Shown: one piece after another, positions 1 through 64,000 of the stretch | Layout: the number at the start of each line of letters is the position of its first letter | How positions within the stretch are numbered: the first letter of the stretch is position 1 | Assembly (NCBI GenBank): GCA_032718475.1 | Contig: JAUCBJ010006460.1 | Location: 1 to 64,000, forward strand | Reading direction: 5' to 3' | DNA length: 64,000 nucleotides | Source: Nemertoderma westbladi | Taxonomy: Eukaryota > Animalia > Xenacoelomorpha | Translations under genes and position numbers: made by a program | Notes under the pieces: model-generated | Databases searched by the model: none | Told to the model about the DNA's origin: nothing | The model's input: the letters and a program-made list of their open reading frames with translations, nothing else

Positions 1-387
1 GTTGATTTATGTTCTGGAACATTTCCGACTCGGTTCATGTTTAATTTTTATGGTAGCTAGTGTTTTCAATAGTAGTTAGTGTATTCATAAAAATGGTACA
101 GTAGCTAGTGTTTTCAAAAATACCAACAAAACGTATTATTATTATTATTATGAATATCCATAGTAAAGTTGGCTTTATCTTTATTAATTTATCAGTGAAA
201 AGAGTCTAGTATTGAAGAAAATAAAATAACGTGATTTATGCAACCATTTATTAAATAGGATAATGAAAAAAATGTACAGTAGTTGCACAGATTCGGTCGT
301 CCTTACCTTATGTAGAGGCAGTGAGTGCGGGGAAGGATATTACCTGAGATGCAGAATTGCGGGTAGAGAAAAAGTTTCATTGGTTGG

Positions 388-1129
388 TGAAAGATCCCCC
401 ACGGTAAGAACTATCCCACGGCCTACAAATCTACTAATACGAAGCTATAGAATATCCCTTACTATGGAGTCCAGTAGTATACCGCTTACCAGATCCTAGT
501 AACGATGTATCTTACCGTAAGATCTAGTAATGTAACGGGCTCGTACAGTATCTGACAACAAATCCCAGTCCAGGGTATCTAATCAAACAGATACAATACA
601 CAAACGACTACTGGCGAGGAGCAGAGCCTAGTGTCTATTCTACGTACGTGAGCGGGTCTAATGCCTACGAACTAGACAAAAGGAAACCTGCCCTCTAACC
701 GGTGAGGCAGATGTACAGTTACAGTAACAGACCAAACTCACGGGAAAACAATCCCCGCGCAGCGAATCCTAACTATCGCTGACAGTCCTAAATACCGTAA
801 CTTGCCGCGGTGTGATTTATATGGTTTATATACGAGCTAGTGGGTTAACAGAACTAGCGTAACAATACTGACCAGTACTAAATCAGTCTAAAGGGGGGTC
901 GTACCTAATGTAACAATACCGCTGCTCAGACAAACAACAGTTTAATAACAAAATAAATACTCCTTCTTGCCGTAACTAAATATCAGATCCTAAATTTACA
1001 AACTACAAATAGTAAATTACAGATAAATTCTGCCTAAAAGTAATCTAAAGTGCGCTATAACTAGTAGAACTCAAGGGTAAATATGTTTTAGGGCGTGTCT
1101 GTGTGGGTGTGTTACAATAAAACAATTTT
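388..1129 (-). repeat. Family B 3' LTR, distal part (split by the Academ insertion)
   Basis: Matches 32696-33439 almost base for base, from TGAAAGATCCCC to AACAATTTT. Confidence 0.9.
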
Positions 1130-1708
1130 TAGTACGGGCTCTGGCGGCGTTAAGCGCAATACCTTCGGTAAATTAACGAGACTATTATTTTTGGATAGAG
1201 GACCATGTTAGACGTCAGAACACAGTTGGTGATCGGTATAGCTAATTTGCATTCTAGAACTACAGGCCAAAAACAAGCTAGCTAGCCGACCCCTACCTAA
1301 CTCTATGTTGGGCCCTCTGGTTGAATATAAATGCAATCAATTTTTTCAAATGAACATTTTTCTTATAGAGTGAAGACCGGCGATTAATTTAAATACAAAT
1401 ATATCGCCACTTTTATTTTTTAAATGCGATAAATTTACATGAGAACAAAATGCTTTCACTTTTTTTAAGAATCCAACATTTACATTAACTGCCATCAAAT
1501 GTAGCTACTTTGGTTTAACACGTTCAAACATGTATCAAAATTTGCGCTAATTATTTCTGCATTCACCCATGCAACTCATTTTGGATGAGTACTAAATCCT
1601 CCTAGTCAATTAGCCCGATTATTATCGTATAACCCATAATCAGAGAATATTCAGAGAAAGTATACTCTGTGACATTTGGAAATATTTACTACAGTTACTA
1701 GGCAACTA
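1130..1708. repeat. Academ left terminal inverted repeat
   Basis: Reverse complement of 23481-24056; inner boundary approximate. Confidence 0.9.
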
Positions 1709-2317
1709 TATGTACTGTAGGCCTATGTTGTGTACCAGTGCAGTGTAGGCGATTCCCTACATTATATTAATTGTTTTTTAATGTATTATACAACATTCAT
1801 GCGCTTATACATCAACTGAGTCACAGATCGTTGAAAATTCTTATAAAAATAATATAAAGATGGAAATGATATTCTGAGAGTCAGAATTTATACTTTCGCT
1901 TTCAAAATTTTCTACTACAGTAGCTTATTTTGTTGTGACAAAAACCGAAGCAAAGTTATAATATTCTTAGCAATTAGGAAAATAATATTTACTAAAATAA
2001 ATTGTCATTTCTTCAATATAATTATAATTATTTATTTAACAGCAACAAATTTTGTTTACCAGAGGGAATATAATTTGCCATAAACGAAACGTACAGAACA
2101 GAAATGCCATGCAATCAATGAATATATTACAATATAAGTAAGTAGGTATATCAGTAAATCGAGTGCATTAAAGGGAAAGTAATATCTTATCTAGTTTTCT
2201 GTAAGGTAATAAATATATCAACATTGGAAGGCGTGTAGGATGGTAAAATACTATAAAATGTCCGTGTACAAACTCTTATAGAACTCTGTTTAGTCGAATT
2301 GGGGGTTCCACCATTAA

Positions 2318-5300
2318 CCCTATTAGTACCGGGCTATAAAATGTTGTACAAATACCGGGAGGGGGTCATATTGACCCCCCCCCCCCCCCCTCTAAAATCT
2401 ACAAATATTTACGAAAACGTCTGATTTTTTGTTTGTACGTAGGTATCACTTGTCTGGATCCGACCGAAAAAAAAAATTTTCGAAAAAATGTACTGGGGTG
2501 GTTATATTGCAGCACCAAAATTACAAGTAGTGCACAATTTTCACAAAATTTGAAAGTTACATTTTCGGCTAATTATTTTTCAATACAGGTTTTTTGGGGT
2601 GCAAAATACATTGTAAAATATTTAAAAATGATGTGATTACTATAAATGGCTGTTTAGTCCTCTCTGCGTAGGAAAAAAATGAAAAAAACAAGTAACCAGC
2701 ACTTTTCAGTTAGAACACAAAATTTTTAATTCACTTATACGATGCTATAAATTCACATTTTCAGGTTTTCGAGGGCGCTGATTCTAATGGAATACATTTC
2801 TAATATGCCAGATCATTGCTACTTGTATTTTTCGGCGTAATTTAGCAAATTTTGGTGCTAGCACCAAATTTCGCACCCATCACCAAAAAGTACAAGTTTG
2901 CGATGTCCAGTGCCTTTTTTTATTGATTCCATCGGATTCAGGACCATCATAAACCCGTATAACGCAAGAAACAAGGTGATACTATCTACTTATCAATTTG
3001 CATATTTTCCAAAATTTGGTGCTGGCACAACAATTTTCACCCACCGGCGAAAAATACAAGTTTCAGAACTCTTATGAAATTTTTTACTGATTCCATTGAA
3101 TTCAGAACCATCACAAACCCGTATAACGCAAGAAACAAGGTGACACAATCAATTGGGCTCATTCCAAAGTAAAGTACGGGACATTCGTACACAATTTTAA
3201 ACTTTGATTGCCTGTACAATGTTATCCACAGCACATATGTGCACAAAATTGTGCTTGGATTAAACTTTCGAATATCAGCTTTGATTTCGCGAAGCTTATG
3301 GCGGGACTTAGTCACTTTTGAGAAAATGCCAGCTTGTCCAATTAAGGTAAAGTACGGATTCGTACGAAATGGTATTTTTTAATTTATGATTTCAATTCTA
3401 AAATTTAGCGAATTGTGCGCAGGTACGGTGTTGAGTTGATGTTTAGGATAAAGCTGTATTATTAAGCTTAAATAAACATATAAATATAAGACGAATTGCT
3501 GCATTGCTAATTTTTTACAGTGTGGTTTGTGTGGTAAAGTATGGGACATTGCTAAGTAAAGTACGGGACCTGTACGAATTTTATGGTCAAAATGGTCTCT
3601 TACACTTAAACTAACAGTAATTTCTGGATAATTAGTGATAATAATGTGCAACTAAGTATTTCCAACCAAGATATGGATACAAAATGTGGGGCGGCCCACA
3701 AATTGACCCGAAGTCTTAGCATATGGGTGCCCTTAGGAGTTGTATGTCATCTGTCTAATTTTTGATCGCTAATACTGTATATCTCGGTCATTTTTAGATG
3801 AAATTAAACCAAACCTGGTACGTATGAAGTCTGTCAAAAGTTTGGAAAGAATCTGAAGTTTAAGGAATCAAAGGTCACATATCAGACAGTCTGTCTGTTG
3901 GTACCGATAGTTTCAAAATTTTGATAAAAACCGAAATAAGTCCGCCATCATTGATGAAATATAACCAAACTTGGTATGTAGTCTGTAAAAAGTTTAGAAT
4001 TTCTTTCAATTTTTCTGAAAATGTATCAATTACTGTACTTACCGATCTTCTTCTCTGCTAAAAAACTAAATTTTTTGAAATTTGTTGTAAAGTACGGGAC
4101 TTTACATGCATAAACTCAAAGATTAGTTAATTGAGGAATGATTCTTAGTTCAAATACATACTTCTATGATTCCCCCTACCATCACCCTAAAGCATTATAA
4201 CACTCCTGCCCTCCAGGTTTCATATATTACATTAATACAGTGCACTAATGTAATCGCCATTATAATGGTAAAGTATGGGACAATTTTCAATTGGCCGTTA
4301 TGATGTTTCTGAGGGAGTAGATTATGAAAACTACAGGTAATTGTTTCTTAAGATGACGCAACACAAACGTGCTTTGCATTCCACTGGGTGATTGGGCTGA
4401 TTTATACTACTTCTCTGTGTATAAATTAAAAATTTCACTATTTTTTGGTAAAGTATGGGACTTTACATGCATAAACCCAAAGATTTCTTGACTGAGGAAT
4501 GATTCTCAGTTCAAATATAGACTCCTATTCTTACGGCCGACTATGACCTTAGAGTATTATAACACTCCTGGCTTCACATATTACATTAATACAGTGCACT
4601 AATATAATCGCCATTTTGATGGTAAAGTATGGGACAATTTTCAATTGGCCGCCATGATATTTCTGAGGGAGTGAAGATGAAACTAATTGTTTTATACGAT
4701 GACGCAACACAAACGTGCTTTGCATTCCACTGGGTGATTAGGCCGAGTTACATCTCTGTGAATAAACTAAAAATTTCACTATTTTAGGTAAAGTATGGGA
4801 CATCACAAGATTAACTTTATCGATTTCATTACAGAGGAATGAAACACTGGTGAAATTAAATGAAACCAAAAAAATTCGAAAATGGGTTTGTTTTTGATTT
4901 GGTACATGCTCAGACATGTTAATTTATTGGTCATGGGAAGTGCCTACAGGAAACGAAACTTTTGCACACTTTTATTCACATTTTGTGCAGAGCAGGTGCA
5001 TAATTTGTAATTCGACTATTTTTGATAAACCACCTGTGTTGATACAATTTTTAGCACTGAATTCATGAAGTACGATAAATTTTGACCTAAAATAAGTATA
5101 AATTCAAAGCTACATCTCATTTTTAGAAATTAGTGGGGAGGTTGACCTTTTCATGGAATGAGCCATTGATATATTTGATGGTTTTCAAAATTTGGTGCTA
5201 GCACCACATTTTGCACCCACATCCGAAAAATACAAGTTTGAGATGTCTAGTTCGATAATTATATTTTCCATTGAATTCAGAACAGCCATAAACCTCTAAA

Positions 5301-5893
5301 ACGCAAGAAATAAATTGTCACAAGCAATTTTATATATTGAATGGATTTTCAAAATTTCGTGCTAGCACCAAAATTAGCACACAGCACCGAAAAATACAAG
5401 TTTGATACGCTTGGTTCAACTCGTATATATTTCATCGAATCCAGAACCTCAAAAAACCCCAATTGCGTAAAAAACAAGTTTCAAACAATCAATTTACAAA
5501 ATTGACTTATTTCAAAATTTGGTGCTGGCACCAAAATTTGGCACCCATCGAAAAAAACAAGTTTGAAATTTCTAAATCAATTTATATGAATTCCATCCAA
5601 TTTCTAAGACCAAAAAACCGGTGTAAATCAAAAATAGAGATGTTACAATTCATATTTAATGAAATGTAATTTTCAAAAAACGTCTCAAAAAAAGTGCCAA
5701 AAGTAGGGTTTAAAAATGGTGCTATAACTCGAAAAGTGCCTAATATTTTTGAAAACGGTTTTCACTACCATGAAGACAATAGATTTTTAGGAAAAGTCAT
5801 AAAATTTCAGATTCCCAACTGCGTATGTTTCAGAATTATAATAAAAAAACCACGGGGGGGGTCATATTGACCCCCCCCCCGGGTTTAATAGGG
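2318..5893 (+). mobile_element. Non-autonomous piggyBac-type MITE, copy 1 (~1.55 kb plus a 2 kb nested insert)
   Basis: TTAA|CCCTATT...AATAGGG|TTAA. Subterminal GGGGGTCA(TA/AT)TGACCCCC palindromes and internal ~120-bp repeats with TGGTGCTAGCACCA. Same as 17336-18889 and 62608 onward. Confidence 0.85.
3156..5164. mobile_element. Non-autonomous TIR element with a 4-bp TSD (Sola-like or unclassified) inside the MITE
   Basis: GGCTCATTCCA...TGGAATGAGCC flanked by ATTG/ATTG. The empty site CAATCAATTGATAT is seen in the other two MITE copies. Superfamily is uncertain. Confidence 0.75.
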
Positions 5894-6236
5894 TTAAGGT
5901 AACGTATTCTTAAGCCTATGAAAAATTTTATTACATAAATGCTTAAGAACATAGATATAGATGGATATTCCTTTCCACTGTATATTCAAATTATGTAAGA
6001 ATGCAAACACTCCTGGTTATAAGTTACTTAATTCTTCATTGGAATTCTTCATTAGTCTGTCAGTGCGACAACTCAGCTGTACAGGACAAACATCATGTTC
6101 TACTTCACTGTCCTACAGTACCGTATGTCTCCACATATACGTAGTAAGTTTAGCATCCGGTAGTGCAATCAGATTTGCAGAGCCTTTTTGCCTTGTCGAC
6201 AGAACTTTGGTGCTAACTATTTAATTTTAGTAATTA

Positions 6237-7371
6237 TCAATAAATATAATATATTACTACTAATACAGTATAATGTAAATGCATTGGCAATAATGCCAAA
6301 TGAATCATGAAAGTTTTCCTAAACGAATCACTTGCTTCATCCTCATCGCTCGTTTCACTATCTTCGCCACTATCTTTGCCGCCTTCTTGTTCCTCGTCAC
6401 AATTTATCAAAATATTGCTGATGTCATCAGGGAAATACTCATCCGACCACTGGATGGATCCATCATAATTCCAGCCATTATCTGTGAATCTCTTTATCGT
6501 GATATAATTATTTAGTGATGCTTTCCAGAGGTAAGCAACATAGTTGGCTCGTTTTATATGGAGACTAAGTACTCTTTTACAAGGGGGCATTGTTGACAAG
6601 TCATGGCATCTATGTTTCTTTAGGCAGTGCAATGTTGTTCTTGTTTGGTTGAATACAGTGAGCACACATATTTCTCTAACACCAATTCCGTCTCTGCAGT
6701 TAATATTATCGAGCTTCCAAGCTCGGCAAATATTCTTCTGAAGTTCGAACGCTTTTCAGCTATCTTCCAACAGCGTTTTTTAGATTTTCCAAAGAATGAT
6801 GAAACCTGATCGTTTCCTGTAAAAGCGTGTACTCCTAGTACGCAATCTTTTAGTTCTGTTGGCATTTCGAAATCACTAATTCGCAATACCTTGCGGGATT
6901 TGTTCCTTCCATTATCTAAAATAACGTTTTGATCGTGAGGATGTCGAAAAAAATGTAAACCTTACTTTTATCGGCACTGAAATGGCCCTTTCTTTTTAAT
7001 ATTGAGTTAAAGAATGTCTTGTTGAAATGTTAAAAAAAAATGTTAAAAAATGTTAAAAGAATGATTTTGGGAATTCTTTCTGTATTATCTTTCAGCGACT
7101 CAATATTTGGTAGCTTACCACCACTTATGTTTTCATGTTTGTCTATAAATTCGACAACATCATCATGGATATATTCAGCCGCATTCCTAATTATTATATT
7201 CTTATCTTTGGCTATTGTATTTGATTGCAATGCGGATGAAAAGGGTACAAGTTCTGGAGTTTTCCCATCAACCTGTAAGAAGGTAATTATATCCTTATAC
7301 TCTTGTTGGATCCGCTTCTTTAATGTACTGCGATAACATCTTTCATTGTCTGTACCAAAACCTGTTCCATA
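6237..7371 (-). pseudogene. Academ transposase, central and C-terminal XPG-like fragments (frameshifted; DDE core apparently deleted near 7000)
   Basis: YGTGFG..RCYRSTLKKRIQ.. followed by VLGVHAFTGNDQVSSFFGKSKKRCWK, LEKYVCSLY, MPPCKRVLSLHIKRANYVAYLW..DNGW and an acidic tail. Confidence 0.75.
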
Positions 7372-9360
7372 TGCTTACAAATACCCGTATACTCCTCTGC
7401 CAACCTAATAAGTTCTCGTCTAACCAATAAGACACAAAGACTGCTCTACTGTTAAGTAAAGGGGATCAGGAGCGTGATATTACTAAATTGTAAAGGTTGC
7501 TAAATACAAAACCGCTACTTACCGTTAGATGGCGCTAATCTGCCGTCCGCTAATATAATTTACTAAATTTACACGGCTCCTGCAAAATCGCTTGTTCCTT
7601 TCTCTACCGATCGCTCGATAGAGAGCTAACTGTTCGAATCTATGAGCCACGCGGGAATAACCAAAACAATAAACCCGAGTCGGCTCCCTAAGCTTACTTA
7701 AGACGAGTGCGAGAGGCCTTGCACTCAGAGTATTCTTACGCCTAATTTTATCACTATTAAAGCACGCTATTGCCTACGTCTTTTCTAATCGCGAATACTG
7801 GGGGTTCCCTAACGTAATGTGTGAATGCGAGAATATTTAAATTATCAAAATGGTACAGTATTTGTCTCTACGTAAATAGTACCGCTCCGGGTCTAAACTT
7901 GCCTGCAGCTGGCTTTAGGCCAGCAAATTACTAGCGTGTTGTGCGTACTGGATAGTGCGATCTAGCTGATTGCCCGCTAATGCAAATAACCGCTCAGCGT
8001 GAATAGTTTACAGTACTCGAATTATTACCTTAGCTACTCTCCGCTATGCTGCGTACTAAGTCTTAATTTTACTAATCAATTACAGTCACAAATATGTAAC
8101 AGCGTACTAATTACTAAGAGTTCCAGAATGCGTAATTCTAATTTATTACGTAACAGGTTTCGCTAGTAATAGCCTAAATTGCCGTATTACTTTGACCTAA
8201 TCAGTAATTATTTGTTGTAACTAAGAAATAGAAATCAATCAGCGTCAGCAATCACAGTTCGCAATTATGCAGTTAACTACTGTATAACCCACAGTTGTGC
8301 GATTCACTATTCGTACTCCACACTCTACGCTGTGATACGTGCAGGCCTCTCCCGGGTACACATAGGATTCCTAACTAACCCGATTCTTGCCCCCTAATAC
8401 TAACTAGAGACGAAACCTGGATTATCAGCCCCCTAATTACTGTACCGGCGAATGGTCTGCATACCACAGTGTGAACTACCCGACCGCAACGGTGACCCCC
8501 CGCCAGCGTTGCCCGCCTTTGAATCCTCCGTTCTCCCTTAGTCGCTCAACCCCCCGATGTGCCCACCGCCTACTGGCACCTTAGCCCTCCATTATGCTAA
8601 TAGCTACCGTAGCGGCGCATGCAAATCACAAAGTCTGACAGTCTCAGAAATCCCTTAGGATTATTGCGTAGAAAGGAATCACATAGAACCATTAACAAAG
8701 GATAGAAATCATAGTTCCGGTTGTAATTAGCAGTAATCGATAGGATTAATTGAGAAACAACCCTATCAAAGCTGAAGTTAAGGTTGTAAGGTACAGCTCT
8801 ACCGGCAAACCGCCAATTTATAGGTGATCCGAATGGGGTGATGCAATAGGGTGACTCAATCGCTCTCCTATTGGCTCTCCAGTCCGCGCTAGCACTAGAC
8901 CAACCTGGAAGCAGTTAGTCCAATAAGGAGGCCGGATTGTAGCCCTATTGCTCCCCAAACCTCAAATTATTACCATATATGGTAATGGATCATGTCCCTG
9001 GCTGCTGAATGGCCAGGACAGCGTCCCTATATGCTAGCCCTATTGATGCTAATAACAGCAAGCACAAAATCCAGGGTCCGACTAAACTTGCTACCCTGGA
9101 ACTATCTACCTATATCCTAATACAAAATTACGTAGGTAGGGCTACATATTATACAAAATGGATGGATTCAAATATATGGGCGTTTTGATTTCCCTATCTA
9201 AATATCACCTCGCTATTATACCTTATCTAAAATATTATGCTGCACAACGGACTAACATTACGTACAGTATAACGGACTAATATTGCGTACAGTATAACGG
9301 ACTAATATATTATACTGCATAATGGCTAATAATGTGGATACAGTGCCATATACCGTAACA
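7372..9360 (-). repeat. Probable ~2 kb 3' LTR of family A
   Basis: Starts TGTTAC directly after the same GGAGCGG tract that precedes the family B 3' LTR. CCAAT boxes and TATAAA near 8820; ends ..GTAAGCA. No second copy in the window to confirm. Confidence 0.65.
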
Positions 9361-9832
9361 CCGCTCCAAGGGAAATCATATAATGTTTCCCTCCAACTGT
9401 AGAAGAGTATAAGGTGATGTATACAAACAAAATAAATTTCTTCCAAATAATCTAAATACTTGATACTATAAATCCTACTATTTACAAAATATTGCTATAG
9501 ATATTGCATAATGAATTGCATACAAATTAAATTTACAAATATTATCTCTCTCATTCAAATTAAATTTACAAAATATTGTTTCTCGTTCGTACTACATAAT
9601 GATTACTACATACAAGATCAAATATAAAAATTTTGCTAGGGCAAGTGAAAGGAGTAAGCCAAACCCGCAGGTTTGTCTCCCCAATCACTTCCTTCGCCTC
9701 TCTCATAATATAAATTCAAAACAGCTCAACTAGTGTATATGAGTCTAGTCGAATATTTCTAAAATGCTACAATATACATCAGAGCGACGATGATGTATAT
9801 ATCTAGAGTCTGTCGCCCTGTGCTATAATGTA

Positions 9833-12800
9833 TCATCGACCCGCTCCTGGGTTCTTCGGGCTCGCTCCTCTCTTTCGCCCTCTTCCCAGATACACCAGTC
9901 TACCTCCTGTAGACTCCGTTGACGGCGTCCGTGAGGCGTCACTCCCCGGAACCGGCGACGATGTTCCCTGAGCCCCGACAGATTCCCGGCTCGTGCTTCT
10001 TCCTCGGCCTCGTCCCAATTGTCGTGCTCCCGTGGTCGCTTCCGCCAACTCTTCCTTATGCAGTTGCACACGCGCCTTCTCCGACGCTCCCTGCGCCTTG
10101 CGCTGCAACCGCTGTGCTTCTATAATAGAGTGATAGTGGTCGTCCTTGACTTGACGCTTGTCTTGGACCCCTCCTCCTGGTTCCTTCCGCGAGCCTTGAG
10201 TTCCAGCGGTCGTCGCTGTGGTCGCTGCGATCCTCTGCTCCTGTATCCTCTCAGCGGTCAATGACCCCACTGGCACATGAGTCAACAAGAATTCGTTGCG
10301 GTATTGAATAGCCGCCATCCTCCAATCACCTCGCGCGCGTACCACTTTTCTAGTCTCCGAAAATACACCCTTCGTGATTCGATCGCAAATAGCAACGAAG
10401 TTCCAAGTGTATTTGTTATCCATATTCAACTGTCTGAAGTATTCTCGGACTACGATAACTCCAGTGTTTTGTGGAAGGTCTTGAGCAGTTAGGATGAGTT
10501 CCTGATATTGTGGTAGCGATTGTAGATATGGCTCGTACGCAACATGTGATGGGTCTACCGCCCAAAATCCATATCCCGCCTTGAATGGTAACCAACGCAT
10601 CTGCGCTTGAATATGGTAGTCAGCCACACTCTCCCACTTATCTAACATCTCCCGAAGTAGGTTAGCGCTATGGTTTTGAAAGGAATCATCTCGCAGCTGA
10701 CATCTCGCGCTACGATGTCCCTTTACCCCACAATATCCACATTGAGAAATGAAGACGGTGCACGTGTGAAACGAATGGTCGGTCTCATTACACCAACGAC
10801 AGACCTTATGCGCCGCCTCTACTACCGCGTCGCACGACTTTAGATTGTGCCTTGTGCTGCCGCACAACTTACACCTCCGCGCTTGTGGAAACCAGGCCCT
10901 CTCGTATATGAGGTCTCCAATCGGTTTCGCACTTCCTTCTTTCCCAATGTCTAATACAATGTCGTCCTCTCCGGACAACGGTTGTCGATCCGGAATAAAG
11001 TAAACATCCTCGCCCTTGTCCTCTATCTCCAATATTTCCTCCCGCGTTCGTTTCGGATATGTCTTCTCCACCGGAAGATCTACTCCGAACACCTCTACTA
11101 ACGTCTCCGGCCAGCCCTCCTTAACAGGTCTATCAGCCTCCGAGTGGAAGGGAGTACCAAACCCGCGGGTTTGATTCCCGAACCACTTCTCCAAAGCCTC
11201 TGGCGTCGGATATTCCATCGACGGTCGGTCTCCCAAATCTCCGATGTTCTGTCGATATACTCCTTGGAATATCGCTAATCCTCTCCTAACCATCGACGTA
11301 TTCTCTAACGATTGGTTGAAGAACGGGGTTAAGAAACGCTTCATCACGTCGGATTGGATTCCCCCTTTCGAGCGAACGTATTGATCTCCTCCGAATACCA
11401 ATGGATGACGCTTCAAAACTCGCGCAACGATATCCGCTAATAAACAAGTTAGTGTTCGACTCAAGCACCAAATAATATTGTAGCGACGCACGGGGTGGCG
11501 CGCAAATGTTCCAATACACTAACGCTTGCCGCTTGAAGTGGGATTTGAACTCCGCTCCCGGTGGCGTGTTGTATTCACCATACGCCTCCTCGTACTTCTT
11601 CTGCGTCTTTAACTTAAAGTCCCAATTATACAACAAGTGTGCTATAAAGCCCATACCAGTCTTGGCAGAGTTGGGATACTCCCTATAAAATCCAATATCC
11701 TGTGCCCATAGCAACAATAGCTTGGTGTCGACAAACGGTCTCGGCAATCTATCTTCCAGATCGGTCATGGCGTTGAAGTCGCTCTCCAAATCGCTCTGGA
11801 CTCCCGATCCCACCTTGACGTAATCTTGGTTGAGAATAGCCTCTCTAACTTTCTTGGGTAGCATCCTGGCGTCGATACGCTCCGCTCCGTGCATACCTCC
11901 TCGCCTGCATACCTCCAAAATCTGCTCCCTAGGATCCTTCCCTTTCCGATATTGTGTCGTTATGATGGGCTCCGGTCTCTCTCGATCCGCCCTCACACGC
12001 ATAAACACATGAGTCACACCATCGGCCGCACGAATTTGAATACACTTGCTGGTCATACATTCCTGATGGGATCCTCCTTCATTGTCGTAGAACATCACCC
12101 TCCAATCCTGCAGTGATTCCTCCGTTTTCCTCCACTGACGCTGAATCTCGTCTGATGGGGTCCACATGCGCTCGATAGCCTTGTGGTCATCATATCGGGT
12201 ATAAGAACCCTTCCTCCTCAGCCACGTCTGGTCTACCTCCTCGTCATCTGGGAATGTAGCCACCGCGACCCATACCTTGATGTACTTATCCAACCATCCA
12301 AATAGTTTGCTCTCCTTCCCCGGAGCTCCAATCTTATCCAATGTGTCGTAATCTGTGATCTGCATTGGGACATCACGCAAGAACTTCGCGCATAAAACTT
12401 CCCGTAGACAGTCAACGTTCCAATGATCCGCCATTCTTACCATCGGCAAGAATCGTATCGCTTCTCGCGACTCCGGATGATCTACTAATATCGCAGGTTC
12501 GGTGCCGTCGGAATAATACACCGGTCGGGGTTGAGATACGACCTGTGGAACAAATCCGGTCACTCTCCTCGTCTCCTCTTGATGTCTATCCGCGGCCTTA
12601 TTATACTCCGCTATTCTATTCTCAAATAACTCTTTCGCCTTCGCCGCTCGTTCCTCCTGCCGCAACGCGTCTATGTCGTCCTGATGCTCAGGCGTGAGGC
12701 TTCTCACTCGGTGAGGCGAAGTAAACGCAGTCCAGGGACTCGAGAGCTCCAAACCCGCGGGTTTGGTACCCGAGTCCCGTGCCGCTTCGCGCCGCGCCTC

Positions 12801-13538
12801 TAGATCCTTATAGGCTCGGTATAGCGAAATGGCCGCTGCCGTCTCTATCAAACTGGGTATCGAACAGGGTTTAATCTCCGTATACGGATCTAATGTCGTA
12901 ACGGTCGGCGTAATGGGTCTCGGAGGTCGCTTTCCGCTGAAGTCGATACTGATCATCGGGTTGCTCATCGGGTAACCTCCCTCGTTGTATCTAAGGAACT
13001 GGTGAGCTGGACATCGCGTTAATATCGGTTCTGGATGTTGCTCGTCTAGTCGATCGGAAATCGCTACGTCTTGCTTATTCATGCATTCACCACACTTGTA
13101 GAACAGCTTGTACACGCTGAAGACCTTCGGCGTCTCCTGATCCTCGCCTCGAGTCCTCCGGTACAGATGCATTCCGTCGAACTGATCTCGGACTGCAGGT
13201 AGAGGTTCTTCGTGTCGTAAATACATATTCATATGGTACAGTCGTGCGATCTCCTCATCCGGGTCTGCACTAATGTCACATACATCCAAAGCGAAGTCGT
13301 AGGGATACCGAGTGCGATACTCTCTCCGCAAAACTTCCATCCGGTCCCCCAACGCTCTCATTCTTTCCCTCCGTAATTCCTTATCATAAGTCGGTTTATA
13401 TTTTCCGTTTAGCTCCATCACGGACCGCCCATGGTAGTAAACGTTAGAGTCTTTACATCCTGGTCGCGCGAATGGTAGCTCCGCCTCCTCTCTGGCAGTA
13501 AATCCTCTGCGCGGTTGCGCTCTAATATCCTTCTCCAT
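9833..13538 (-). CDS. Accessory protein (~1230 aa if repaired): DEDD 3'-5' exonuclease-like domain, three CCHC zinc knuckles, RG-rich tail; one frameshift near 11450
   Basis: ExoI FYDNEG, ExoII LPKKVREAILNQDYVKVGSGVQSD, FVDTK, ExoIII W..(x)..LQYYLVLE. Knuckles CKLCGSTRHNLKSC, CRWCNETDHSFHTC, CGYCGVKGHRSARC. The 750-aa and 552-aa ORFs are one frame in copy 2 (59870-60769). Confidence 0.8.
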
Positions 13539-14305
13539 TATGCCTCGCGTATATACATATATATATCACAATAAGTGCCGTTACGTAACCAATTACACAA
13601 ATCAGTTAGATCAGTTACACAGATCAGTTAAATCAGTTAGATGTCGCCGAAAGACAGACCTCCCGACCCCCCCCCCCCCCCCCCCGCTTTCCAGCAGTTC
13701 AGGTTCGACTCTCTAGATCCCGTCTCTTCCTAACTAACTATCCTCTAACCTATTCCCATGCATAGCGCAAAACTTTGGAGATAAACTGGCCGTGACCAAC
13801 TCACTTTTTGATGCCCAAACTACTCCCATTACTCATACTAAACTACAGTAGTTAGAAAGGACCATAGCCACAATACTCGACTATACCAAACCCACAGTTT
13901 TGATAATCGAACATCACACATCACTGCAAACTACTGAGTGGGGTCCATGTACGCCTCTGGTTGCACTGTTGGCACCAATCTGTGGAAGTTGCTAAACTCA
14001 ATTTACACTCCTACGTAATATAGCCATCACCATGGTTTCTAAATGCTATTTTCCAGGCTTCACGACTTTTCAAATTACTGTTTATCTATAGACGAATTTT
14101 AAAACGCGTCTATACACAGCGTCTGGAATTGTCTTGGGTTCACTTCTAATTTTTAAAATTTTAAATTTTCCAAAATATTTTTGAAATAAAATTTTGTTTT
14201 GATACCCACCAGACAAAACTTAACGCAAATCACCACAACCCCGCTCCTATGCATTTCCTTGTATCTGCATACGAGGAATGCATACGAAGTGAGTTGCGTC
14301 TAACA

Positions 14306-15683
14306 CTAATTCTGTTTTGAGGCAGGAGACAAATTATAATCTCCCGTCTCGATACGTGTCTCCTCTAATAACACGATATCTTGGACCGGTCGGTCCAAGG
14401 TGTGTAAACCATTAGTTTTACACTTTTTTGGGTGCGGACACTTGCACCTAATTTTCACAGTGACTGTGCGCACTATGTTTTGCACGTCTGGGTGTGTGTG
14501 CAAGATCACTCCCGTCTCCCAATACTTTCTCTTGACAATAGGCTCGGTTATCAATACGTAATCTCCTCTTTGGAGACTCCGAACCGTTTTGTACCACTTT
14601 GTTCTGGTGGATATGGTGGGAAGATAATATTCCCGCCAATATTCCCAGAATGTGTACGCGACAAATTGAGTCATTTTCCAGCTCTTACGACTATATAGGT
14701 CGGCACTAATGGGTTCTGATGCCGGCACAAGAAATGCTGGACTCTGCATTAGCAAATGATTCGGCGTTAATGCAACACCGTCTGGCAACATAGCTATCGG
14801 CCTCGAGTTTAGTGTATGCTCGATTTCGATGAAAGTTGTAACCAGTTCGTCGTCGGTAAGTTGTTTGTTTACAGGCAATGTTTTGGCAATGGCCTGCTTT
14901 ACAGAGCGAACTAAACGCTCCCAACTTCCTCCTCTCCAAGGACTTTCTGGAGTATTAAATCTCCACTCTACTCTTTGCGGCAAAAGTGCTGCAGAAATTT
15001 CCTTATTCTGTGCCGCTTTATGAGCCGCGTTCAACTCGCTATTCCCTCCGACAAAGTTTGTACCCTTATCAGAGTAGAACGCCTTTACTAGTCCTCTCCT
15101 GGCCATAAATCTCTTTAAGGCCAGGAGCAGAGATTTGGTCGACATGTCTGCCACACGCTCGATGTGTATGGCTCTACTAGCCATGCATGTCAGTAGCAGA
15201 CCCCATCGCTTGTGGGTCAGCCGTCCACTCTTTGCTTCAATCGGACCAAAACAGTCCACCCCTGTGTTCGTAAAGGGTGGGTCATATGCCTGCACTCTCG
15301 CTTCCGGGAGTTCAGCCATCTCCTGTTCCAATACTCTGGCGTTCACCCTCTTGCAAACCAGACAGGCGTCGTACATAGTGCCTACTGCCCTGCTTGGCTG
15401 CAATAGAATGAATCGCTGTCTCGCTGCCGACAAACAGTGTAACCTTCCAACCCGTGATGCAACCTCTTGTGTATATCCCATAGAATCGCTCTTTGCAATT
15501 CTATTGGGTGACTAGGGATTATCACTGGGAACCGAAACTGTGAGTTTATGTCGACAGTCTGAATTCTCGATCTATGACAAATCAAACCCTTATGGATTAA
15601 TGGACTCCATTTTCTAAGGGGTTTATAGAGAACTGGTCGTTGAGCCGATAATAGATGGAATTCTTTCGGGAAGGCACACATTT
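14306..15683 (-). pseudogene. BEL/Pao integrase (HHCC region, DDE core, C-terminal DUF5641-like region), frameshifted near 15460-15510
   Basis: PPFTNTGVDCFGP, SDKGTNFVGG, PWRGGSWERLVRSVK, LNSRP, LTPNHLL, FWEYWREYYL, RPVQDIVLL. Confidence 0.92.
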
Positions 15684-16226
15684 TCAGAATCGACAATATT
15701 CCTTCTCTGTGTATTATTAAGGCGGGGTAGCTCAGTTGGTTGAGCACCGGGCCTGCAATCTAATGATTGTAGGTTCAGCCCCGCCAGGGTCCACTCAGCC
15801 TTTCATCCACTGGGGTCGATAAAATGAGTACCAGTTAAATAACTGGGAGCAAATCTTGGGATAGGAGTAGCGCCCACCCCTACCCTCGGGTAGCAGCTAT
15901 CGAAAGAGGAGCCTTAGGGTCGCCTCCGGCTTCGGCTGACTGTTTGCTTTTGCTTTTTTTGTGTATTATCTGGTTGTCGACGACTTCTTTAACTTTATCA
16001 AAATCCCCAACTTGATTTTCCGATTTATCCTTAGTTTGAGTTTCACGTATAATTCTTGTGTATGATGCATAACAATCATCATGGACACACACACCTTTGG
16101 CAATTAAATTTACACTTTGTAACTCCAAGAGTAATTTAGAATCGTTTCGTTGCAAAGCAGCATCTTTTACTCTTTTATCGGCATCAAGAGTTAAAATCCG
16201 GTGAGCAGATTTCCATTTACCTTTAA
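15684..16226 (-). pseudogene. Academ transposase, N-terminal region part 2 (split by the SINE)
   Basis: KDAALQRNDSKLL..NLIAKGVCVHDDCYASY (Academ-type DLIA.E..YH..CY motif). The frame is restored across both the Kolobok and the SINE insertions. Confidence 0.7.
15718..15959 (+). mobile_element. tRNA-derived SINE with a Nin/Deu-like central domain
   Basis: A box TAGCTCAGTTGG and degenerate B box GGTTCAG. Core CTCAGCCTTTCATCC..GGGGTCGATAAAATGAGTACC. (TTTGC)n/T tail. 10-bp TSD TGTGTATTAT (15708-15717 and 15960-15969). Confidence 0.85.
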
Positions 16227-17335
16227 GGTGGCTCAACATGAAAAATTGAAAAAAACTAAAAAAAAAATATTCCTATAGATTTTAACTCTAAATGATAAAT
16301 ATTTGTGTTGGACATGTTTTGGTGGCATCAGGATAATCATTTCATGCACCAGAGACCCATATAAGCATGAAATGTTCATTAGCGGTAATGTAAATTTGCG
16401 ATTTAAACGTCATTTTCTGCCGCTTGCATTTATCGCGTGCCAGTTTCATTCATGTACCTATTCCTCAAAAACTACTGAAGGAAGATGTATGAAATTTTGG
16501 GACCTTGTACAGAATTTCCAGATCTTTCTTAATGGCCTCAATGACATAAATCCATCAATGTGTTTGGGTTTGCCAATGTTTCAAACTCAAAAAATTATTT
16601 TTGACTTTGAGACCGTGGCAAGCACAACCACATTGATGAATCTATGTCATTGAGGCCATTTAGAAAGAGCTGGAAATTCTGTACAAGGTCCCAAAATTTC
16701 ATAACTATACCTTCAGTAGTTTTTGGAAAGAGGTGCATGAATGACAACTGCACACGACAAATGCAAGCGGCAGAAAAAACATGTTTAAAGTTCAGTGAAT
16801 ATGTAAACTTTAATACATTCGATCATACAATTATTTTCATTCGATCATACAATTATTTTACAATGTAAAAACACAATTATATTTATAGCAAACAGCAACT
16901 ATATAACTAAGGAGCATGGAGTATATCAAATACATAAAGTGGTCTAGAACATTCCACTATCATATGTTTTCGGCCCAGTAGGAAGTTTTCGTTTCCGCCT
17001 TTGTCGCCATAGAATTCTAGACTGGCGCTCTAATTTGGATATTTTCCGGTCAGCCTGCAGGATTCGCTTTCGGTCAAATGTCTGAAAATCCTTAACCGTT
17101 TTCTTTGAACTACTGACAAGTTGGTCTAGGACACCAACTCGTCCTTGATAACCGTCATTGAAGCATATAACTGCATCATTTATGCCAATAGAGAGAGCTT
17201 GTTTACTAATGAAGACCCTCTTCGGGCATCGGCTCCAAGCGAGATTATTGAGGCCTTCATTCCGATTTTGTGTCTGACCATGAAGGCATTTAGATAACAT
17301 TTCCGGTTCTGACAATGCCTTGTAGATAGGTTTAA

Positions 17336-18889
17336 CCCTATTATACCCGGGGGGGGGTCAATATGACCCCCCCCGTGGTTTTTTTATTATAATTCTGAAA
17401 CATACGCAGTTGGGAATCTGAAACTTTATGACTTTTCCTAAAAATCTATTGTCTTCGTGGTAGTGAAAACCGTTTTCAAAAATATTCGGTACTTTTCGAG
17501 TTATAGCACCATTTTTAAACCCTACTTTTGGCACTTTTTTTGAGACGTTTTTTGAAAATTACATTTCATTAAATATGAATTGTAACATCTCTATTTTTGA
17601 TTTACACCGGTTTTTTGGTCTTAGAAATTGGATGGAATTCATATAAATTGATTTAGAAATTTCAAACTTGTTTTTTTCGATGGGTGCCAAATTTTGGTGC
17701 CAGCACCAAATTTTGAAATAAGTCAATTTTGTAAATTGATTGTTTGAAACTTGTTTTTTACGCAATTGGGGTTTTTTGAGGTTCTGGATTCGATGAAATA
17801 TATACGAGTTGAACCAAGCGTATCAAACTTGTATTTTTCGGTGCTGTGTGCTAATTTTGGTGCTAGCACGAAATTTTGAAACTCCATTCAATATATAAAA
17901 TTGCTTGTGACAATTCATTTCTTGCGTTTTAGAGGTTTATGGCTGTTCTGAATTCAATGGAAAATATAATTATCGAACTAGACATCTCAAACTTGTATTT
18001 TTCGGATGTGGGTGCAAAATGTGGTGCTAGCACCAAATTTTGAAAACCATCAAATATATCAATTGATTGTGTCACCTTGTTTCTTGCGTTATGCGGGTTT
18101 GTGATGGTTCTGAATTCAATGGAATCAGTAAAAATTTCATAAGAGTTCTCAAACTTGTATTTTTCGCCGGTGGGTGAAAATTGTTGTGCCAGCACCAAAT
18201 TTTGGAAAATATGCAAATTGATAAGTAGATAGTATCACCTTGTTTCTTGCGTTATACGGGTTTATGAGGGTCCTGAATCCGATGGAATCAATAAAAACAG
18301 CACTGGACTTCGCAAACTTGTACTTTTTGGTGATGGGTACGAAATTTGGTGCTAGCACCAAAATTTGCTAAATTACGCCGAAAAATACAAGTAGCAATGA
18401 TCTGGCATATTAGAAATGTATTCCATTAGAATCAGCGCCCTCGAAAACCTGAAAATGTGAATTTATAGCATCGTATAAGTGAATTAAAAATTTTGTGTTC
18501 TAACTGAAAAGTGCTGGTTACTTGTTTTTTTCATTTTTTTCCTACGCAGAGAGGACTAAACAGCCATTTATAGTAATCATATCATTTTTAAATATTTTCC
18601 AATGTATTTTGCACCCCAAAAAACCTGTATTGAAAAATAATTAGCCGAAAATGTAACTTTCAAATTTTGTGAAAATTGTGCACTACTTGTAATTTTGGTG
18701 CTGCAATATAACCACCCCAGTACATTTTTTCGAAAATTTTTTTTTTTCGATCGGATCCAGACAAGTGATACCTACGTACAAACAAAAAATCAGATGTTTT
18801 CGTAAATATTTGTAGATTTTAGAGGGGGGGGGTCAATATGACCCCCTCCCGGTATTTGTACAACATTTTATAGCCCGGTACTAATAGGG
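17336..18889 (-). mobile_element. piggyBac-type MITE, copy 2 (uninterrupted, 1554 bp)
   Basis: TTAA on both sides and CCCTATT/AATAGGG ends. Excision restores the Kolobok frame DAIKPIYKAL. Confidence 0.88.
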
Positions 18890-19180
18890 TTAATGGCATC
18901 AGTCACAGCACGTGGTAGTGAGTTTCTGTGTACATAACATTTACCTTATTTCTGTGCCTGTTTAAACTTGCACCATCGATCAGAACATAACTAATGGCTT
19001 GGACTCTTGTCGGTAGAGCACGTATGAAAGAAAGATGCCCATATAGCCTTCTTCATTTCCCGAACAGAGGAGTTGTTTTCCCTTATGGCTCTACCATAAT
19101 AGAGCTGGAGACTATCAATCTTGTCATCAGTCAGACGACCTCTTTCCCCTATCACTTTTTTGTCAGCCAGTTTCTTCCTT

Positions 19181-20550
19181 ACTCTATGGTTCTTTTCGGA
19201 GAATCTCATTGATCTCGATTGCTGCAAAGCTATACAATAGGATTCTATTAAATCGCATCAGGGATCCCATTGAGAGACTGCTCCGTGGAAGTCAGAATGG
19301 GTTCCGTAAAGGTCGTGGGACCATTGTGCCCATTTTGGCACTTAGAAGGATAATTGAAGAATTATCAAAAAAGAAAGACAGGCATCTGGCTGTTATCTTT
19401 GTTGACTTCTTCAAGGCCTTTGATTCAGTCTCTCGGTCACGTATGTTCAGCATACTTTCATTATATGGGATTCTTGATGAAATTATTGCAGCAATCAGAT
19501 CAATATACGATGGTTCGACAACATTTGTGTCTACTGTTGACGGTGACACAGAACCATTTGAAGTGTTATGGGGCGTCCTCCAAGGAGACACACTTGCACC
19601 ATTCTTGTTCATTATTGTGGTTGACTATGTTCTACGCATGTCCTTAGATCATCATAATGATGATGGGGTGATGATAACTCCACCTACTGGCTCCAGGAAA
19701 TCCTGCCAAGTACCTAACTGATCTAGACTTTGCTGATGACTTAGGAGTACTCTCAGAATCATTAGAGGGAGCCCAACGGCTCCTCAGCTCATTAGAACAT
19801 GCTGCTTCTAGTGTTGGTCTTTTTATTAACTCCAGAAAGACCAAAATTCTGACAGTTAACTTTGAAAGTCCTCAGCAAGTCTCTGATCGGATGAGCATAA
19901 GCTCAAAGGATGGTATGCTTGAGCATGTGGACGACTTCTGTTACCTGGGATCATGGATCCGGAAGTCAGGTGAGGACCTTCGAATACGTAAGGGAAAGGC
20001 ATAGGCAGCCTTGAATAGGCTTTCCAGGATTTGGAAGTCACCTAGAATTAATCGGAAACTTAAGGTTCGATTATTTAGAGCAGCAGTAGTTCCAGTACTC
20101 CTCTATGGGAGTCCATGCTGGGCTCTAACTGCTGAGGACACCAAATCTCTGGATGGCACATTCACAAGAATGCTACGCCGGGTTCATTGTGTCAAGTACA
20201 ATGCACACATCTCCAACCAGACACTATATAACATTGGAGGTGTCTCATTGGTTCCCCCAAGCTTGACACTAGAACAAAATCGCCTCCGCTTTGCAGGACA
20301 TTTCTTTCGCCGTGAGGACCAGCCAGTGCATAATCTTGTACTTTGGCAGCCTCATGGAGTGAATAAGCATGGTGGACAGCCCATGACTTTCTTGAGACGC
20401 ATCCTAAAGGACACTGGCCTTAAAGATGCGGATGATCTACCAAATGTCATGGGTGATAGGGAGTTGTGGCGGTGCAATTTTGTTGACAAGCAGGCACAGC
20501 ATTCTTAAAAATGCAGCTGCAATGCAGCATGCCGATCCTAGTAGTACTAG
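19181..20550 (+). mobile_element. 5'-truncated RTE-like non-LTR retrotransposon (RT C-terminal half), frameshifted
   Basis: QNGFRKGR, FVDFFKAFDSV, GVLQGDTLAPFLF, DLDFADD, LLYGS..W.LT, RLRFAGH. Short 3' UTR with a (TAG)n-like tail. TSD TCCTT (19176-19180 and 20551-20555). Confidence 0.88.
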
Positions 20551-22394
20551 TCCTTCCAAGATCCTTCTTCAGGGTACGGAGCCGTGAACCGAGTCTCTTT
20601 TGGACATGTCCTACACATTCTAACTTGGTTATCTCTTTTTCTTTATAAGGTTTTGCCTCTTTTACATTGGAAAAGGTTGATGTATCCCCATCCCCAAGGT
20701 AGGCCTACTCAACATATGCAAGGCCTCTGTCATTCATGGATCTATTATAGATATTGAGAGCCCCAACAACCCCCATTCCTCCACTTGACCCACTGTAATT
20801 GCTAGTACATTTGTTTGGTAGAGGGTTATCTTCCCTAGAACAGGTTCGACAGAACTTCGACAATATTTCAACATCCAATACCTTCCCTGTGTCCATACTT
20901 ATACAAGAAACAAACCCATTGAGAGTACTGTATCCTCGCCTTTGCCACGACCCGCCAAAAGATGTACCTGTATCACTACTACCATCATTAGCATCCTTTA
21001 CTTCACCTGCAGCCCTTTTCATTGACTTCAATGATTCAATCTTCACTGCACTTTCAATAGCCGTATTATACGATATTATATTTGATGGTGGAAGAGGTAA
21101 GCCCAAAACTGCTGCATATATTTTGGCAGGCTCCAGCCCAACTCCAACACATCTTCATACGCAAGTTAAGCTCAAACAACCTTGAATGTGAATGGCTATA
21201 GTTAGATGAACTAAATGACTCAGGGGCAATTCTATGAGGTTAGCAATATCTACATCTAAGTTCAAAGGTCTCACAGAATCCACTACTGGTAGGTGAAGGA
21301 ACAGTGTGGACAGAAATACTATCCTTTCGTTTGCAAGTTTTGCAAATTGCAGATTTACCTAGTGCTTTATTGAGTATGGACAGATCAATGATATGGAAGG
21401 TTGATGGTGGAGTATTATTATCTTTGGGATTGGGTGGATCCACATACCTCAGTTTTGATCTGCTAGCACTACTTGTTGGTACAGCTATGATGGGTGCACT
21501 TTCATCACTTTGAACATCTATAAAAAGTGGCAATACTCATTATAATAAGTAGTACTTGCTTGTAAATATGTAAATAATATAACATATGCTAAAACTGTTA
21601 CCTAAGCATAACCCGTATGATAGCTTATATTGAGGTTTGAGGCCATCTATTTTTTTTGGTGTTTTTGGGGTTTTTGTGGTATTTTGGGACAAATTATTAT
21701 TGTCATATCCAACTACTGGTGGATATGACAATAATAATAATAATAAGGCTGTTATCTTAGAAGAAAAAAAGTCATAAATCCACTAATACAGACAAATTAT
21801 AATGTTATTCACAAACTAACTTGATCAAGAGCAGCCCTATTGTACCTTCAATGATTATCAAACCGGACATCTACCTACTTTTACTTACTTACCAACGGGT
21901 TTGTCATCCAGCTTCTTCACATGTTGATTACCGAGAAATTTATGATGTTTGTATGTGCTTGTACCGCGAGACATTCTCTTGGTATTAGGCGCACCATATA
22001 CAATTATAAATTAATACACCTACAGCAGCATACCAGCCGAGCTCAAAGTAACTCAAGCAACCGAAATCCGCAGTGTGCTGCAATAGGCCTACCAGATGTA
22101 TAAGAAAGACTGTAAATTCAACTTTGAATTTCCCTCTACTTTGTAAAGTGTGGAAAATAACATAGATTTGTCTCTTTCGCAACAATATTCTTATGAAGCA
22201 AAAAATAGACTTGGCGGTGACTTTTATTAGGGGCGGGTGTGTTCGGACAACTTTCACAAAAGACGTCATAACTTTTGACAGAGTGACATTCATTGAATAT
22301 AACTTACATATTCGGAATCTCCATTAAATTGTGGTTTAGAATCCATGATAAAAAAATATTTGATTTTTATATTTATTTTTCATGTTGAGCCACC

Positions 22395-22843
22395 TTAAAA
22401 TACCTTCGCCTTTTGTGACAAAAAATGCAAGAATCCGGGAATAAGTCGCGCGAATACTCCTTATCTCGACGATAACGCTTCGGCCTATCCGAATTCCCTC
22501 CCAGCATGATGAAATTCTCGTTATCCTGACTCTTTCTTTTTGTGCTGATAGAAATAATTTTAGTAAATTTTTTATAGCATGTGTCAGCATGAAGTCCATG
22601 CTCTTCAGTACTGTAATTATCAATTGGAATAGACTCACATTGGTCCAAATGGTTATTTTCTGGTACTGCATTATTGATTCTCAAAGTGCGAGCTTGCAAA
22701 ATTTGTTGGTATTGATGCTGAGTAATTTGTTTTGTAGGTATGTTGATGTCTTTATAGTGTACAATGCAAACTGGTTTGGATGTCATCATTATAAATAATG
22801 TATAGAGTATAGTATACACTTTTCTAAGATTTAGTACATCCAT
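22395..22843 (-). pseudogene. Academ transposase N-terminus
   Basis: CIVHY..., H.DTCYKKFT, LFPDSCIFCHK. Continues in frame at 16222 once the Kolobok element is removed. Confidence 0.7.
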
Positions 22844-22950
22844 ATTCCATAATGTATTTTATATTCAATATACAGTATAAACTGTTCTAAAAATATCAGC
22901 TATTTTTTAACAGTTCCGCATTGCACTACATTTTTATAACATAAGTCACT

Positions 22951-23168
22951 GTTACCATGGCAACATTGTAGAGTTCTAGAACACAAAATATATAATATAC
23001 ACTATTCTAGAACATAAATAATATAAAAAATATAACGTTCTAGAATATATAGCTTGTTATTTTTCAAATTTAAAATAGCTACTATAAAGATATACAATTA
23101 ATATAAAAAAAAATTTTGTTCTAGAACAAAATGTTTATATTAAATTAATAGATAATATGTTCTAGAAC
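22951..23168. promoter_or_regulatory. RFX X-box and five TTCTAGAA (HSE-like) palindromes upstream of the Academ ORF
   Basis: GTTACCATGGCAAC at 22951-22964; TTCTAGAA near 22974, 23005, 23038, 23119 and 23160. Motif match only. Confidence 0.4.
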
Positions 23169-23480
23169 ATTAAAAGTAATAAAAACTAGCTAGTATAACA
23201 AATTTGGGGGGGGGGGGTGTGCACAAAACACACTAGTACCACCATCCACGGTGGACGGCCTTCACATACGATCGCTGCGAATATAAGTATTAAATAGCTA
23301 ACATGTTTAAAAACATCGGCGGTACATACTGTAAACTACTAACTCTTATTAAAAAAAAAACACAGGGGGCTGCTTTAAAACGACTTGATTGTGCCTGCGT
23401 GTTTAGTGTATACAGTCAGTCGCCTAGAAACTACACAACGCCAGGTAATACATGTAAGGGAGTGCCGTTCACAGAATAGT

Positions 23481-24056
23481 TAGTTACCTTAGTAACTGTA
23501 GTAAATATTTCCAAATGTCAGAGAGTACACTTTCTCTGAATATTCTCTGATTATCGTTTCGACTGATTATCGCTAATTGACTAGGAGGATTTAGTACTCA
23601 TCCAAAATGAGTTGCGTTGGTGAATGCAGAAATAATTAGCGCAAATTTTGATACAAGTTTGAATGTGTTAAACCAAAGTAGCTACATTTTATGGCAGTTA
23701 ATGTAAATGTTGGATTCTTAAAAAAAGTGAATGTATTTTGTTCTCATGTAAATTTATCGCATTTAAAAAATAAAAGTGGCTATATATTTGTATTTAAATT
23801 AATCGCCGGTCTTCCCTCTATAAGAAAAATGTTCATTTGAAAAAAATGATTGCATTTATATTCAACCAGAGGGCCCAACATAGAGTTAGGTAGGGGTCGG
23901 CTAGCTAGCTTGTTTTTGGCCTGTAGTTCTAGAATGCAAATTAGCTATACCGATCACCAACTGTGTTCTGACGTCTAACATGGTCCTCCATCCAAAAATA
24001 ATAGTCTCGTTAATTTACCGAAGGTATTGCGCTTAACGCCGCCAGAGCCCGTACTA
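23481..24056. repeat. Academ right terminal inverted repeat
   Basis: Reverse complement of 1130-1708. Confidence 0.9.
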
Positions 24057-25501
24057 TTTGGCGTATCTCATTTTACTAGGTTTTAGTAATTTTCTGACCA
24101 AAACAATACCGTGCGCTAGTTACGAAAATAAGCTAGTCGCGTTTTGTAGAACTTTATACTTACAAATGACGTCAAAGCTCTCTCCTTCCTATCCACAACT
24201 CAACCGGGCAACCACGGTGTTAGTAACTACACCCGTGATCGGCACAAATACCAGATTCTGGTTGTAAGATAAGAAATAGGGGTTAATTGCTACTTTACGT
24301 TAGCTGATCTGGTATACAAATTTGATTCTAGAACTTTGTTGCCGCGGTGGTTAGCAGCAATACCTATCAGTACGTGGCAAGGCGCGGTAGGATATTAATA
24401 AACCTCCCTAGGCCAAGCGAAGTGCCGGTAGCAGAAATACTCCTTGCCTGATCAAATAACTAAGGTTCAGACAGGGGGGGGGGGGGGGGGGGGGTACTAA
24501 TGTATGTTCTACAAACCAAACCGGTACCGAACTGTCAATATTACGAATCACTAAATTATGGAACATATGCTGTCTGTACCTAATATGTACTCGCGTACTG
24601 ACGAACGGCAATAGTTCGCACCTGTAAGAGATACAGGTTAACCCAGGGATTTGTAATACGGAGGTTTTGTCTGAATCTAACTATTTGATCCTAAATTTTG
24701 CGGTGTCCCAGGACGGCGTCACGCTTACCCTGATCTATAGGTCTTGCGTCGGGCAAGGGCGTCAAACAAAGTCTTACCTTCCTCGGAAATCGGGCGCTGC
24801 ATGGCAAGGTGGAGTATTTCGAAGGGCGAAGGGGGTGCGCGGTCTAATCTAATGTGGACATCTTCCCTGCGTTGCTGACGGCCTAACGGTCTAGGCGGCC
24901 ATCTTCCCAATGCTTAGCTGTCCCAATGGTGGACGTTTGGAAATATACATGTTCAGAAGTTTACAGTATATTTACAGTTTTACAAGGATTTATCAAACAG
25001 ATTACTAGATTTATAACAAAAGAAACCAATACTAAGTTAACAAGAGTTAACATTAGTGAGCAAGTCCAAGACTGATAACTAGAATGATAACCGAAGGCAA
25101 ACCAGCCCTTATATACTAAACCTGGGACATAGAATCCGCTAGAACCTTCCAGAGCATTCCATGGCCTCACATTGGAGCAATAAGATGTTCCATGCCCTAT
25201 GATTGGCCCAACTCATCGTTCCATATGTTGTACGCACCTCATTGGTTTATCAAATTATATCAAATGAAAATAAATTGCCCAAAAATGCAAATTTCCCGAC
25301 TGGAATTCGAACTCGTAACCTATCTGTAATGTAACCAAAGCCTTAACCATCTGACCACTGCGCCATTAGATTACCTACGGGTTTTATGTGTACCAATATG
25401 AATAGGCATATTACATTACTGTAATTTAATCAAAATGCGTCGGATTTTAGAAAGTTTTTACGTTAACTACAAATGCTATTTTATAGTGAAATAATCCATC
25501 A
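24057..25501 (-). repeat. Family B 3' LTR, proximal part (U3/R side)
   Basis: Matches 33437-34936. Begins TGATGG on the minus strand after GGAGCGG (25502-25508). Confidence 0.9.
25295..25364 (-). ncRNA. tRNA-like Pol III cassette in U3 of the family B 3' LTR
   Basis: GTGGTCAGATGG (A box), GAGTTCGAATTC (B box), T5 run about 10 nt downstream; anticodon arm degenerate. Confidence 0.5.
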
Positions 25502-25975
25502 CCGCTCCATGAAAACAGTAAGTAAGACTGTTTTCACCAATCGAAATATAAATGGTAGGGCCTAAAATATAAAAATAATCACTACCTAATTATTGCATAC
25601 TTAATATTGCAGGTACGGCGTAAATACAATCCATCATACATACAAAATACAAATTTACCAATTAACTTTAGTGCATAAAATACAAAAAAAAGCTTTCGGT
25701 TATCAAGATAAGCAAATCAGAACAAATCAAAACAAATAATTTCAAACTTTCAACAATCTTCATATATTGCAAATATACATAATAAATTCACCAAATTAAA
25801 TCAGTCCAAATATAAAACAAACATTATGAGCGAATAACTTTCAAATAAGTCTTAAAGTGTCCTCCTGACGATCTAAAAGTTCGTCATGCTGGTCTGGATA
25901 TCTTCTCCTGAGCACTAATTGCTAACGGTAGGCTCGCAAGCCTTCCTTCTCTATCTCGCTCCTCCAAAACCAACC

Positions 25976-26153
25976 TCCAAATATAAATACCCAAACATAA
26001 TATCCAAATATAATATCCAAATATAAATACCCAAATATAATATCCAAATATAATATCCAAATATAAATACCCAAATATAATATCCAAATATAAATACCCA
26101 AATATAATATCCAAATATAAATACCCAAATATAATATCCAAATACAAATATCC
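25976..26153. repeat. 13/14-bp minisatellite (CCAAATATAAATAC / CCAAATATAATAT) in the family B 3' UTR
   Basis: About 13 tandem units bracketed by a duplicated ~35-bp hairpin-containing block. Confidence 0.9.
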
Positions 26154-26195
26154 AATCGGTAGGCTCGCAAGCCTTCCTTCCTTCATCTCGCTCTC

Positions 26196-28858
26196 CTATT
26201 CCTTAGCCGAACGGGCTCGTCCACGCCCTCTAATACGATTGGGTGGTGGTCCGGATCGAACTGGACTCGGACTTCGGTGTCGAGCTGTCGGTGGTTCCAA
26301 ATCGCTAGGAAAGGGGACGACGGGAGTTTCACACATCCGTCGTGCGCTCAGTCCTCTAAATCCTCGTCCGATTCCAATCGTTTGCTTAACATTGGATCGA
26401 GTCTCCACAATGCTAGGAGGAAGTCGAAAGGGTGGGACTGTTCCGTCCTCTGACACCTCGCTCTCTGACGTTGTCTGAATTGTAATGGGTTCCGGCAAAG
26501 CATATCCTGTCCGTCCGCATGGTTCTCTAGCGAGGGAAACCGTGCCCCGAGTCATCCGGATTTGCGACTTCGATGTCATCCTCTCGGCGACATTTACTAC
26601 CTTCTTTATCTCTTGTCCGGCCTTCTGGGCTCTAAGTATACGAAGTTGCGGATCTTCCTGTGGGTGTTGAGTCTTTTCGGTTAATGGTGTGGCCTTGAAG
26701 CCAGTCTCACGCAGAACGTCCGCCTCATCTAGAATACACGAGGTTACGCGTTTGTGATAAAATGCGCTCCGGTATGCCCAAGCTATCGAATGCCAGGCTC
26801 CTCGATTCTGCTGTTCGACTCGCAATTTGTCGAATTCCCCGGTGGTAATCTTGTTCACAACAGTTTGAAAGTTCCATGTGTTCTTATTGTCGGGGTGTAC
26901 CTGTAGAAAGTAGTCCCGAACAACCTTAAATCCGCTATCCAAAGGCAATATATCCAGCACCTCCAAGAGTTCATCGTATTGAGGCATAGCTGACACGTAT
27001 GTCGACATTATGAGAGGGATTACGGCCCAAAATCCCAAGTGTGCTCTCATAGGGAAACGACGTCGCTGTGTCGATACAAGCTCGTCTGCTAGATTCTCCC
27101 AATGGTCGAATAGCTGTCGAATGATTTTAACTGACATATGCTCATAGGGGATGTCCCTAAGTTGACACTCTGATGCCCTATGACCTTTAATGTTACAATA
27201 CGTGCACTGCACCACGAAACACCAGCAAGTGTAGAAAGTGTGCGAACATTGATCCCCACACCAGTTACATACTAAGTCCAGTAGAGATATATGTTTCGCT
27301 CTGCATTTCTTTGCATGGTGGCCAGTTGCCCCGCATCTGCCACAAATAGTGTTGGCAGGGTACCAAACTCGCTCATAGATGAGATCTCCGATGGGGCGAG
27401 CGCTACCGTCCACGTGATAATTTTCATCATCCGGGTCAGTCGGTATGTTCGTCTCCGTAGGTTGTACACAAACCATGGCATCGTTTTTCTCCAACTTGCG
27501 TATCTCAGTTCGCGTCTTCCTCGGAAGGTTCTCCTCTATCTCTATGAGTTGCCGCAACGGTTCGTCTATTATCGCAAACTCGGTCGGATCCACATCGTCA
27601 TGATGGGCGGTAGGCTCGCGAGCCTTCCAGGATCCTTCCGGGCCTTTGAATTCCGCATGGCGTTCCCCGTCGTAGGGTACTAACGTCAACATCGACGGTC
27701 TGTCGACTAGGCTTCCCACGTGAGTGAGATAGACGTCCCTGAAAACGCTAAGTCCCGCTCGCATGAAAACTTCGCATTGCGCATCGGTGTTATAAAATGG
27801 TTGGAGAAATCGGCGGAATACATCAATATGCGTCCTTCCTCCGTCGTAAAAGGTATGTCCTTCACCGAGACATAACGGATGTCACTTTAGAGTCCTAGAC
27901 ACTACATCGGCGATGAAGCAAACGTTTACCGAAGATTCTATCGCCAAATAGTATTGCAAGATTATTCGTGGAGGTGAGGTAATCGCCCAGTACACGCAAC
28001 CTCGCCACTTTAACTGTGACTCAAACTCGTTTACGCCGGGGGTATCTCCCTCACCGTATACGTCCGTGTATTTGCTCCTCTTGCTCTCCTTATAATCCCA
28101 ACTAAACATTAGGTATGAGATATAACCCATTCCAGTTTTTAGCGTGTTATACTCCCTGAAATATCCTTGCTCAATAGCCCAAAGCAACAATGGTCTAGTA
28201 TCCACGTATGGCGTAGGCAATCGATCCTCCTCCGTGGGCATTCCTGCGAAATCGCTAATAAGGTCATCCCGTACACCGGATCCGATCTTGACGATACTTT
28301 TATCAAGTACAACGTCTCGTACGGCCTTTGGAAACATTCTAGCTTCTATGCTACAAGCCAGGTCCATGGATTTAACTATCCGTTTTATCATCGTGTGCCT
28401 TTGCGTCGTTCCTTCCGGCATAGGCATCTTATTGTCGCTCCTCTGTCGGCTGAAGACATGTAACACGCCATCTGGTGCTCGAATCTGTATGGTCTTTGAA
28501 GTGAGGCTTTGCTGATGGCTTCCTCCTTCATTATCGTAAAACATATAACCATTCCCCTTCAGAGATCGGCTAGTTGCGTCCCAATCGTCGAGTAAATTGT
28601 CGGTAGGTTTCCAAATTCTCCCTATTGACTTTTCATCGTCGAAACTAATAGGTTTTCCGGTCCAATTGGTCGCAATATCGGTGTCAGTCTCAAACGTGCC
28701 GACTCCGATCCATAATCGTATCGTTTTCGTCAGATATCCTCGCAAGATGCAAGGTGCGATATCCGTCCCCGCGATCCACTGCCTTAAAGTCCGTAATATG
28801 TGGAGGCACGTTGCATACGATTTTCTGTACTATCGTTCTACGCAACTCGGCTGACTCT
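26196..28858 (-). pseudogene. Family B accessory exonuclease plus CCHC knuckle ORF (N-terminus lost; frameshift near 28750, in-frame TGA at 27882)
   Basis: FYDNEGGSH, FPKAVRDVVLDKSIVKIGSGVRDD, YVDTR, KTGMG, LQYYLAIE, ARPIGDLIYERVW and three CCHC-type knuckles. Alignable with family A throughout. Confidence 0.82.
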
Positions 28859-30875
28859 TGTTAGCTTATTCAATTCTGCTAACCACCCCATAAAGTGAGG
28901 TTTAAGCAATATTGGGGAACACGAGGTCAACTATCAATCAACCTCGTGTCACCCCAACAAAGTGGGAAGGAGAAACCCCAGAGAACACACACACAATAGG
29001 GGTCAGGGGTTACACCCCTGAGAGAGAGGGAATAGCAGGGGTAAAGGGAAACACTCCAAGGGAGGTAGAAAGGTGACAAATGAGTTATTAGCCAATGGGG
29101 GGAAGGCATCGACTGAGTAGTGTAATGCGGCCAACCGGTGCAATATATTACCGTTTCACGGTAGCATTCATTCACTTGTAGTAATTCAGCTAGTTAGGAC
29201 AGTAGCGGAACTCTAATTACCATCTCCGTCTGCTGTCAGCAATATATCATTATTTACCGGTACATTACATCAAACATCAACTATTCGTGCTATTATCTTT
29301 TATCATATTATATCCTGAACCTATATACACCGATCAATCAATAACTCAGAACTCTTTCATACACACACGGCGGGTACGCGTAAATTAGAAACCGGATAAA
29401 CCGGGATCCTCAGTGGATCCCGTCACAGTAATTAGAGCAACTGCTGCCTAACAAACTAAGTACAGCCCAAACTGACTGCTAAAGATGAGTCGAGAAGGGG
29501 AAACGACACCGCCGCTGACCCCGGACGGCGATCTAACGATCCGCGAGGCCGCGACGCAACGGTACCGTCCCGCGACGCCGAATCAACCGATAACGGGCGA
29601 TCCGGCAATCCAGGATGAGGGGAGCCGTCTACAACTAGAGAACGAGTCGGGAGGAGAGAGAGACGAGTCGACACACGGCGGTGGTTGACGTGCCGAAGTC
29701 GCCGGCCAGCCACAGGCCGAGGGCGACGGACGGCCCACCGGAACGGCGATGGTGGGGCCGCCAGTACGACGCCGGACACGGAGAGATAGAGGAGATGTCG
29801 GCGATGAGGACGTCGGGGTCAGCGATCGACTTCGACGGGCCTACAACGCGACCCGGAAGTTACTCAAAGAGACTAAAGGAGGGGCCAAGATAGACCAGGT
29901 CAAGTTGAAAAGACAACTAGGTGAGTCGAATGAACATTTTAACTACCTGATGCGTTTTGGGCAGAGAGAGCTAGCCGAGGAGAGAGCGAGAGGGGTTGCC
30001 AGCGAACTGTTTGAACTATGGGAGTGTAGGGGTATGCAGCCTAGTGTAGTGTACATAGGGCCATACTTAGTCGATGCCCGGGGAGTAAAATTAGTGGGTT
30101 TGAGGAGACCGCAGGAGGGCGAATCCGAGGATTAACCCCGAGGATTCGGTCTCGTCGGTCGGAGGGAGTTCCGGGAGGCGGGGGAGAGTCAGTAGGACGG
30201 GAAGGCGGAGGGAATCCGTCGCAACCGATAAGTCTGCTACATCCTCCGCAAAAGAAAAACGGGTGATGGCGATAAATCTGGCGTGCCAACTCGATCTTGC
30301 GGTGCTAGGTCAGAGAGAATTCGAGAGACAGTTAGAGGAAGAGAGTGCGCTATTAGAGAAGGAGAAAGCACTAGTTAGAGAAAATAGAGAGAAAGCCGAG
30401 AAGGTTGTGAAAAGCTTTAGGGAGTGCGAGGAAATAGAGACGAAGGAACAAGAGGAGCATGAGACGAGAGAGCAGAATGAACGTAAGGAGCGTGAGACGA
30501 GAGAGCAGAGTGAACATAAGGAGTGTGAGGCGAGAGAGCAGAATGAACGTAAGGAGCGTGTGGCGAGAGAGCAGAGTGAACGTAAGGAGCGTGAGGCGAG
30601 GGAGCAGAGTGAACGTAAGGAGCGTGTGGCGAGAGAAACAGAATTAGTGGAACAGAATTTGCGAGAGGATACAGAGAGAGAGAGAGCGGGAAAGCGTGTG
30701 CGGGATGATATACATGCCCGCATAAGCGGACTCATTCAGTATCAAACCAAACAGAAGCGCAGGCTGGAACTGGCGCAGATGGGGTTGTCAGAGAGTGACA
30801 CTGGCTCGAGTATTTTCGAGGAGCCAAGGGTTGTGGAAACATTTATTAATACCCCACTTACAGGAACTGCACGAC
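28859..30875 (+). mobile_element. Short-LTR retroelement fragment (5' LTR 28859-29427 plus frameshifted coiled-coil Gag-like N-terminus from 29485)
   Basis: TG...TCACA LTR related to 52902-53534 and 61649-62289. The protein aligns with 53590-54515 (TIREAAT.RYRP, ERARGVA.ELFELW, VY.GPYLVDARG) and has an 11-aa REQSERKEREA repeat. Right boundary approximate. Confidence 0.7.
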
Positions 30876-31602
30876 AGACCCGAGACTTCCGTCGTCCCTC
30901 GAGGTTTGACTTCCGGTTCTTCAATCGGTACGCCGCATATCTACGAAGAAAATTGGTGAGCGTCTCCAACCTCCTGTCTAGGCAATAGAGTTCTTCTTCC
31001 TCTTCGGGTTGCAACAACGCGTCCGAAACTGACTCACCTAGCAGTTGGTCGAACTGCTCCTGTTGAGCCAATCTTATTACTGACTTAAACTGGATGAGGC
31101 TTTCCCTCGTACTTACCAACTTATCTATTATCTTTACCTGAGTAAAGTTGTCGCCACGCAACTCTGCAAGTTCGTGTAAACCTTTAAGTTTATCTACGGA
31201 AGCATGTACCCTACTTTCTATCCTTACCTGTAAGGTGTAGAACTCGTATCTCGACATCGGGGCGGTTAACTCACGTAAAACGCGAAAACCTTCTCCGAGG
31301 TTTCGAGTAATCTGGGCCATGTGTCCTCCTATACTCCTAATAACATTTTCTTGGCTTCCCGCCAAGCTTACCATGTCTGGTTCCCGTGACCTGGTCTGCG
31401 GGACTGTAAGGAAATCTTCGTTTCTGCCGTCGCCACGCGTTGCGGCTTCCGGTATTTCCATTCGGTGTACCGGTGACGCACGCAGTGTGACATCGGTGGA
31501 ATCTCGGGTTCTCCTTCTCAGTTCGTCTACTGTCGATCTGTCCGGGTCGCACGAGTCATAGTCGGTAGGTGGGTATCGAGTCGAATGTGGTGTGTCACTC
31601 AT
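30876..31602 (-). pseudogene. Probable Gag N-terminus of family B (truncated)
   Basis: First ORF after the 5' LTR and leader. Disordered start, then a helical region with GGHMAQITR, resembling BEL/Pao Gag N-termini. Confidence 0.55.
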
Positions 31603-32695
31603 GTCTTATTATATACATCAAGTACGGGTAATAAAATGTCAAAGTATCGGATTGTTGAAATGTCAAACTTACCTTGGTATATATATATATCATATATATA
31701 CCCTAACCGGTACAAATAATTAACAAAGTCAGAATGTCGAAATGTCAAAATGTCGAAATGTCAAACTTACCTTGATATATATATATATCATATATATACC
31801 CTAACCGGTAGAAATAAAATTAACAAAGTATATAATAAAATATGTAATAATCTAGCCTACCGGCTAAATTTGTATGAATAAGTGAGATAACGGTATACGT
31901 TACCAAAATGTAGATCAACAAGTACAAATAATAGGCAAAACAGCAACGTCTAACGGGAAAATAAGTACCAACAACACTACTAATTAGACAGTGAAACCCA
32001 CAAATTTTGAGTACTACTGTGCTCTTAAGTTTGAACGACACGAGTCGTAAAACTTACGCTCCTTTGATCTTCCAGTCGTGCAAATTCCCAAATACAAACG
32101 GGTCGTTCCGTTTTTCGGCGTCGCGGACAAATTTTGTGTCTCCCAAACTTTGCGAAAAGCGGTCTAATCCCTCGAAGCGGTCCAGAAATGAGTCCTTGAG
32201 TCCTGAAAAGTCGAAGGTGAGAGTTTTACTTCTACTCTACGAAATATCTTCCTAGGTATCGATACAACTTGGTCTTTAAACCCTATGTACCTTTTCAAGT
32301 ACCGAAAATAACACCGCACACACATGGCATGGCGTAAAACTAATTGCTATAAACTAACTATTAGCTAGTCAAATATTAAATACGAAACTACTAGCTACCC
32401 TAAAAGCCTACTGAAGCAACGTACAAATTGTTGCCTTACAGAAAGGACAAATACTATTCCTATTAAATAATTAATAAGAATATCTCTTACTGAAAGTGCG
32501 CACGCACTTTCAGAGCGTACAGATCTAAACAATACTATACACTAATTTGTATAGTATCTCTCACTGAAAGAGATATCTCTAACTTCTAAAATAGCAAACA
32601 GTATAACTACGTTAAGATATTTAATAAAATATATCTCACTGAAGGTGAGATAGAAAATATCTCTTACTGAAAGTGAGATAGAAAATATCTCTTAC

Positions 32696-34936
32696 TGAAA
32701 GATCCCCCATGGTAAGAACTATCCCACGGCCTACAAATCTGCTAATATGAAGCTATAGAATATCCCTTACTGTGGAGTCAAGTAGTATACTGCTTACCAG
32801 ATCCTAGTAATGATGTATCTTACCGTAAGATCTAGTAATGTAACGGGCTCGTACAGTATCTAACAACAAATCCCAGTCCAGGGTATCTAATCAAACAGAT
32901 ACAATACACAAACGACTACTGGCGAGGAGCAGAGCCTAGTGTCTATTCTACGTACGTGAGCGGGTCTAATGCCTACGAACTAGACAAAAGGAAACCTGTC
33001 CTCTAACCAGTGAGGCAGATGTACAGTTACAGTAACAGACCAAACTCACGGGAAAACAATCCCCACACAGCTAATCCTAACTATCGCTGACAGTCCTAAA
33101 TACCGTAACTTGCCGCGGTATGATTTATATGGTTTATATACGAGCTAGTGGGTTAACAGACCTAGTGTAACAATACTGATCCCGTATTAAATCAGTCTAA
33201 AGGGGGGTCGTGCCTAATGTAACAATACCGCTGCTCAGACAAACAACAGTTTAATAACAAAATAAATAATCCTTCTTGCCGTAACTAAATATCAGATCGT
33301 AAATTTACAAACTACAAATAGTAAATTACAGATAAATTCTGCCTAAAAGTAATCTAAAGTGCACTATAACTAGTAGAACTCTAAGGGTAAATATGTTTTA
33401 GGGCGTGTGTGTGTGGGTGTGTTACAATAAAACAATTTTGGCGTATCTCATTTTACTAGGTTTTAGTAATTTTCTGACCAAAACAATACCGTGCGCTAGC
33501 TACGAAAATAAGCTAGTCGCGTTTTGTAGAACTTTATACTTACAAATGACGTCAAAGCTCTCTCCTTCCTATCCACAACTCAACCGGGCAATTGCGGTGT
33601 TAGTAACTACACCCGTGATCGGCACAAATACCAGATTCTGGTTGTAAGATAAGAAATAGGGGTTAATTGCTACCGTACGTTAGCTGATCTGGTATACAAA
33701 TTTTATTCTAGAACTTTGTTGTCGTGGTGGTTAGCAGCAATACCTATCAGTACGTGGCAAGGCGCGGTAGGATATTAATAAACCTCCCTAGGCCAAGTGA
33801 AGTGCCGGTAGCAGAAATACTCCTTGCCTGATCAAATAACTAAGGTTCAGACAGGGGGGGGGGGGGGGGGGGGTACTAATGTATGTTCTACAAAGCAAAC
33901 CGGTACCGAACTGTCAGTATTACGAATCACTAAATTATGGAACATATGCTGTCTGTACCTAATATGTACTCGCGTACTGACGAACGGCAATAGTTCGCAC
34001 CTGTAAGAGATACAGGTTAACCCAGGGATTTGTAATATGGAGGTTTTGTCTGAATCTAACTATTTGATCCTAAATTTTGCGGCGTCCCAGGATGGCGTCA
34101 CGCTTACCCTGATCTATAGGTCTTACGTCGGGCAAGGGCGTCAAACAAAGTCTTACCTTCCTCGGAAATCGGGCGCTGCATGGCAAGGTGGAGTATTTCG
34201 AAGGGCGAAGGGGGTGCGCGGTCTAATCTAATGTGGGCGCTGGCGCGTTGTGGACATCTTCCCTGCGTTGCTGACGGCCTAACGGTCTAGGCGGCCATCT
34301 TCCCAATGCTTAGCTGTCCCAATGGTGGACATTTGGAAATATACATGTTCAAAAGTTTACAGTATATTTACAGTTTTACAAAGATTTATCAAACAGATTA
34401 CTAGATTTATAACAAAAGAAACAAATACTAAGTTAACAAGAGTTAACATTAGTGAGCAAGTCCAAGAGTGATAACTAGAATGATAAATTAGTGAGCAAGT
34501 CCAAGAGTGATAACTAGAATGATAACCGAAGGCAAACCAGCCCTTATATACTAAATCTGGGACATAGAATCTGCTAGAACCTTCCAGAGCATTCCATGGC
34601 CTCACATTGGAGCAATAAGATGTTCCATGCCCTATGATTGGCCCAACTCATCGTTCCATATGTTGTACGCACCTCATTGGTTTATCAAATTATATCAAAT
34701 GAAAATAAATTGCCCAAAAATGCAAATTTCCCGACTGGGATTCGAACTCGTAACCTATCTGAAATGTAACCAACGCCTTAACCATCTGACCACTGCGCCA
34801 TTAGAATACCTACGGGTTTTATGTGTACCAATATGAATAGGCATATTACATTACTGTAATTTAATCAAAATGCGTCGGATTTTAGAAAGTTTTTACATTA
34901 ACTACAAATGCTATTTTATAGTGAAATAATCCATCA
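32696..34936 (-). repeat. Family B 5' LTR (2241 bp)
   Basis: Uninterrupted copy. CCAAT boxes and TATATAA near 34545 on the minus strand; internal 29-bp duplication around 34450-34525. Confidence 0.9.
34730..34799 (-). ncRNA. tRNA-like Pol III cassette in U3 of the family B 5' LTR
   Basis: GGCGCAGTGGTCAGATGGTTAAGGCG...GAGTTCGAATCCC followed by TTTTT. Confidence 0.5.
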
Positions 34937-36501
34937 GTTGGATATAATCTTTAATGTAACTTGAACTCTGATTGAAATCTGATTGAGAATAATTTGGGCT
35001 TCCCCACACCAATATACCAAATATTCACAATAATACACAAATATACATTCCTACAGTAAATTATTTAATTACCCACTGTTCGCTTACAGATTTTGACCTA
35101 ACTAATGTTACACATTTTCCCTCGGTCCTAGTCCCGGTACCGTAGTGTCAGTGTCGGTCGATCCTTCGCATGTCCGTCCTACCCTTCCCAATCCCTGACG
35201 GGATCAGTCATCAGGAAAGCAGTACGGCTTAGCTAGGGGTCTGTCGGTTCATCGCAGGGTCCCAACCACCTAAGCTTTCCGAATCCTTTTCAGGCTCGTA
35301 ATCGCATCGGTAGCCGAGAACCTGCTCCGAATAGTCGGTAGGCCAGTAGAGTCCTGTCCTCTGTCTTTCGACCCTGTCGCATGTCCGTCCCACCCTTCCC
35401 GAACCCCGAAGGGATCAGTCATCAGGAAAGCGGTACGGCTTAGCTAGGGATCTGTCGGCCCATTGTGAGTCCCAACTGTCGGAGCTTTCTGAGTCCCTTT
35501 CAGGCTCGGACTAATGCCAGTCGTGGAACCCACGCCAGGAATTCAGTCCTCGTCGAACCCTTCCTCTTCATCCGGTCAGTCGATCCTTCGCAAGTCCCCA
35601 ATGTGATGGAGTCCCTTTCAGGCTCAGTCGTAGCCAACGCACCGGAAACCACTTAGGATCTGTCAGTTCCCATCGCAAATCCCTGGCACAACCAGCTAAG
35701 CTTTCCGAATCCTTTTCAGCCTCGTAATCACCGCTGGTGGCCAGGAACCGCTAAGGGCAGTCCTTGTCCCCAGGCCTAGCGGGTTACCAACTACCAAAGT
35801 AGAAGAAGGTTGTCTAGGCCTAAATAACTATCAGGCAACCCTGACAGCTTAGAGTATTGCTTGATTTTGCCTCCCACCCCTGACCCTTAAATATCTGATA
35901 TTATTCCCATGCCCCGTAAGTCGCCCCAAGATTCACCCATAACTCGCCCCCGGTCTATCAAATATGCCCAAATTTTATGTTCCCGCACCCAGTACTGATA
36001 TTGGCACATTCATAAAAGATAAATCCAAAAAATATGTACCTCGCGTTATGATAAAGTGAAATACCGCGAACAGTCCCCCCCCCCCCCCCCCCCCCCCCAA
36101 TGACCTTCGTGAGGTCTATCGGTAGATCGAGTTTGCGTAGGTTATTTCCCCATATAAAAAACCAATTTTTTACTATTGCATAGTTTTGATTTTACGTACG
36201 TATAAAAATAAATGTTCGAATAAGTGTCTATAAAATGTCCTGGTCTTCTATCTCCTGCTCTGATATGCTTTCCTTTTCTACGCCCATCGACTTTCAATGA
36301 TCGCCAGTGTGGGAAGACGAGTATTGTTGTCCAACGTGAGCATCGCCGCAGCCTGCCTCCTGGCGGCCATTCCTCGGGGAGTATTCGAGATAAGATCTTT
36401 TCTCCTCTCCAGCTCCGTGGATCGGGCCGCCTGGAACCACTCTCCATCTCCAAACCCTTCCGTATACGAATAGAGACGTCTAATTGGCGCTAAGCAATAA
36501 A

Positions 36502-38404
36502 TCAACATAGTGGAAAGGCAAGGTCTTTACAGTATGGAGGCGTTCGGGGAACGAGAAGTATCCGCACGCCATCTCTTGTGCGACGTTTTCGGGCACTCAG
36601 TCGCACTCTAGTCTTTACGTGTGCATTGGCGTACGTCTTGAACATAACCATGTTCCCGGGTAGCCATAATGTCCTTAGTGGGACATTTAATGTGGCATCG
36701 AGGGCTCGCTGTATGCCCATGGAATCCGCACATTGTACACACGTTATAGAGTGTCCGGCAAACCGCTACGTCATGGCCCGGGGTAGCGCAGTATGGACAA
36801 TAGAGTATCCCAAGGATTTGGAAGCACGGTTCGGTAACTCGTTGTTTCTTTCCGCATGGACATTGATCTGAACTGCAGCTACTGCAAACATCGAGTTGCA
36901 TTTCCCGACCAAAGAAGATCGGAATCTGTACGCCGGCGTAGTATTCCAGTCGTCTATCCTTTTTCGGAATAATTGTCGTAACCGGGAGCCCACGGAACGC
37001 TGTGCTGTTGCGGAGTTGGGCCTCATTACGGTATCCTTCTTTATGGTCCGCTGGATGCATCTCAGGCACCCGTTCCTGATGGTGGATCCACTCCGTCTGT
37101 TCCGCGTACCATCTTGTGAGTCTCATCGGGTCTTGTGGAATGGTAGGAGCCGTAGCAAACCGCCGGTTGGCGAAGGGGTGCAGGAACATTCGCCGAAGGA
37201 ATCCCGAGAAGGTCTCCAGGGGTTGGCGGTATACTAGGACCCATCGTAACTTGGATAGCCGATCGGGTCCGCAGTGTACTGGTACTTGAAGTTTCTGTGG
37301 ACCAATCCTCTCCTCCAGGAAACGGGTATGGAGATAATCTCTTGCATGCATTGTCGAAGTCATTGTCGCGAGGCGAGGGTGGGAACTAGCTCTCTCGCCG
37401 GACTACCGGAGCCAAGCGGAGTAGTTACGCCAGATTCCGTCGCAGGCTCAGTCGCGGCAATACATTTAGCGGCTGATCCGTAGGCGACTTCCGGTTCGAG
37501 TTGACGTTTTGGTGTGGATAGCAGAGTGCCTTCATGTTTCCATAACTCCTCTCCTTCCAATGATACTATAGGTTCATCTGCGCCAAGGAGATCGGTAATC
37601 ATGGGGATATCGAATGGTCCGTGCAGGTCCCAGGATTCGATTACGTCTAGCGTCTTGGTATCTCCTTTGGTTTGGGTGTCGATGAAGTGGCTGATCGCGC
37701 TAATGTCCTCTCTACGTTGGTATAGTCATTCCAGAGATCCGCCTTTATATCCGACGGGATCTTGATAATATCGAAGTCGAGCAATACCTGTTGGATCGCC
37801 GATGGTAATAACCAGATCGCCCCGGCTGTCCGTAATTCCTGTTGGGGTGTCGGGAAGATTCGACATATCAGTACCAATCCATCTAGGGTTCCGAGGACGA
37901 TGATTAGCAACCAACTGTACTCCTTCGTCTCGTATTTCTCTTTATAGTCGTCTCGGTTTTGGATGACTGTCATTCGTTCCACTCGCAGCGTCGCCGTACA
38001 TTCCGCCAGATTTCCCCAGTGTGCGAGATATGTACTCTTGTCGTCAATGAAACTCTGACATCGCGCAATTGTAACCGCCTTCGGAGTCGATGTCGCATTG
38101 CCCTCGTTGTCGTATATTAGGCACCGGGATTTGTAAACGCTTCGCCGGAACGTATCCCAGACTCTCCTCCTCCGGTTACCTCAGCATTCCGAGTCCCTTT
38201 CAGGCTCGTAATTGCGTCGGTGAACTGGAGCGTCTGCAGGTTACGGGAATCCGGGACCTCCCTCCTGGAGAAACGAATGACTCGCACGTTCTCGCTCAAC
38301 AGGTTGTTCCATTTCACATCAAAACTAGGAGATCCAGGCTGTGGATAGAGCAATAAATCAATCGTATTACGTAATTCGCCAAGAATCCGGCGATTCGGGT
38401 CCAT
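36502..38404 (-). pseudogene. Family C accessory ORF: divergent exonuclease-like segment plus CCHC knuckles, several frameshifts
   Basis: LLPSAIQQVLLDFDIIKIPSDIKADL (ExoII-like), FIDTQ in the next frame, RRMFLHPFAN (compare KRFLTPFFN and RRFLQPFYN), CPYCATPGHDVAVC, CTMCGFHGHTASPRC. Confidence 0.6.
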
Positions 38405-39613
38405 ATTGTAAATTATGTCTGTTACAAATTAAATCAGTTAATCCAGAATTAAATTAAATTAAATTAAATCCAGAAAGTCTGATTCTATAGCGACTGCAGA
38501 ATAGTTATTTTTAATGTAGTTAATATTATTGCTATATAGGCATCTACCATCTTATTGCTACTACATTCAGTATTTACAGTTACTATAGCTATACATTATT
38601 ATCCAAGCAGTTTTTTGACTTTTTATGTCCACTTCTTTTTCAAATTATTTTTCCATTCTAAATGTTATACTTTTTTTTGTCTTTTTTATTTCTAAAGTTT
38701 ATACATTTCACATTTCATTTCATTTCTTTCACATTTCATCATTTATCCCACATTATATCATTTATTCCATCATTACATCATTTTATTCACCATCACATCA
38801 TTATTACACATTTCATTGGGGTTATAGCCCCCCGGCTTTCATCATTGGTTATAAGCGCAAAGCATCAGGGTGCGTCATACGCGTCATTCATACGCGTCAT
38901 CATTCAGTTTATAGTTGAGTTATCTGTTTCTTTTCATCATTTCTAATTACATTCAACCATCTTCTTGGGTAATTTTCGTTGTGGAAGGGGTGTTACGCGG
39001 CAGTCTGGGATCTACAGCTGGACTCGTTACACCGCCTACACCCCAAACTGCACACATAACGGACAATGAATAGAATGCTGGAAGTGAAGTCACGTGGAAT
39101 GCACCAGGGACCCACCAGAATAACACTCCCAGAAACATAAAGCTCAGCCGACGAAGTCACGTGGAATGCACCAGGGAATCACCAGAATAACGTGGCTGAG
39201 GAACATAACGTCTCTATCGATAAAGTCATATAGAATGGTGTTACGCAACATTCTGGGATCTACAGCTGGACTCGTTACACCGCCTATGCCCCAAACTGCA
39301 CGTAACGGTTCCACCAGAATAACGTGATAGACGGGGTGTTGCGCGGCAGTCCGGGATCTACAGCTGGACTCGTTACACCTCCTACGCCCCAAACTGCACA
39401 CGCAACGGACAACACAATACAACACAATGGATACAATGAATTCCACTTCGAATCTTTCTCATTTCCGATAATCCAAGGTAGTTGGTCCTGATGACCAAAA
39501 TCAGGGTGAACAAAACATAAACTACCCTGCGTCAGTCGAACCATCAGCAGGGTGATGCTGGACTCCACTTAACACACGAGGAAACACAAATACCATGCGT
39601 GGTTACAGTTGGT

Positions 39614-42600
39614 TTAAGGGGAGTCCATAATCATTGTCGGTAAATCACATTTAAAGAGTTTGTTAACAGGATGGGAAGGGTTAAACGGGTTTGTTATTGT
39701 CACCAATGTCCGCAGCAGGATCCTGAGTTGAGTAGGGAACTTATCACCTCTCATGGAGTCACCACTGTCATTGCCTTCGAGAAGGCAAAGCCTCTGGATA
39801 GGGCGTTGGTAGTGGCCCTTCGCTATTCGTATCGTCACCGTTCTCGCAAGTCCATCTTTGCTTGGGGTTATCTCCACGACACGTGCTACAGGCCAGTGGA
39901 CGCGGTCTTTAAGGTCTTCCTTGACTAGTACCATATCGCCAACTGCGACATTCAGGTATGTATCGTTCCACTTCAGCCTCGTTCGGAGGGTTATAAGGTA
40001 CTCCTGGGCCCAGATTCTCCACCAATGCGCCGCCAATGCTTGGGCCTTCTCCAGTTGGTGTGTTTCGCGATGACTTTGGGATCCGGGAAAGTGGCCTCCG
40101 GAAAAATGTCGGTCTTAGGCCGAGGTTAGATGGTTGGGTGTAAGGGGTTCTAGATAGGTTGGGTCGTCATGGATGGGAATGATTGGCCGGTTGTTTAAGG
40201 TGTCCATGATTTCGCAGAATGTGGTGTGCAACGTATCATGGGTGACCCGGGTATCCCCTAACGCAATCCGCATGGATCATTTCTCTAGATCAATGAGTTT
40301 CTCCCATACCCCGCTCATATGGGGTGCTAGGGGTGTCTGGAAGTGCCATTGGATGTGGTGTTCCTTCCAAACGTGCGATGCGGTTTTGTCGGTAAACCAT
40401 CCCTCAATAGACTTTCTGAGTTCCCTTTCTCCTCCCACAAAGTTTGTTCCATTGTCTGAGTACATATGGCGGCATGATCCATTGTTCGCCACGAACCGAC
40501 GCAGGGCGTTGATGAATGTGTGCTGCATGAGGTACACTATGAGGTCCAGGTAGATCGCCCTCGACCTCAGGCATGTAAAGATGGCTCCACAGCATTTAAT
40601 GTTGTATCGTCGCTCGATAACCGTAAATGGTCCGAAACAGTCTACGCCAGTTACGTAGAACAGCGGTGAGTCGGACTGGAGCCGCATGGTCAGATCGGCC
40701 ATTCTTTGGGTGAGCAGTGGCGCTAGATATCTCCTGCAAGGGTAACACCGTTTCAATACTTTCCGAATCAGTGGCTGGATGTGGGTGATCCAGTATCGTT
40801 GCCAGATATTGGCCCTGATCAAGTTTTGGCCCGCGTGATGATTTTCCTCATGACATTGTTGGACTAGCAGCTTGGATAGTATAGATGTTCCTGGCAAAAG
40901 TGCCGGATACTTAATTTCATACTCGACCGGGGTGTTCGCCATCCGGGTATTAAGGCGGATCAATCCGTCCTCTCCCATCATGGGTCTCAACTGGTAGACC
41001 GGGCTGTCAGGTTTCAAAGTCCTGCCCGTGTTGAGCTTCTCCCGGGGGAATGGGGAAACTTTCTTTCTGGACATATCTCACAATACATTTCTCCGCTATA
41101 ATGAGCTCTTATATACTCCGCCAAACTATCGGTTTGTTATCCTTCCACCGCAGGAAATTACGAAGGGTCATAGCATGGTGGATGAAACGTTTCATCGAGG
41201 AGGTCTGTTCTCTAAGGAGTCGTAGGGATGCAGCTGGTTGCTCGGTGGTCGCAACGTTATAGTGCCTGCCCGAGTCCTTTACAGGCTCAGTCAGACAGCT
41301 ATAAATCTCTACGGTGGCGCTCCCATGGACTTTGCGGATCTCCTTATCATCTTCCGAGTATTTCCCGCTATCTAATCCGGGATCGAATTGGGTGCTCTAG
41401 GTTCGTTGCGGTTGCTTTAGGAACTCTGGACCCGTAAGCCAAAGTTTACTCTTACCGAGCTGTCGTGGGGTGGCGCCTTGGCTCGATAAGTCCTGCCAGG
41501 TTCTCTTTCCCATTTACGTGATGCCACTGTTGGTGCACTGTTTTATTTCCGTGGCCCGGTTCGCCACGAATGTTGTGTGTCGCCGTGATGGTGAATGGAG
41601 GTAGTAGAGCATGATGCTAGAATCGACCCAGAAATGTTGAGATTCAATGGGGATTCTTTCGCATGATCATGCGGTTTTGTCTTACGGCCCAGACTGCGGC
41701 TTGCATCTCGAGCCTCGGGATGGTCGCCACAAATTCCCCGGATGCCATCTTCGCTTTGTACAATAAGAAACTAATATCGCCGTTTCCATCTTGGTTTAAT
41801 CTCCGTATATATGTAACCACACCGATTCCGGTATTCGAGGCATCCGAGAAGGTATGGAGCTGGAATATATCGGTGGGCAGCTTGTCGAGGAAGAACAGTC
41901 GAGGAATCCGCATGAGGTGTAGCTTTTCGAGTTGCTCCGTCCACTTCTTCCCTTTGGTGCTAAGGTGTGGGGGGAGTTCTTCATCCTACCCCAGTCCTTC
42001 GATCCACATTTCTTTAATTCGATTCATTCCGGCCAACATTACTGGGGATATGAAATTCAAAGGATCGAATATGGCACTCTTCACGGATAAACATCCCCTC
42101 TTTGTCATTGGTTTGGGCAGGTGGTTATGTTTGAAGATAAACTGGTCCTGTTTTATGTCCCATTCAATACCGAGTACGCGGTGGTCTACACCCTCGGAAT
42201 ACATTTTATCATTATCCAATTTAATTTATTCCGGGAGCCTTTCCATAAGCTCTTTGTCGTGTGATCTAAATTTTACTAGGGGGAAACCTCCCCTCTTTAA
42301 GCATTCTACCATTCCAATGGCAAGCTGATGTGCCTCGTCAACATTCTCGACCCCAGCGCATCCGTCGTCCACATAGAAACATCTCCGGGTGGTCTCAATG
42401 ACAGTCGGAGGAAACTCATTTTCGCACAGGGTCGCAGTTTTTTTAGCATGTCGCTGCATGCGACTGGCGAATCTTTAGCACCGAAGATCCGGACGATCAT
42501 ACGCATTACGTCCACATCCTCCAAGGTAAGTTGATTTATCTCTTGTGGGGTTAATGCTTTGTCTGTCCATAGAATACAAAGGCAATCAGAATCTCGTGGT

Positions 42601-45600
42601 AGAGTTCGCACTTGGTGGAACATTGCTTTGATGTCGCACGTGAAGGCGACTTTATTCTCCCGGAATCAGATTAATACGCCGATCAGCGGACTGTATATGT
42701 TGGGTCCGGTGTATAGCTGGCTATTCAATGATTCACCTTGGTACATAGCCACCGCATCATTCACGACCCGGATCTTTCCGCCCTTCTGGGCCTCTACTAC
42801 ATAGTGGGTCGGAAGATAGTTAGTCTGTTTTGTCCCCTGCAGTTCGTCCCGGGGAACCATCTCCACCAATCCATCTTCCAGGTATCTCTTAATTACGTTG
42901 TTATACTTTTCTTTGATCTTGGGTAGCTCGTACAATCTGCGCAAGATCCCTTTTAGCCTCCTCAGGGCCATACTAGCATTGTTAGCGTTCGGTCTGTCCA
43001 GATCCTTCCATAACATTGGTGAGCACCAATGCCCATCCTTAAACACTGCTTGGTCCAGGACGTCCATAGAGTATTGGTCCTCCTCTGATGGGTTTTCCTC
43101 TTTTTCGGCGAATTCTTGGGTTTCCAGGTTGAAGTATTTCATCATTTCTTGTTGTGTCTTCTCCATTTCTAGGAATAGATCCTCATCCATATTGGTCGCC
43201 GAACAGTAACCCACGGATGTTGTATTCCCTTCGATCTGACACTTTGGAAGGTATGTATAGGTGTCGGTGGTTTCCTCTTTAATACCGCAGAGCGTCCATC
43301 CCATAATAGTGCGCTCTGCATAGAAACCGTCATCCAGCTTTACGGAAAGGGCGATATCTCCAGTAGGTATATGTAATTCTGGGGTATCGAGTCCGATAAG
43401 TAAAATAATTATATTAACGTCCAATGGTGGGCATCTTAGATCTACATCCTCTCGATCTAGTTGTATGAGGGGTGTGTATTCAGAGGATTGTCAGAATCGC
43501 ACTCTGAGATCGGTATGCACCAGGGCGTTTTAATAGTTAGTTTTACCTTTTCATAACCTTCCATAACCCCTTCTACACTGAGTTGCACCTCTCCGGACTC
43601 CACTTCCTTATGGTCCGTTATAGTTTGTATGGGTCGCTTACAGGGCTCATATTCTAGACCCAACTGTTCCAGAAAGTCCCTGTTGATTATGGTCCCATCT
43701 GACCCATTATCCAGGAACGCAAGTGTGGTCACGGATTTCCCGACGCCTTGGATCCTCACCGGTATTACCTTGGCAAAGACCATGTACCGTCGGTTGATTA
43801 AGTTGACCGTAGCCGATATACTGGTAAAGTGTGCTACGTCAGCGGTGGTCTTGAACGGGTTCGTTTCTCTCCGCTGGATCATCCGAGGACCCTTTGAGAT
43901 GTGGTTTGTCTCCCCTCTCCGCTTGGACTCGATAGGGAATGGTAGTGTAGTGAAGTCAAAGTTTGCAGGAGTGTGGAGGAGCGTGTGATGTCGTAGATCG
44001 TTGCAAACCGCACAACAGGACCTCTGTTCACAATCCCTCATATAATGGCCTGTGCCAAGACACCGGAAGCATCCTCGGTGTTTCATGATTGCCTCAAAGT
44101 GCTGAACTAGTTCTGCAAACTGGAACTTTCTGCAGAATTCTACTTTGTGCTTCTCTCCGCAGAAGAGATATAGAAGGGAGATTGTTGTGCCTTCCCTCTC
44201 AGGCGCCCAATTTGCCAGATAGCACGCCCATTCTTCTGCCGACATCGGTTCCTCATAATCCTCGTCATCCGAATCCTCGGCCATGGTGATGGCCATCGTA
44301 CTTACCGGGGGAGGGCGGAATCTCGGTTTTGGAGTGGGTGCCCTGCTCCGAGAAGTGCTCTCTATCCAATCCAACTTGGAGAGACTCTGTTTAGAGAACA
44401 TGGAGTCGTTCATGACCTAGGAGATGTCATCTAGGAATGCCGACATTTCAAGAAAACTAGGATCCCGATCCGGGTGTATTTGTCTGAGATCTACACATTT
44501 ATATGCCCATTTACATTGTAGCCATCCGGGGAATTTCCGGGCAATTTGTCGGAGGTTTAAGATATTATTCACTTGTTCCTCCTTGTTTAATGGTTTCAGG
44601 GTATAATAAGCATCCTTCATTGAGTCCGAAAACTCTTGGATATTCTGTGGGTCCCCTAGGGATCCAGCATCCTGTATCAGTTTTTCAAGTGTCTTGTTAA
44701 TTATGGTTCCAACATTGCCATATCTTTTATCGACCATTTTCCATGCATCGTGGTACGCCTCGTGGGATCCTCCTTCAAAACATCTCATAATACGGCATGG
44801 TTTTTCACCCAGATACTGAGACAAATATACCAACTTTTGTGCATCGGTGATGTCCGTCGATCCGGTTTGAGCGAAGAACCGTTTTTTAATTTCAACGGGA
44901 TCACCCTCGAAGGTACGGATTTCCATCTTAGGCATAGCCAGGCGGTTCTCCAAGTCTCGGATGATACCGATGTCGTCCGAACTAGAATGACTAGGAGGTC
45001 CCTAGTTACTAACACTCTCTCCCATAGATGATGGATCGATAAGAGGTGGAGTTTTAATAACATTGCAGTTACGGATTTTCGGAGTGGACGTGAATGGATT
45101 AGTGGATCGAGGGGTGGCGTCACGTTCCGAGTCCCTGTCAGGCTCGTACTTGTGATCGCTCGATGCCGGAGGATTGGAGGGGAAAGTTCCTCATTCTTAA
45201 GCGTAACCAGTGGGGGGCGGAAAACCGGTGCTTGCGCCGAGAGTGTGGACCGTATGACCAGCGGGAATTCGGGTTTCGGAGGTTTTACTGCTGGTGGTGT
45301 AATCGACTTTTCTAATTCCGGAACCGGAATTGGTTCATAGTCCTGTTCTATACCCTTTTCCCAGTCCTCATATAGTTGAAGGTCTCGTTCTATGAGTGCG
45401 GCTTCATAGTCTGCGAGTTTAGCAATATCCGCATTCTCCTTGTCAATAAGAAGTGCTTGGGCCTCGGCATTCCGTTTACGCATTTCAGCCTCTTGTTTCC
45501 ATATTTCGGCCTGTTGTTCGGCCTCTTGTTTCTGTATTTCAGCCTGTTGTTCGGCCTCTTGTTTCCGTATTTCGGCCTGTTGTTCAGCCTCTCGTTTACG

Positions 45601-45909
45601 CATTTCGGCTTCTTGTTTACGTCTTTTGGCCTGTATTTCGGCCTCTTGTTTATGTCTTTCTTCTGCTAGTACGTCCTGTTCGATCTGCAATTGAACGTAT
45701 TCATCTTCCATCCGGACTTTAAGGGCCAGTGCCCTCTGTTCTCGTAACTGATCTCGGAGGGGTTGACCCCCTTGGGAACTACGCGCTGATCCGGATATCT
45801 CGCTCCTGGCGCTGGAGTGCTGGTGCCTTGAGGACCCAGTCCTCTTTCTTGGAACCAATGTTCTGGTACCGGAGCTCCGCACTGATTCCACGTCCGCCCT
45901 TTCAGTCAA
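39614..45909 (-). pseudogene. BEL/Pao gag-pol polyprotein, many frameshifts and stops
   Basis: Coiled-coil Gag; PKMEIRTFEGDP..QKLVYLSQYL (DUF1759-like); CFRCLGTGHYMRDC..C..C..HHTLLH; protease FLDNGSDGT; RT KIRVVNDA, MFHQV, FYVDDG; RNase H FSDAS, TIPRLEM; integrase GVDCFGPF, SDNGTNFVG, GVWE. Confidence 0.93.
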
Positions 45910-45949
45910 TTTGTAATATTGTTCCTATTTAATAGTTAATCTAATTAAT

Positions 45950-47290
45950 AATTTCAAACTATGATGTTAGCCTATGAAGAATCATGAAGCTGAGTAAACA
46001 TGCAGCCTTTTAAACATACAGTCTCCATAGTATTAATAGATGAGAGTACAGTGCAGAAGTACTCTGTAACAAACAGTCATTCAGCATAGTCACTCACTAT
46101 ATATCAATCACCTATAAAACATTTTGAAGGCTACAGTATTTAACCTGATACAGATAATAAGCAGTGATAAGCTAGGAACAATGTAATTTATTTGCCAAAC
46201 CAGATGGTGTAATTGTTCTATGCCTTACACTTGTCTATGACAGACAATGTTTATTTGTCTTGTACAAACAATGTGAGCTACTCTCACTCAGGTTGAGTTG
46301 TGATGTAATTAGTTGGGCCTTCCTCTATTGAATAGCATTGCTAGGCCTCTCTAAACATTTTTCATGAGCGCCAGCTGGTGTTTTTATCATTGCGCCTATG
46401 GCGTTTTTTCATTTATCTCTATTTTTCAGCCAGCCAGTCAGTCAACAATTCTTACAGTAATCAAGTCTTACGACTTGCTAACTAGAGACGGCGTCAAGAT
46501 GCCATTAAGCAAGTCGGAGGTCATCAATCAAATGTAAATTCCATCAACAATGTTTGCCTATTTACCTATGGTCAGAGAGAGAGATTCCACTCTGTAACTT
46601 GGCAATTACTCAAATCCATTCACCTGAATGGCACAGTAGAGTAAACCAAAGTAAATTTCCTCAACAATCTTTGCCTATGGTCTGAAGGAAAGCCGCTAAA
46701 TGCCATTCACCTATAAAACATTTTGAATGCCACAGTGTGTAACCTGATACAAATATTAAACATTGATTTTTACATTTCAAACTATAATGTTAGCCTATGG
46801 AAAATCATATTATCTGGTTGATTAAATATACACATTTATAAACATAGTCTCCACAGTATTAAAGATGGCCAAAAGATTTATAAATAAAACAATTAGATGC
46901 AATGTATTTTAGTTGAGACACAAGATGGTGTGGAAAGTTCTGTCCATTCAATCAACTAATGCTGAGCTTTGCAGTAGGTAGGACAAAGGAATTTAGTTGC
47001 CAAACCAGATATGGTGTATGGTGTAATTGTTATATGCCTTACACTCTGTCTATGACAGACGAGGTTATGTTTGTCATGTACAAACAATGCAAGCTACTCT
47101 CACTCGAGTTGAGTTGAGATGTAATTAGTAGGCCATTCCTCTATTGAATAGCGTTACTAGGCCATCTCTATACATTTTATTCATTCTAAATGCCATTCAA
47201 CTATAAAACATTTTGAATGCCACAGTGTGTAACCTGATACAGATAATAAGCATTGATTTTAACATCTCAAACTATAATGTTAACAATAAT
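45950..47290. repeat. Diverged local duplications of unclassified AT-rich sequence
   Basis: CTATAAAACATTTTGAA..AACCTGATAC block near 46110, 46710 and 47200; a ~150-bp block at 46200-46350 repeated near 47010-47170. Confidence 0.6.
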
Positions 47291-47542
47291 TTGTTTTATT
47301 ATAAACGTTGCGAATATGTTGCATTGTTAATAAATTAATTGCATAATTGATTATAGGCCTACTCTATTGATAAATGTTAATAATTATACATAAATTAAAT
47401 ATTACTTATTACTTGAAACTAATTAAACCGAAAACTACCTACCGCCACCAGAACTCCACAAGTTTATGCACGACACCAATTTATGGGAAATATTTCATGC
47501 GATGGATTATTGAAAACAAAACAATGACCGAGTATTATGTCT

Positions 47543-47629
47543 GTATCCATGGCGACAACCCTAATCCGCGGGCGTATCCATGACAACCTTTGGGGAGCGT
47601 GTTTGACGTCAGAGCTGTTGCATAGCAAG
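47543..47629. promoter_or_regulatory. Cluster of three RFX X-box-like motifs and a CRE
   Basis: GTATCCATGGCGAC (47543), GTATCCATGACAAC (47574), TGACGTCA (47604), GTTGCATAGCAAG (47617) in a local GC-rich patch. Confidence 0.45.
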
Positions 47630-47735
47630 TGCGTTGACTACGGGCCCGTAGATCAGTCCCAAACAGCTTCTCAAACCATCGTCGCAGTTGCAATGAGTGA
47701 GGCTGAAATATTATTACAATATTATTATTATTTAA

Positions 47736-49204
47736 GGGGAGGTGGGGGTAGCACCCCTCTATTTTGGAAATTGAAAAAAACCTTTTTTTATTCTATCATG
47801 TGCCGAATTTAATGGAGATTTCAAATCTGCAAGCAGTTTTCTCATATCTTTTCTCAAACTCAAGTTATTACCCAAAACGTAAGAGCTAGTCTGATTTTTG
47901 ACAAGCCTTCGAGCAGCACTATATTTCACAATTGTATGGCGGGCCCTTTCCATAAAAAGTGCTCTCACGGTACAGATATGAATAAAATTGCTATAAAGTT
48001 GATATAACTAGCTCAATATGTTTAGCAAGAATGAAAAATTTCGTTGAATTTCATTCATTTTTGACAAAGTTATTGTTGAACATAGAAAAATGGTATTATC
48101 TAAAATAGCGGGAAGGTTTGAATTGTTCCTTAAACTTTAAGCACCCATTTATGATACAGTCGTGCTATCCTTCTATCCCTTGCGAATATAAAACAACTGT
48201 TTAACGGGTGAAAGCCTTGTAAGGAAGGCATATATTTAAAAAGGGTGAGGGTATATGGACCCTGCCTACAATATACACTCAATAATAAGGTAACTACTAC
48301 CTACAGTAATGCATAGTAATTGTATATATATCATGCACTGCACATGAATAGCATGCATAGAAATCAAAAAGCAAGGAATTATTTAATTTTAGAAATTAGA
48401 AATCATATAGTTTAACTGTTAAACATTATAACGTATATTTTTCCGCTAATCATTATAATTTTTTGGAGGAAGAATGTTGTGGTTGGTGGGTTAAAATTAA
48501 TGAATTCATCCGAAGCGCTATAAGTTATCGGCAGTCTAGAAGCCGAATAGATCGTTTAACTGCTTTGTTGATTGACTTTATTTGTATACTGTACAGTAAG
48601 CAGTGAGATGAGACTTCATTTTCATGACACCATCTTGCGATTTTTTTATTTATTTTAATTTTCTTCCCCGAGCGGATTTTCCCGTTGCACCATAAAGTAT
48701 ATTGGGTTCAATGTTTTACACTATCACCTAATAAATATATCTCAGAATGATTTTTTTTTCATGAAAAAAGGCTATTTCTCAACCAATTTTAGCTGAAATT
48801 ACCTTTCTCCATTAAAAATTGAACAAATTTGGTTGGAAATGCCCTGGAGCCTTTTTATATCAAAAAGGCCCAAAAAAATCCCTTTTTTGGGTCCTTTTTG
48901 TTCTGAAAATCCTCCAGAGTATTTGAGACAAAATTTGTTCAGAAGAATTGGATGCAGGGTTCTTCTGAACTCATTCCAACAAATTTCAACAAATATTGGT
49001 GGAGAAATAGCCCTTGACGCAAAAAGGGGACTTTCGGCCATTACGGAGCCATTTTGGGGCCAATTTTAAAAATATTTGGTTTGTTTATTCTCACACAGTC
49101 CAGACGATGTTTAGTAGCACAAAAAATGAATTTCACACAATTTTAGGGTCCAGAGACACAAAAATATGAGGTTCAATTTAGGGGTGCTACCCCCCCCCCC
49201 CCCC
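47736..49204. mobile_element. Non-autonomous Kolobok-like TIR element
   Basis: TTAA|GGGGAGGTGGGGGTAGCACCCCT...AGGGGTGCTACCCCCCCCCCCCCCC|TTAA; no coding capacity. Confidence 0.75.
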
Positions 49205-49214
49205 TTAATGTAAT

Positions 49215-52200
49215 ATTTACTGATGTATGGTGCCATGTTACTATAAACTTACTAATGTATGGTGCCATGTTACTGTAACACTTACTAATGTATGGTGCCC
49301 TGTTACTGTAAACTTACGAATGGATGGTGCCATGTTACTGTAACATTTACTAATGTATGGTGCCATGTTACTATAAACTTACTAATGGATGGTGCCATGT
49401 TACTGTAACACTTACTAATGTATGGTGGTGCCCTGTTACTGTAAACTTACGAATGGATGGTGCCATGTTACTGTAACATTTACTAATGTATGGTGCCCTG
49501 TTACTGTAAACTTACGAATGGATGGTGCCATGTTACTGTAACATTTACTAATGTATGGTGCCATGTTACTATAAACTTACTAATGGATGGTGCCATCTTA
49601 CTGTAACATTTACTAATGTATGGTGCCCTGTTACTGTAAACTTACGAATGGATGGTGCCATGTTACTGTAACATTTACTAATGTATGGTGCCATGTTACT
49701 ATAAACTTACTAATGGATGGTGCCATGTTACTGTAACACTTACTAATGTATGGTGGTGCCCTGTTACTGTAAACTTACGAATGGATGGTGCCATGTTACT
49801 GTAACATTTACTAATGTATGGTGGTGCCATGTTACTATAAACTTACTAATGGATGGTGCCATGTTACTGTAACACTTACTAATGTATGGTGGTGCCCTGT
49901 TACTGTAAACTTACGAATGGATGGTGCCATGTTACTGTAACATTTACTAATGTATGGTGGTGCCATGTTACTATAAACTTACTAATGGATGGTGCCATGT
50001 TACTGTAACACTTACTAATGTATGGTGGTGCCCTGTTACTGTAAACTTACGAATGGATGGTGCCATGTTACTGTAACATTTACTAATGTATGGTGCCATG
50101 TTACTATAAACTTACTAATGGATGGTGCAATGTTACTGTAACACTTACTAATGTATGGTGGTGCCCTGTTACTGTAAACTTACGAATGGATGGTGCCATG
50201 TTATTGTAACACTTACTAATGTATGGTGGTGCCCTGTTACTGTAAACTTACGAATGGATGGTGCCATGTTACTATAAACTTACTAATGGATGGTGCAATG
50301 TTACTGTAACACTTACTAATGTATGGTGCCATGTTACTATAAACTTACTAATGGATGGTGCAATGTTACTGTAACACTTACTAATGTATGGTGGTGCCCT
50401 GTTACTGTAAACTTACTAATGTATGGTGCCATGTTACTGCAACACTTACTAATGTATGGTGCCATGTTACTGTAACACTTTCTAAAGTATGGTGCCATGT
50501 TACTGTAACACTTATTGGTGCCATGTTACTGTAACACTTACTAATGTATGGTGCCATGCTACTGTAAAACTTACTTATGTGTTGTGCCGTGTTACTGTAA
50601 CGCTTACTGGTGCCATGTTACTGTAATCTTACTAATGGAAGGTACCATGTTACTGTAACACTTACTAATGTATGGTGCCATGTTACTGTAAACTTACTAA
50701 TGGATGGTGCCATGTTACTGTAACACTTACTAATGTATGATGCCATGTTACTGTAACACTTACTGGTGCCATGTTACTGTAACACTTACTAATGTATGGT
50801 GCCATGTTACTCCAACACTTACTAATGTATGGTGCCATGTTAATGTAACACTTACTAATATATGGTGTGATGTTAATGTAACACTTACTAATGTATGGTG
50901 CGATGTTACTGTAACACTTACTAATGTATGGTGCGATGTTACTGTAACACTTACTAATGTATGGTGCCATGTTACTGTAAACTTACTAATGGATGGTGCC
51001 ATGTTAATGTAACACTTACTAATATATGGTGTGATGTTAATGTAACACTTACTAATGTATGGTGCGATGTTACTGTAACACTTACTAATGTATGGTGCGA
51101 TGTTACTGTAACACTTACTAATGTATGGTGCCATGTTAATATAAACTTACTAATGGATGGTGCCATGTTACTGTAACACTTACTAATGTATGGTGCCATG
51201 TTACTGCAACACTTACTGGTGCCATGTTACTGTAACACTTTAATAATGTATGGTGCTATGTTAAGGTAACACTTACGAATGTATGGTGCCATGTTACTGT
51301 AAACTTACTAATGGATGGTGCCATGCTACTGTAACACTTAATTATGTATTGTGCCATGTTACTGTAACGCTTACTAGTGCCATGTTACTGTAAACTTACT
51401 AATGGATGGTAACATGTTACTGTATCACTTACTGATGGATGGTGCCATGTTACTGTAACATTTAATAATGTATGGTACCATGTTACTGTAACACTTCCTA
51501 ATGTATGGTGCCATGTTACTGTAAACTTACAAATGGATGGTGCCATGTTACTGTACCACTTACTAATGGATGGTGCCATGTTACTGTAACATTTCCTAAT
51601 GTATGGTACCATGATACTGTAACGTTTACAAAAGTATGGTGCCATGTTACTGTAACACTTACTAATGTATGGTGCCATGTTAATGTAACACTTACTGGTG
51701 CCATGTTACTGTAACACTTACTAATGTATGGTCCCATGTTACTGTAACGCTTACTAATGTATGGTGCCATTTTACTGTAACACTTACTAATGTATGGTGC
51801 CTTGTTACTGTAACACTTACTGGTGCCATGTTACTGTAACGCTTACTAATGTATGGTGCATGTTACTGTAACACTTACTAATGTATGGTGCCATGTTATT
51901 GTAACACTTACTGATGCCATATGTTACTGTAAGACTTACTAATGGATGGTGCCATGTTACTGTAACACTTACTAATGGATGGTGCCATGTTACTGTAACA
52001 CTTACTGGTGCCATGTTACTGTAAGACTTACTAATATATGGTGCCATGTTACTGTAACACTTACTAATGGATGGTGCCATGTTACTCCAACACTTACTAA
52101 TGTATGGTGCCATGTTACTGTAACGCATACTAATGTATGGTGCCATGTTACTGTAACACTTACTGGTGCCATGTTACTGTAAGACTTACTAATGGATGGT

Positions 52201-52901
52201 GTCATGTTACTGTAACACTTACTAATGTATGGTGCCATGTTACTGTAACACTTACTGGTGCCATTTTACTGTAAGACTTACTAATGGATGGTGCCATGTT
52301 ACTGTAACACTTACTGGTGCCATGATACTGTACGACTTACTAATGGATGGTGACATGTTACTGTAACACTTACTGGGGCCATATTACTGTAAGACTTACT
52401 AATGTATGGTGCCATGTTACTGTAACACTTACTGGTGCCATGCTACCCTTACAACTTACTAATGTATGGTGCCATGTTACTGTAACACTTACTGGTACCA
52501 TGTTACTGGAAGACTTACTAATGTATGGTGCCATGTTACTGCAAAACTTGCTGGTGTCATGTTACTGCAAAACTTGCTGGTGTCATGTTACTGTAAGTCT
52601 TACTAATGGATGGTGCCATGTTACTGTAACACTTACTGGTGCCATGTTACTGTAAGACTTATTAATATATGGTTCCATGTTACTGTAACACTTACTAATG
52701 GATGGTGCCATGTTACTCCAACACTTACTAATGTATGGTGCCATGTTACTGTAACACTTACTAATGTAAGGTGTAATGTTACTGTAACACTTACTAATGT
52801 ATGGTGCCATGTTACTGTAACACTTAGTGGTGCAATGTTACTGTAAGACTTACTAATGGATGGTGCTATGTTACTGTAACACTTACTAATGTATGGTGCC
52901 A
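49215..52901. repeat. Satellite array, consensus TGGTGCCATGTTACTGTAACACTTACTAATGTA (33 bp; 26, 32 and 36-bp variants)
   Basis: More than 100 tandem units visible directly. Confidence 0.97.
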
Positions 52902-53534
52902 TGTAAGCGGATACAATTCCGCCTCATTACCCTCATAAAATGGGATAGTGGCATTTTCAGCAATATGTTGGAGATACGAGATTAGCAATAATTAATCTCG
53001 TATCACAACCAACATTCGGAGGGGGACAGTACAAACCCCGAAGCCACACACAAAGGAAGGTTAGAGGTCAAACCACCTCAGAGGGGACACAGCTAGCAGT
53101 GGCTAGCAACAGAGGGGAAACACTCCCAGAGAGTGGAAGGGTGAGAAGTAGGTTGTTAGCCAATAAGGGCAAAGGAGAGCATCCACTAGGTAGCAGGCCA
53201 AGGTAGCGTAGGAGTGAAGTAATCATATATTATCTCCTACATACCGGTTTGTCATTCAGTTTACCCAGTTACCAGTTTCAGTGCAGACCGGCTATATTGT
53301 CTTACCGTCACCAAGTGCTGTTATATGCTGTCATCATATATTACCATTACCGGTGTGTCATTAATAACATATTCAGTCATCAACTGTGCTATTATTACAC
53401 ATATATATCGGAACGCAAGGAACATCAAACTCTAAACATTTTTCTCCAACGGCCTGAGCTAAGTTACCTGATATCACCAGCCTACGGTGACACGTACAAA
53501 CATTAACCCGGTCGGGATCCCTGATCCCGTCACA
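52902..53534 (+). repeat. Short-family 5' LTR (633 bp)
   Basis: TGTAAG...GATCCCGTCACA. Ends are defined by homology to the TSD-flanked solo LTR at 61649-62289. Confidence 0.78.
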
Positions 53535-53589
53535 GTAAGACAATACCAACAACCACTAAACTGTGACTGCCAGAAAGTAGCAAAGAGAG

Positions 53590-54515
53590 ATGAGCGATAG
53601 AGAGCCCCGAGAAACAGAGGGAGAGTGGACGCGGCCGCGGACCCCGGACGACACCAACCAAACGATCCGCGAGGCCGCGACGCGACGGTATCGACCTGTG
53701 ACGCCGGATTCCCCGACGAGGGACGATCCGGTACCCCAAGCGGAGGGCGGCCGTCAACCACGAGAGAGGGACGAGTCAACGCACGATGGCGGTCGGAGTA
53801 CCGAAGTCGCCGGCCAGTAACAGGCTGAGGGCGACGGATGGCCCACCGGAATGGCGATGGTGGGGCCGCCGGTACGACGCTGAACTAGGAGAGGAGGAGG
53901 AGATGTCGCCGAAGAGGACATCGGAACGAGCGATTGGCTACGACGGGCCTACAACACCACGAAGAAACTATTGAAGGTGGCCAGAGAGGGGGGAAAGGTA
54001 AACCAGCCTAAGTTACACCAACGGCTAGGTGAGTCGAACAAATATTTTCGGATTCTGCAGGGAGAACTGGCGAGTGAGAGAGCGAGGGGGGTCGCCACCG
54101 AACTATTCGAACTGTGGCGATCCGGGGTTAAGGAGCCTGAAGTAGTGTACGTAGGGCCGTACTTAGTGGATGCCAGGGGAATTAAGTTAGTGGGTTGGGC
54201 GGATCCGCACGAGGGCGAACCCGAGGTTAACCCCGGGGATTCGGTCTCGTCGGTTAGCAAGAAACCCAGAAAACGGGGGAAAGTTACTAGGACAGAGTGG
54301 CGACGGGAGTCTGTCGCGACCGATAAGTCCACTACATCCTCTGCAAAAGCAAGAAGGGTGTTAGAGATAGATCTGGCGTGTCAACTAGACATGGTGGCGC
54401 TAGACCAGAAAGAATTAGAGAGGCAGTTGGATGAGGGAACTGCGTTGTTAGAGAAAGAGAGAGAGTTGGCGAGGGAGTGTAGAGAGAGGGCCGAGAGGGT
54501 GGCGAGGTTGGTAGC
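53590..54515 (+). pseudogene. Gag-like N-terminus of the short-LTR family (truncated, in-frame stop near 53820)
   Basis: Homologous to 29485-30420; ATG about 55 nt after the LTR. Confidence 0.6.
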
Positions 54516-55044
54516 GTGGGTAGGAAATACGTGTAGGAATATGAATCATTGGGTTGTGCATAATAATAATAATCAATAATTATAATAAAAACCTTACAGT
54601 ATAATAGCAATGTTACGCATCAATATGGCACAGATGCGGTAGGGTTAGGTTGAGTAACTATGAAAATGTGACAACGTGTATGTGTACGCATAGCAGGATT
54701 TCAAGTCTCATATAACACTCACACTGGTGTTGGTTGGTAACAGCAGTCGAGTAACGGGGTAAATCGATGAGTTGGCAATGAATATAATAGCATAGCGCGG
54801 TATATGCGTGTGTGTGGGAGAGGTCCACGACTGACTATCGTAAAGATGAGGGAATACTATATTAGTTCGACATCGTCGCCGTCGTTGTTGTCATGGTAGC
54901 GAGGCGAAAGGGAGAGTAACCGGGGCTAGGCATGCATCGCGAGGTTAGGCTACGCGTAGTTGAATATTGATCATTGGTTGATGCAACGATGCGAATCAAT
55001 GGTGGTGGCAGATGGTCATTAAAATCTGTCAAAATTGTGGATTT

Positions 55045-57121
55045 CTAGTTTGGTATGGTAGCCTACCTTCGCCGAGAGGTGAGTCAGGATAAATTTGAGA
55101 CGGCCTTTGTGACTTCTAGATCAAAGACAATGCCGGTCAAATACATGACTGTCCCTCGTGCAGAGTTGCAGGCAGCAGTAGTATCGGTTGAGGTAAGTAA
55201 ACAAATAATAGAGGAGTTAGACACAACCTTAACATTATTCTATTGGATGGACGCATCTTTAGTGCTAGTGTATATTGCAGCTGACAATATTGCACTAAAG
55301 ACATTTGTAGGCAACAGACGTGATACCAAACCCAAGGGTTTGATTGGCCATTGATGAACATTGGCCAGAGCGACTGAAGATTGTTACCAATCCGATGCCG
55401 ATAGACGTAGAGGTCAAGTTGGATAAGGTTTCCAAGTCTAAGTCGAAAGCCAAACAAGAATCATTGGAGCGGCCTGAAGAATCATTGGAGCGGCCTGAAG
55501 AATCACTGGAGCGGCCTGAAGAATCATTGACGCGACCTGAAGAATCATTGGAGTGGCCCGGAGACTTGTCGGACCAAGAGACATATGTGACTACAAGGTC
55601 AGAAGGGTAAGTTATGACATAAAACCACCCTTACCGACTGCGCCAGGGTCACAGTTTGTAAGTGACGGACAGCAAATAGCCACCAAGATGGAGCCTTCGG
55701 TTTCCAAATCTGCGGGTTTGGATTCGAAGATTCCATTGGCTAGTGCGCAACCGTCACCAGCATTAGAGCCACGTAGTATTTATGACAAATTGTTAAACTT
55801 ATCCACCTCTTGGCTGACAATTTGTAAAAGAACTGCATGGTTGAGCCGATATGTTTCGTTTCTTTGTTTAAAATATACAAAACATTTAGGAGATCAAACA
55901 AGCACCAATAGTGAGCGAATTCGGAGGTTGAAACAACCCCTGACAGGGGCTGAGATCGATCAAGCAGAATTAAAACATTTGATACATTATCAAATGTGTG
56001 CCTTCTCAAAAGAATTCTATCTGTTATCGGCTGAACGACCAGTTCTTCATAAACCCCTCAAAAATGGAGTCCATTAATACATAAGGGTTTGATTTGTCAT
56101 AGATCAAGAATCCAGACTGTCGACATAAACTCACAGTTTAGGCTTCCCAGTTATAATCCCTAGTCACCCAATAGAATTGTAAAGAGTGATTCTATGGGAT
56201 ATACAATATATAAGAGGTTACATCACGCGGGAAGGTTACACTGCTTGTCGGCAGCGAGACAGCGATTTTTTATGTTGCAGCCAAGCAAGGCAGTAGGTGC
56301 AATGTACGACGCCTGTCTGGTTTGCAAGAGAGTAAACGCTAGAGTATTGGAACAGGAAATGGCTCAACTCCGAAAGGCGAGAGTACAGGCATATGATCCA
56401 CCCTTCACAAACACGGGAGTGGATTGTTTTGGCCCGAATGAGGCAAAGAGTGGGCGACTGACCCACAAGAGGTGGGGCCAGAAAGTACCTGGAGAGGGGG
56501 AAGTTGGGAGCATCTTGTTCGCTCCATAAAACAGGCATTGGCTAAAACAATGCCTGTGAATAAACAACTGACAGACGATGAGTTGGTAACAGCTTTCTTT
56601 GAAATCGAGCATACCTTAAACTAGAGGCCGATAGCTATGTTACCCGACAGTGTTACGTTGACACCAAATCATCTGCTCATGCAGAGTCCGGCATTTCTTG
56701 TACCAGCATCAGAGCCCATTAGTAGCGACTTATATAGTTGGAAAAGCTGGAAGATAACCCAGTTTATAGCGTACACATTCTGGGAATATTGGCGGGAATA
56801 TTACCTTCCTACAATATCCACCAGATCAAAGTGGCACAGAACAGTTCGGAGCCTCCAAAAGGGAGACTACACTATATAACCGAACCAATAGTGAAGAGAA
56901 AATACTGGGAAACCGGCATAATCTTGCACATACACCCGGATGTACAGAATGTAGTACGCACTCTCACAGTTAAAATAAGGTGCAAGTGTCCAAACAAGAA
57001 AAAGTGTAAAACCAAGGGTTTACACACCTTGGACAGACCGGTCCAGGATATTGTGTTATTAGAGGAAACACGCATCGAGACAGGAGACTATAATTTGTCT
57101 TCTGCCTCGAAACAAAATTAG
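55045..57121 (+). pseudogene. BEL/Pao pol fragment (RNase H, tether with ESLERPE x5, integrase with an internal deletion)
   Basis: GMVAYLR, TVPRAELQAAV, FYWMDAS, TFVGNR; PPFTNTGVDCFGP; same C-terminus as 14306-15481. Confidence 0.88.
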
Positions 57122-57889
57122 TGTCAGAACGCAAATTCACTTCGTATGCATTCCTCGTATGCAAATACTCGGAAATGCATAGGAGCGGGTTTGTGTTGAA
57201 TTGTGTTGAGAATTTTTCTGGTGGGTATCAAAACAAAAATTAAAATTTTTTCATAAAGTTTGGAAAATTAAAATTTTAAAATTTACAAGTGAACCCAAGA
57301 CAATTCCAAACGCTAAAATAGACGCGTTCAAGGACCTGTCTATAAGTATACAGTAATTTGAAAGTCGTGAAAGCCTGGAAGATAGTATCTAGACACCATG
57401 GTTACGGCTAATATATGTAGAAGTGTAAATTGAGTTCAGTAGCTTCCACAGATTGGTGCCAACAGTACAACAACCAAGGAGCTAAAGGTTAGTAGCGCCA
57501 GGGGCGTACACAGACCCCACTCAGTACTTCGCAGTGGAGAGAGGTGTTCGATAATGCGGGTTTGGTATAGTCGAGCACCCCAGTTAATGTCCGTTCTAAC
57601 TACTGTAGTCTAGTACAAGTATTGGAGAGTAGTTTGGGCATCAAAAATTGAGTCAGTAACGGCCAGTTTACCTCCGAAGTTTTACGCTATGCATGGGAAT
57701 AGGTTAGAAGGTAGTTTAAGAATGAGACGATATCTAGAAAGCCGAACCTGAACTGCTGGAAGGTAGCTCAGGATTTCGATCCCTCCGTACTATCTAACTG
57801 ATCCACCCACAGTGTAACTAGCTTATGTAATGGATTATTTGGATAAATATATATATACATATAATATATGCGTAAAGGAATGAGTAATA

Positions 57890-60800
57890 ATGACGAGTAA
57901 AGATATCACTGCAGAACCGAGGAGAGGTTGGACCGCTAAAGAGGAAGCGGGCTTACTGTTTGCCCGTCATGGTTGTAAGGATTCAAATGTGTATTACCAC
58001 GGACGATCCGTGATAGATTTGAATACTAACTTAAAATTGAATTATCATAAAGGATTAAGGAGGGAAAGAATGATGGCGTTGGAGGACCGAATGGAGGTGT
58101 TGCGTCGAGAATACCGAACCAAATTCCCCTACGACTTCGCCATTGATGTGAGCGATGTAAGTGCAGATCCCAACGAGGAGATAGTGCGACTATACCATAT
58201 GAATATGTATTTATCGCACGACAAACCTCTACCTGCCGTTAGAGATCAATTTGACGGAATGCATCTTTACCAAAGAACCCGAGGCGAAGATGAGGAGACG
58301 CCAAGGGTTTTCAGCATATATAAGTTGTTCTACAAATGCAGCGAATGTATGAATAAACAAGATGCATCCATCCCAGATTGTCTAAACGAGCTGAATCCCG
58401 AACCAGTATTAACGTGGTGCAAGGCTCACCAGTTTCTTAGGAACAACGAAGGAGGTTACCCAATGAGTAATCCGATGATCAGCATTGATTTTAGCGGAAA
58501 GAAACCTCCGAGACCTGTTACGCCGACCGTTACGACTTTGGATCCGTACACGGAGATTAAACTTCGTACGACTCCTGCTTTGATAGAAATGGCAGTGGCC
58601 ATTTCGGTCTACCGAGCATATAAAGACCTGAAGGCGTGGCTCGAAGCAACACGGGACTCGAGCACCAAACCCGCGGGTTTGCAACTCTCGAGTCCCTGGT
58701 CCACAATCACTTTGCCACATCTGGAAAATAAGCTCATGCCTGAGCACCAGGACGAGATAGACATGTTGCGACAGGAAGAGCGAGCGGCAAAGGCGAAACA
58801 ACTATTCATAGAACGCATAGCTGAGTATAATAAGACTGTGGATAAACACCAGGAAGAGATGAGAAGAGTTACTGGATTTGTTTCACAGGCTGTATCTCAA
58901 CCTAGACCAGTGTATTATTCCAGTGATAACAAAGCTGCGATATTGGTAGATCATCCAGAGGCGCGAGAAGCTATTCGATTCTTGCCGATGGTGACGTTGG
59001 CGGATAATGGGAACGTCGACTGCTTGAGGGAAGCCTTATGCGCGAAGTTCCGATGCAGATAACGGACTACGACACATTGGATAAGATTGGAGCTCCGGGG
59101 AATTATTTGGTTGGCTAGACAAATACATAAAGGTATGGGTCGCGGTGGCTACGTTCCCAGACTACGAGGATGTAGACCAGGCGTGGTTGAGGAGGAAGGG
59201 TTCCTATACCCAATACGACGACCCCAAGGCTATTGAGCACATGTGGACCCCATCTGACGAGATACAGCGTCAATGGAGGAAGACGGAGGAATCTTTGGAG
59301 GATTGGCGCCTGATGTTTTACGACAACGAGGGAGGGTCTCATCAGGAATGCTTGACCAGCAAATGTATTCAAGTTTGAGGGGCCGATGGCATGACCCACT
59401 TGTTTATACGCGTGAGGGCGGACCAGGATAGACCAGAGCCCATTATAATGATGCAATATAGGCACGGGAAGGATCCCCAATAGCAAATCTTAGAGGTATG
59501 TAGATGAGGGGGTATGCATGGAGTGGAGCGGATTGACGCTAGGATGTTACCCAAGAAGGTTATGGAGGTCAACCTTAACCAAGAATATGTCAAGGTGGGA
59601 TCAGGTGTCCAGAGTGATCTAGAGAGTGAATTCAACGCTATGGCAGACCTGGAGGATCAATTGCCAAGACCATTCGTTGACACTAAACTATTATTGCTAT
59701 GGGCGCAGGACATTGGGATTTATAGGGAGTACCCCAATTCTGTTGAGACTGGTATGGGTTTTATAGAGCACCTATTATATAATTGGGACTTCAAGTTATA
59801 GATGCAAAAGAAATACGAGGAGGCGTACGGTGAATATAACAACGCGCCGGGAGCTGAATTCAAATCCCATTGAAGCGGCAAGCGTTGGTATATTGGAACA
59901 TCTGCGCACCACCCCGTGCTTCATTGCAATATTATTTGGTGTTGCAGTCAAACACGGTAACTTGCCTAATTATGGACATAGTCGCGAGAGTTTTGAAGCG
60001 CCATCCGTTGGTATTTGGAGGAAAACAATACATCAGATCGAAGGGGGGAATTCAGTCTGACGTGATGAAGCGTTTCTTAACCCCATTCTTCAACCAATCG
60101 TTGGATAATACATCGATGGTCAGAAGGGGATTGGTGATATTTGAAGGAGTATACCGACAGAACATTGGAGACTTGGGAGATCGACCTTCCATGGAGTATC
60201 CGATGCCAGAGGCATTGGAGAAGTGGTTCGGGAACCAAACCCGCGGATTTGGTACTCCCGTCCACTTGGATGCAGACAGACCCGTTATAGAGAGGAAGGG
60301 AGAGGGTTGGCCTGAGACGTTAGTAGAGGTGTTCGGAATGGATCTTCCGGTGGAGAAGACATATCCTAAACGGACGCGAGAGGAAATATTAGAGATCGAA
60401 AACAAAGGCGATGATGTTTACTTTGTTCCAGATCAGCAACCCTTAACCATAGAAGATTACATTGTTCTAGATATTGGGAAGGAAGGAAGCGCGAAACCAA
60501 TTGGAGACCTCATATATGAGAGGGCTTGGTTCCCGCAAGCACATAGATATAAGTTGTGCGGTAGCACAAGACACAGTCAGAAGACGTGTGACGCTGTGGT
60601 AGAAGCAGTACACAAGGTTTGCCGTTGGTGTAATCAGACTGACCATTCATTCTATACCTGTACCGTCTTCATTTCTCAGTGTGGATATTGTGGGGTGAAG
60701 GGACACCGTAGTTCGAAGAGTCAGCTTCGTGACGACGCCTTTCAGAACCATAGCGCTAACTTACTTTGAGAGATGTTAGATAAGTGGGAAGACGCGGCGG

Positions 60801-61599
60801 ATTACTATATTCAGGGCCAGATGAGGTGGCTGCCGTTTAAGGCGGGCTATGGATTCTGGATGGTGGATCCTTCACATGTGGCGTACGAGCCCTACCTACA
60901 ATCGCTACCCCAGTACCAAGAATTAATGTTAACTGCGCAAGACCTTCCACGGAACACTGGAGTTGTGACTCCGGACTCCTGGTGATACTTCAGACAACTT
61001 AATATGGAAAATAAATATACTTGGATCTTTATTGCTATTTGTGACAAGATCAGAAATGGGATAATCTCTAAAACAAGGAAAGTGGTGCGCGCGCGGGGCG
61101 ATTGGAGGATGGCGGCCATCCAATACAGGAACGAATTTCTGTTGACCCACATTCGTTATTAGGGTCATTGACCGCCAAATGGATACCGGAGCAGTGGGCT
61201 AACGCGCCCACTGCAACGACAGTTGGAGCTCATAGCTCACGGCAAGGAGCTGATGGAGTGATCCTCAGTAAACGCCAAGTGAATGACGCTCAATACCACA
61301 AAATCACCGATGCTCAGCGGCTGCAACGCAAAGCGCAGAGGACATCCGAAAGGGCGCGCATTCAATTACAGAAGGAGGAGTTGGCAGAGGCGCCCGCAGC
61401 GACGCGGCAAATGGGGCGAGGCCGAGGAAGGAGCGTCAGTCGAGAACTAGTTAGCACTCAGGGATCATCCTCATCACCGGTCCCAGGAAGCGACGCCTCA
61501 AGAACGCCATCATTGGAATCTACTGGGGGCAGACTAGTGTATCTGGGAAGGGGACTAAAGAGAGAAGCGAGCCCGAGAGACCCAGGAGCCAGCCAGTGA
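57890..61599 (+). pseudogene. Family A accessory exonuclease plus CCHC knuckle ORF, copy 2 (stops and frameshifts)
   Basis: Close homolog of 9833-13538 from ATG to stop: FYDNEGGSH, VKVGSGVQSD, CRWCNQTDHSFYTC. Confidence 0.85.
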
Positions 61600-61648
61600 T
61601 GCTACATAACATCAAGGAGCGACAAACTATAAATATATACATCATCGT

Positions 61649-62289
61649 TGTGATGGGATCGACGGATCAATCCCGACCGGAGTAGTTGTTTCGTACGCGT
61701 CGTCAAGCTGGTATAGGATGTTATAGGATGAGCTGATATCGAAAATGGATATTGCCTTTCGCCGTGATGTATAATAATATAAGAGTTAATGTGTGATAGC
61801 GTAAGAGTTGTATAATAGCACAAGGTTGAATAGGTTGAATACACTGAATAATGATGACACACCAGTGACAACGGTAAAACAATGTCCTCCTTCTGCACTG
61901 AGACCGGTAACTGACTAACTAAACTGAATATACTGGCACGTGGGTAGTTAATATATATAACACACCAGTATAGCTGTGTCCTACATTACTATAGCCCTTA
62001 CTTAGCGGATGCAGTTTCCTTGTCCCCTATTGGTTGTTATCCCACTTCTCGCCTCCACCTCTGTGGGAGTGCTTCCCCCCCCCCCCCCCCCGCTACTGTT
62101 ACTTTCCCTCTCCCAAGAGGTTTAACCTCTGACCTCCTTTGTGTGTGGCTCTTTGGGGCCGTGTGTTGTCCCCATTATTGGGGGTGATACGAGGTTGATT
62201 GTAATCAACCTCGTACTCCCCAATATTGCTTAAAGGCGCCACTTCCCAACTTTATGGGGGTTGGTGAGGCGGAATTGAATCCACTCACA
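61649..62289 (-). mobile_element. Solo LTR of the short-LTR family (641 bp)
   Basis: TGTGA...TCACA with 5-bp TSD ATCGT (61644-61648 and 62290-62294). The empty site is visible in family A copy 1 near 9790. Confidence 0.9.
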
Positions 62290-62607
62290 ATCGTCGCTCT
62301 GATGTATATTGTAGGCTTTAATTATATATCCGACTGGACTCATATACACACATAATCGTATTTGTTCTAAAATTTATTGAAGGATGAAAGCGGATGGAGG
62401 CGAAGGAGGTGATTGGAGAGACAAACCTGCGGGTTTGGCTTACTCCTTTCACCTACCCAAGCGATCACCAATTGAAGGGTGATTGCGTTTATTATACATT
62501 AAGTAAAGTGTCCGAAATGAAAGAAATTATTACGTAATTTTATATTTAGTTGATTATCGGCCTTTACAATAATTACATTAATATTTAGTTAACCGAATTA
62601 GCCTTAA

Positions 62608-64000
62608 CCCTATTAGTACCGGGCTATAAAATGTTGTACAAATACCGGGGGGGGGGGGGGGGGGTCATATTGACCCCACCCCCCCCACCCCCCCCCCTCT
62701 AAAATCTACAAATATTTACGAAAACGTCTGATTTTTTTGTTTGTACGTAGGTATCACTTGTCTGGATCCGACCGAAAAAAAAATTTTCGAAAAAATGTAC
62801 TGGGGTGGTTATATTGCAGCACCAAAATTACAAGTAGTGCACAATTTTCACAAAATTTGAAAGTTACATTTTCGGCTAATTATTTTTCAATACAGGTTTT
62901 CTGGGGTGCAAAATACATTGGAAAATATTTAAAAATGATATGATTACTATAAATGGCTGTTTAGTCCTCTCTGCGTAGGAAAAAAATGAAAAAAACAAGT
63001 AACCAGCACTTTTCAGTTAGAACACAAAATTTTTAATTCACTTATACGATGCTATAAATTCACATTTTCAGGTTTTCGAGGGCGCTGATTCTAATGGAAT
63101 ACATTTCTAATATGCCAGATCATTGCTACTTGTATTTTTCGGCGTAATTTGGCAAATTTTGGTGCTAGCACCAAATTTCGTACCCATCACCAAAAAGTAC
63201 AAGTTTGCGATGTCCAGTGCTGTTTTTATTGATTCCATCGGATTCAGGACCCTCATAAACCCGTATAACGCAAGAAACAAGGTGATACTATCTACTTATC
63301 AATTTGCATATTTTCCAAAATTTGGTGCTGGCACAACAATTTTCACCCACCGGCGAAAAATACAAGTTTGAGAACTCTTATGAAATTTTTACTGATTCCA
63401 TTGAATTCAGAACCATCACAAACCCGTATAACGCAAGAAACAAGGTGACACAATCAATTGATATATTTGATGGTTTTCAAAATTTGGTGCTAGCACCACA
63501 TTTTGCACCCACATCCGAAAAATACAAGTTTGAGATGTCTAGTTCGATAATTATATTTTCCATTGAATTCAGAACAGCCATAAACCTCTAAAACGCAAGA
63601 AATAAATTGTCACAAGCAATTTTATCTATTGAATGGATTTTCAAAATTTCGTGCTAGCACCAAAATTTGCACACAGCACCGAAAAATACAAGTTTGATAC
63701 GCTTGGTGCAACTCGTATATATTTCATCGAATCCAGAACCCCAAAAAACCCCAATTGCGTAAAAAACAAGTTTCAAACAATCAATTTACAAAATTGACTT
63801 ATTTCAAAATTTGGTGCTGGCACCAAAATTTGGCACCCACCGAAAAAAACAAGTTTGAAATTTCTAAATCAATTTATATGAATTCCATCCAATTTCTAAC
63901 ACCAAAAAACCGGTGTAAATCAAAAATAGAGATGTTACAATTCATATTTAATGAAATGTAATTTTCAAAAAACGTCTCAAAAAAAGTGCCAAAAGTAGGG
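62608..64000 (+). mobile_element. piggyBac-type MITE, copy 3 (runs off the window)
   Basis: TTAA|CCCTATTAGTACC; near-identical to copies 1 and 2. Confidence 0.88.

Follow-up and report, generated by a model that had tools for sequence, protein, structure and literature searches.

A selected, repeated hairpin signal in a BEL/Pao retrotransposon family is part of a three-family pattern

The motif CAAACC-YGCG-GGTTTG of a BEL/Pao family (family A) is a selected, repeated hairpin signal, and it is part of a pattern, new relative to the first-pass annotation of this DNA, in which each of the three BEL-type families in the 64,000-nucleotide stretch of Nemertoderma westbladi DNA analysed here (the window) repeats a hairpin of its own; all three carry a related accessory open reading frame (ORF), and we claim four to seven repeats per element. 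The annotation had proposed a selected RNA signal, and this proposal is now supported by covariation in the lower stems, suppression of synonymous change, fixed orientation and the parallel hairpins in two further families (B and C). When 7465 hairpin cores were scanned without bias, the only dispersed clusters were the three BEL motifs, once satellite units, the 163-nt units of DNA transposons and AT-rich words that do not fold were set aside. The recurrence in three families is our main argument both for RNA and for a reader encoded by the element; the comparison covers three BEL families, all with the accessory ORF, and the covariation comes from paralogous rows of family A. That the hairpins are an RNA signal of some kind is highly probable. 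Our working hypothesis, to which we give a probability of roughly 0.45, is that the hairpin may be a multi-copy, family-specific self-tag bound by the element's own accessory protein.

Family A elements and their hairpin sites

The window is repeat-rich eukaryotic DNA in which family A is represented by copy 1 (9635-15683, minus strand) and copy 2 (55992-62462, plus strand), about 78% identical. BEL/Pao pol domains, Peptidase_A17 (55049, plus strand) and an integrase bearing DUF5641, were detected with E-values of 4e-12 and 8e-18; the integrase of copy 1 was located by domain search at 14306..15511 on the minus strand, its best listed relatives are 33-43% identical, the named ones being from animals, and DUF5641 is also present in family C. 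For family B no pol lies in the window, and its assignment to BEL comes solely through its accessory paralogue. No family A reverse transcriptase was found among the ORFs scanned in the window, nor was an LTR pair found there, and candidate 3' LTRs were assigned by eye; that of copy 1 (7450..9360, minus strand), which has no partner LTR in the window, has the form TGTTA...TAACA and contains CCAAT, TATAAA and AATAAA. Family A is abundant, 9214 contigs of public run X1 aligning over 6.4 kb.

Several neighbouring repeats were recorded alongside these elements. The 3' UTR of copy 2 contains an inverted solo LTR (61649-62289, TG..CA) of uncertain family with a 5-bp ATCGT duplication, related to the LTRs at 52901-53533 and ~28850-29427. 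Directly after the latter two, at 53534 and 29428, comes GTAA.. without a TGG tRNA primer-binding site, so that their priming is possibly unusual; both end in a small GGGATC..GATCCC hairpin, and the end of the copy 1 candidate LTR is similar. A satellite of 33/65/68-nt units (49100-52900) lies directly upstream of the LTR at 52901. DNA-transposon-like ends, 97-99% identical, occur at 2311-3155, 5165-5897, 17332-18896 and 62604-64000, one of them truncating copy 2, and have 163-nt subterminal units each with a palindrome.

The six sites that the first-pass annotation had given for the family A motif, at 9660, 11158 and 12750 in copy 1 and at 58666, 60236 (one mismatch) and 62422 in copy 2, were all confirmed at those coordinates. 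In the shuffle test the motif count was 3 against 0.03 expected (0/1000 shuffles), and with up to two mismatches allowed the 16-mer gave 17 strand-matches at nine places against 0.10 expected, a total reached by none of 100 shuffles. All nine places fall in the two family A copies. The three sites added to the original six are 13887 (UGUG), which is in the integrase-accessory intergenic region and whose copy-2 counterpart (~57549) is partly deleted, and 55705 (UGCG) and 55327 (CAAG), both in copy-2 pol. Four of the six family A positions lie in or adjoin the accessory gene. Two sites are within coding sequence, as had been noted, and the reading frame differs relative to the motif (KPAGL vs QTRGF). 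Orientation is fixed, and asymmetric loops always have their sense reading on the transcribed strand. With a CGCG loop the motif is a perfect palindrome of 16 bp. The 3' UTR and 11158 sites have 12 of 16 bases of their 5' flanks in common, a hint of duplication.

Most of these sites are predicted to form stem-loops of 45-55 nt, with z between -1.9 and -5.1 for five and -1.25 for the copy-1 intergenic site. On the minus strand of copy 1 the hairpins are found in the 3' UTR (9644..9690, core 9660-9675, UGCG loop, z -3.8), in the accessory coding sequence within the linker that joins the exonuclease-like region to the zinc knuckles (11143..11190, CGCG, z -1.9), in the N-terminal part of that coding sequence (12735..12781, CGCG, z -3.7) and in the gap between integrase and accessory ORF (13867..13922, UGUG, one apical mismatch), where 11/11 flank columns pair in a shared register. 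The plus-strand hairpins of copy 2 are those of the 3' UTR (62402..62457, UGCG, z -5.1), of the accessory coding sequence (60216..60271, one apical pair broken) and its N-terminal part (58646..58701, z -3.8) and of the RNase H-integrase linker (55685..55740, UGCG, one U.G pair, z -4.8), together with a weaker variant in pol (55327..55342, CAAG) without the extended stem.

Fold, covariation and selection at the family A hairpin

A gap-free alignment of eight family A sites from five paralogous positions, with 55327 and the deleted copy-2 intergenic site excluded, gave a common predicted fold of three stems, the apical one of 6 bp and the lower ones of 4 and 5 bp, separated by a 3x5 internal loop and then a 2x2 loop. 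Across the paralogous sites, seven of the nine lower-stem pairs have changed on both sides with pairing kept. The proportion of lower-stem cells that are paired is 87.5%, compared with 77.5% after shuffling, and on three measures, among them cells paired and the covariation score, the observed value was reached in 0/500 shuffles, while two pair-count measures were equalled in 21/500 and 6/500; these counts lean towards the fold because the structure was derived from the same eight rows. The 5' and 3' flanks of a site also pair better with each other than with those of other sites (2/720 permutations, six positions). In the apical stem the sequence is conserved, none of its six pairs showed a compensatory change over the eight sites, and one change in copy 2, at a coding site, breaks this stem on the sense strand. 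At the mismatched apical position of the intergenic site 13887 all aligned contig depth in four public runs has the pairing base, unlike copy 1, and the mismatch is therefore private to that copy.

Between the two copies, the compensatory A-U to G-C change that had been noticed in the 3' UTR stem (AAGUGA..UCACUU vs AGGUGA..UCACCU) is real, and the sole other change in this 48-nt stem-loop is from G.U to A-U; pairing is kept in 3/3 changes. The eight changes listed for the two coding hairpins comprise two wobble/Watson-Crick swaps, five at unpaired positions and the one apical break. On the antisense strand the family A hairpins fold with about the same stability as on the sense strand. Rfam covariance models gave no match at the gathering score over the whole window and none at E<=1 over 9400-14400. 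Three known elements were compared by inspection with their consensus features and rejected: a SECIS element, as the 3' GA quartet is missing; a GCM site, whose last base is mismatched and which is missing from family B; and a Smaug element.

The synonymous-site check suggested for the in-coding hairpins bore the annotation out, with synonymous differences in 2/27 codons compared with 372/930 overall (combined p=1.8e-4), 0/13 for the N-terminal hairpin (p=0.0013) and 2/14 for the linker hairpin (p=0.04). A second zone without synonymous differences (0/14 codons), in which no motif was seen, lies just downstream of the 11158 hairpin at 11053-11110. The 3' UTR around the hairpin had been described as otherwise diverged, and this holds for the flanks, of which 39/62 and 23/61 positions are identical as against 54/57 in the module, but not for a second conserved block at 9760-9790 (28/31).

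Public contigs covering 9625-9715 numbered 117, 124, 55 and 2 per run, where runs X1 and X2 are one sample, run X4 may be RNA and the contigs carry no strand information. Contigs whose flanks cannot be aligned nevertheless keep the 9633-9705 module and break off at ~9633 and ~9705. The sole variant place listed in this stretch is loop position 1, so that no stem covariation was seen in the contigs. In run X1 there are 272 variant places in 6401 nt (our summation), or about 4 per 91 nt, and the comparison of this expectation with the one variant place in 91 nt is soft because variants close to the ends of contigs are lost when so short a stretch is aligned. The C form of the 3' UTR loop accounts for 26%, 9% and 9% of contig depth in three runs and for 66% in the fourth (2 contigs).

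Parallel hairpins and accessory proteins of the three families

Family B repeats GG-A-AGGCU-YGCG-AGCCU-A-CC three times (0.02 expected; 0/1000 shuffles), and compared with family A the YGCG loop is retained, here closed by U-A, and the stem is replaced. All three copies are on the minus strand: AGGCU-CGCG-AGCCU at 27609..27628, with a z of only -0.55 over 38 nt, is in the accessory coding sequence, in the linker region that matches the 11158 site, and two AGGCU-UGCG-AGCCU hairpins, which are probably one duplication, are in the 3' UTR (26158-26177 and 25927-25946, spanning 25927..26177). The weak family B fold counts against the argument for RNA, as does the antisense stability seen in family A. 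The family B accessory ORF (26196..28745, minus strand) is in pieces with its 5' part missing, and has 47% and 33% amino-acid identity to parts of that of family A.

The family C element (35-45.7 kb) contains a bulged, non-palindromic hairpin seven times, with GAAA, GUAA or GACA loops and with seven G.U cells on the sense strand vs one on the antisense. On the minus strand, GAG-CCU-GACA-GGG-A-CUC is in the gag-position ORF (45129..45145, z -2.0), a GUAA-loop copy in the RNase H-integrase linker (41272..41288, z -6.4) and a GAAA-loop copy in the accessory region (38191..38207); four more with GAAA loops (35281..35723), part of a local repeat, are in the putative 3' LTR, where a TATA-like word at 35893 lies upstream of them. 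This putative LTR (35150-35800) is built of repeated GC-rich units carrying the four hairpins, and a CUGAUGA-stem arrangement within it resembles, without matching, a hammerhead core, with no Rfam match at the gathering score. Pieces of the family C accessory ORF (36608..38428, minus strand) contain a YDNEG motif and CCHC knuckles.

The accessory ORF, of about 1,230 codons, follows the integrase. In copy 1 it extends over 9833..13538 (minus strand) with a frameshift near 11.4-11.5 kb, and in copy 2 it is broken elsewhere. A very stable predicted hairpin lies just past the integrase stop in both copies (14236-14301 and 57132-57197; z -7.4 and -4.6) and could bear on expression of the accessory ORF; copy 1 also has some 20 consecutive G residues on its sense strand (13668-13687), upstream of the accessory ATG, a tract which is not at the matching place in copy 2. 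Common to all three accessory proteins are the YDNEG motif, an LP..V...L....K...D.....D block and CCHC knuckles, the latter present in family A as three CX2CX4HX4C zinc knuckles (10700..10873, minus strand) recognized from sequence and alignment, Pfam matching them only below threshold.

A DEDDy/WRN-exonuclease-like region, weakly supported, is placed at 11490..12110 (minus strand). The D-x-E of ExoI (YDNEG, matched by eye) and the ExoII Asp are present, the latter in register with D85 of RNase D; RNase D and a 10-sequence DEDDy profile both align in register at ExoII, neither of them significantly, with an hhalign probability of 2-3%. The Atlas search returned PF01612 in 25/30 hits (best score 0.91), with 158-164 shared features, below the guide value of 170, and with a DEDDy profile HMM an accessory piece ranked first of the 329 ORFs of the window, at E=1. 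The region has no Pfam or NCBIfam match and no relevant PHROGs match; no homologues of the N-terminal and exonuclease-like parts were found in the protein databases searched, a PDB sequence search returned no exonuclease, tblastn against plasmids gave three weak unrelated matches, and scans of loci gave 181 and 44 pattern matches, none confirmed, and 0 DNA matches. An AlphaFold model of the accessory region had a pLDDT of 34, and a fold search with this poor model gave no Z of 5 or more. An exonuclease-like fold appears probable. For the Y-x3-D of ExoIII, neither of the Tyr candidates in families A and B was found to have an Asp four residues further on, and for this reason the domain, if the fold is right, would likely be a pseudo-nuclease.

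Candidate readers of the hairpins

In the mechanism that we propose, the hairpins would fold in the transcript and their reader would be encoded by the element. An element-encoded reader seems probable because the hairpin sequence hardly varies inside a family and is exchanged for another from family to family in one genome. The accessory protein would then do the reading, its knuckles perhaps taking the G-containing loop and its degenerate exonuclease fold the bent stem; several hairpin copies would give avidity, and the RNA might be routed, by transport or export towards packaging, or protected. The reading by the accessory protein and the routing or protection are the weakest of these steps. 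Binding might lead to export, localization, protection, packaging or autoregulation. A broader version, which we think unlikely as a whole, is that these BEL elements may encode their own adaptor resembling Egalitarian, in the form of a pseudo-exonuclease that carries zinc knuckles, and that each family would have a private multi-copy RNA zipcode, the resulting orthogonal code routing only cognate genomes (export, germline transport or packaging) and keeping co-resident families apart.

Parts of this arrangement have counterparts elsewhere. In the Rev/RRE and Rex/RxRE systems an element-encoded accessory protein handles the element's own genomic RNA, as we propose here, although the RNA signal there is a single large element and not a set of short dispersed copies. 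The CERV protein likewise exports Cer1 RNA (PMC10309623) but is a different protein from the BEL accessory protein, and no passage on a 'stem-loop', 'response element' or 'RRE' was found in that text. The elements described here resemble other BEL/Pao elements (Belpaoviridae) in Peptidase_A17 and the DUF5641 integrase, and differ in the extra ORF after the integrase and the dispersed family-specific hairpins; searches of the open-access literature listed no report of such hairpins or of an exonuclease-knuckle ORF in BEL/Pao. The Juno and Vesta LTR elements of bdelloid rotifers have a DEDDy ORF3, also an exonuclease-type ORF in the env position (PMC5408684), but they belong to other LTR lineages and their catalytic residues are intact (DEED), whereas the ExoIII Asp was not found here. 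The rotifer paper notes inactive DEDD derivatives that retain RNA binding, and its main text contains no occurrence of 'hairpin' or 'stem-loop' (PMC5408684). All family A and B loops fit the YNMG/YNUG sequence consensus (UGCG, CGCG and CAAG being YNMG, and UGUG being YNUG), a tetraloop class found in domain d of the enterovirus oriL, which is bound by 3C (PMC5633025); that domain, however, is a single copy within a cloverleaf, and the family B loop is closed by U-A and the family C loops are GNRA-type.

Other readers of the hairpins have to be considered. The hairpins could be dispersed packaging signals read by the nucleocapsid knuckles of each family's Gag, with the accessory ORF unrelated. 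RNA viruses are known to have dispersed packaging signals, family specificity would fit any element-encoded reader, hairpin sites occur in gag and pol as well, and family C Gag has a CCHC knuckle (those of family A Gag are outside the window). However, retroelement packaging signals usually cluster near the 5' end, whereas four of the six family A positions fall within or beside the accessory gene, and any subgenomic accessory mRNA would carry them too; we regard Gag as a serious competitor, but on balance an unlikely reader. A host RNA-binding protein, such as an Egl/BicD-like adaptor or an export or stability factor, is improbable. The exonuclease-homology domain of Egalitarian contacts bent stem-loops (TLS/ILS/GLS) with 3' bulges, its catalytic residues being dispensable; two stem-loops are needed per RNA, and the I-factor localization signal, with which the present hairpins may be compared, is in coding sequence (PMC13186709). 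The predicted family A folds, with an upper helix of 6-7 bp, a 3'-side excess of 2 nt and a lower helix, roughly fit this geometry, for which U-A pairs at two defined positions are a further criterion, and the YGCG loop is common to families A and B. The family B and C cores, on the other hand, do not fit and are too short for the two-helix rule; and Egalitarian is a host protein that reads shape across unrelated sequences, a mode of reading with no need for a sequence fixed within each family and different between families of one genome.

A palindromic DNA site, bound by the accessory protein or by one of the host, would have a precedent in VANC/VANDAL, where a short family-specific DNA motif accumulates and coevolves with an anti-silencing accessory protein (PMC5735166), albeit as a linear motif in tandem non-coding repeats of a DNA transposon and not as a structured, dispersed and partly coding one. 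The palindromic CGCG form, the equal stability of the antisense fold in family A and the four family C copies in a putative LTR would suit such a site, but the lower stems covary without keeping their sequence, G.U is tolerated on the sense strand in family C, asymmetric loops are always sense-oriented and the family C motif is non-palindromic and bulged, which makes a DNA site very improbable. The first-pass annotation had also suggested dimerization through the palindromic CGCG form, and this is now disfavoured and, for kissing sites of genomic RNA in general, we give it slightly less credence still: CGCG is self-complementary, as is UGCG with wobble, and GACG tetraloops contribute to retroviral dimers (PMC516450), but in three of the four runs the C form makes up the smaller share at the 3' UTR site, self-complementarity is not conserved among the loops (UGCG, CGCG, UGUG, CAAG and those of GAAA type), and these are only 4 nt long and spread over many kilobases. 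Least probable of all is a neutral by-product, in which reverse transcription, through template switching or quasi-palindrome correction, copies and homogenizes a functionless hairpin. Palindrome correction can mimic compensation, and the shared 5'-flank bases of the 3' UTR and 11158 sites would fit; against it, the same pattern is present in three divergent families, the reading frame differs between sites that have nevertheless been kept, and there is both suppression of synonymous change and retention of G.U pairs.

The self-tag hypothesis touches on two open questions: how an LTR retrotransposon selects its own RNA when many families reside together, and what role captured exonuclease-like ORFs have, which the rotifer paper leaves open (PMC5408684). 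Here one genome contains three families, each with a candidate reader and a short RNA site as the candidate target, and with RNAs this small and domains that can be isolated a 3 x 3 cross-binding experiment is feasible. If the pairs proved to be orthogonal, they would provide new RNA-tagging tools.

Follow-up and report, generated by a model that had tools for sequence, protein, structure and literature searches.

A third gene, termed ORF3 here, was found behind the integrase of BEL/Pao retrotransposons in a 64,000-nucleotide stretch of Nemertoderma westbladi DNA (the window), where it occupies the slot usually taken by env. Its product is predicted to combine a DEDDy-type 3'-5' exonuclease domain with three zinc knuckles, represents a protein family undetected by Pfam, and is under purifying selection as strong as that on the integrase. 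The best explanation of this predicted knuckle exonuclease, a tentative one, is that it shortens or destroys the small RNAs of host silencing or their precursors.

ORF3 and its host elements

Copy 1 of ORF3 lies on the minus strand, in the same sense as pol; its two frames, 11286-13565 and 9833-11518, overlap and are separated by a single frameshift near 11450. With its ATG at 13538 and its stop at 9833, it comprises about 1,234 codons, is intron-free, and starts 768 bp past the stop of the integrase frame at 14306, much as the original prediction had it (about 1230 codons, some 770 bp past this stop). The integrase remnant (14306-15682, minus strand), truncated upstream, contains DUF5641 (Pfam, E 8e-18), and the non-coding spacer between pol and ORF3 (13539-14305, minus strand) shares 81% identity with copy 3. 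Downstream of ORF3, a PPT-like octamer (9361-9368, minus strand) is followed by TG, and the same 10 letters (9368-9359) precede the LTR of copy 2. As for the predicted position of ORF3 ahead of a 3' LTR, the purine tract, the TG and a depth step would mark a truncated 3' LTR at 7377-9360 (minus strand), which is inferred and has no twin within the window. Copy 1 as a whole is a fragment (7377-15682) with no target-site duplication at its ends; no PBS was recognized, and ARAGORN reported no tRNA genes.

The 5' frame of copy 1 (aa 1-696; 11451-13538) encodes an N-terminal extension of about 440 aa (12200-13538) and the predicted exonuclease domain (11440-12200), which spans just about aa 450-700. 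Past the frameshift, the 3' frame (9833-11431) encodes a linker, the knuckles (10700-10873), a helical domain (10313-10690) and a basic low-complexity tail (9836-10130), all on the minus strand. The helical domain is conserved and common to distant relatives, and belongs to no known family. For the first 440 aa or so no relative was identified; the best PDB match, a viral L protein at E 0.045, was taken as chance.

ORF3 is a high-copy family, with four homologues in the window. Copy 3 (57884-61599, plus strand) shares 78% nucleotide identity with copy 1, has many breaks, and lies downstream of an integrase remnant (56164-57121) that is 84-85% identical to that of copy 1. Copy 2 (26196-28829, minus strand) is 47% identical in the nuclease region and 33% behind it; it contains one stop (27882-27884), has lost its 5' end to an insertion and has no adjoining pol, while its nuclease domain (27885-28622) is an open sequence. 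A PPT-like tract with TG is present in copies 1 and 2, and copy 2 alone is surrounded by an LTR-like pair in the window (3' repeat at 24057-25501, minus strand; twin at 33437-34936, 94%). Copy 4 (36608-38470, minus strand) is remote and broken. It retains IYDNEG, the ExoII aspartate, knuckles and traces of the helical domain, its N-terminal extension is far shorter, and it was recovered at E 4e-7 and 8e-9 by a profile built without it. Upstream lies a decayed BEL/Pao gag-pol (39614-45924, minus strand) with DUF1759, a knuckle, protease, reverse transcriptase (YVDD), integrase H2C2 and DUF5641 (Pfam, E 1e-27). The order gag (DUF1759) and then PR-RT-RH-IN is seen in this element; copies 1 and 3 lack the part from gag to RT. 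By their DUF5641 integrase and gag-pol order, the host elements of ORF3 are BEL/Pao (Belpaoviridae). The expected linkage of ORF3 to BEL/Pao pol thus holds for three of the four copies, which lie behind integrases of two BEL lineages (33% identical).

Selection was analyzed by comparing copy 1 with its closest paralogue, copy 3. The dN/dS of ORF3 was 0.10-0.11, and ORF3 is therefore not a chance frame. Values were 0.10 for the 5' frame (682 codons), 0.11-0.13 for the N-terminal extension and, under weaker selection, 0.21 for the tail. Where the original prediction had named a ratio near 1 as the adverse outcome, 0.06 was found for the exonuclease and 0.05 for the knuckles, comparable to the integrase (0.08-0.10). 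Purifying selection on ORF3 is as strong as that on the integrase.

Fold and relatives of the predicted nuclease

In copy 1, the motifs occur in the predicted order (DxE, LP..V, VKVG.GV..D, FVDT, W..YxxxE): ExoI FYDNEG at 12092-12075, MLPKK at 11864, ExoII VKVGSGVQSD at 11819-11790, FVDT at 11735, VYW at 11519 and ExoIII YYLVLE at 11477-11460. The last is of the YxxxE type, with E replacing D as the fourth acid, a conservative variant. All three predicted knuckles match CX2CX4HX4C exactly (10873, 10801 and 10741), and zf-CCHC was detected in copy 2 (E 2e-4). The RG-rich tail proved modest, with RG dipeptides present at four sites in the last 100 aa. The highest 19-residue hydropathy was 0.97 for copy 1 and 1.48 for copy 2; a transmembrane segment is not predicted, and a furin-type site (RxK/RR) is absent from ORF3, in line with the earlier view that neither signal peptide nor membrane segment is visible. 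With the env signatures (signal peptide, furin site, transmembrane anchor) lacking, an env function was rejected.

Pfam returned no family for either frame of copy 1 (E<=1) or for the nuclease portions in copies 2 and 4, and phmmer found no PDB match for the copy-2 domain. The AlphaFold2 model of the copy-2 nuclease domain had a pLDDT of 65 and a pTM of 0.67, with pLDDT 40-66 in the ExoIII half; a 710-aa model from a four-row alignment (pLDDT 33) was discarded. With the domain model, all five Foldseek matches at E<=0.001 were EXD2 (E 6e-4). Each of the 50 rows listed by VIA-align was a DnaQ-like exonuclease or a polymerase with such a domain, at middling Z values: 9.2 for the best, 8.9 for WRN exo (rmsd 3.8, 136 aligned), 8.9 for RNase D, 7.8 for Egalitarian and 7.7 for trypanosome RNase D (7c42). 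Many of these neighbours handle RNA (EXD1, Nibbler, Egalitarian, Rrp6, RNase D); DNA enzymes are equally numerous, and WRN, Pol I proofreading domains and diDNase rank equally high.

In sequence-based comparisons, the family profile matched trypanosome RNase D best among PDB entries (7c42, E 1.9e-8). Both domains aligned, but most of the score came from the knuckles, which contributed 25.6 bits while the nuclease contributed 10.5. The second match of the nuclease profile was Egalitarian (E 0.025). In the ESM Atlas, a WRN-like PF01612 cluster was retrieved at 0.94, and the top cluster for the outside relative P0004 was a euglenozoan PF01612 plus zf-CCHC protein at 0.88, which is a lead only. 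Fold-model, profile and ESM Atlas matches agree with the proposed motif order and fold of the WRN-exo/EXD type, and a DEDDy/DnaQ-like fold is predicted for the domain.

Among 1.84 billion representatives of public proteins, seven distant matches were found and no host-type orthologue. In five of the seven the ORF3 layout is complete and D-E-D-Y-(D/E) is invariant; a linkage to BEL elements is putative for these proteins, and none of the seven matches PF01612 in Pfam. In an alignment of seven domains (16-51% identical), every one keeps the catalytic residues D, E, D, Y and D/E, the last acid being D in three and E in four. In P0002 the ExoI glutamate and the ExoIII motif have been lost and the knuckle module is doubled; catalysis would therefore be dispensable in at least one lineage. 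A word-indexed search of 5.8 billion proteins confirmed none of 903 candidates and otherwise returned only the query itself. Viral contigs and phage records held no relative of ORF3, nor did metagenome contigs for copy 1; P0002 retrieved its own contig only.

Possible functions of ORF3

The product of the BEL/Pao ORF3 is predicted to be a metal-dependent 3'-5' exonuclease, and its motifs and fold model make nuclease activity very probable. It would be expressed as a separate protein, since an ATG of its own lies 768 bp past the pol stop. The three knuckles may bind single-stranded RNA and guide the 3' end of that RNA into the active site; RNA is the likelier substrate because of the likeness to trypanosome RNase D. 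It would trim or degrade the small RNAs by which the host silences, or the precursors of these RNAs, and its placement as a separate gene in the accessory slot would fit a role outside the polymerase. The 3' end of mature piRNAs, however, bears a 2'-O-methyl group, an obstacle to such enzymes. Small-RNA counter-defence is no firmer than a working assignment, somewhat short of an even chance, and the data presented here do not discriminate it from a role in reverse transcription.

In another reading, which is rather unlikely, the nuclease would work inside the virus-like particle on the nucleic acid of the element itself. It would trim the 3' end of primer or genomic RNA, or clear non-templated or unpaired 3' bases of the cDNA before strand transfer and integration, and the knuckles would act like a nucleocapsid and secure packaging. 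Retroviral nucleocapsids have knuckles of this type, selection equals that on the integrase, and the top fold matches are EXD2 and WRN. Both enzymes act on DNA and hybrids. Among possible roles of the rotifer ORF3, the report discussed below, in its accessible part, gives first place to the processing of 3' ends of element RNA (PMC5408684). The BEL/Pao ORF3 nevertheless lies outside the Pol polyprotein, and gag, pol and at most env suffice for the replication of most BEL/Pao elements (ICTV profile); the particle-internal step therefore cannot be essential.

Two further readings assign the domain a different task. An RNA-binding adaptor whose catalysis is slight or absent, routing element RNA in the germ line in the manner of Egalitarian or EXD1, is quite improbable. 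The Egalitarian matches, the E as fourth acid in four of seven sequences and the degenerate site of P0002 would suit it, but all catalytic positions are kept in seven of seven aligned domains at about 20% identity, and a D-to-E change also occurs in rotifer ORFs (DEED, as far as described in PMC5408684). Proofreading of reverse transcription, which like nidovirus ExoN would permit a larger element, is very improbable. The top fold matches include proofreading domains of family-A polymerases, and ORF3, spacer and an LTR of about 2 kb would take the full element, whose size is inferred from these parts, beyond the family's stated range of 4.2-10 kb (ICTV profile); nidoviral proofreading, however, accompanies genomes of at least 20 kb, and serial knuckles in a separate frame suit RNA handling better. 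A recently captured host gene carried as passive cargo would agree with the absence of pol from L001, the sole contig of an outside relative examined, but is exceedingly improbable and was rejected, being largely refuted by the dN/dS of 0.05-0.13 between element copies, with the two lineages, the intron-free frame and the lack of a host-type orthologue among the 1.84 billion representatives also against it.

Little is known about how animal retrotransposons counter piRNA/siRNA defence, and nuclease ORF3s have lacked an assigned role ever since the rotifer report. If the silencing-suppressor reading were true, ORF3 would be a counter-defence gene of nuclease type, the first from an animal LTR retrotransposon. 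Its extension, that an old and widespread BEL/Pao clade encodes as its suppressor of silencing an active, knuckle-guided exoribonuclease over-trimming piRNA/siRNA precursors and that the seven orphan proteins represent this clade in other hosts, is unlikely. The family offers a compact testable case, with intact catalytic residues, integrase-level selection, two distant BEL lineages, high copy number, natural relatives whose frames are unbroken and, as a model enzyme of solved structure, the RNase D of Trypanosoma brucei (TbRND).

Comparison with known systems

Belpaoviridae with env (Tas, Cer7, Cer13, Atlas, roo) share with the elements described here the gag-PR-RT-RH-IN order, DUF1759, DUF5641 and a third gene behind the integrase. 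Their third gene encodes a fusogen, whereas ORF3 encodes a predicted soluble nuclease and extends the gene repertoire of the family past the gag, pol and env listed in the ICTV profile.

EXD2, WRN-exo, Mut-7/Nibbler, EXD1 and Egalitarian (PF01612) resemble the modelled ORF3 domain in fold and motif order. They differ in that identity is 10-19%, ORF3 is below Pfam detection and YxxxE is found in this genome. None of them is known to be element-borne or to have a knuckle module of the ORF3 type. Malik et al. (2000) are said to have noted an RNase D-like domain in nematode Cer elements. A search of the main texts of the open literature yielded none that describes an exonuclease in BEL/Pao elements; the word 'exonuclease' is absent from PMC3118150, PMC9094657, PMC2774666 and PMC12451622, and 'nuclease' from PMC554778. 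Precedents may exist in subscription papers, Repbase, Dfam, GyDB and supplements (notably the element sequences of PMC3118150).

A nuclease in place of env is not new. According to the accessible part of the rotifer report, the LTR retrotransposons Juno1/2 and Vesta2/5 and the Terminons of bdelloid rotifers carry a DEDDy ORF3 (PMC5408684). It is likewise an RNase D-like gene behind pol in the env slot, has no transmembrane segment or coiled coil, and keeps its catalytic residues with one D-to-E change; its function is putative. The hosts there are gypsy-like elements and PLEs rather than BEL/Pao, the altered motif is DEED rather than DEDE, and the accessible text describes Cys-His-Cys in some but no serial CCHC knuckles, and no purifying selection such as that shown for the BEL/Pao ORF3 (PMC5408684). 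This comparison was made by description. A nuclease third gene is thus known from rotifer gypsy-like elements, and in the literature searched the BEL/Pao host with its knuckle family was not found.

The layout of exonuclease and knuckles, considered unfamiliar at the outset, already exists in TbRND (7c42), in which a DEDDy domain is followed by serial CCHC knuckles (PMC7797062). As far as the available part of that study shows, this host mitochondrial enzyme acts on U-tailed guide RNAs, and its knuckles are required for RNA binding and efficient cleavage (PMC7797062). TbRND has four knuckles behind a 28-aa linker and lacks the extra helical domain, as far as described, whereas ORF3 has three knuckles, a linker of about 190 aa and this domain; the ExoII surroundings of ORF3 (KVGSxVxxD) are nearer to EXD2/WRN than to TbRND. 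By analogy, TbRND would be the best mechanistic model for ORF3.

ORF3 and its homologues in the window

The candidate exonuclease and zinc-knuckle gene ORF3 (copy 1, 9833-13538, minus strand) spans two overlapping frames in the sense of pol, i.e., a 5' frame of 759 aa (11286-13565) and a 3' frame of 561 aa (9833-11518). It comprises about 1,234 codons counted from the ATG at 13538, with a single frameshift near 11450. The upstream neighbour is the end of a BEL/Pao integrase (DUF5641, E 8e-18, Pfam), the stop of which lies 768 bp before this ATG, in agreement with the original prediction of a ~1230-codon sense ORF at a distance of ~770 bp. All exonuclease motifs named there were found in the stated order, and the exact CX2CX4HX4C pattern occurred three times, as expected. 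The RG-rich tail was present but modest, with 4 RG within the last 100 aa. As predicted, no signal peptide or transmembrane segment was seen in hydropathy analysis (maximum of 0.97, 19-residue window). Since, in addition, the N-terminus was not hydrophobic and a sequence scan of copy 1 found no furin-type site, an env identity was rejected. Just 5' of the ATG, short TCAGTT-containing tandem repeats and a TA-rich run (13595-13640) possibly represent an internal promoter region. Homopolymer G/C tracts, ~20 bases long or longer, lie in the pol-ORF3 spacer (13670-13690), behind copy 4 (36070-36098) and in an LTR-like repeat (24470-24495).

Three homologues were observed. Copy 3 (57884-61599, plus strand) was 78% identical to copy 1 over 5.2 kb including the integrase; compared with copy 1, it contained several stops as well as six indels that disrupt the frame. 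Copy 2 (26196-28829; one stop) showed 47% identity over the nuclease region, 33% identity downstream of that region, and no pol alongside. Copy 4 (36608-38470) was matched by a profile built without it (E 4e-7 for the nuclease, 8e-9 for the knuckles). It is preceded by a decayed but complete BEL gag-PR-RT-RH-IN, the integrase of which shares 33% identity with the copy-1 integrase; the residues of the catalytic motifs ExoI (DxE) and ExoII (D) are there, while ExoIII (YxxxD/E) could not be placed. A BEL integrase precedes three of the four copies, in two distant lineages, and for these copies the predicted linkage to BEL pol held.

Copy 1 is an element fragment: a contig joining 7376 to 15683 in two DNA runs represents the empty site, its depth (~106-116) equalling that of the flank. 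No target-site duplication was found at these ends. The left flank had a depth of ~100; summed over contigs, depth reached 19,000-54,000 for ORF3, 35,000-140,000 for 7317-9535 and 41,000-103,000 for the integrase part, sums that are no copy number. One 174-base contig within ORF3 had a depth of 7,733, whereas that of the flank contig was 116, a ratio consistent with tens to hundreds of copies. The frameshift is private to copy 1, since contigs with 98% of the local depth differ from it in length in both runs. An ORF3 subfamily without 13063-13393, part of the N-terminal extension, was seen in three sequencing runs.

Two places in the window carry an identical 10-mer, a purine tract plus TG: position 9368, behind copy 1, and position 25509, behind copy 2. 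The latter is directly adjacent to one member of a pair of 1.45 kb repeats with 94% mutual identity. The shared 10-mer supports a start of the copy-1 3' LTR at 9360; its twin was not found in the window. The two LTR-like repeats (24057-25501 and 33437-34936, minus strand) contain a tRNA-like segment (~25365-25295, no ARAGORN call) and share the letter at which they end against the two halves of a further repeat (388-1129, and 1130-1708 in inverted orientation). A further family (28859-30436, 52902-54529, 61649-62289) combines a ~640 bp LTR-like piece with a BEL gag-like 5' end, two copies being 67% alike; the piece alone sits inverted behind copy 3. The low-copy flank of copy 1 (6237-7376 and 15683-16400, minus strand) holds transposase-like coding remnants with a likeness to Mutator-type or related elements, along with a SINE-like repeat (~15720-15900). 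A non-LTR RT remnant (19047-20508, plus strand; RVT_1, E 3e-17, Pfam) was also present, as were satellite arrays, with units of 33 and 65-68 bp, together with a dispersed element containing 163 bp tandem units (49140-52900; 2841-3155, 5165-5897, 17330-18900, 62604-64000).

Relatives and predicted fold

The nuclease escaped Pfam, through which its family was to be confirmed, as well as single-sequence searches. A profile of the window copies yielded seven matches at E<=0.001 among 1.84 billion representatives (P0002-P0008), none below 1e-10; all are without names and belong to clusters with 1-3 members. Five (P0003-P0007) share the order of ORF3, i.e., nuclease, linker, knuckles and helical domain; the short P0008 lacks ExoI. 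The alignment A2 matched P0003 over 516 columns (probability 97%, E 2e-11). In P0002 (124-2022 of contig L001), the nuclease site is degenerate, and the knuckle and helical module is present in two complete tandem copies. On L001, the only relative's contig that could be read (3,685 bp), the P0002 gene is followed by ~1.35 kb of non-coding DNA and the beginning of an acidic frame running off the end, with no visible pol. This context is compatible with an LTR element or with none, and the BEL/Pao assignment therefore applies only to the Nemertoderma westbladi genome.

The nuclease alignment (two window sequences and P0003-P0007, excluding P0002 and the P0008 cluster) had pairwise identities of 16-51%. 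D, E, D and Y were invariant in 7/7, and the last acid was D in three and E in four. Against PDB, its profile gave six rows, including EXD2 (E 0.006), Egalitarian (0.025) and WRN (0.96). For the protein, ESM Atlas gave a cluster of the WRN-like PF01612 type (0.94), the recognition score being under the tool's comfort line. The AlphaFold2 model built on the nuclease alignment (pLDDT 65, pTM 0.67) has a core of three strands, helix, strand, helix and strand, with a long last helix. In line with the predicted DEDD fold, EXD2 accounted for all five Foldseek matches at E<=0.001, and VIA-align against 48,161 chains gave Z>=8 in 12, all DnaQ-like domains (top Z 9.2). For the modelled nuclease, the DnaQ-like class is secure; the nearest subfamily is not, since Z was middling and the top rows tied. 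Giant-virus 3'-5' exonucleases matched in a viral library (best E 8e-4). The best PDB match of the whole-family profile was Trypanosoma brucei RNase D (TbRND, 7c42, E 1.9e-8), mostly via the knuckles. No relative was found for the first 440 aa (Pfam, PDB searches) or for the helical domain. The ORF3 product is a recognisable orphan protein family, real, selected and multi-copy.

Selection and possible role

Copies 1 and 3 were compared by the Nei-Gojobori method (gap-free codons without stops, 300 bootstraps). Rather than near 1, dN/dS was 0.10 in the 5' frame (682 codons) and 0.11 in the 3' frame (526 codons). By part, the nuclease had a ratio of 0.06 (0.03-0.10) and the knuckles one of 0.05 (0.00-0.12); aa 1-300 reached 0.13, the tail 0.21, and the integrase controls 0.08 and 0.10. 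The values come from a single pair and are rough because dS is near 1. By these estimates, neutral evolution of ORF3 is excluded, and the entire gene was conserved as strictly as the integrase. Passive cargo is accordingly a very improbable reading.

Catalytic residues invariant at about 20% identity argue for a putative working two-metal nuclease. In the available text of PMC7797062, the TbRND knuckles confer RNA binding and strongly raise cleavage; by likeness, those of ORF3 would keep single-stranded RNA in place while it is trimmed. As a separate gene downstream of pol that most of the BEL/Pao family lacks, ORF3 suggests an accessory advantage rather than a core step. Small-RNA counter-defence is a possible, tentatively preferred role. 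A role inside the particle, in processing the ends of primer, RNA or cDNA, seems somewhat less likely, and the results obtained fit both readings. A non-catalytic RNA adaptor is improbable. Proofreading is more improbable still; viral domains of this type have precedent both for it and for immune suppression, as far as the accessible part of PMC7968707 goes.

Comparison with known elements

DEDDy ORF3s are carried by the rotifer gypsy-like elements Juno and Vesta and by Terminons, their function being untested in the consulted portion of PMC5408684; excerpts of reviews repeat the report (PMC6431247, PMC5718144, PMC6338049). The concept of a DEDDy ORF3 is already known. Nematode Cer elements reportedly have an RNase D-like domain. 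Caenorhabditis has a cluster of uncharacterised PF01612 nucleases, which the available sections of PMC3985635 do not link to elements. The ICTV profile of the BEL/Pao family lists gag, pol and env only, and no exonuclease in BEL/Pao elements was found in the literature searched, including BEL/Pao and taxonomy papers. ORF3 shares the DEDDy domain with the rotifer elements, but its host superfamily is BEL/Pao instead of gypsy-like or Terminon. Three features appear to be new: this host superfamily, the combination of a triple knuckle and a helical domain, and the selection evidence.
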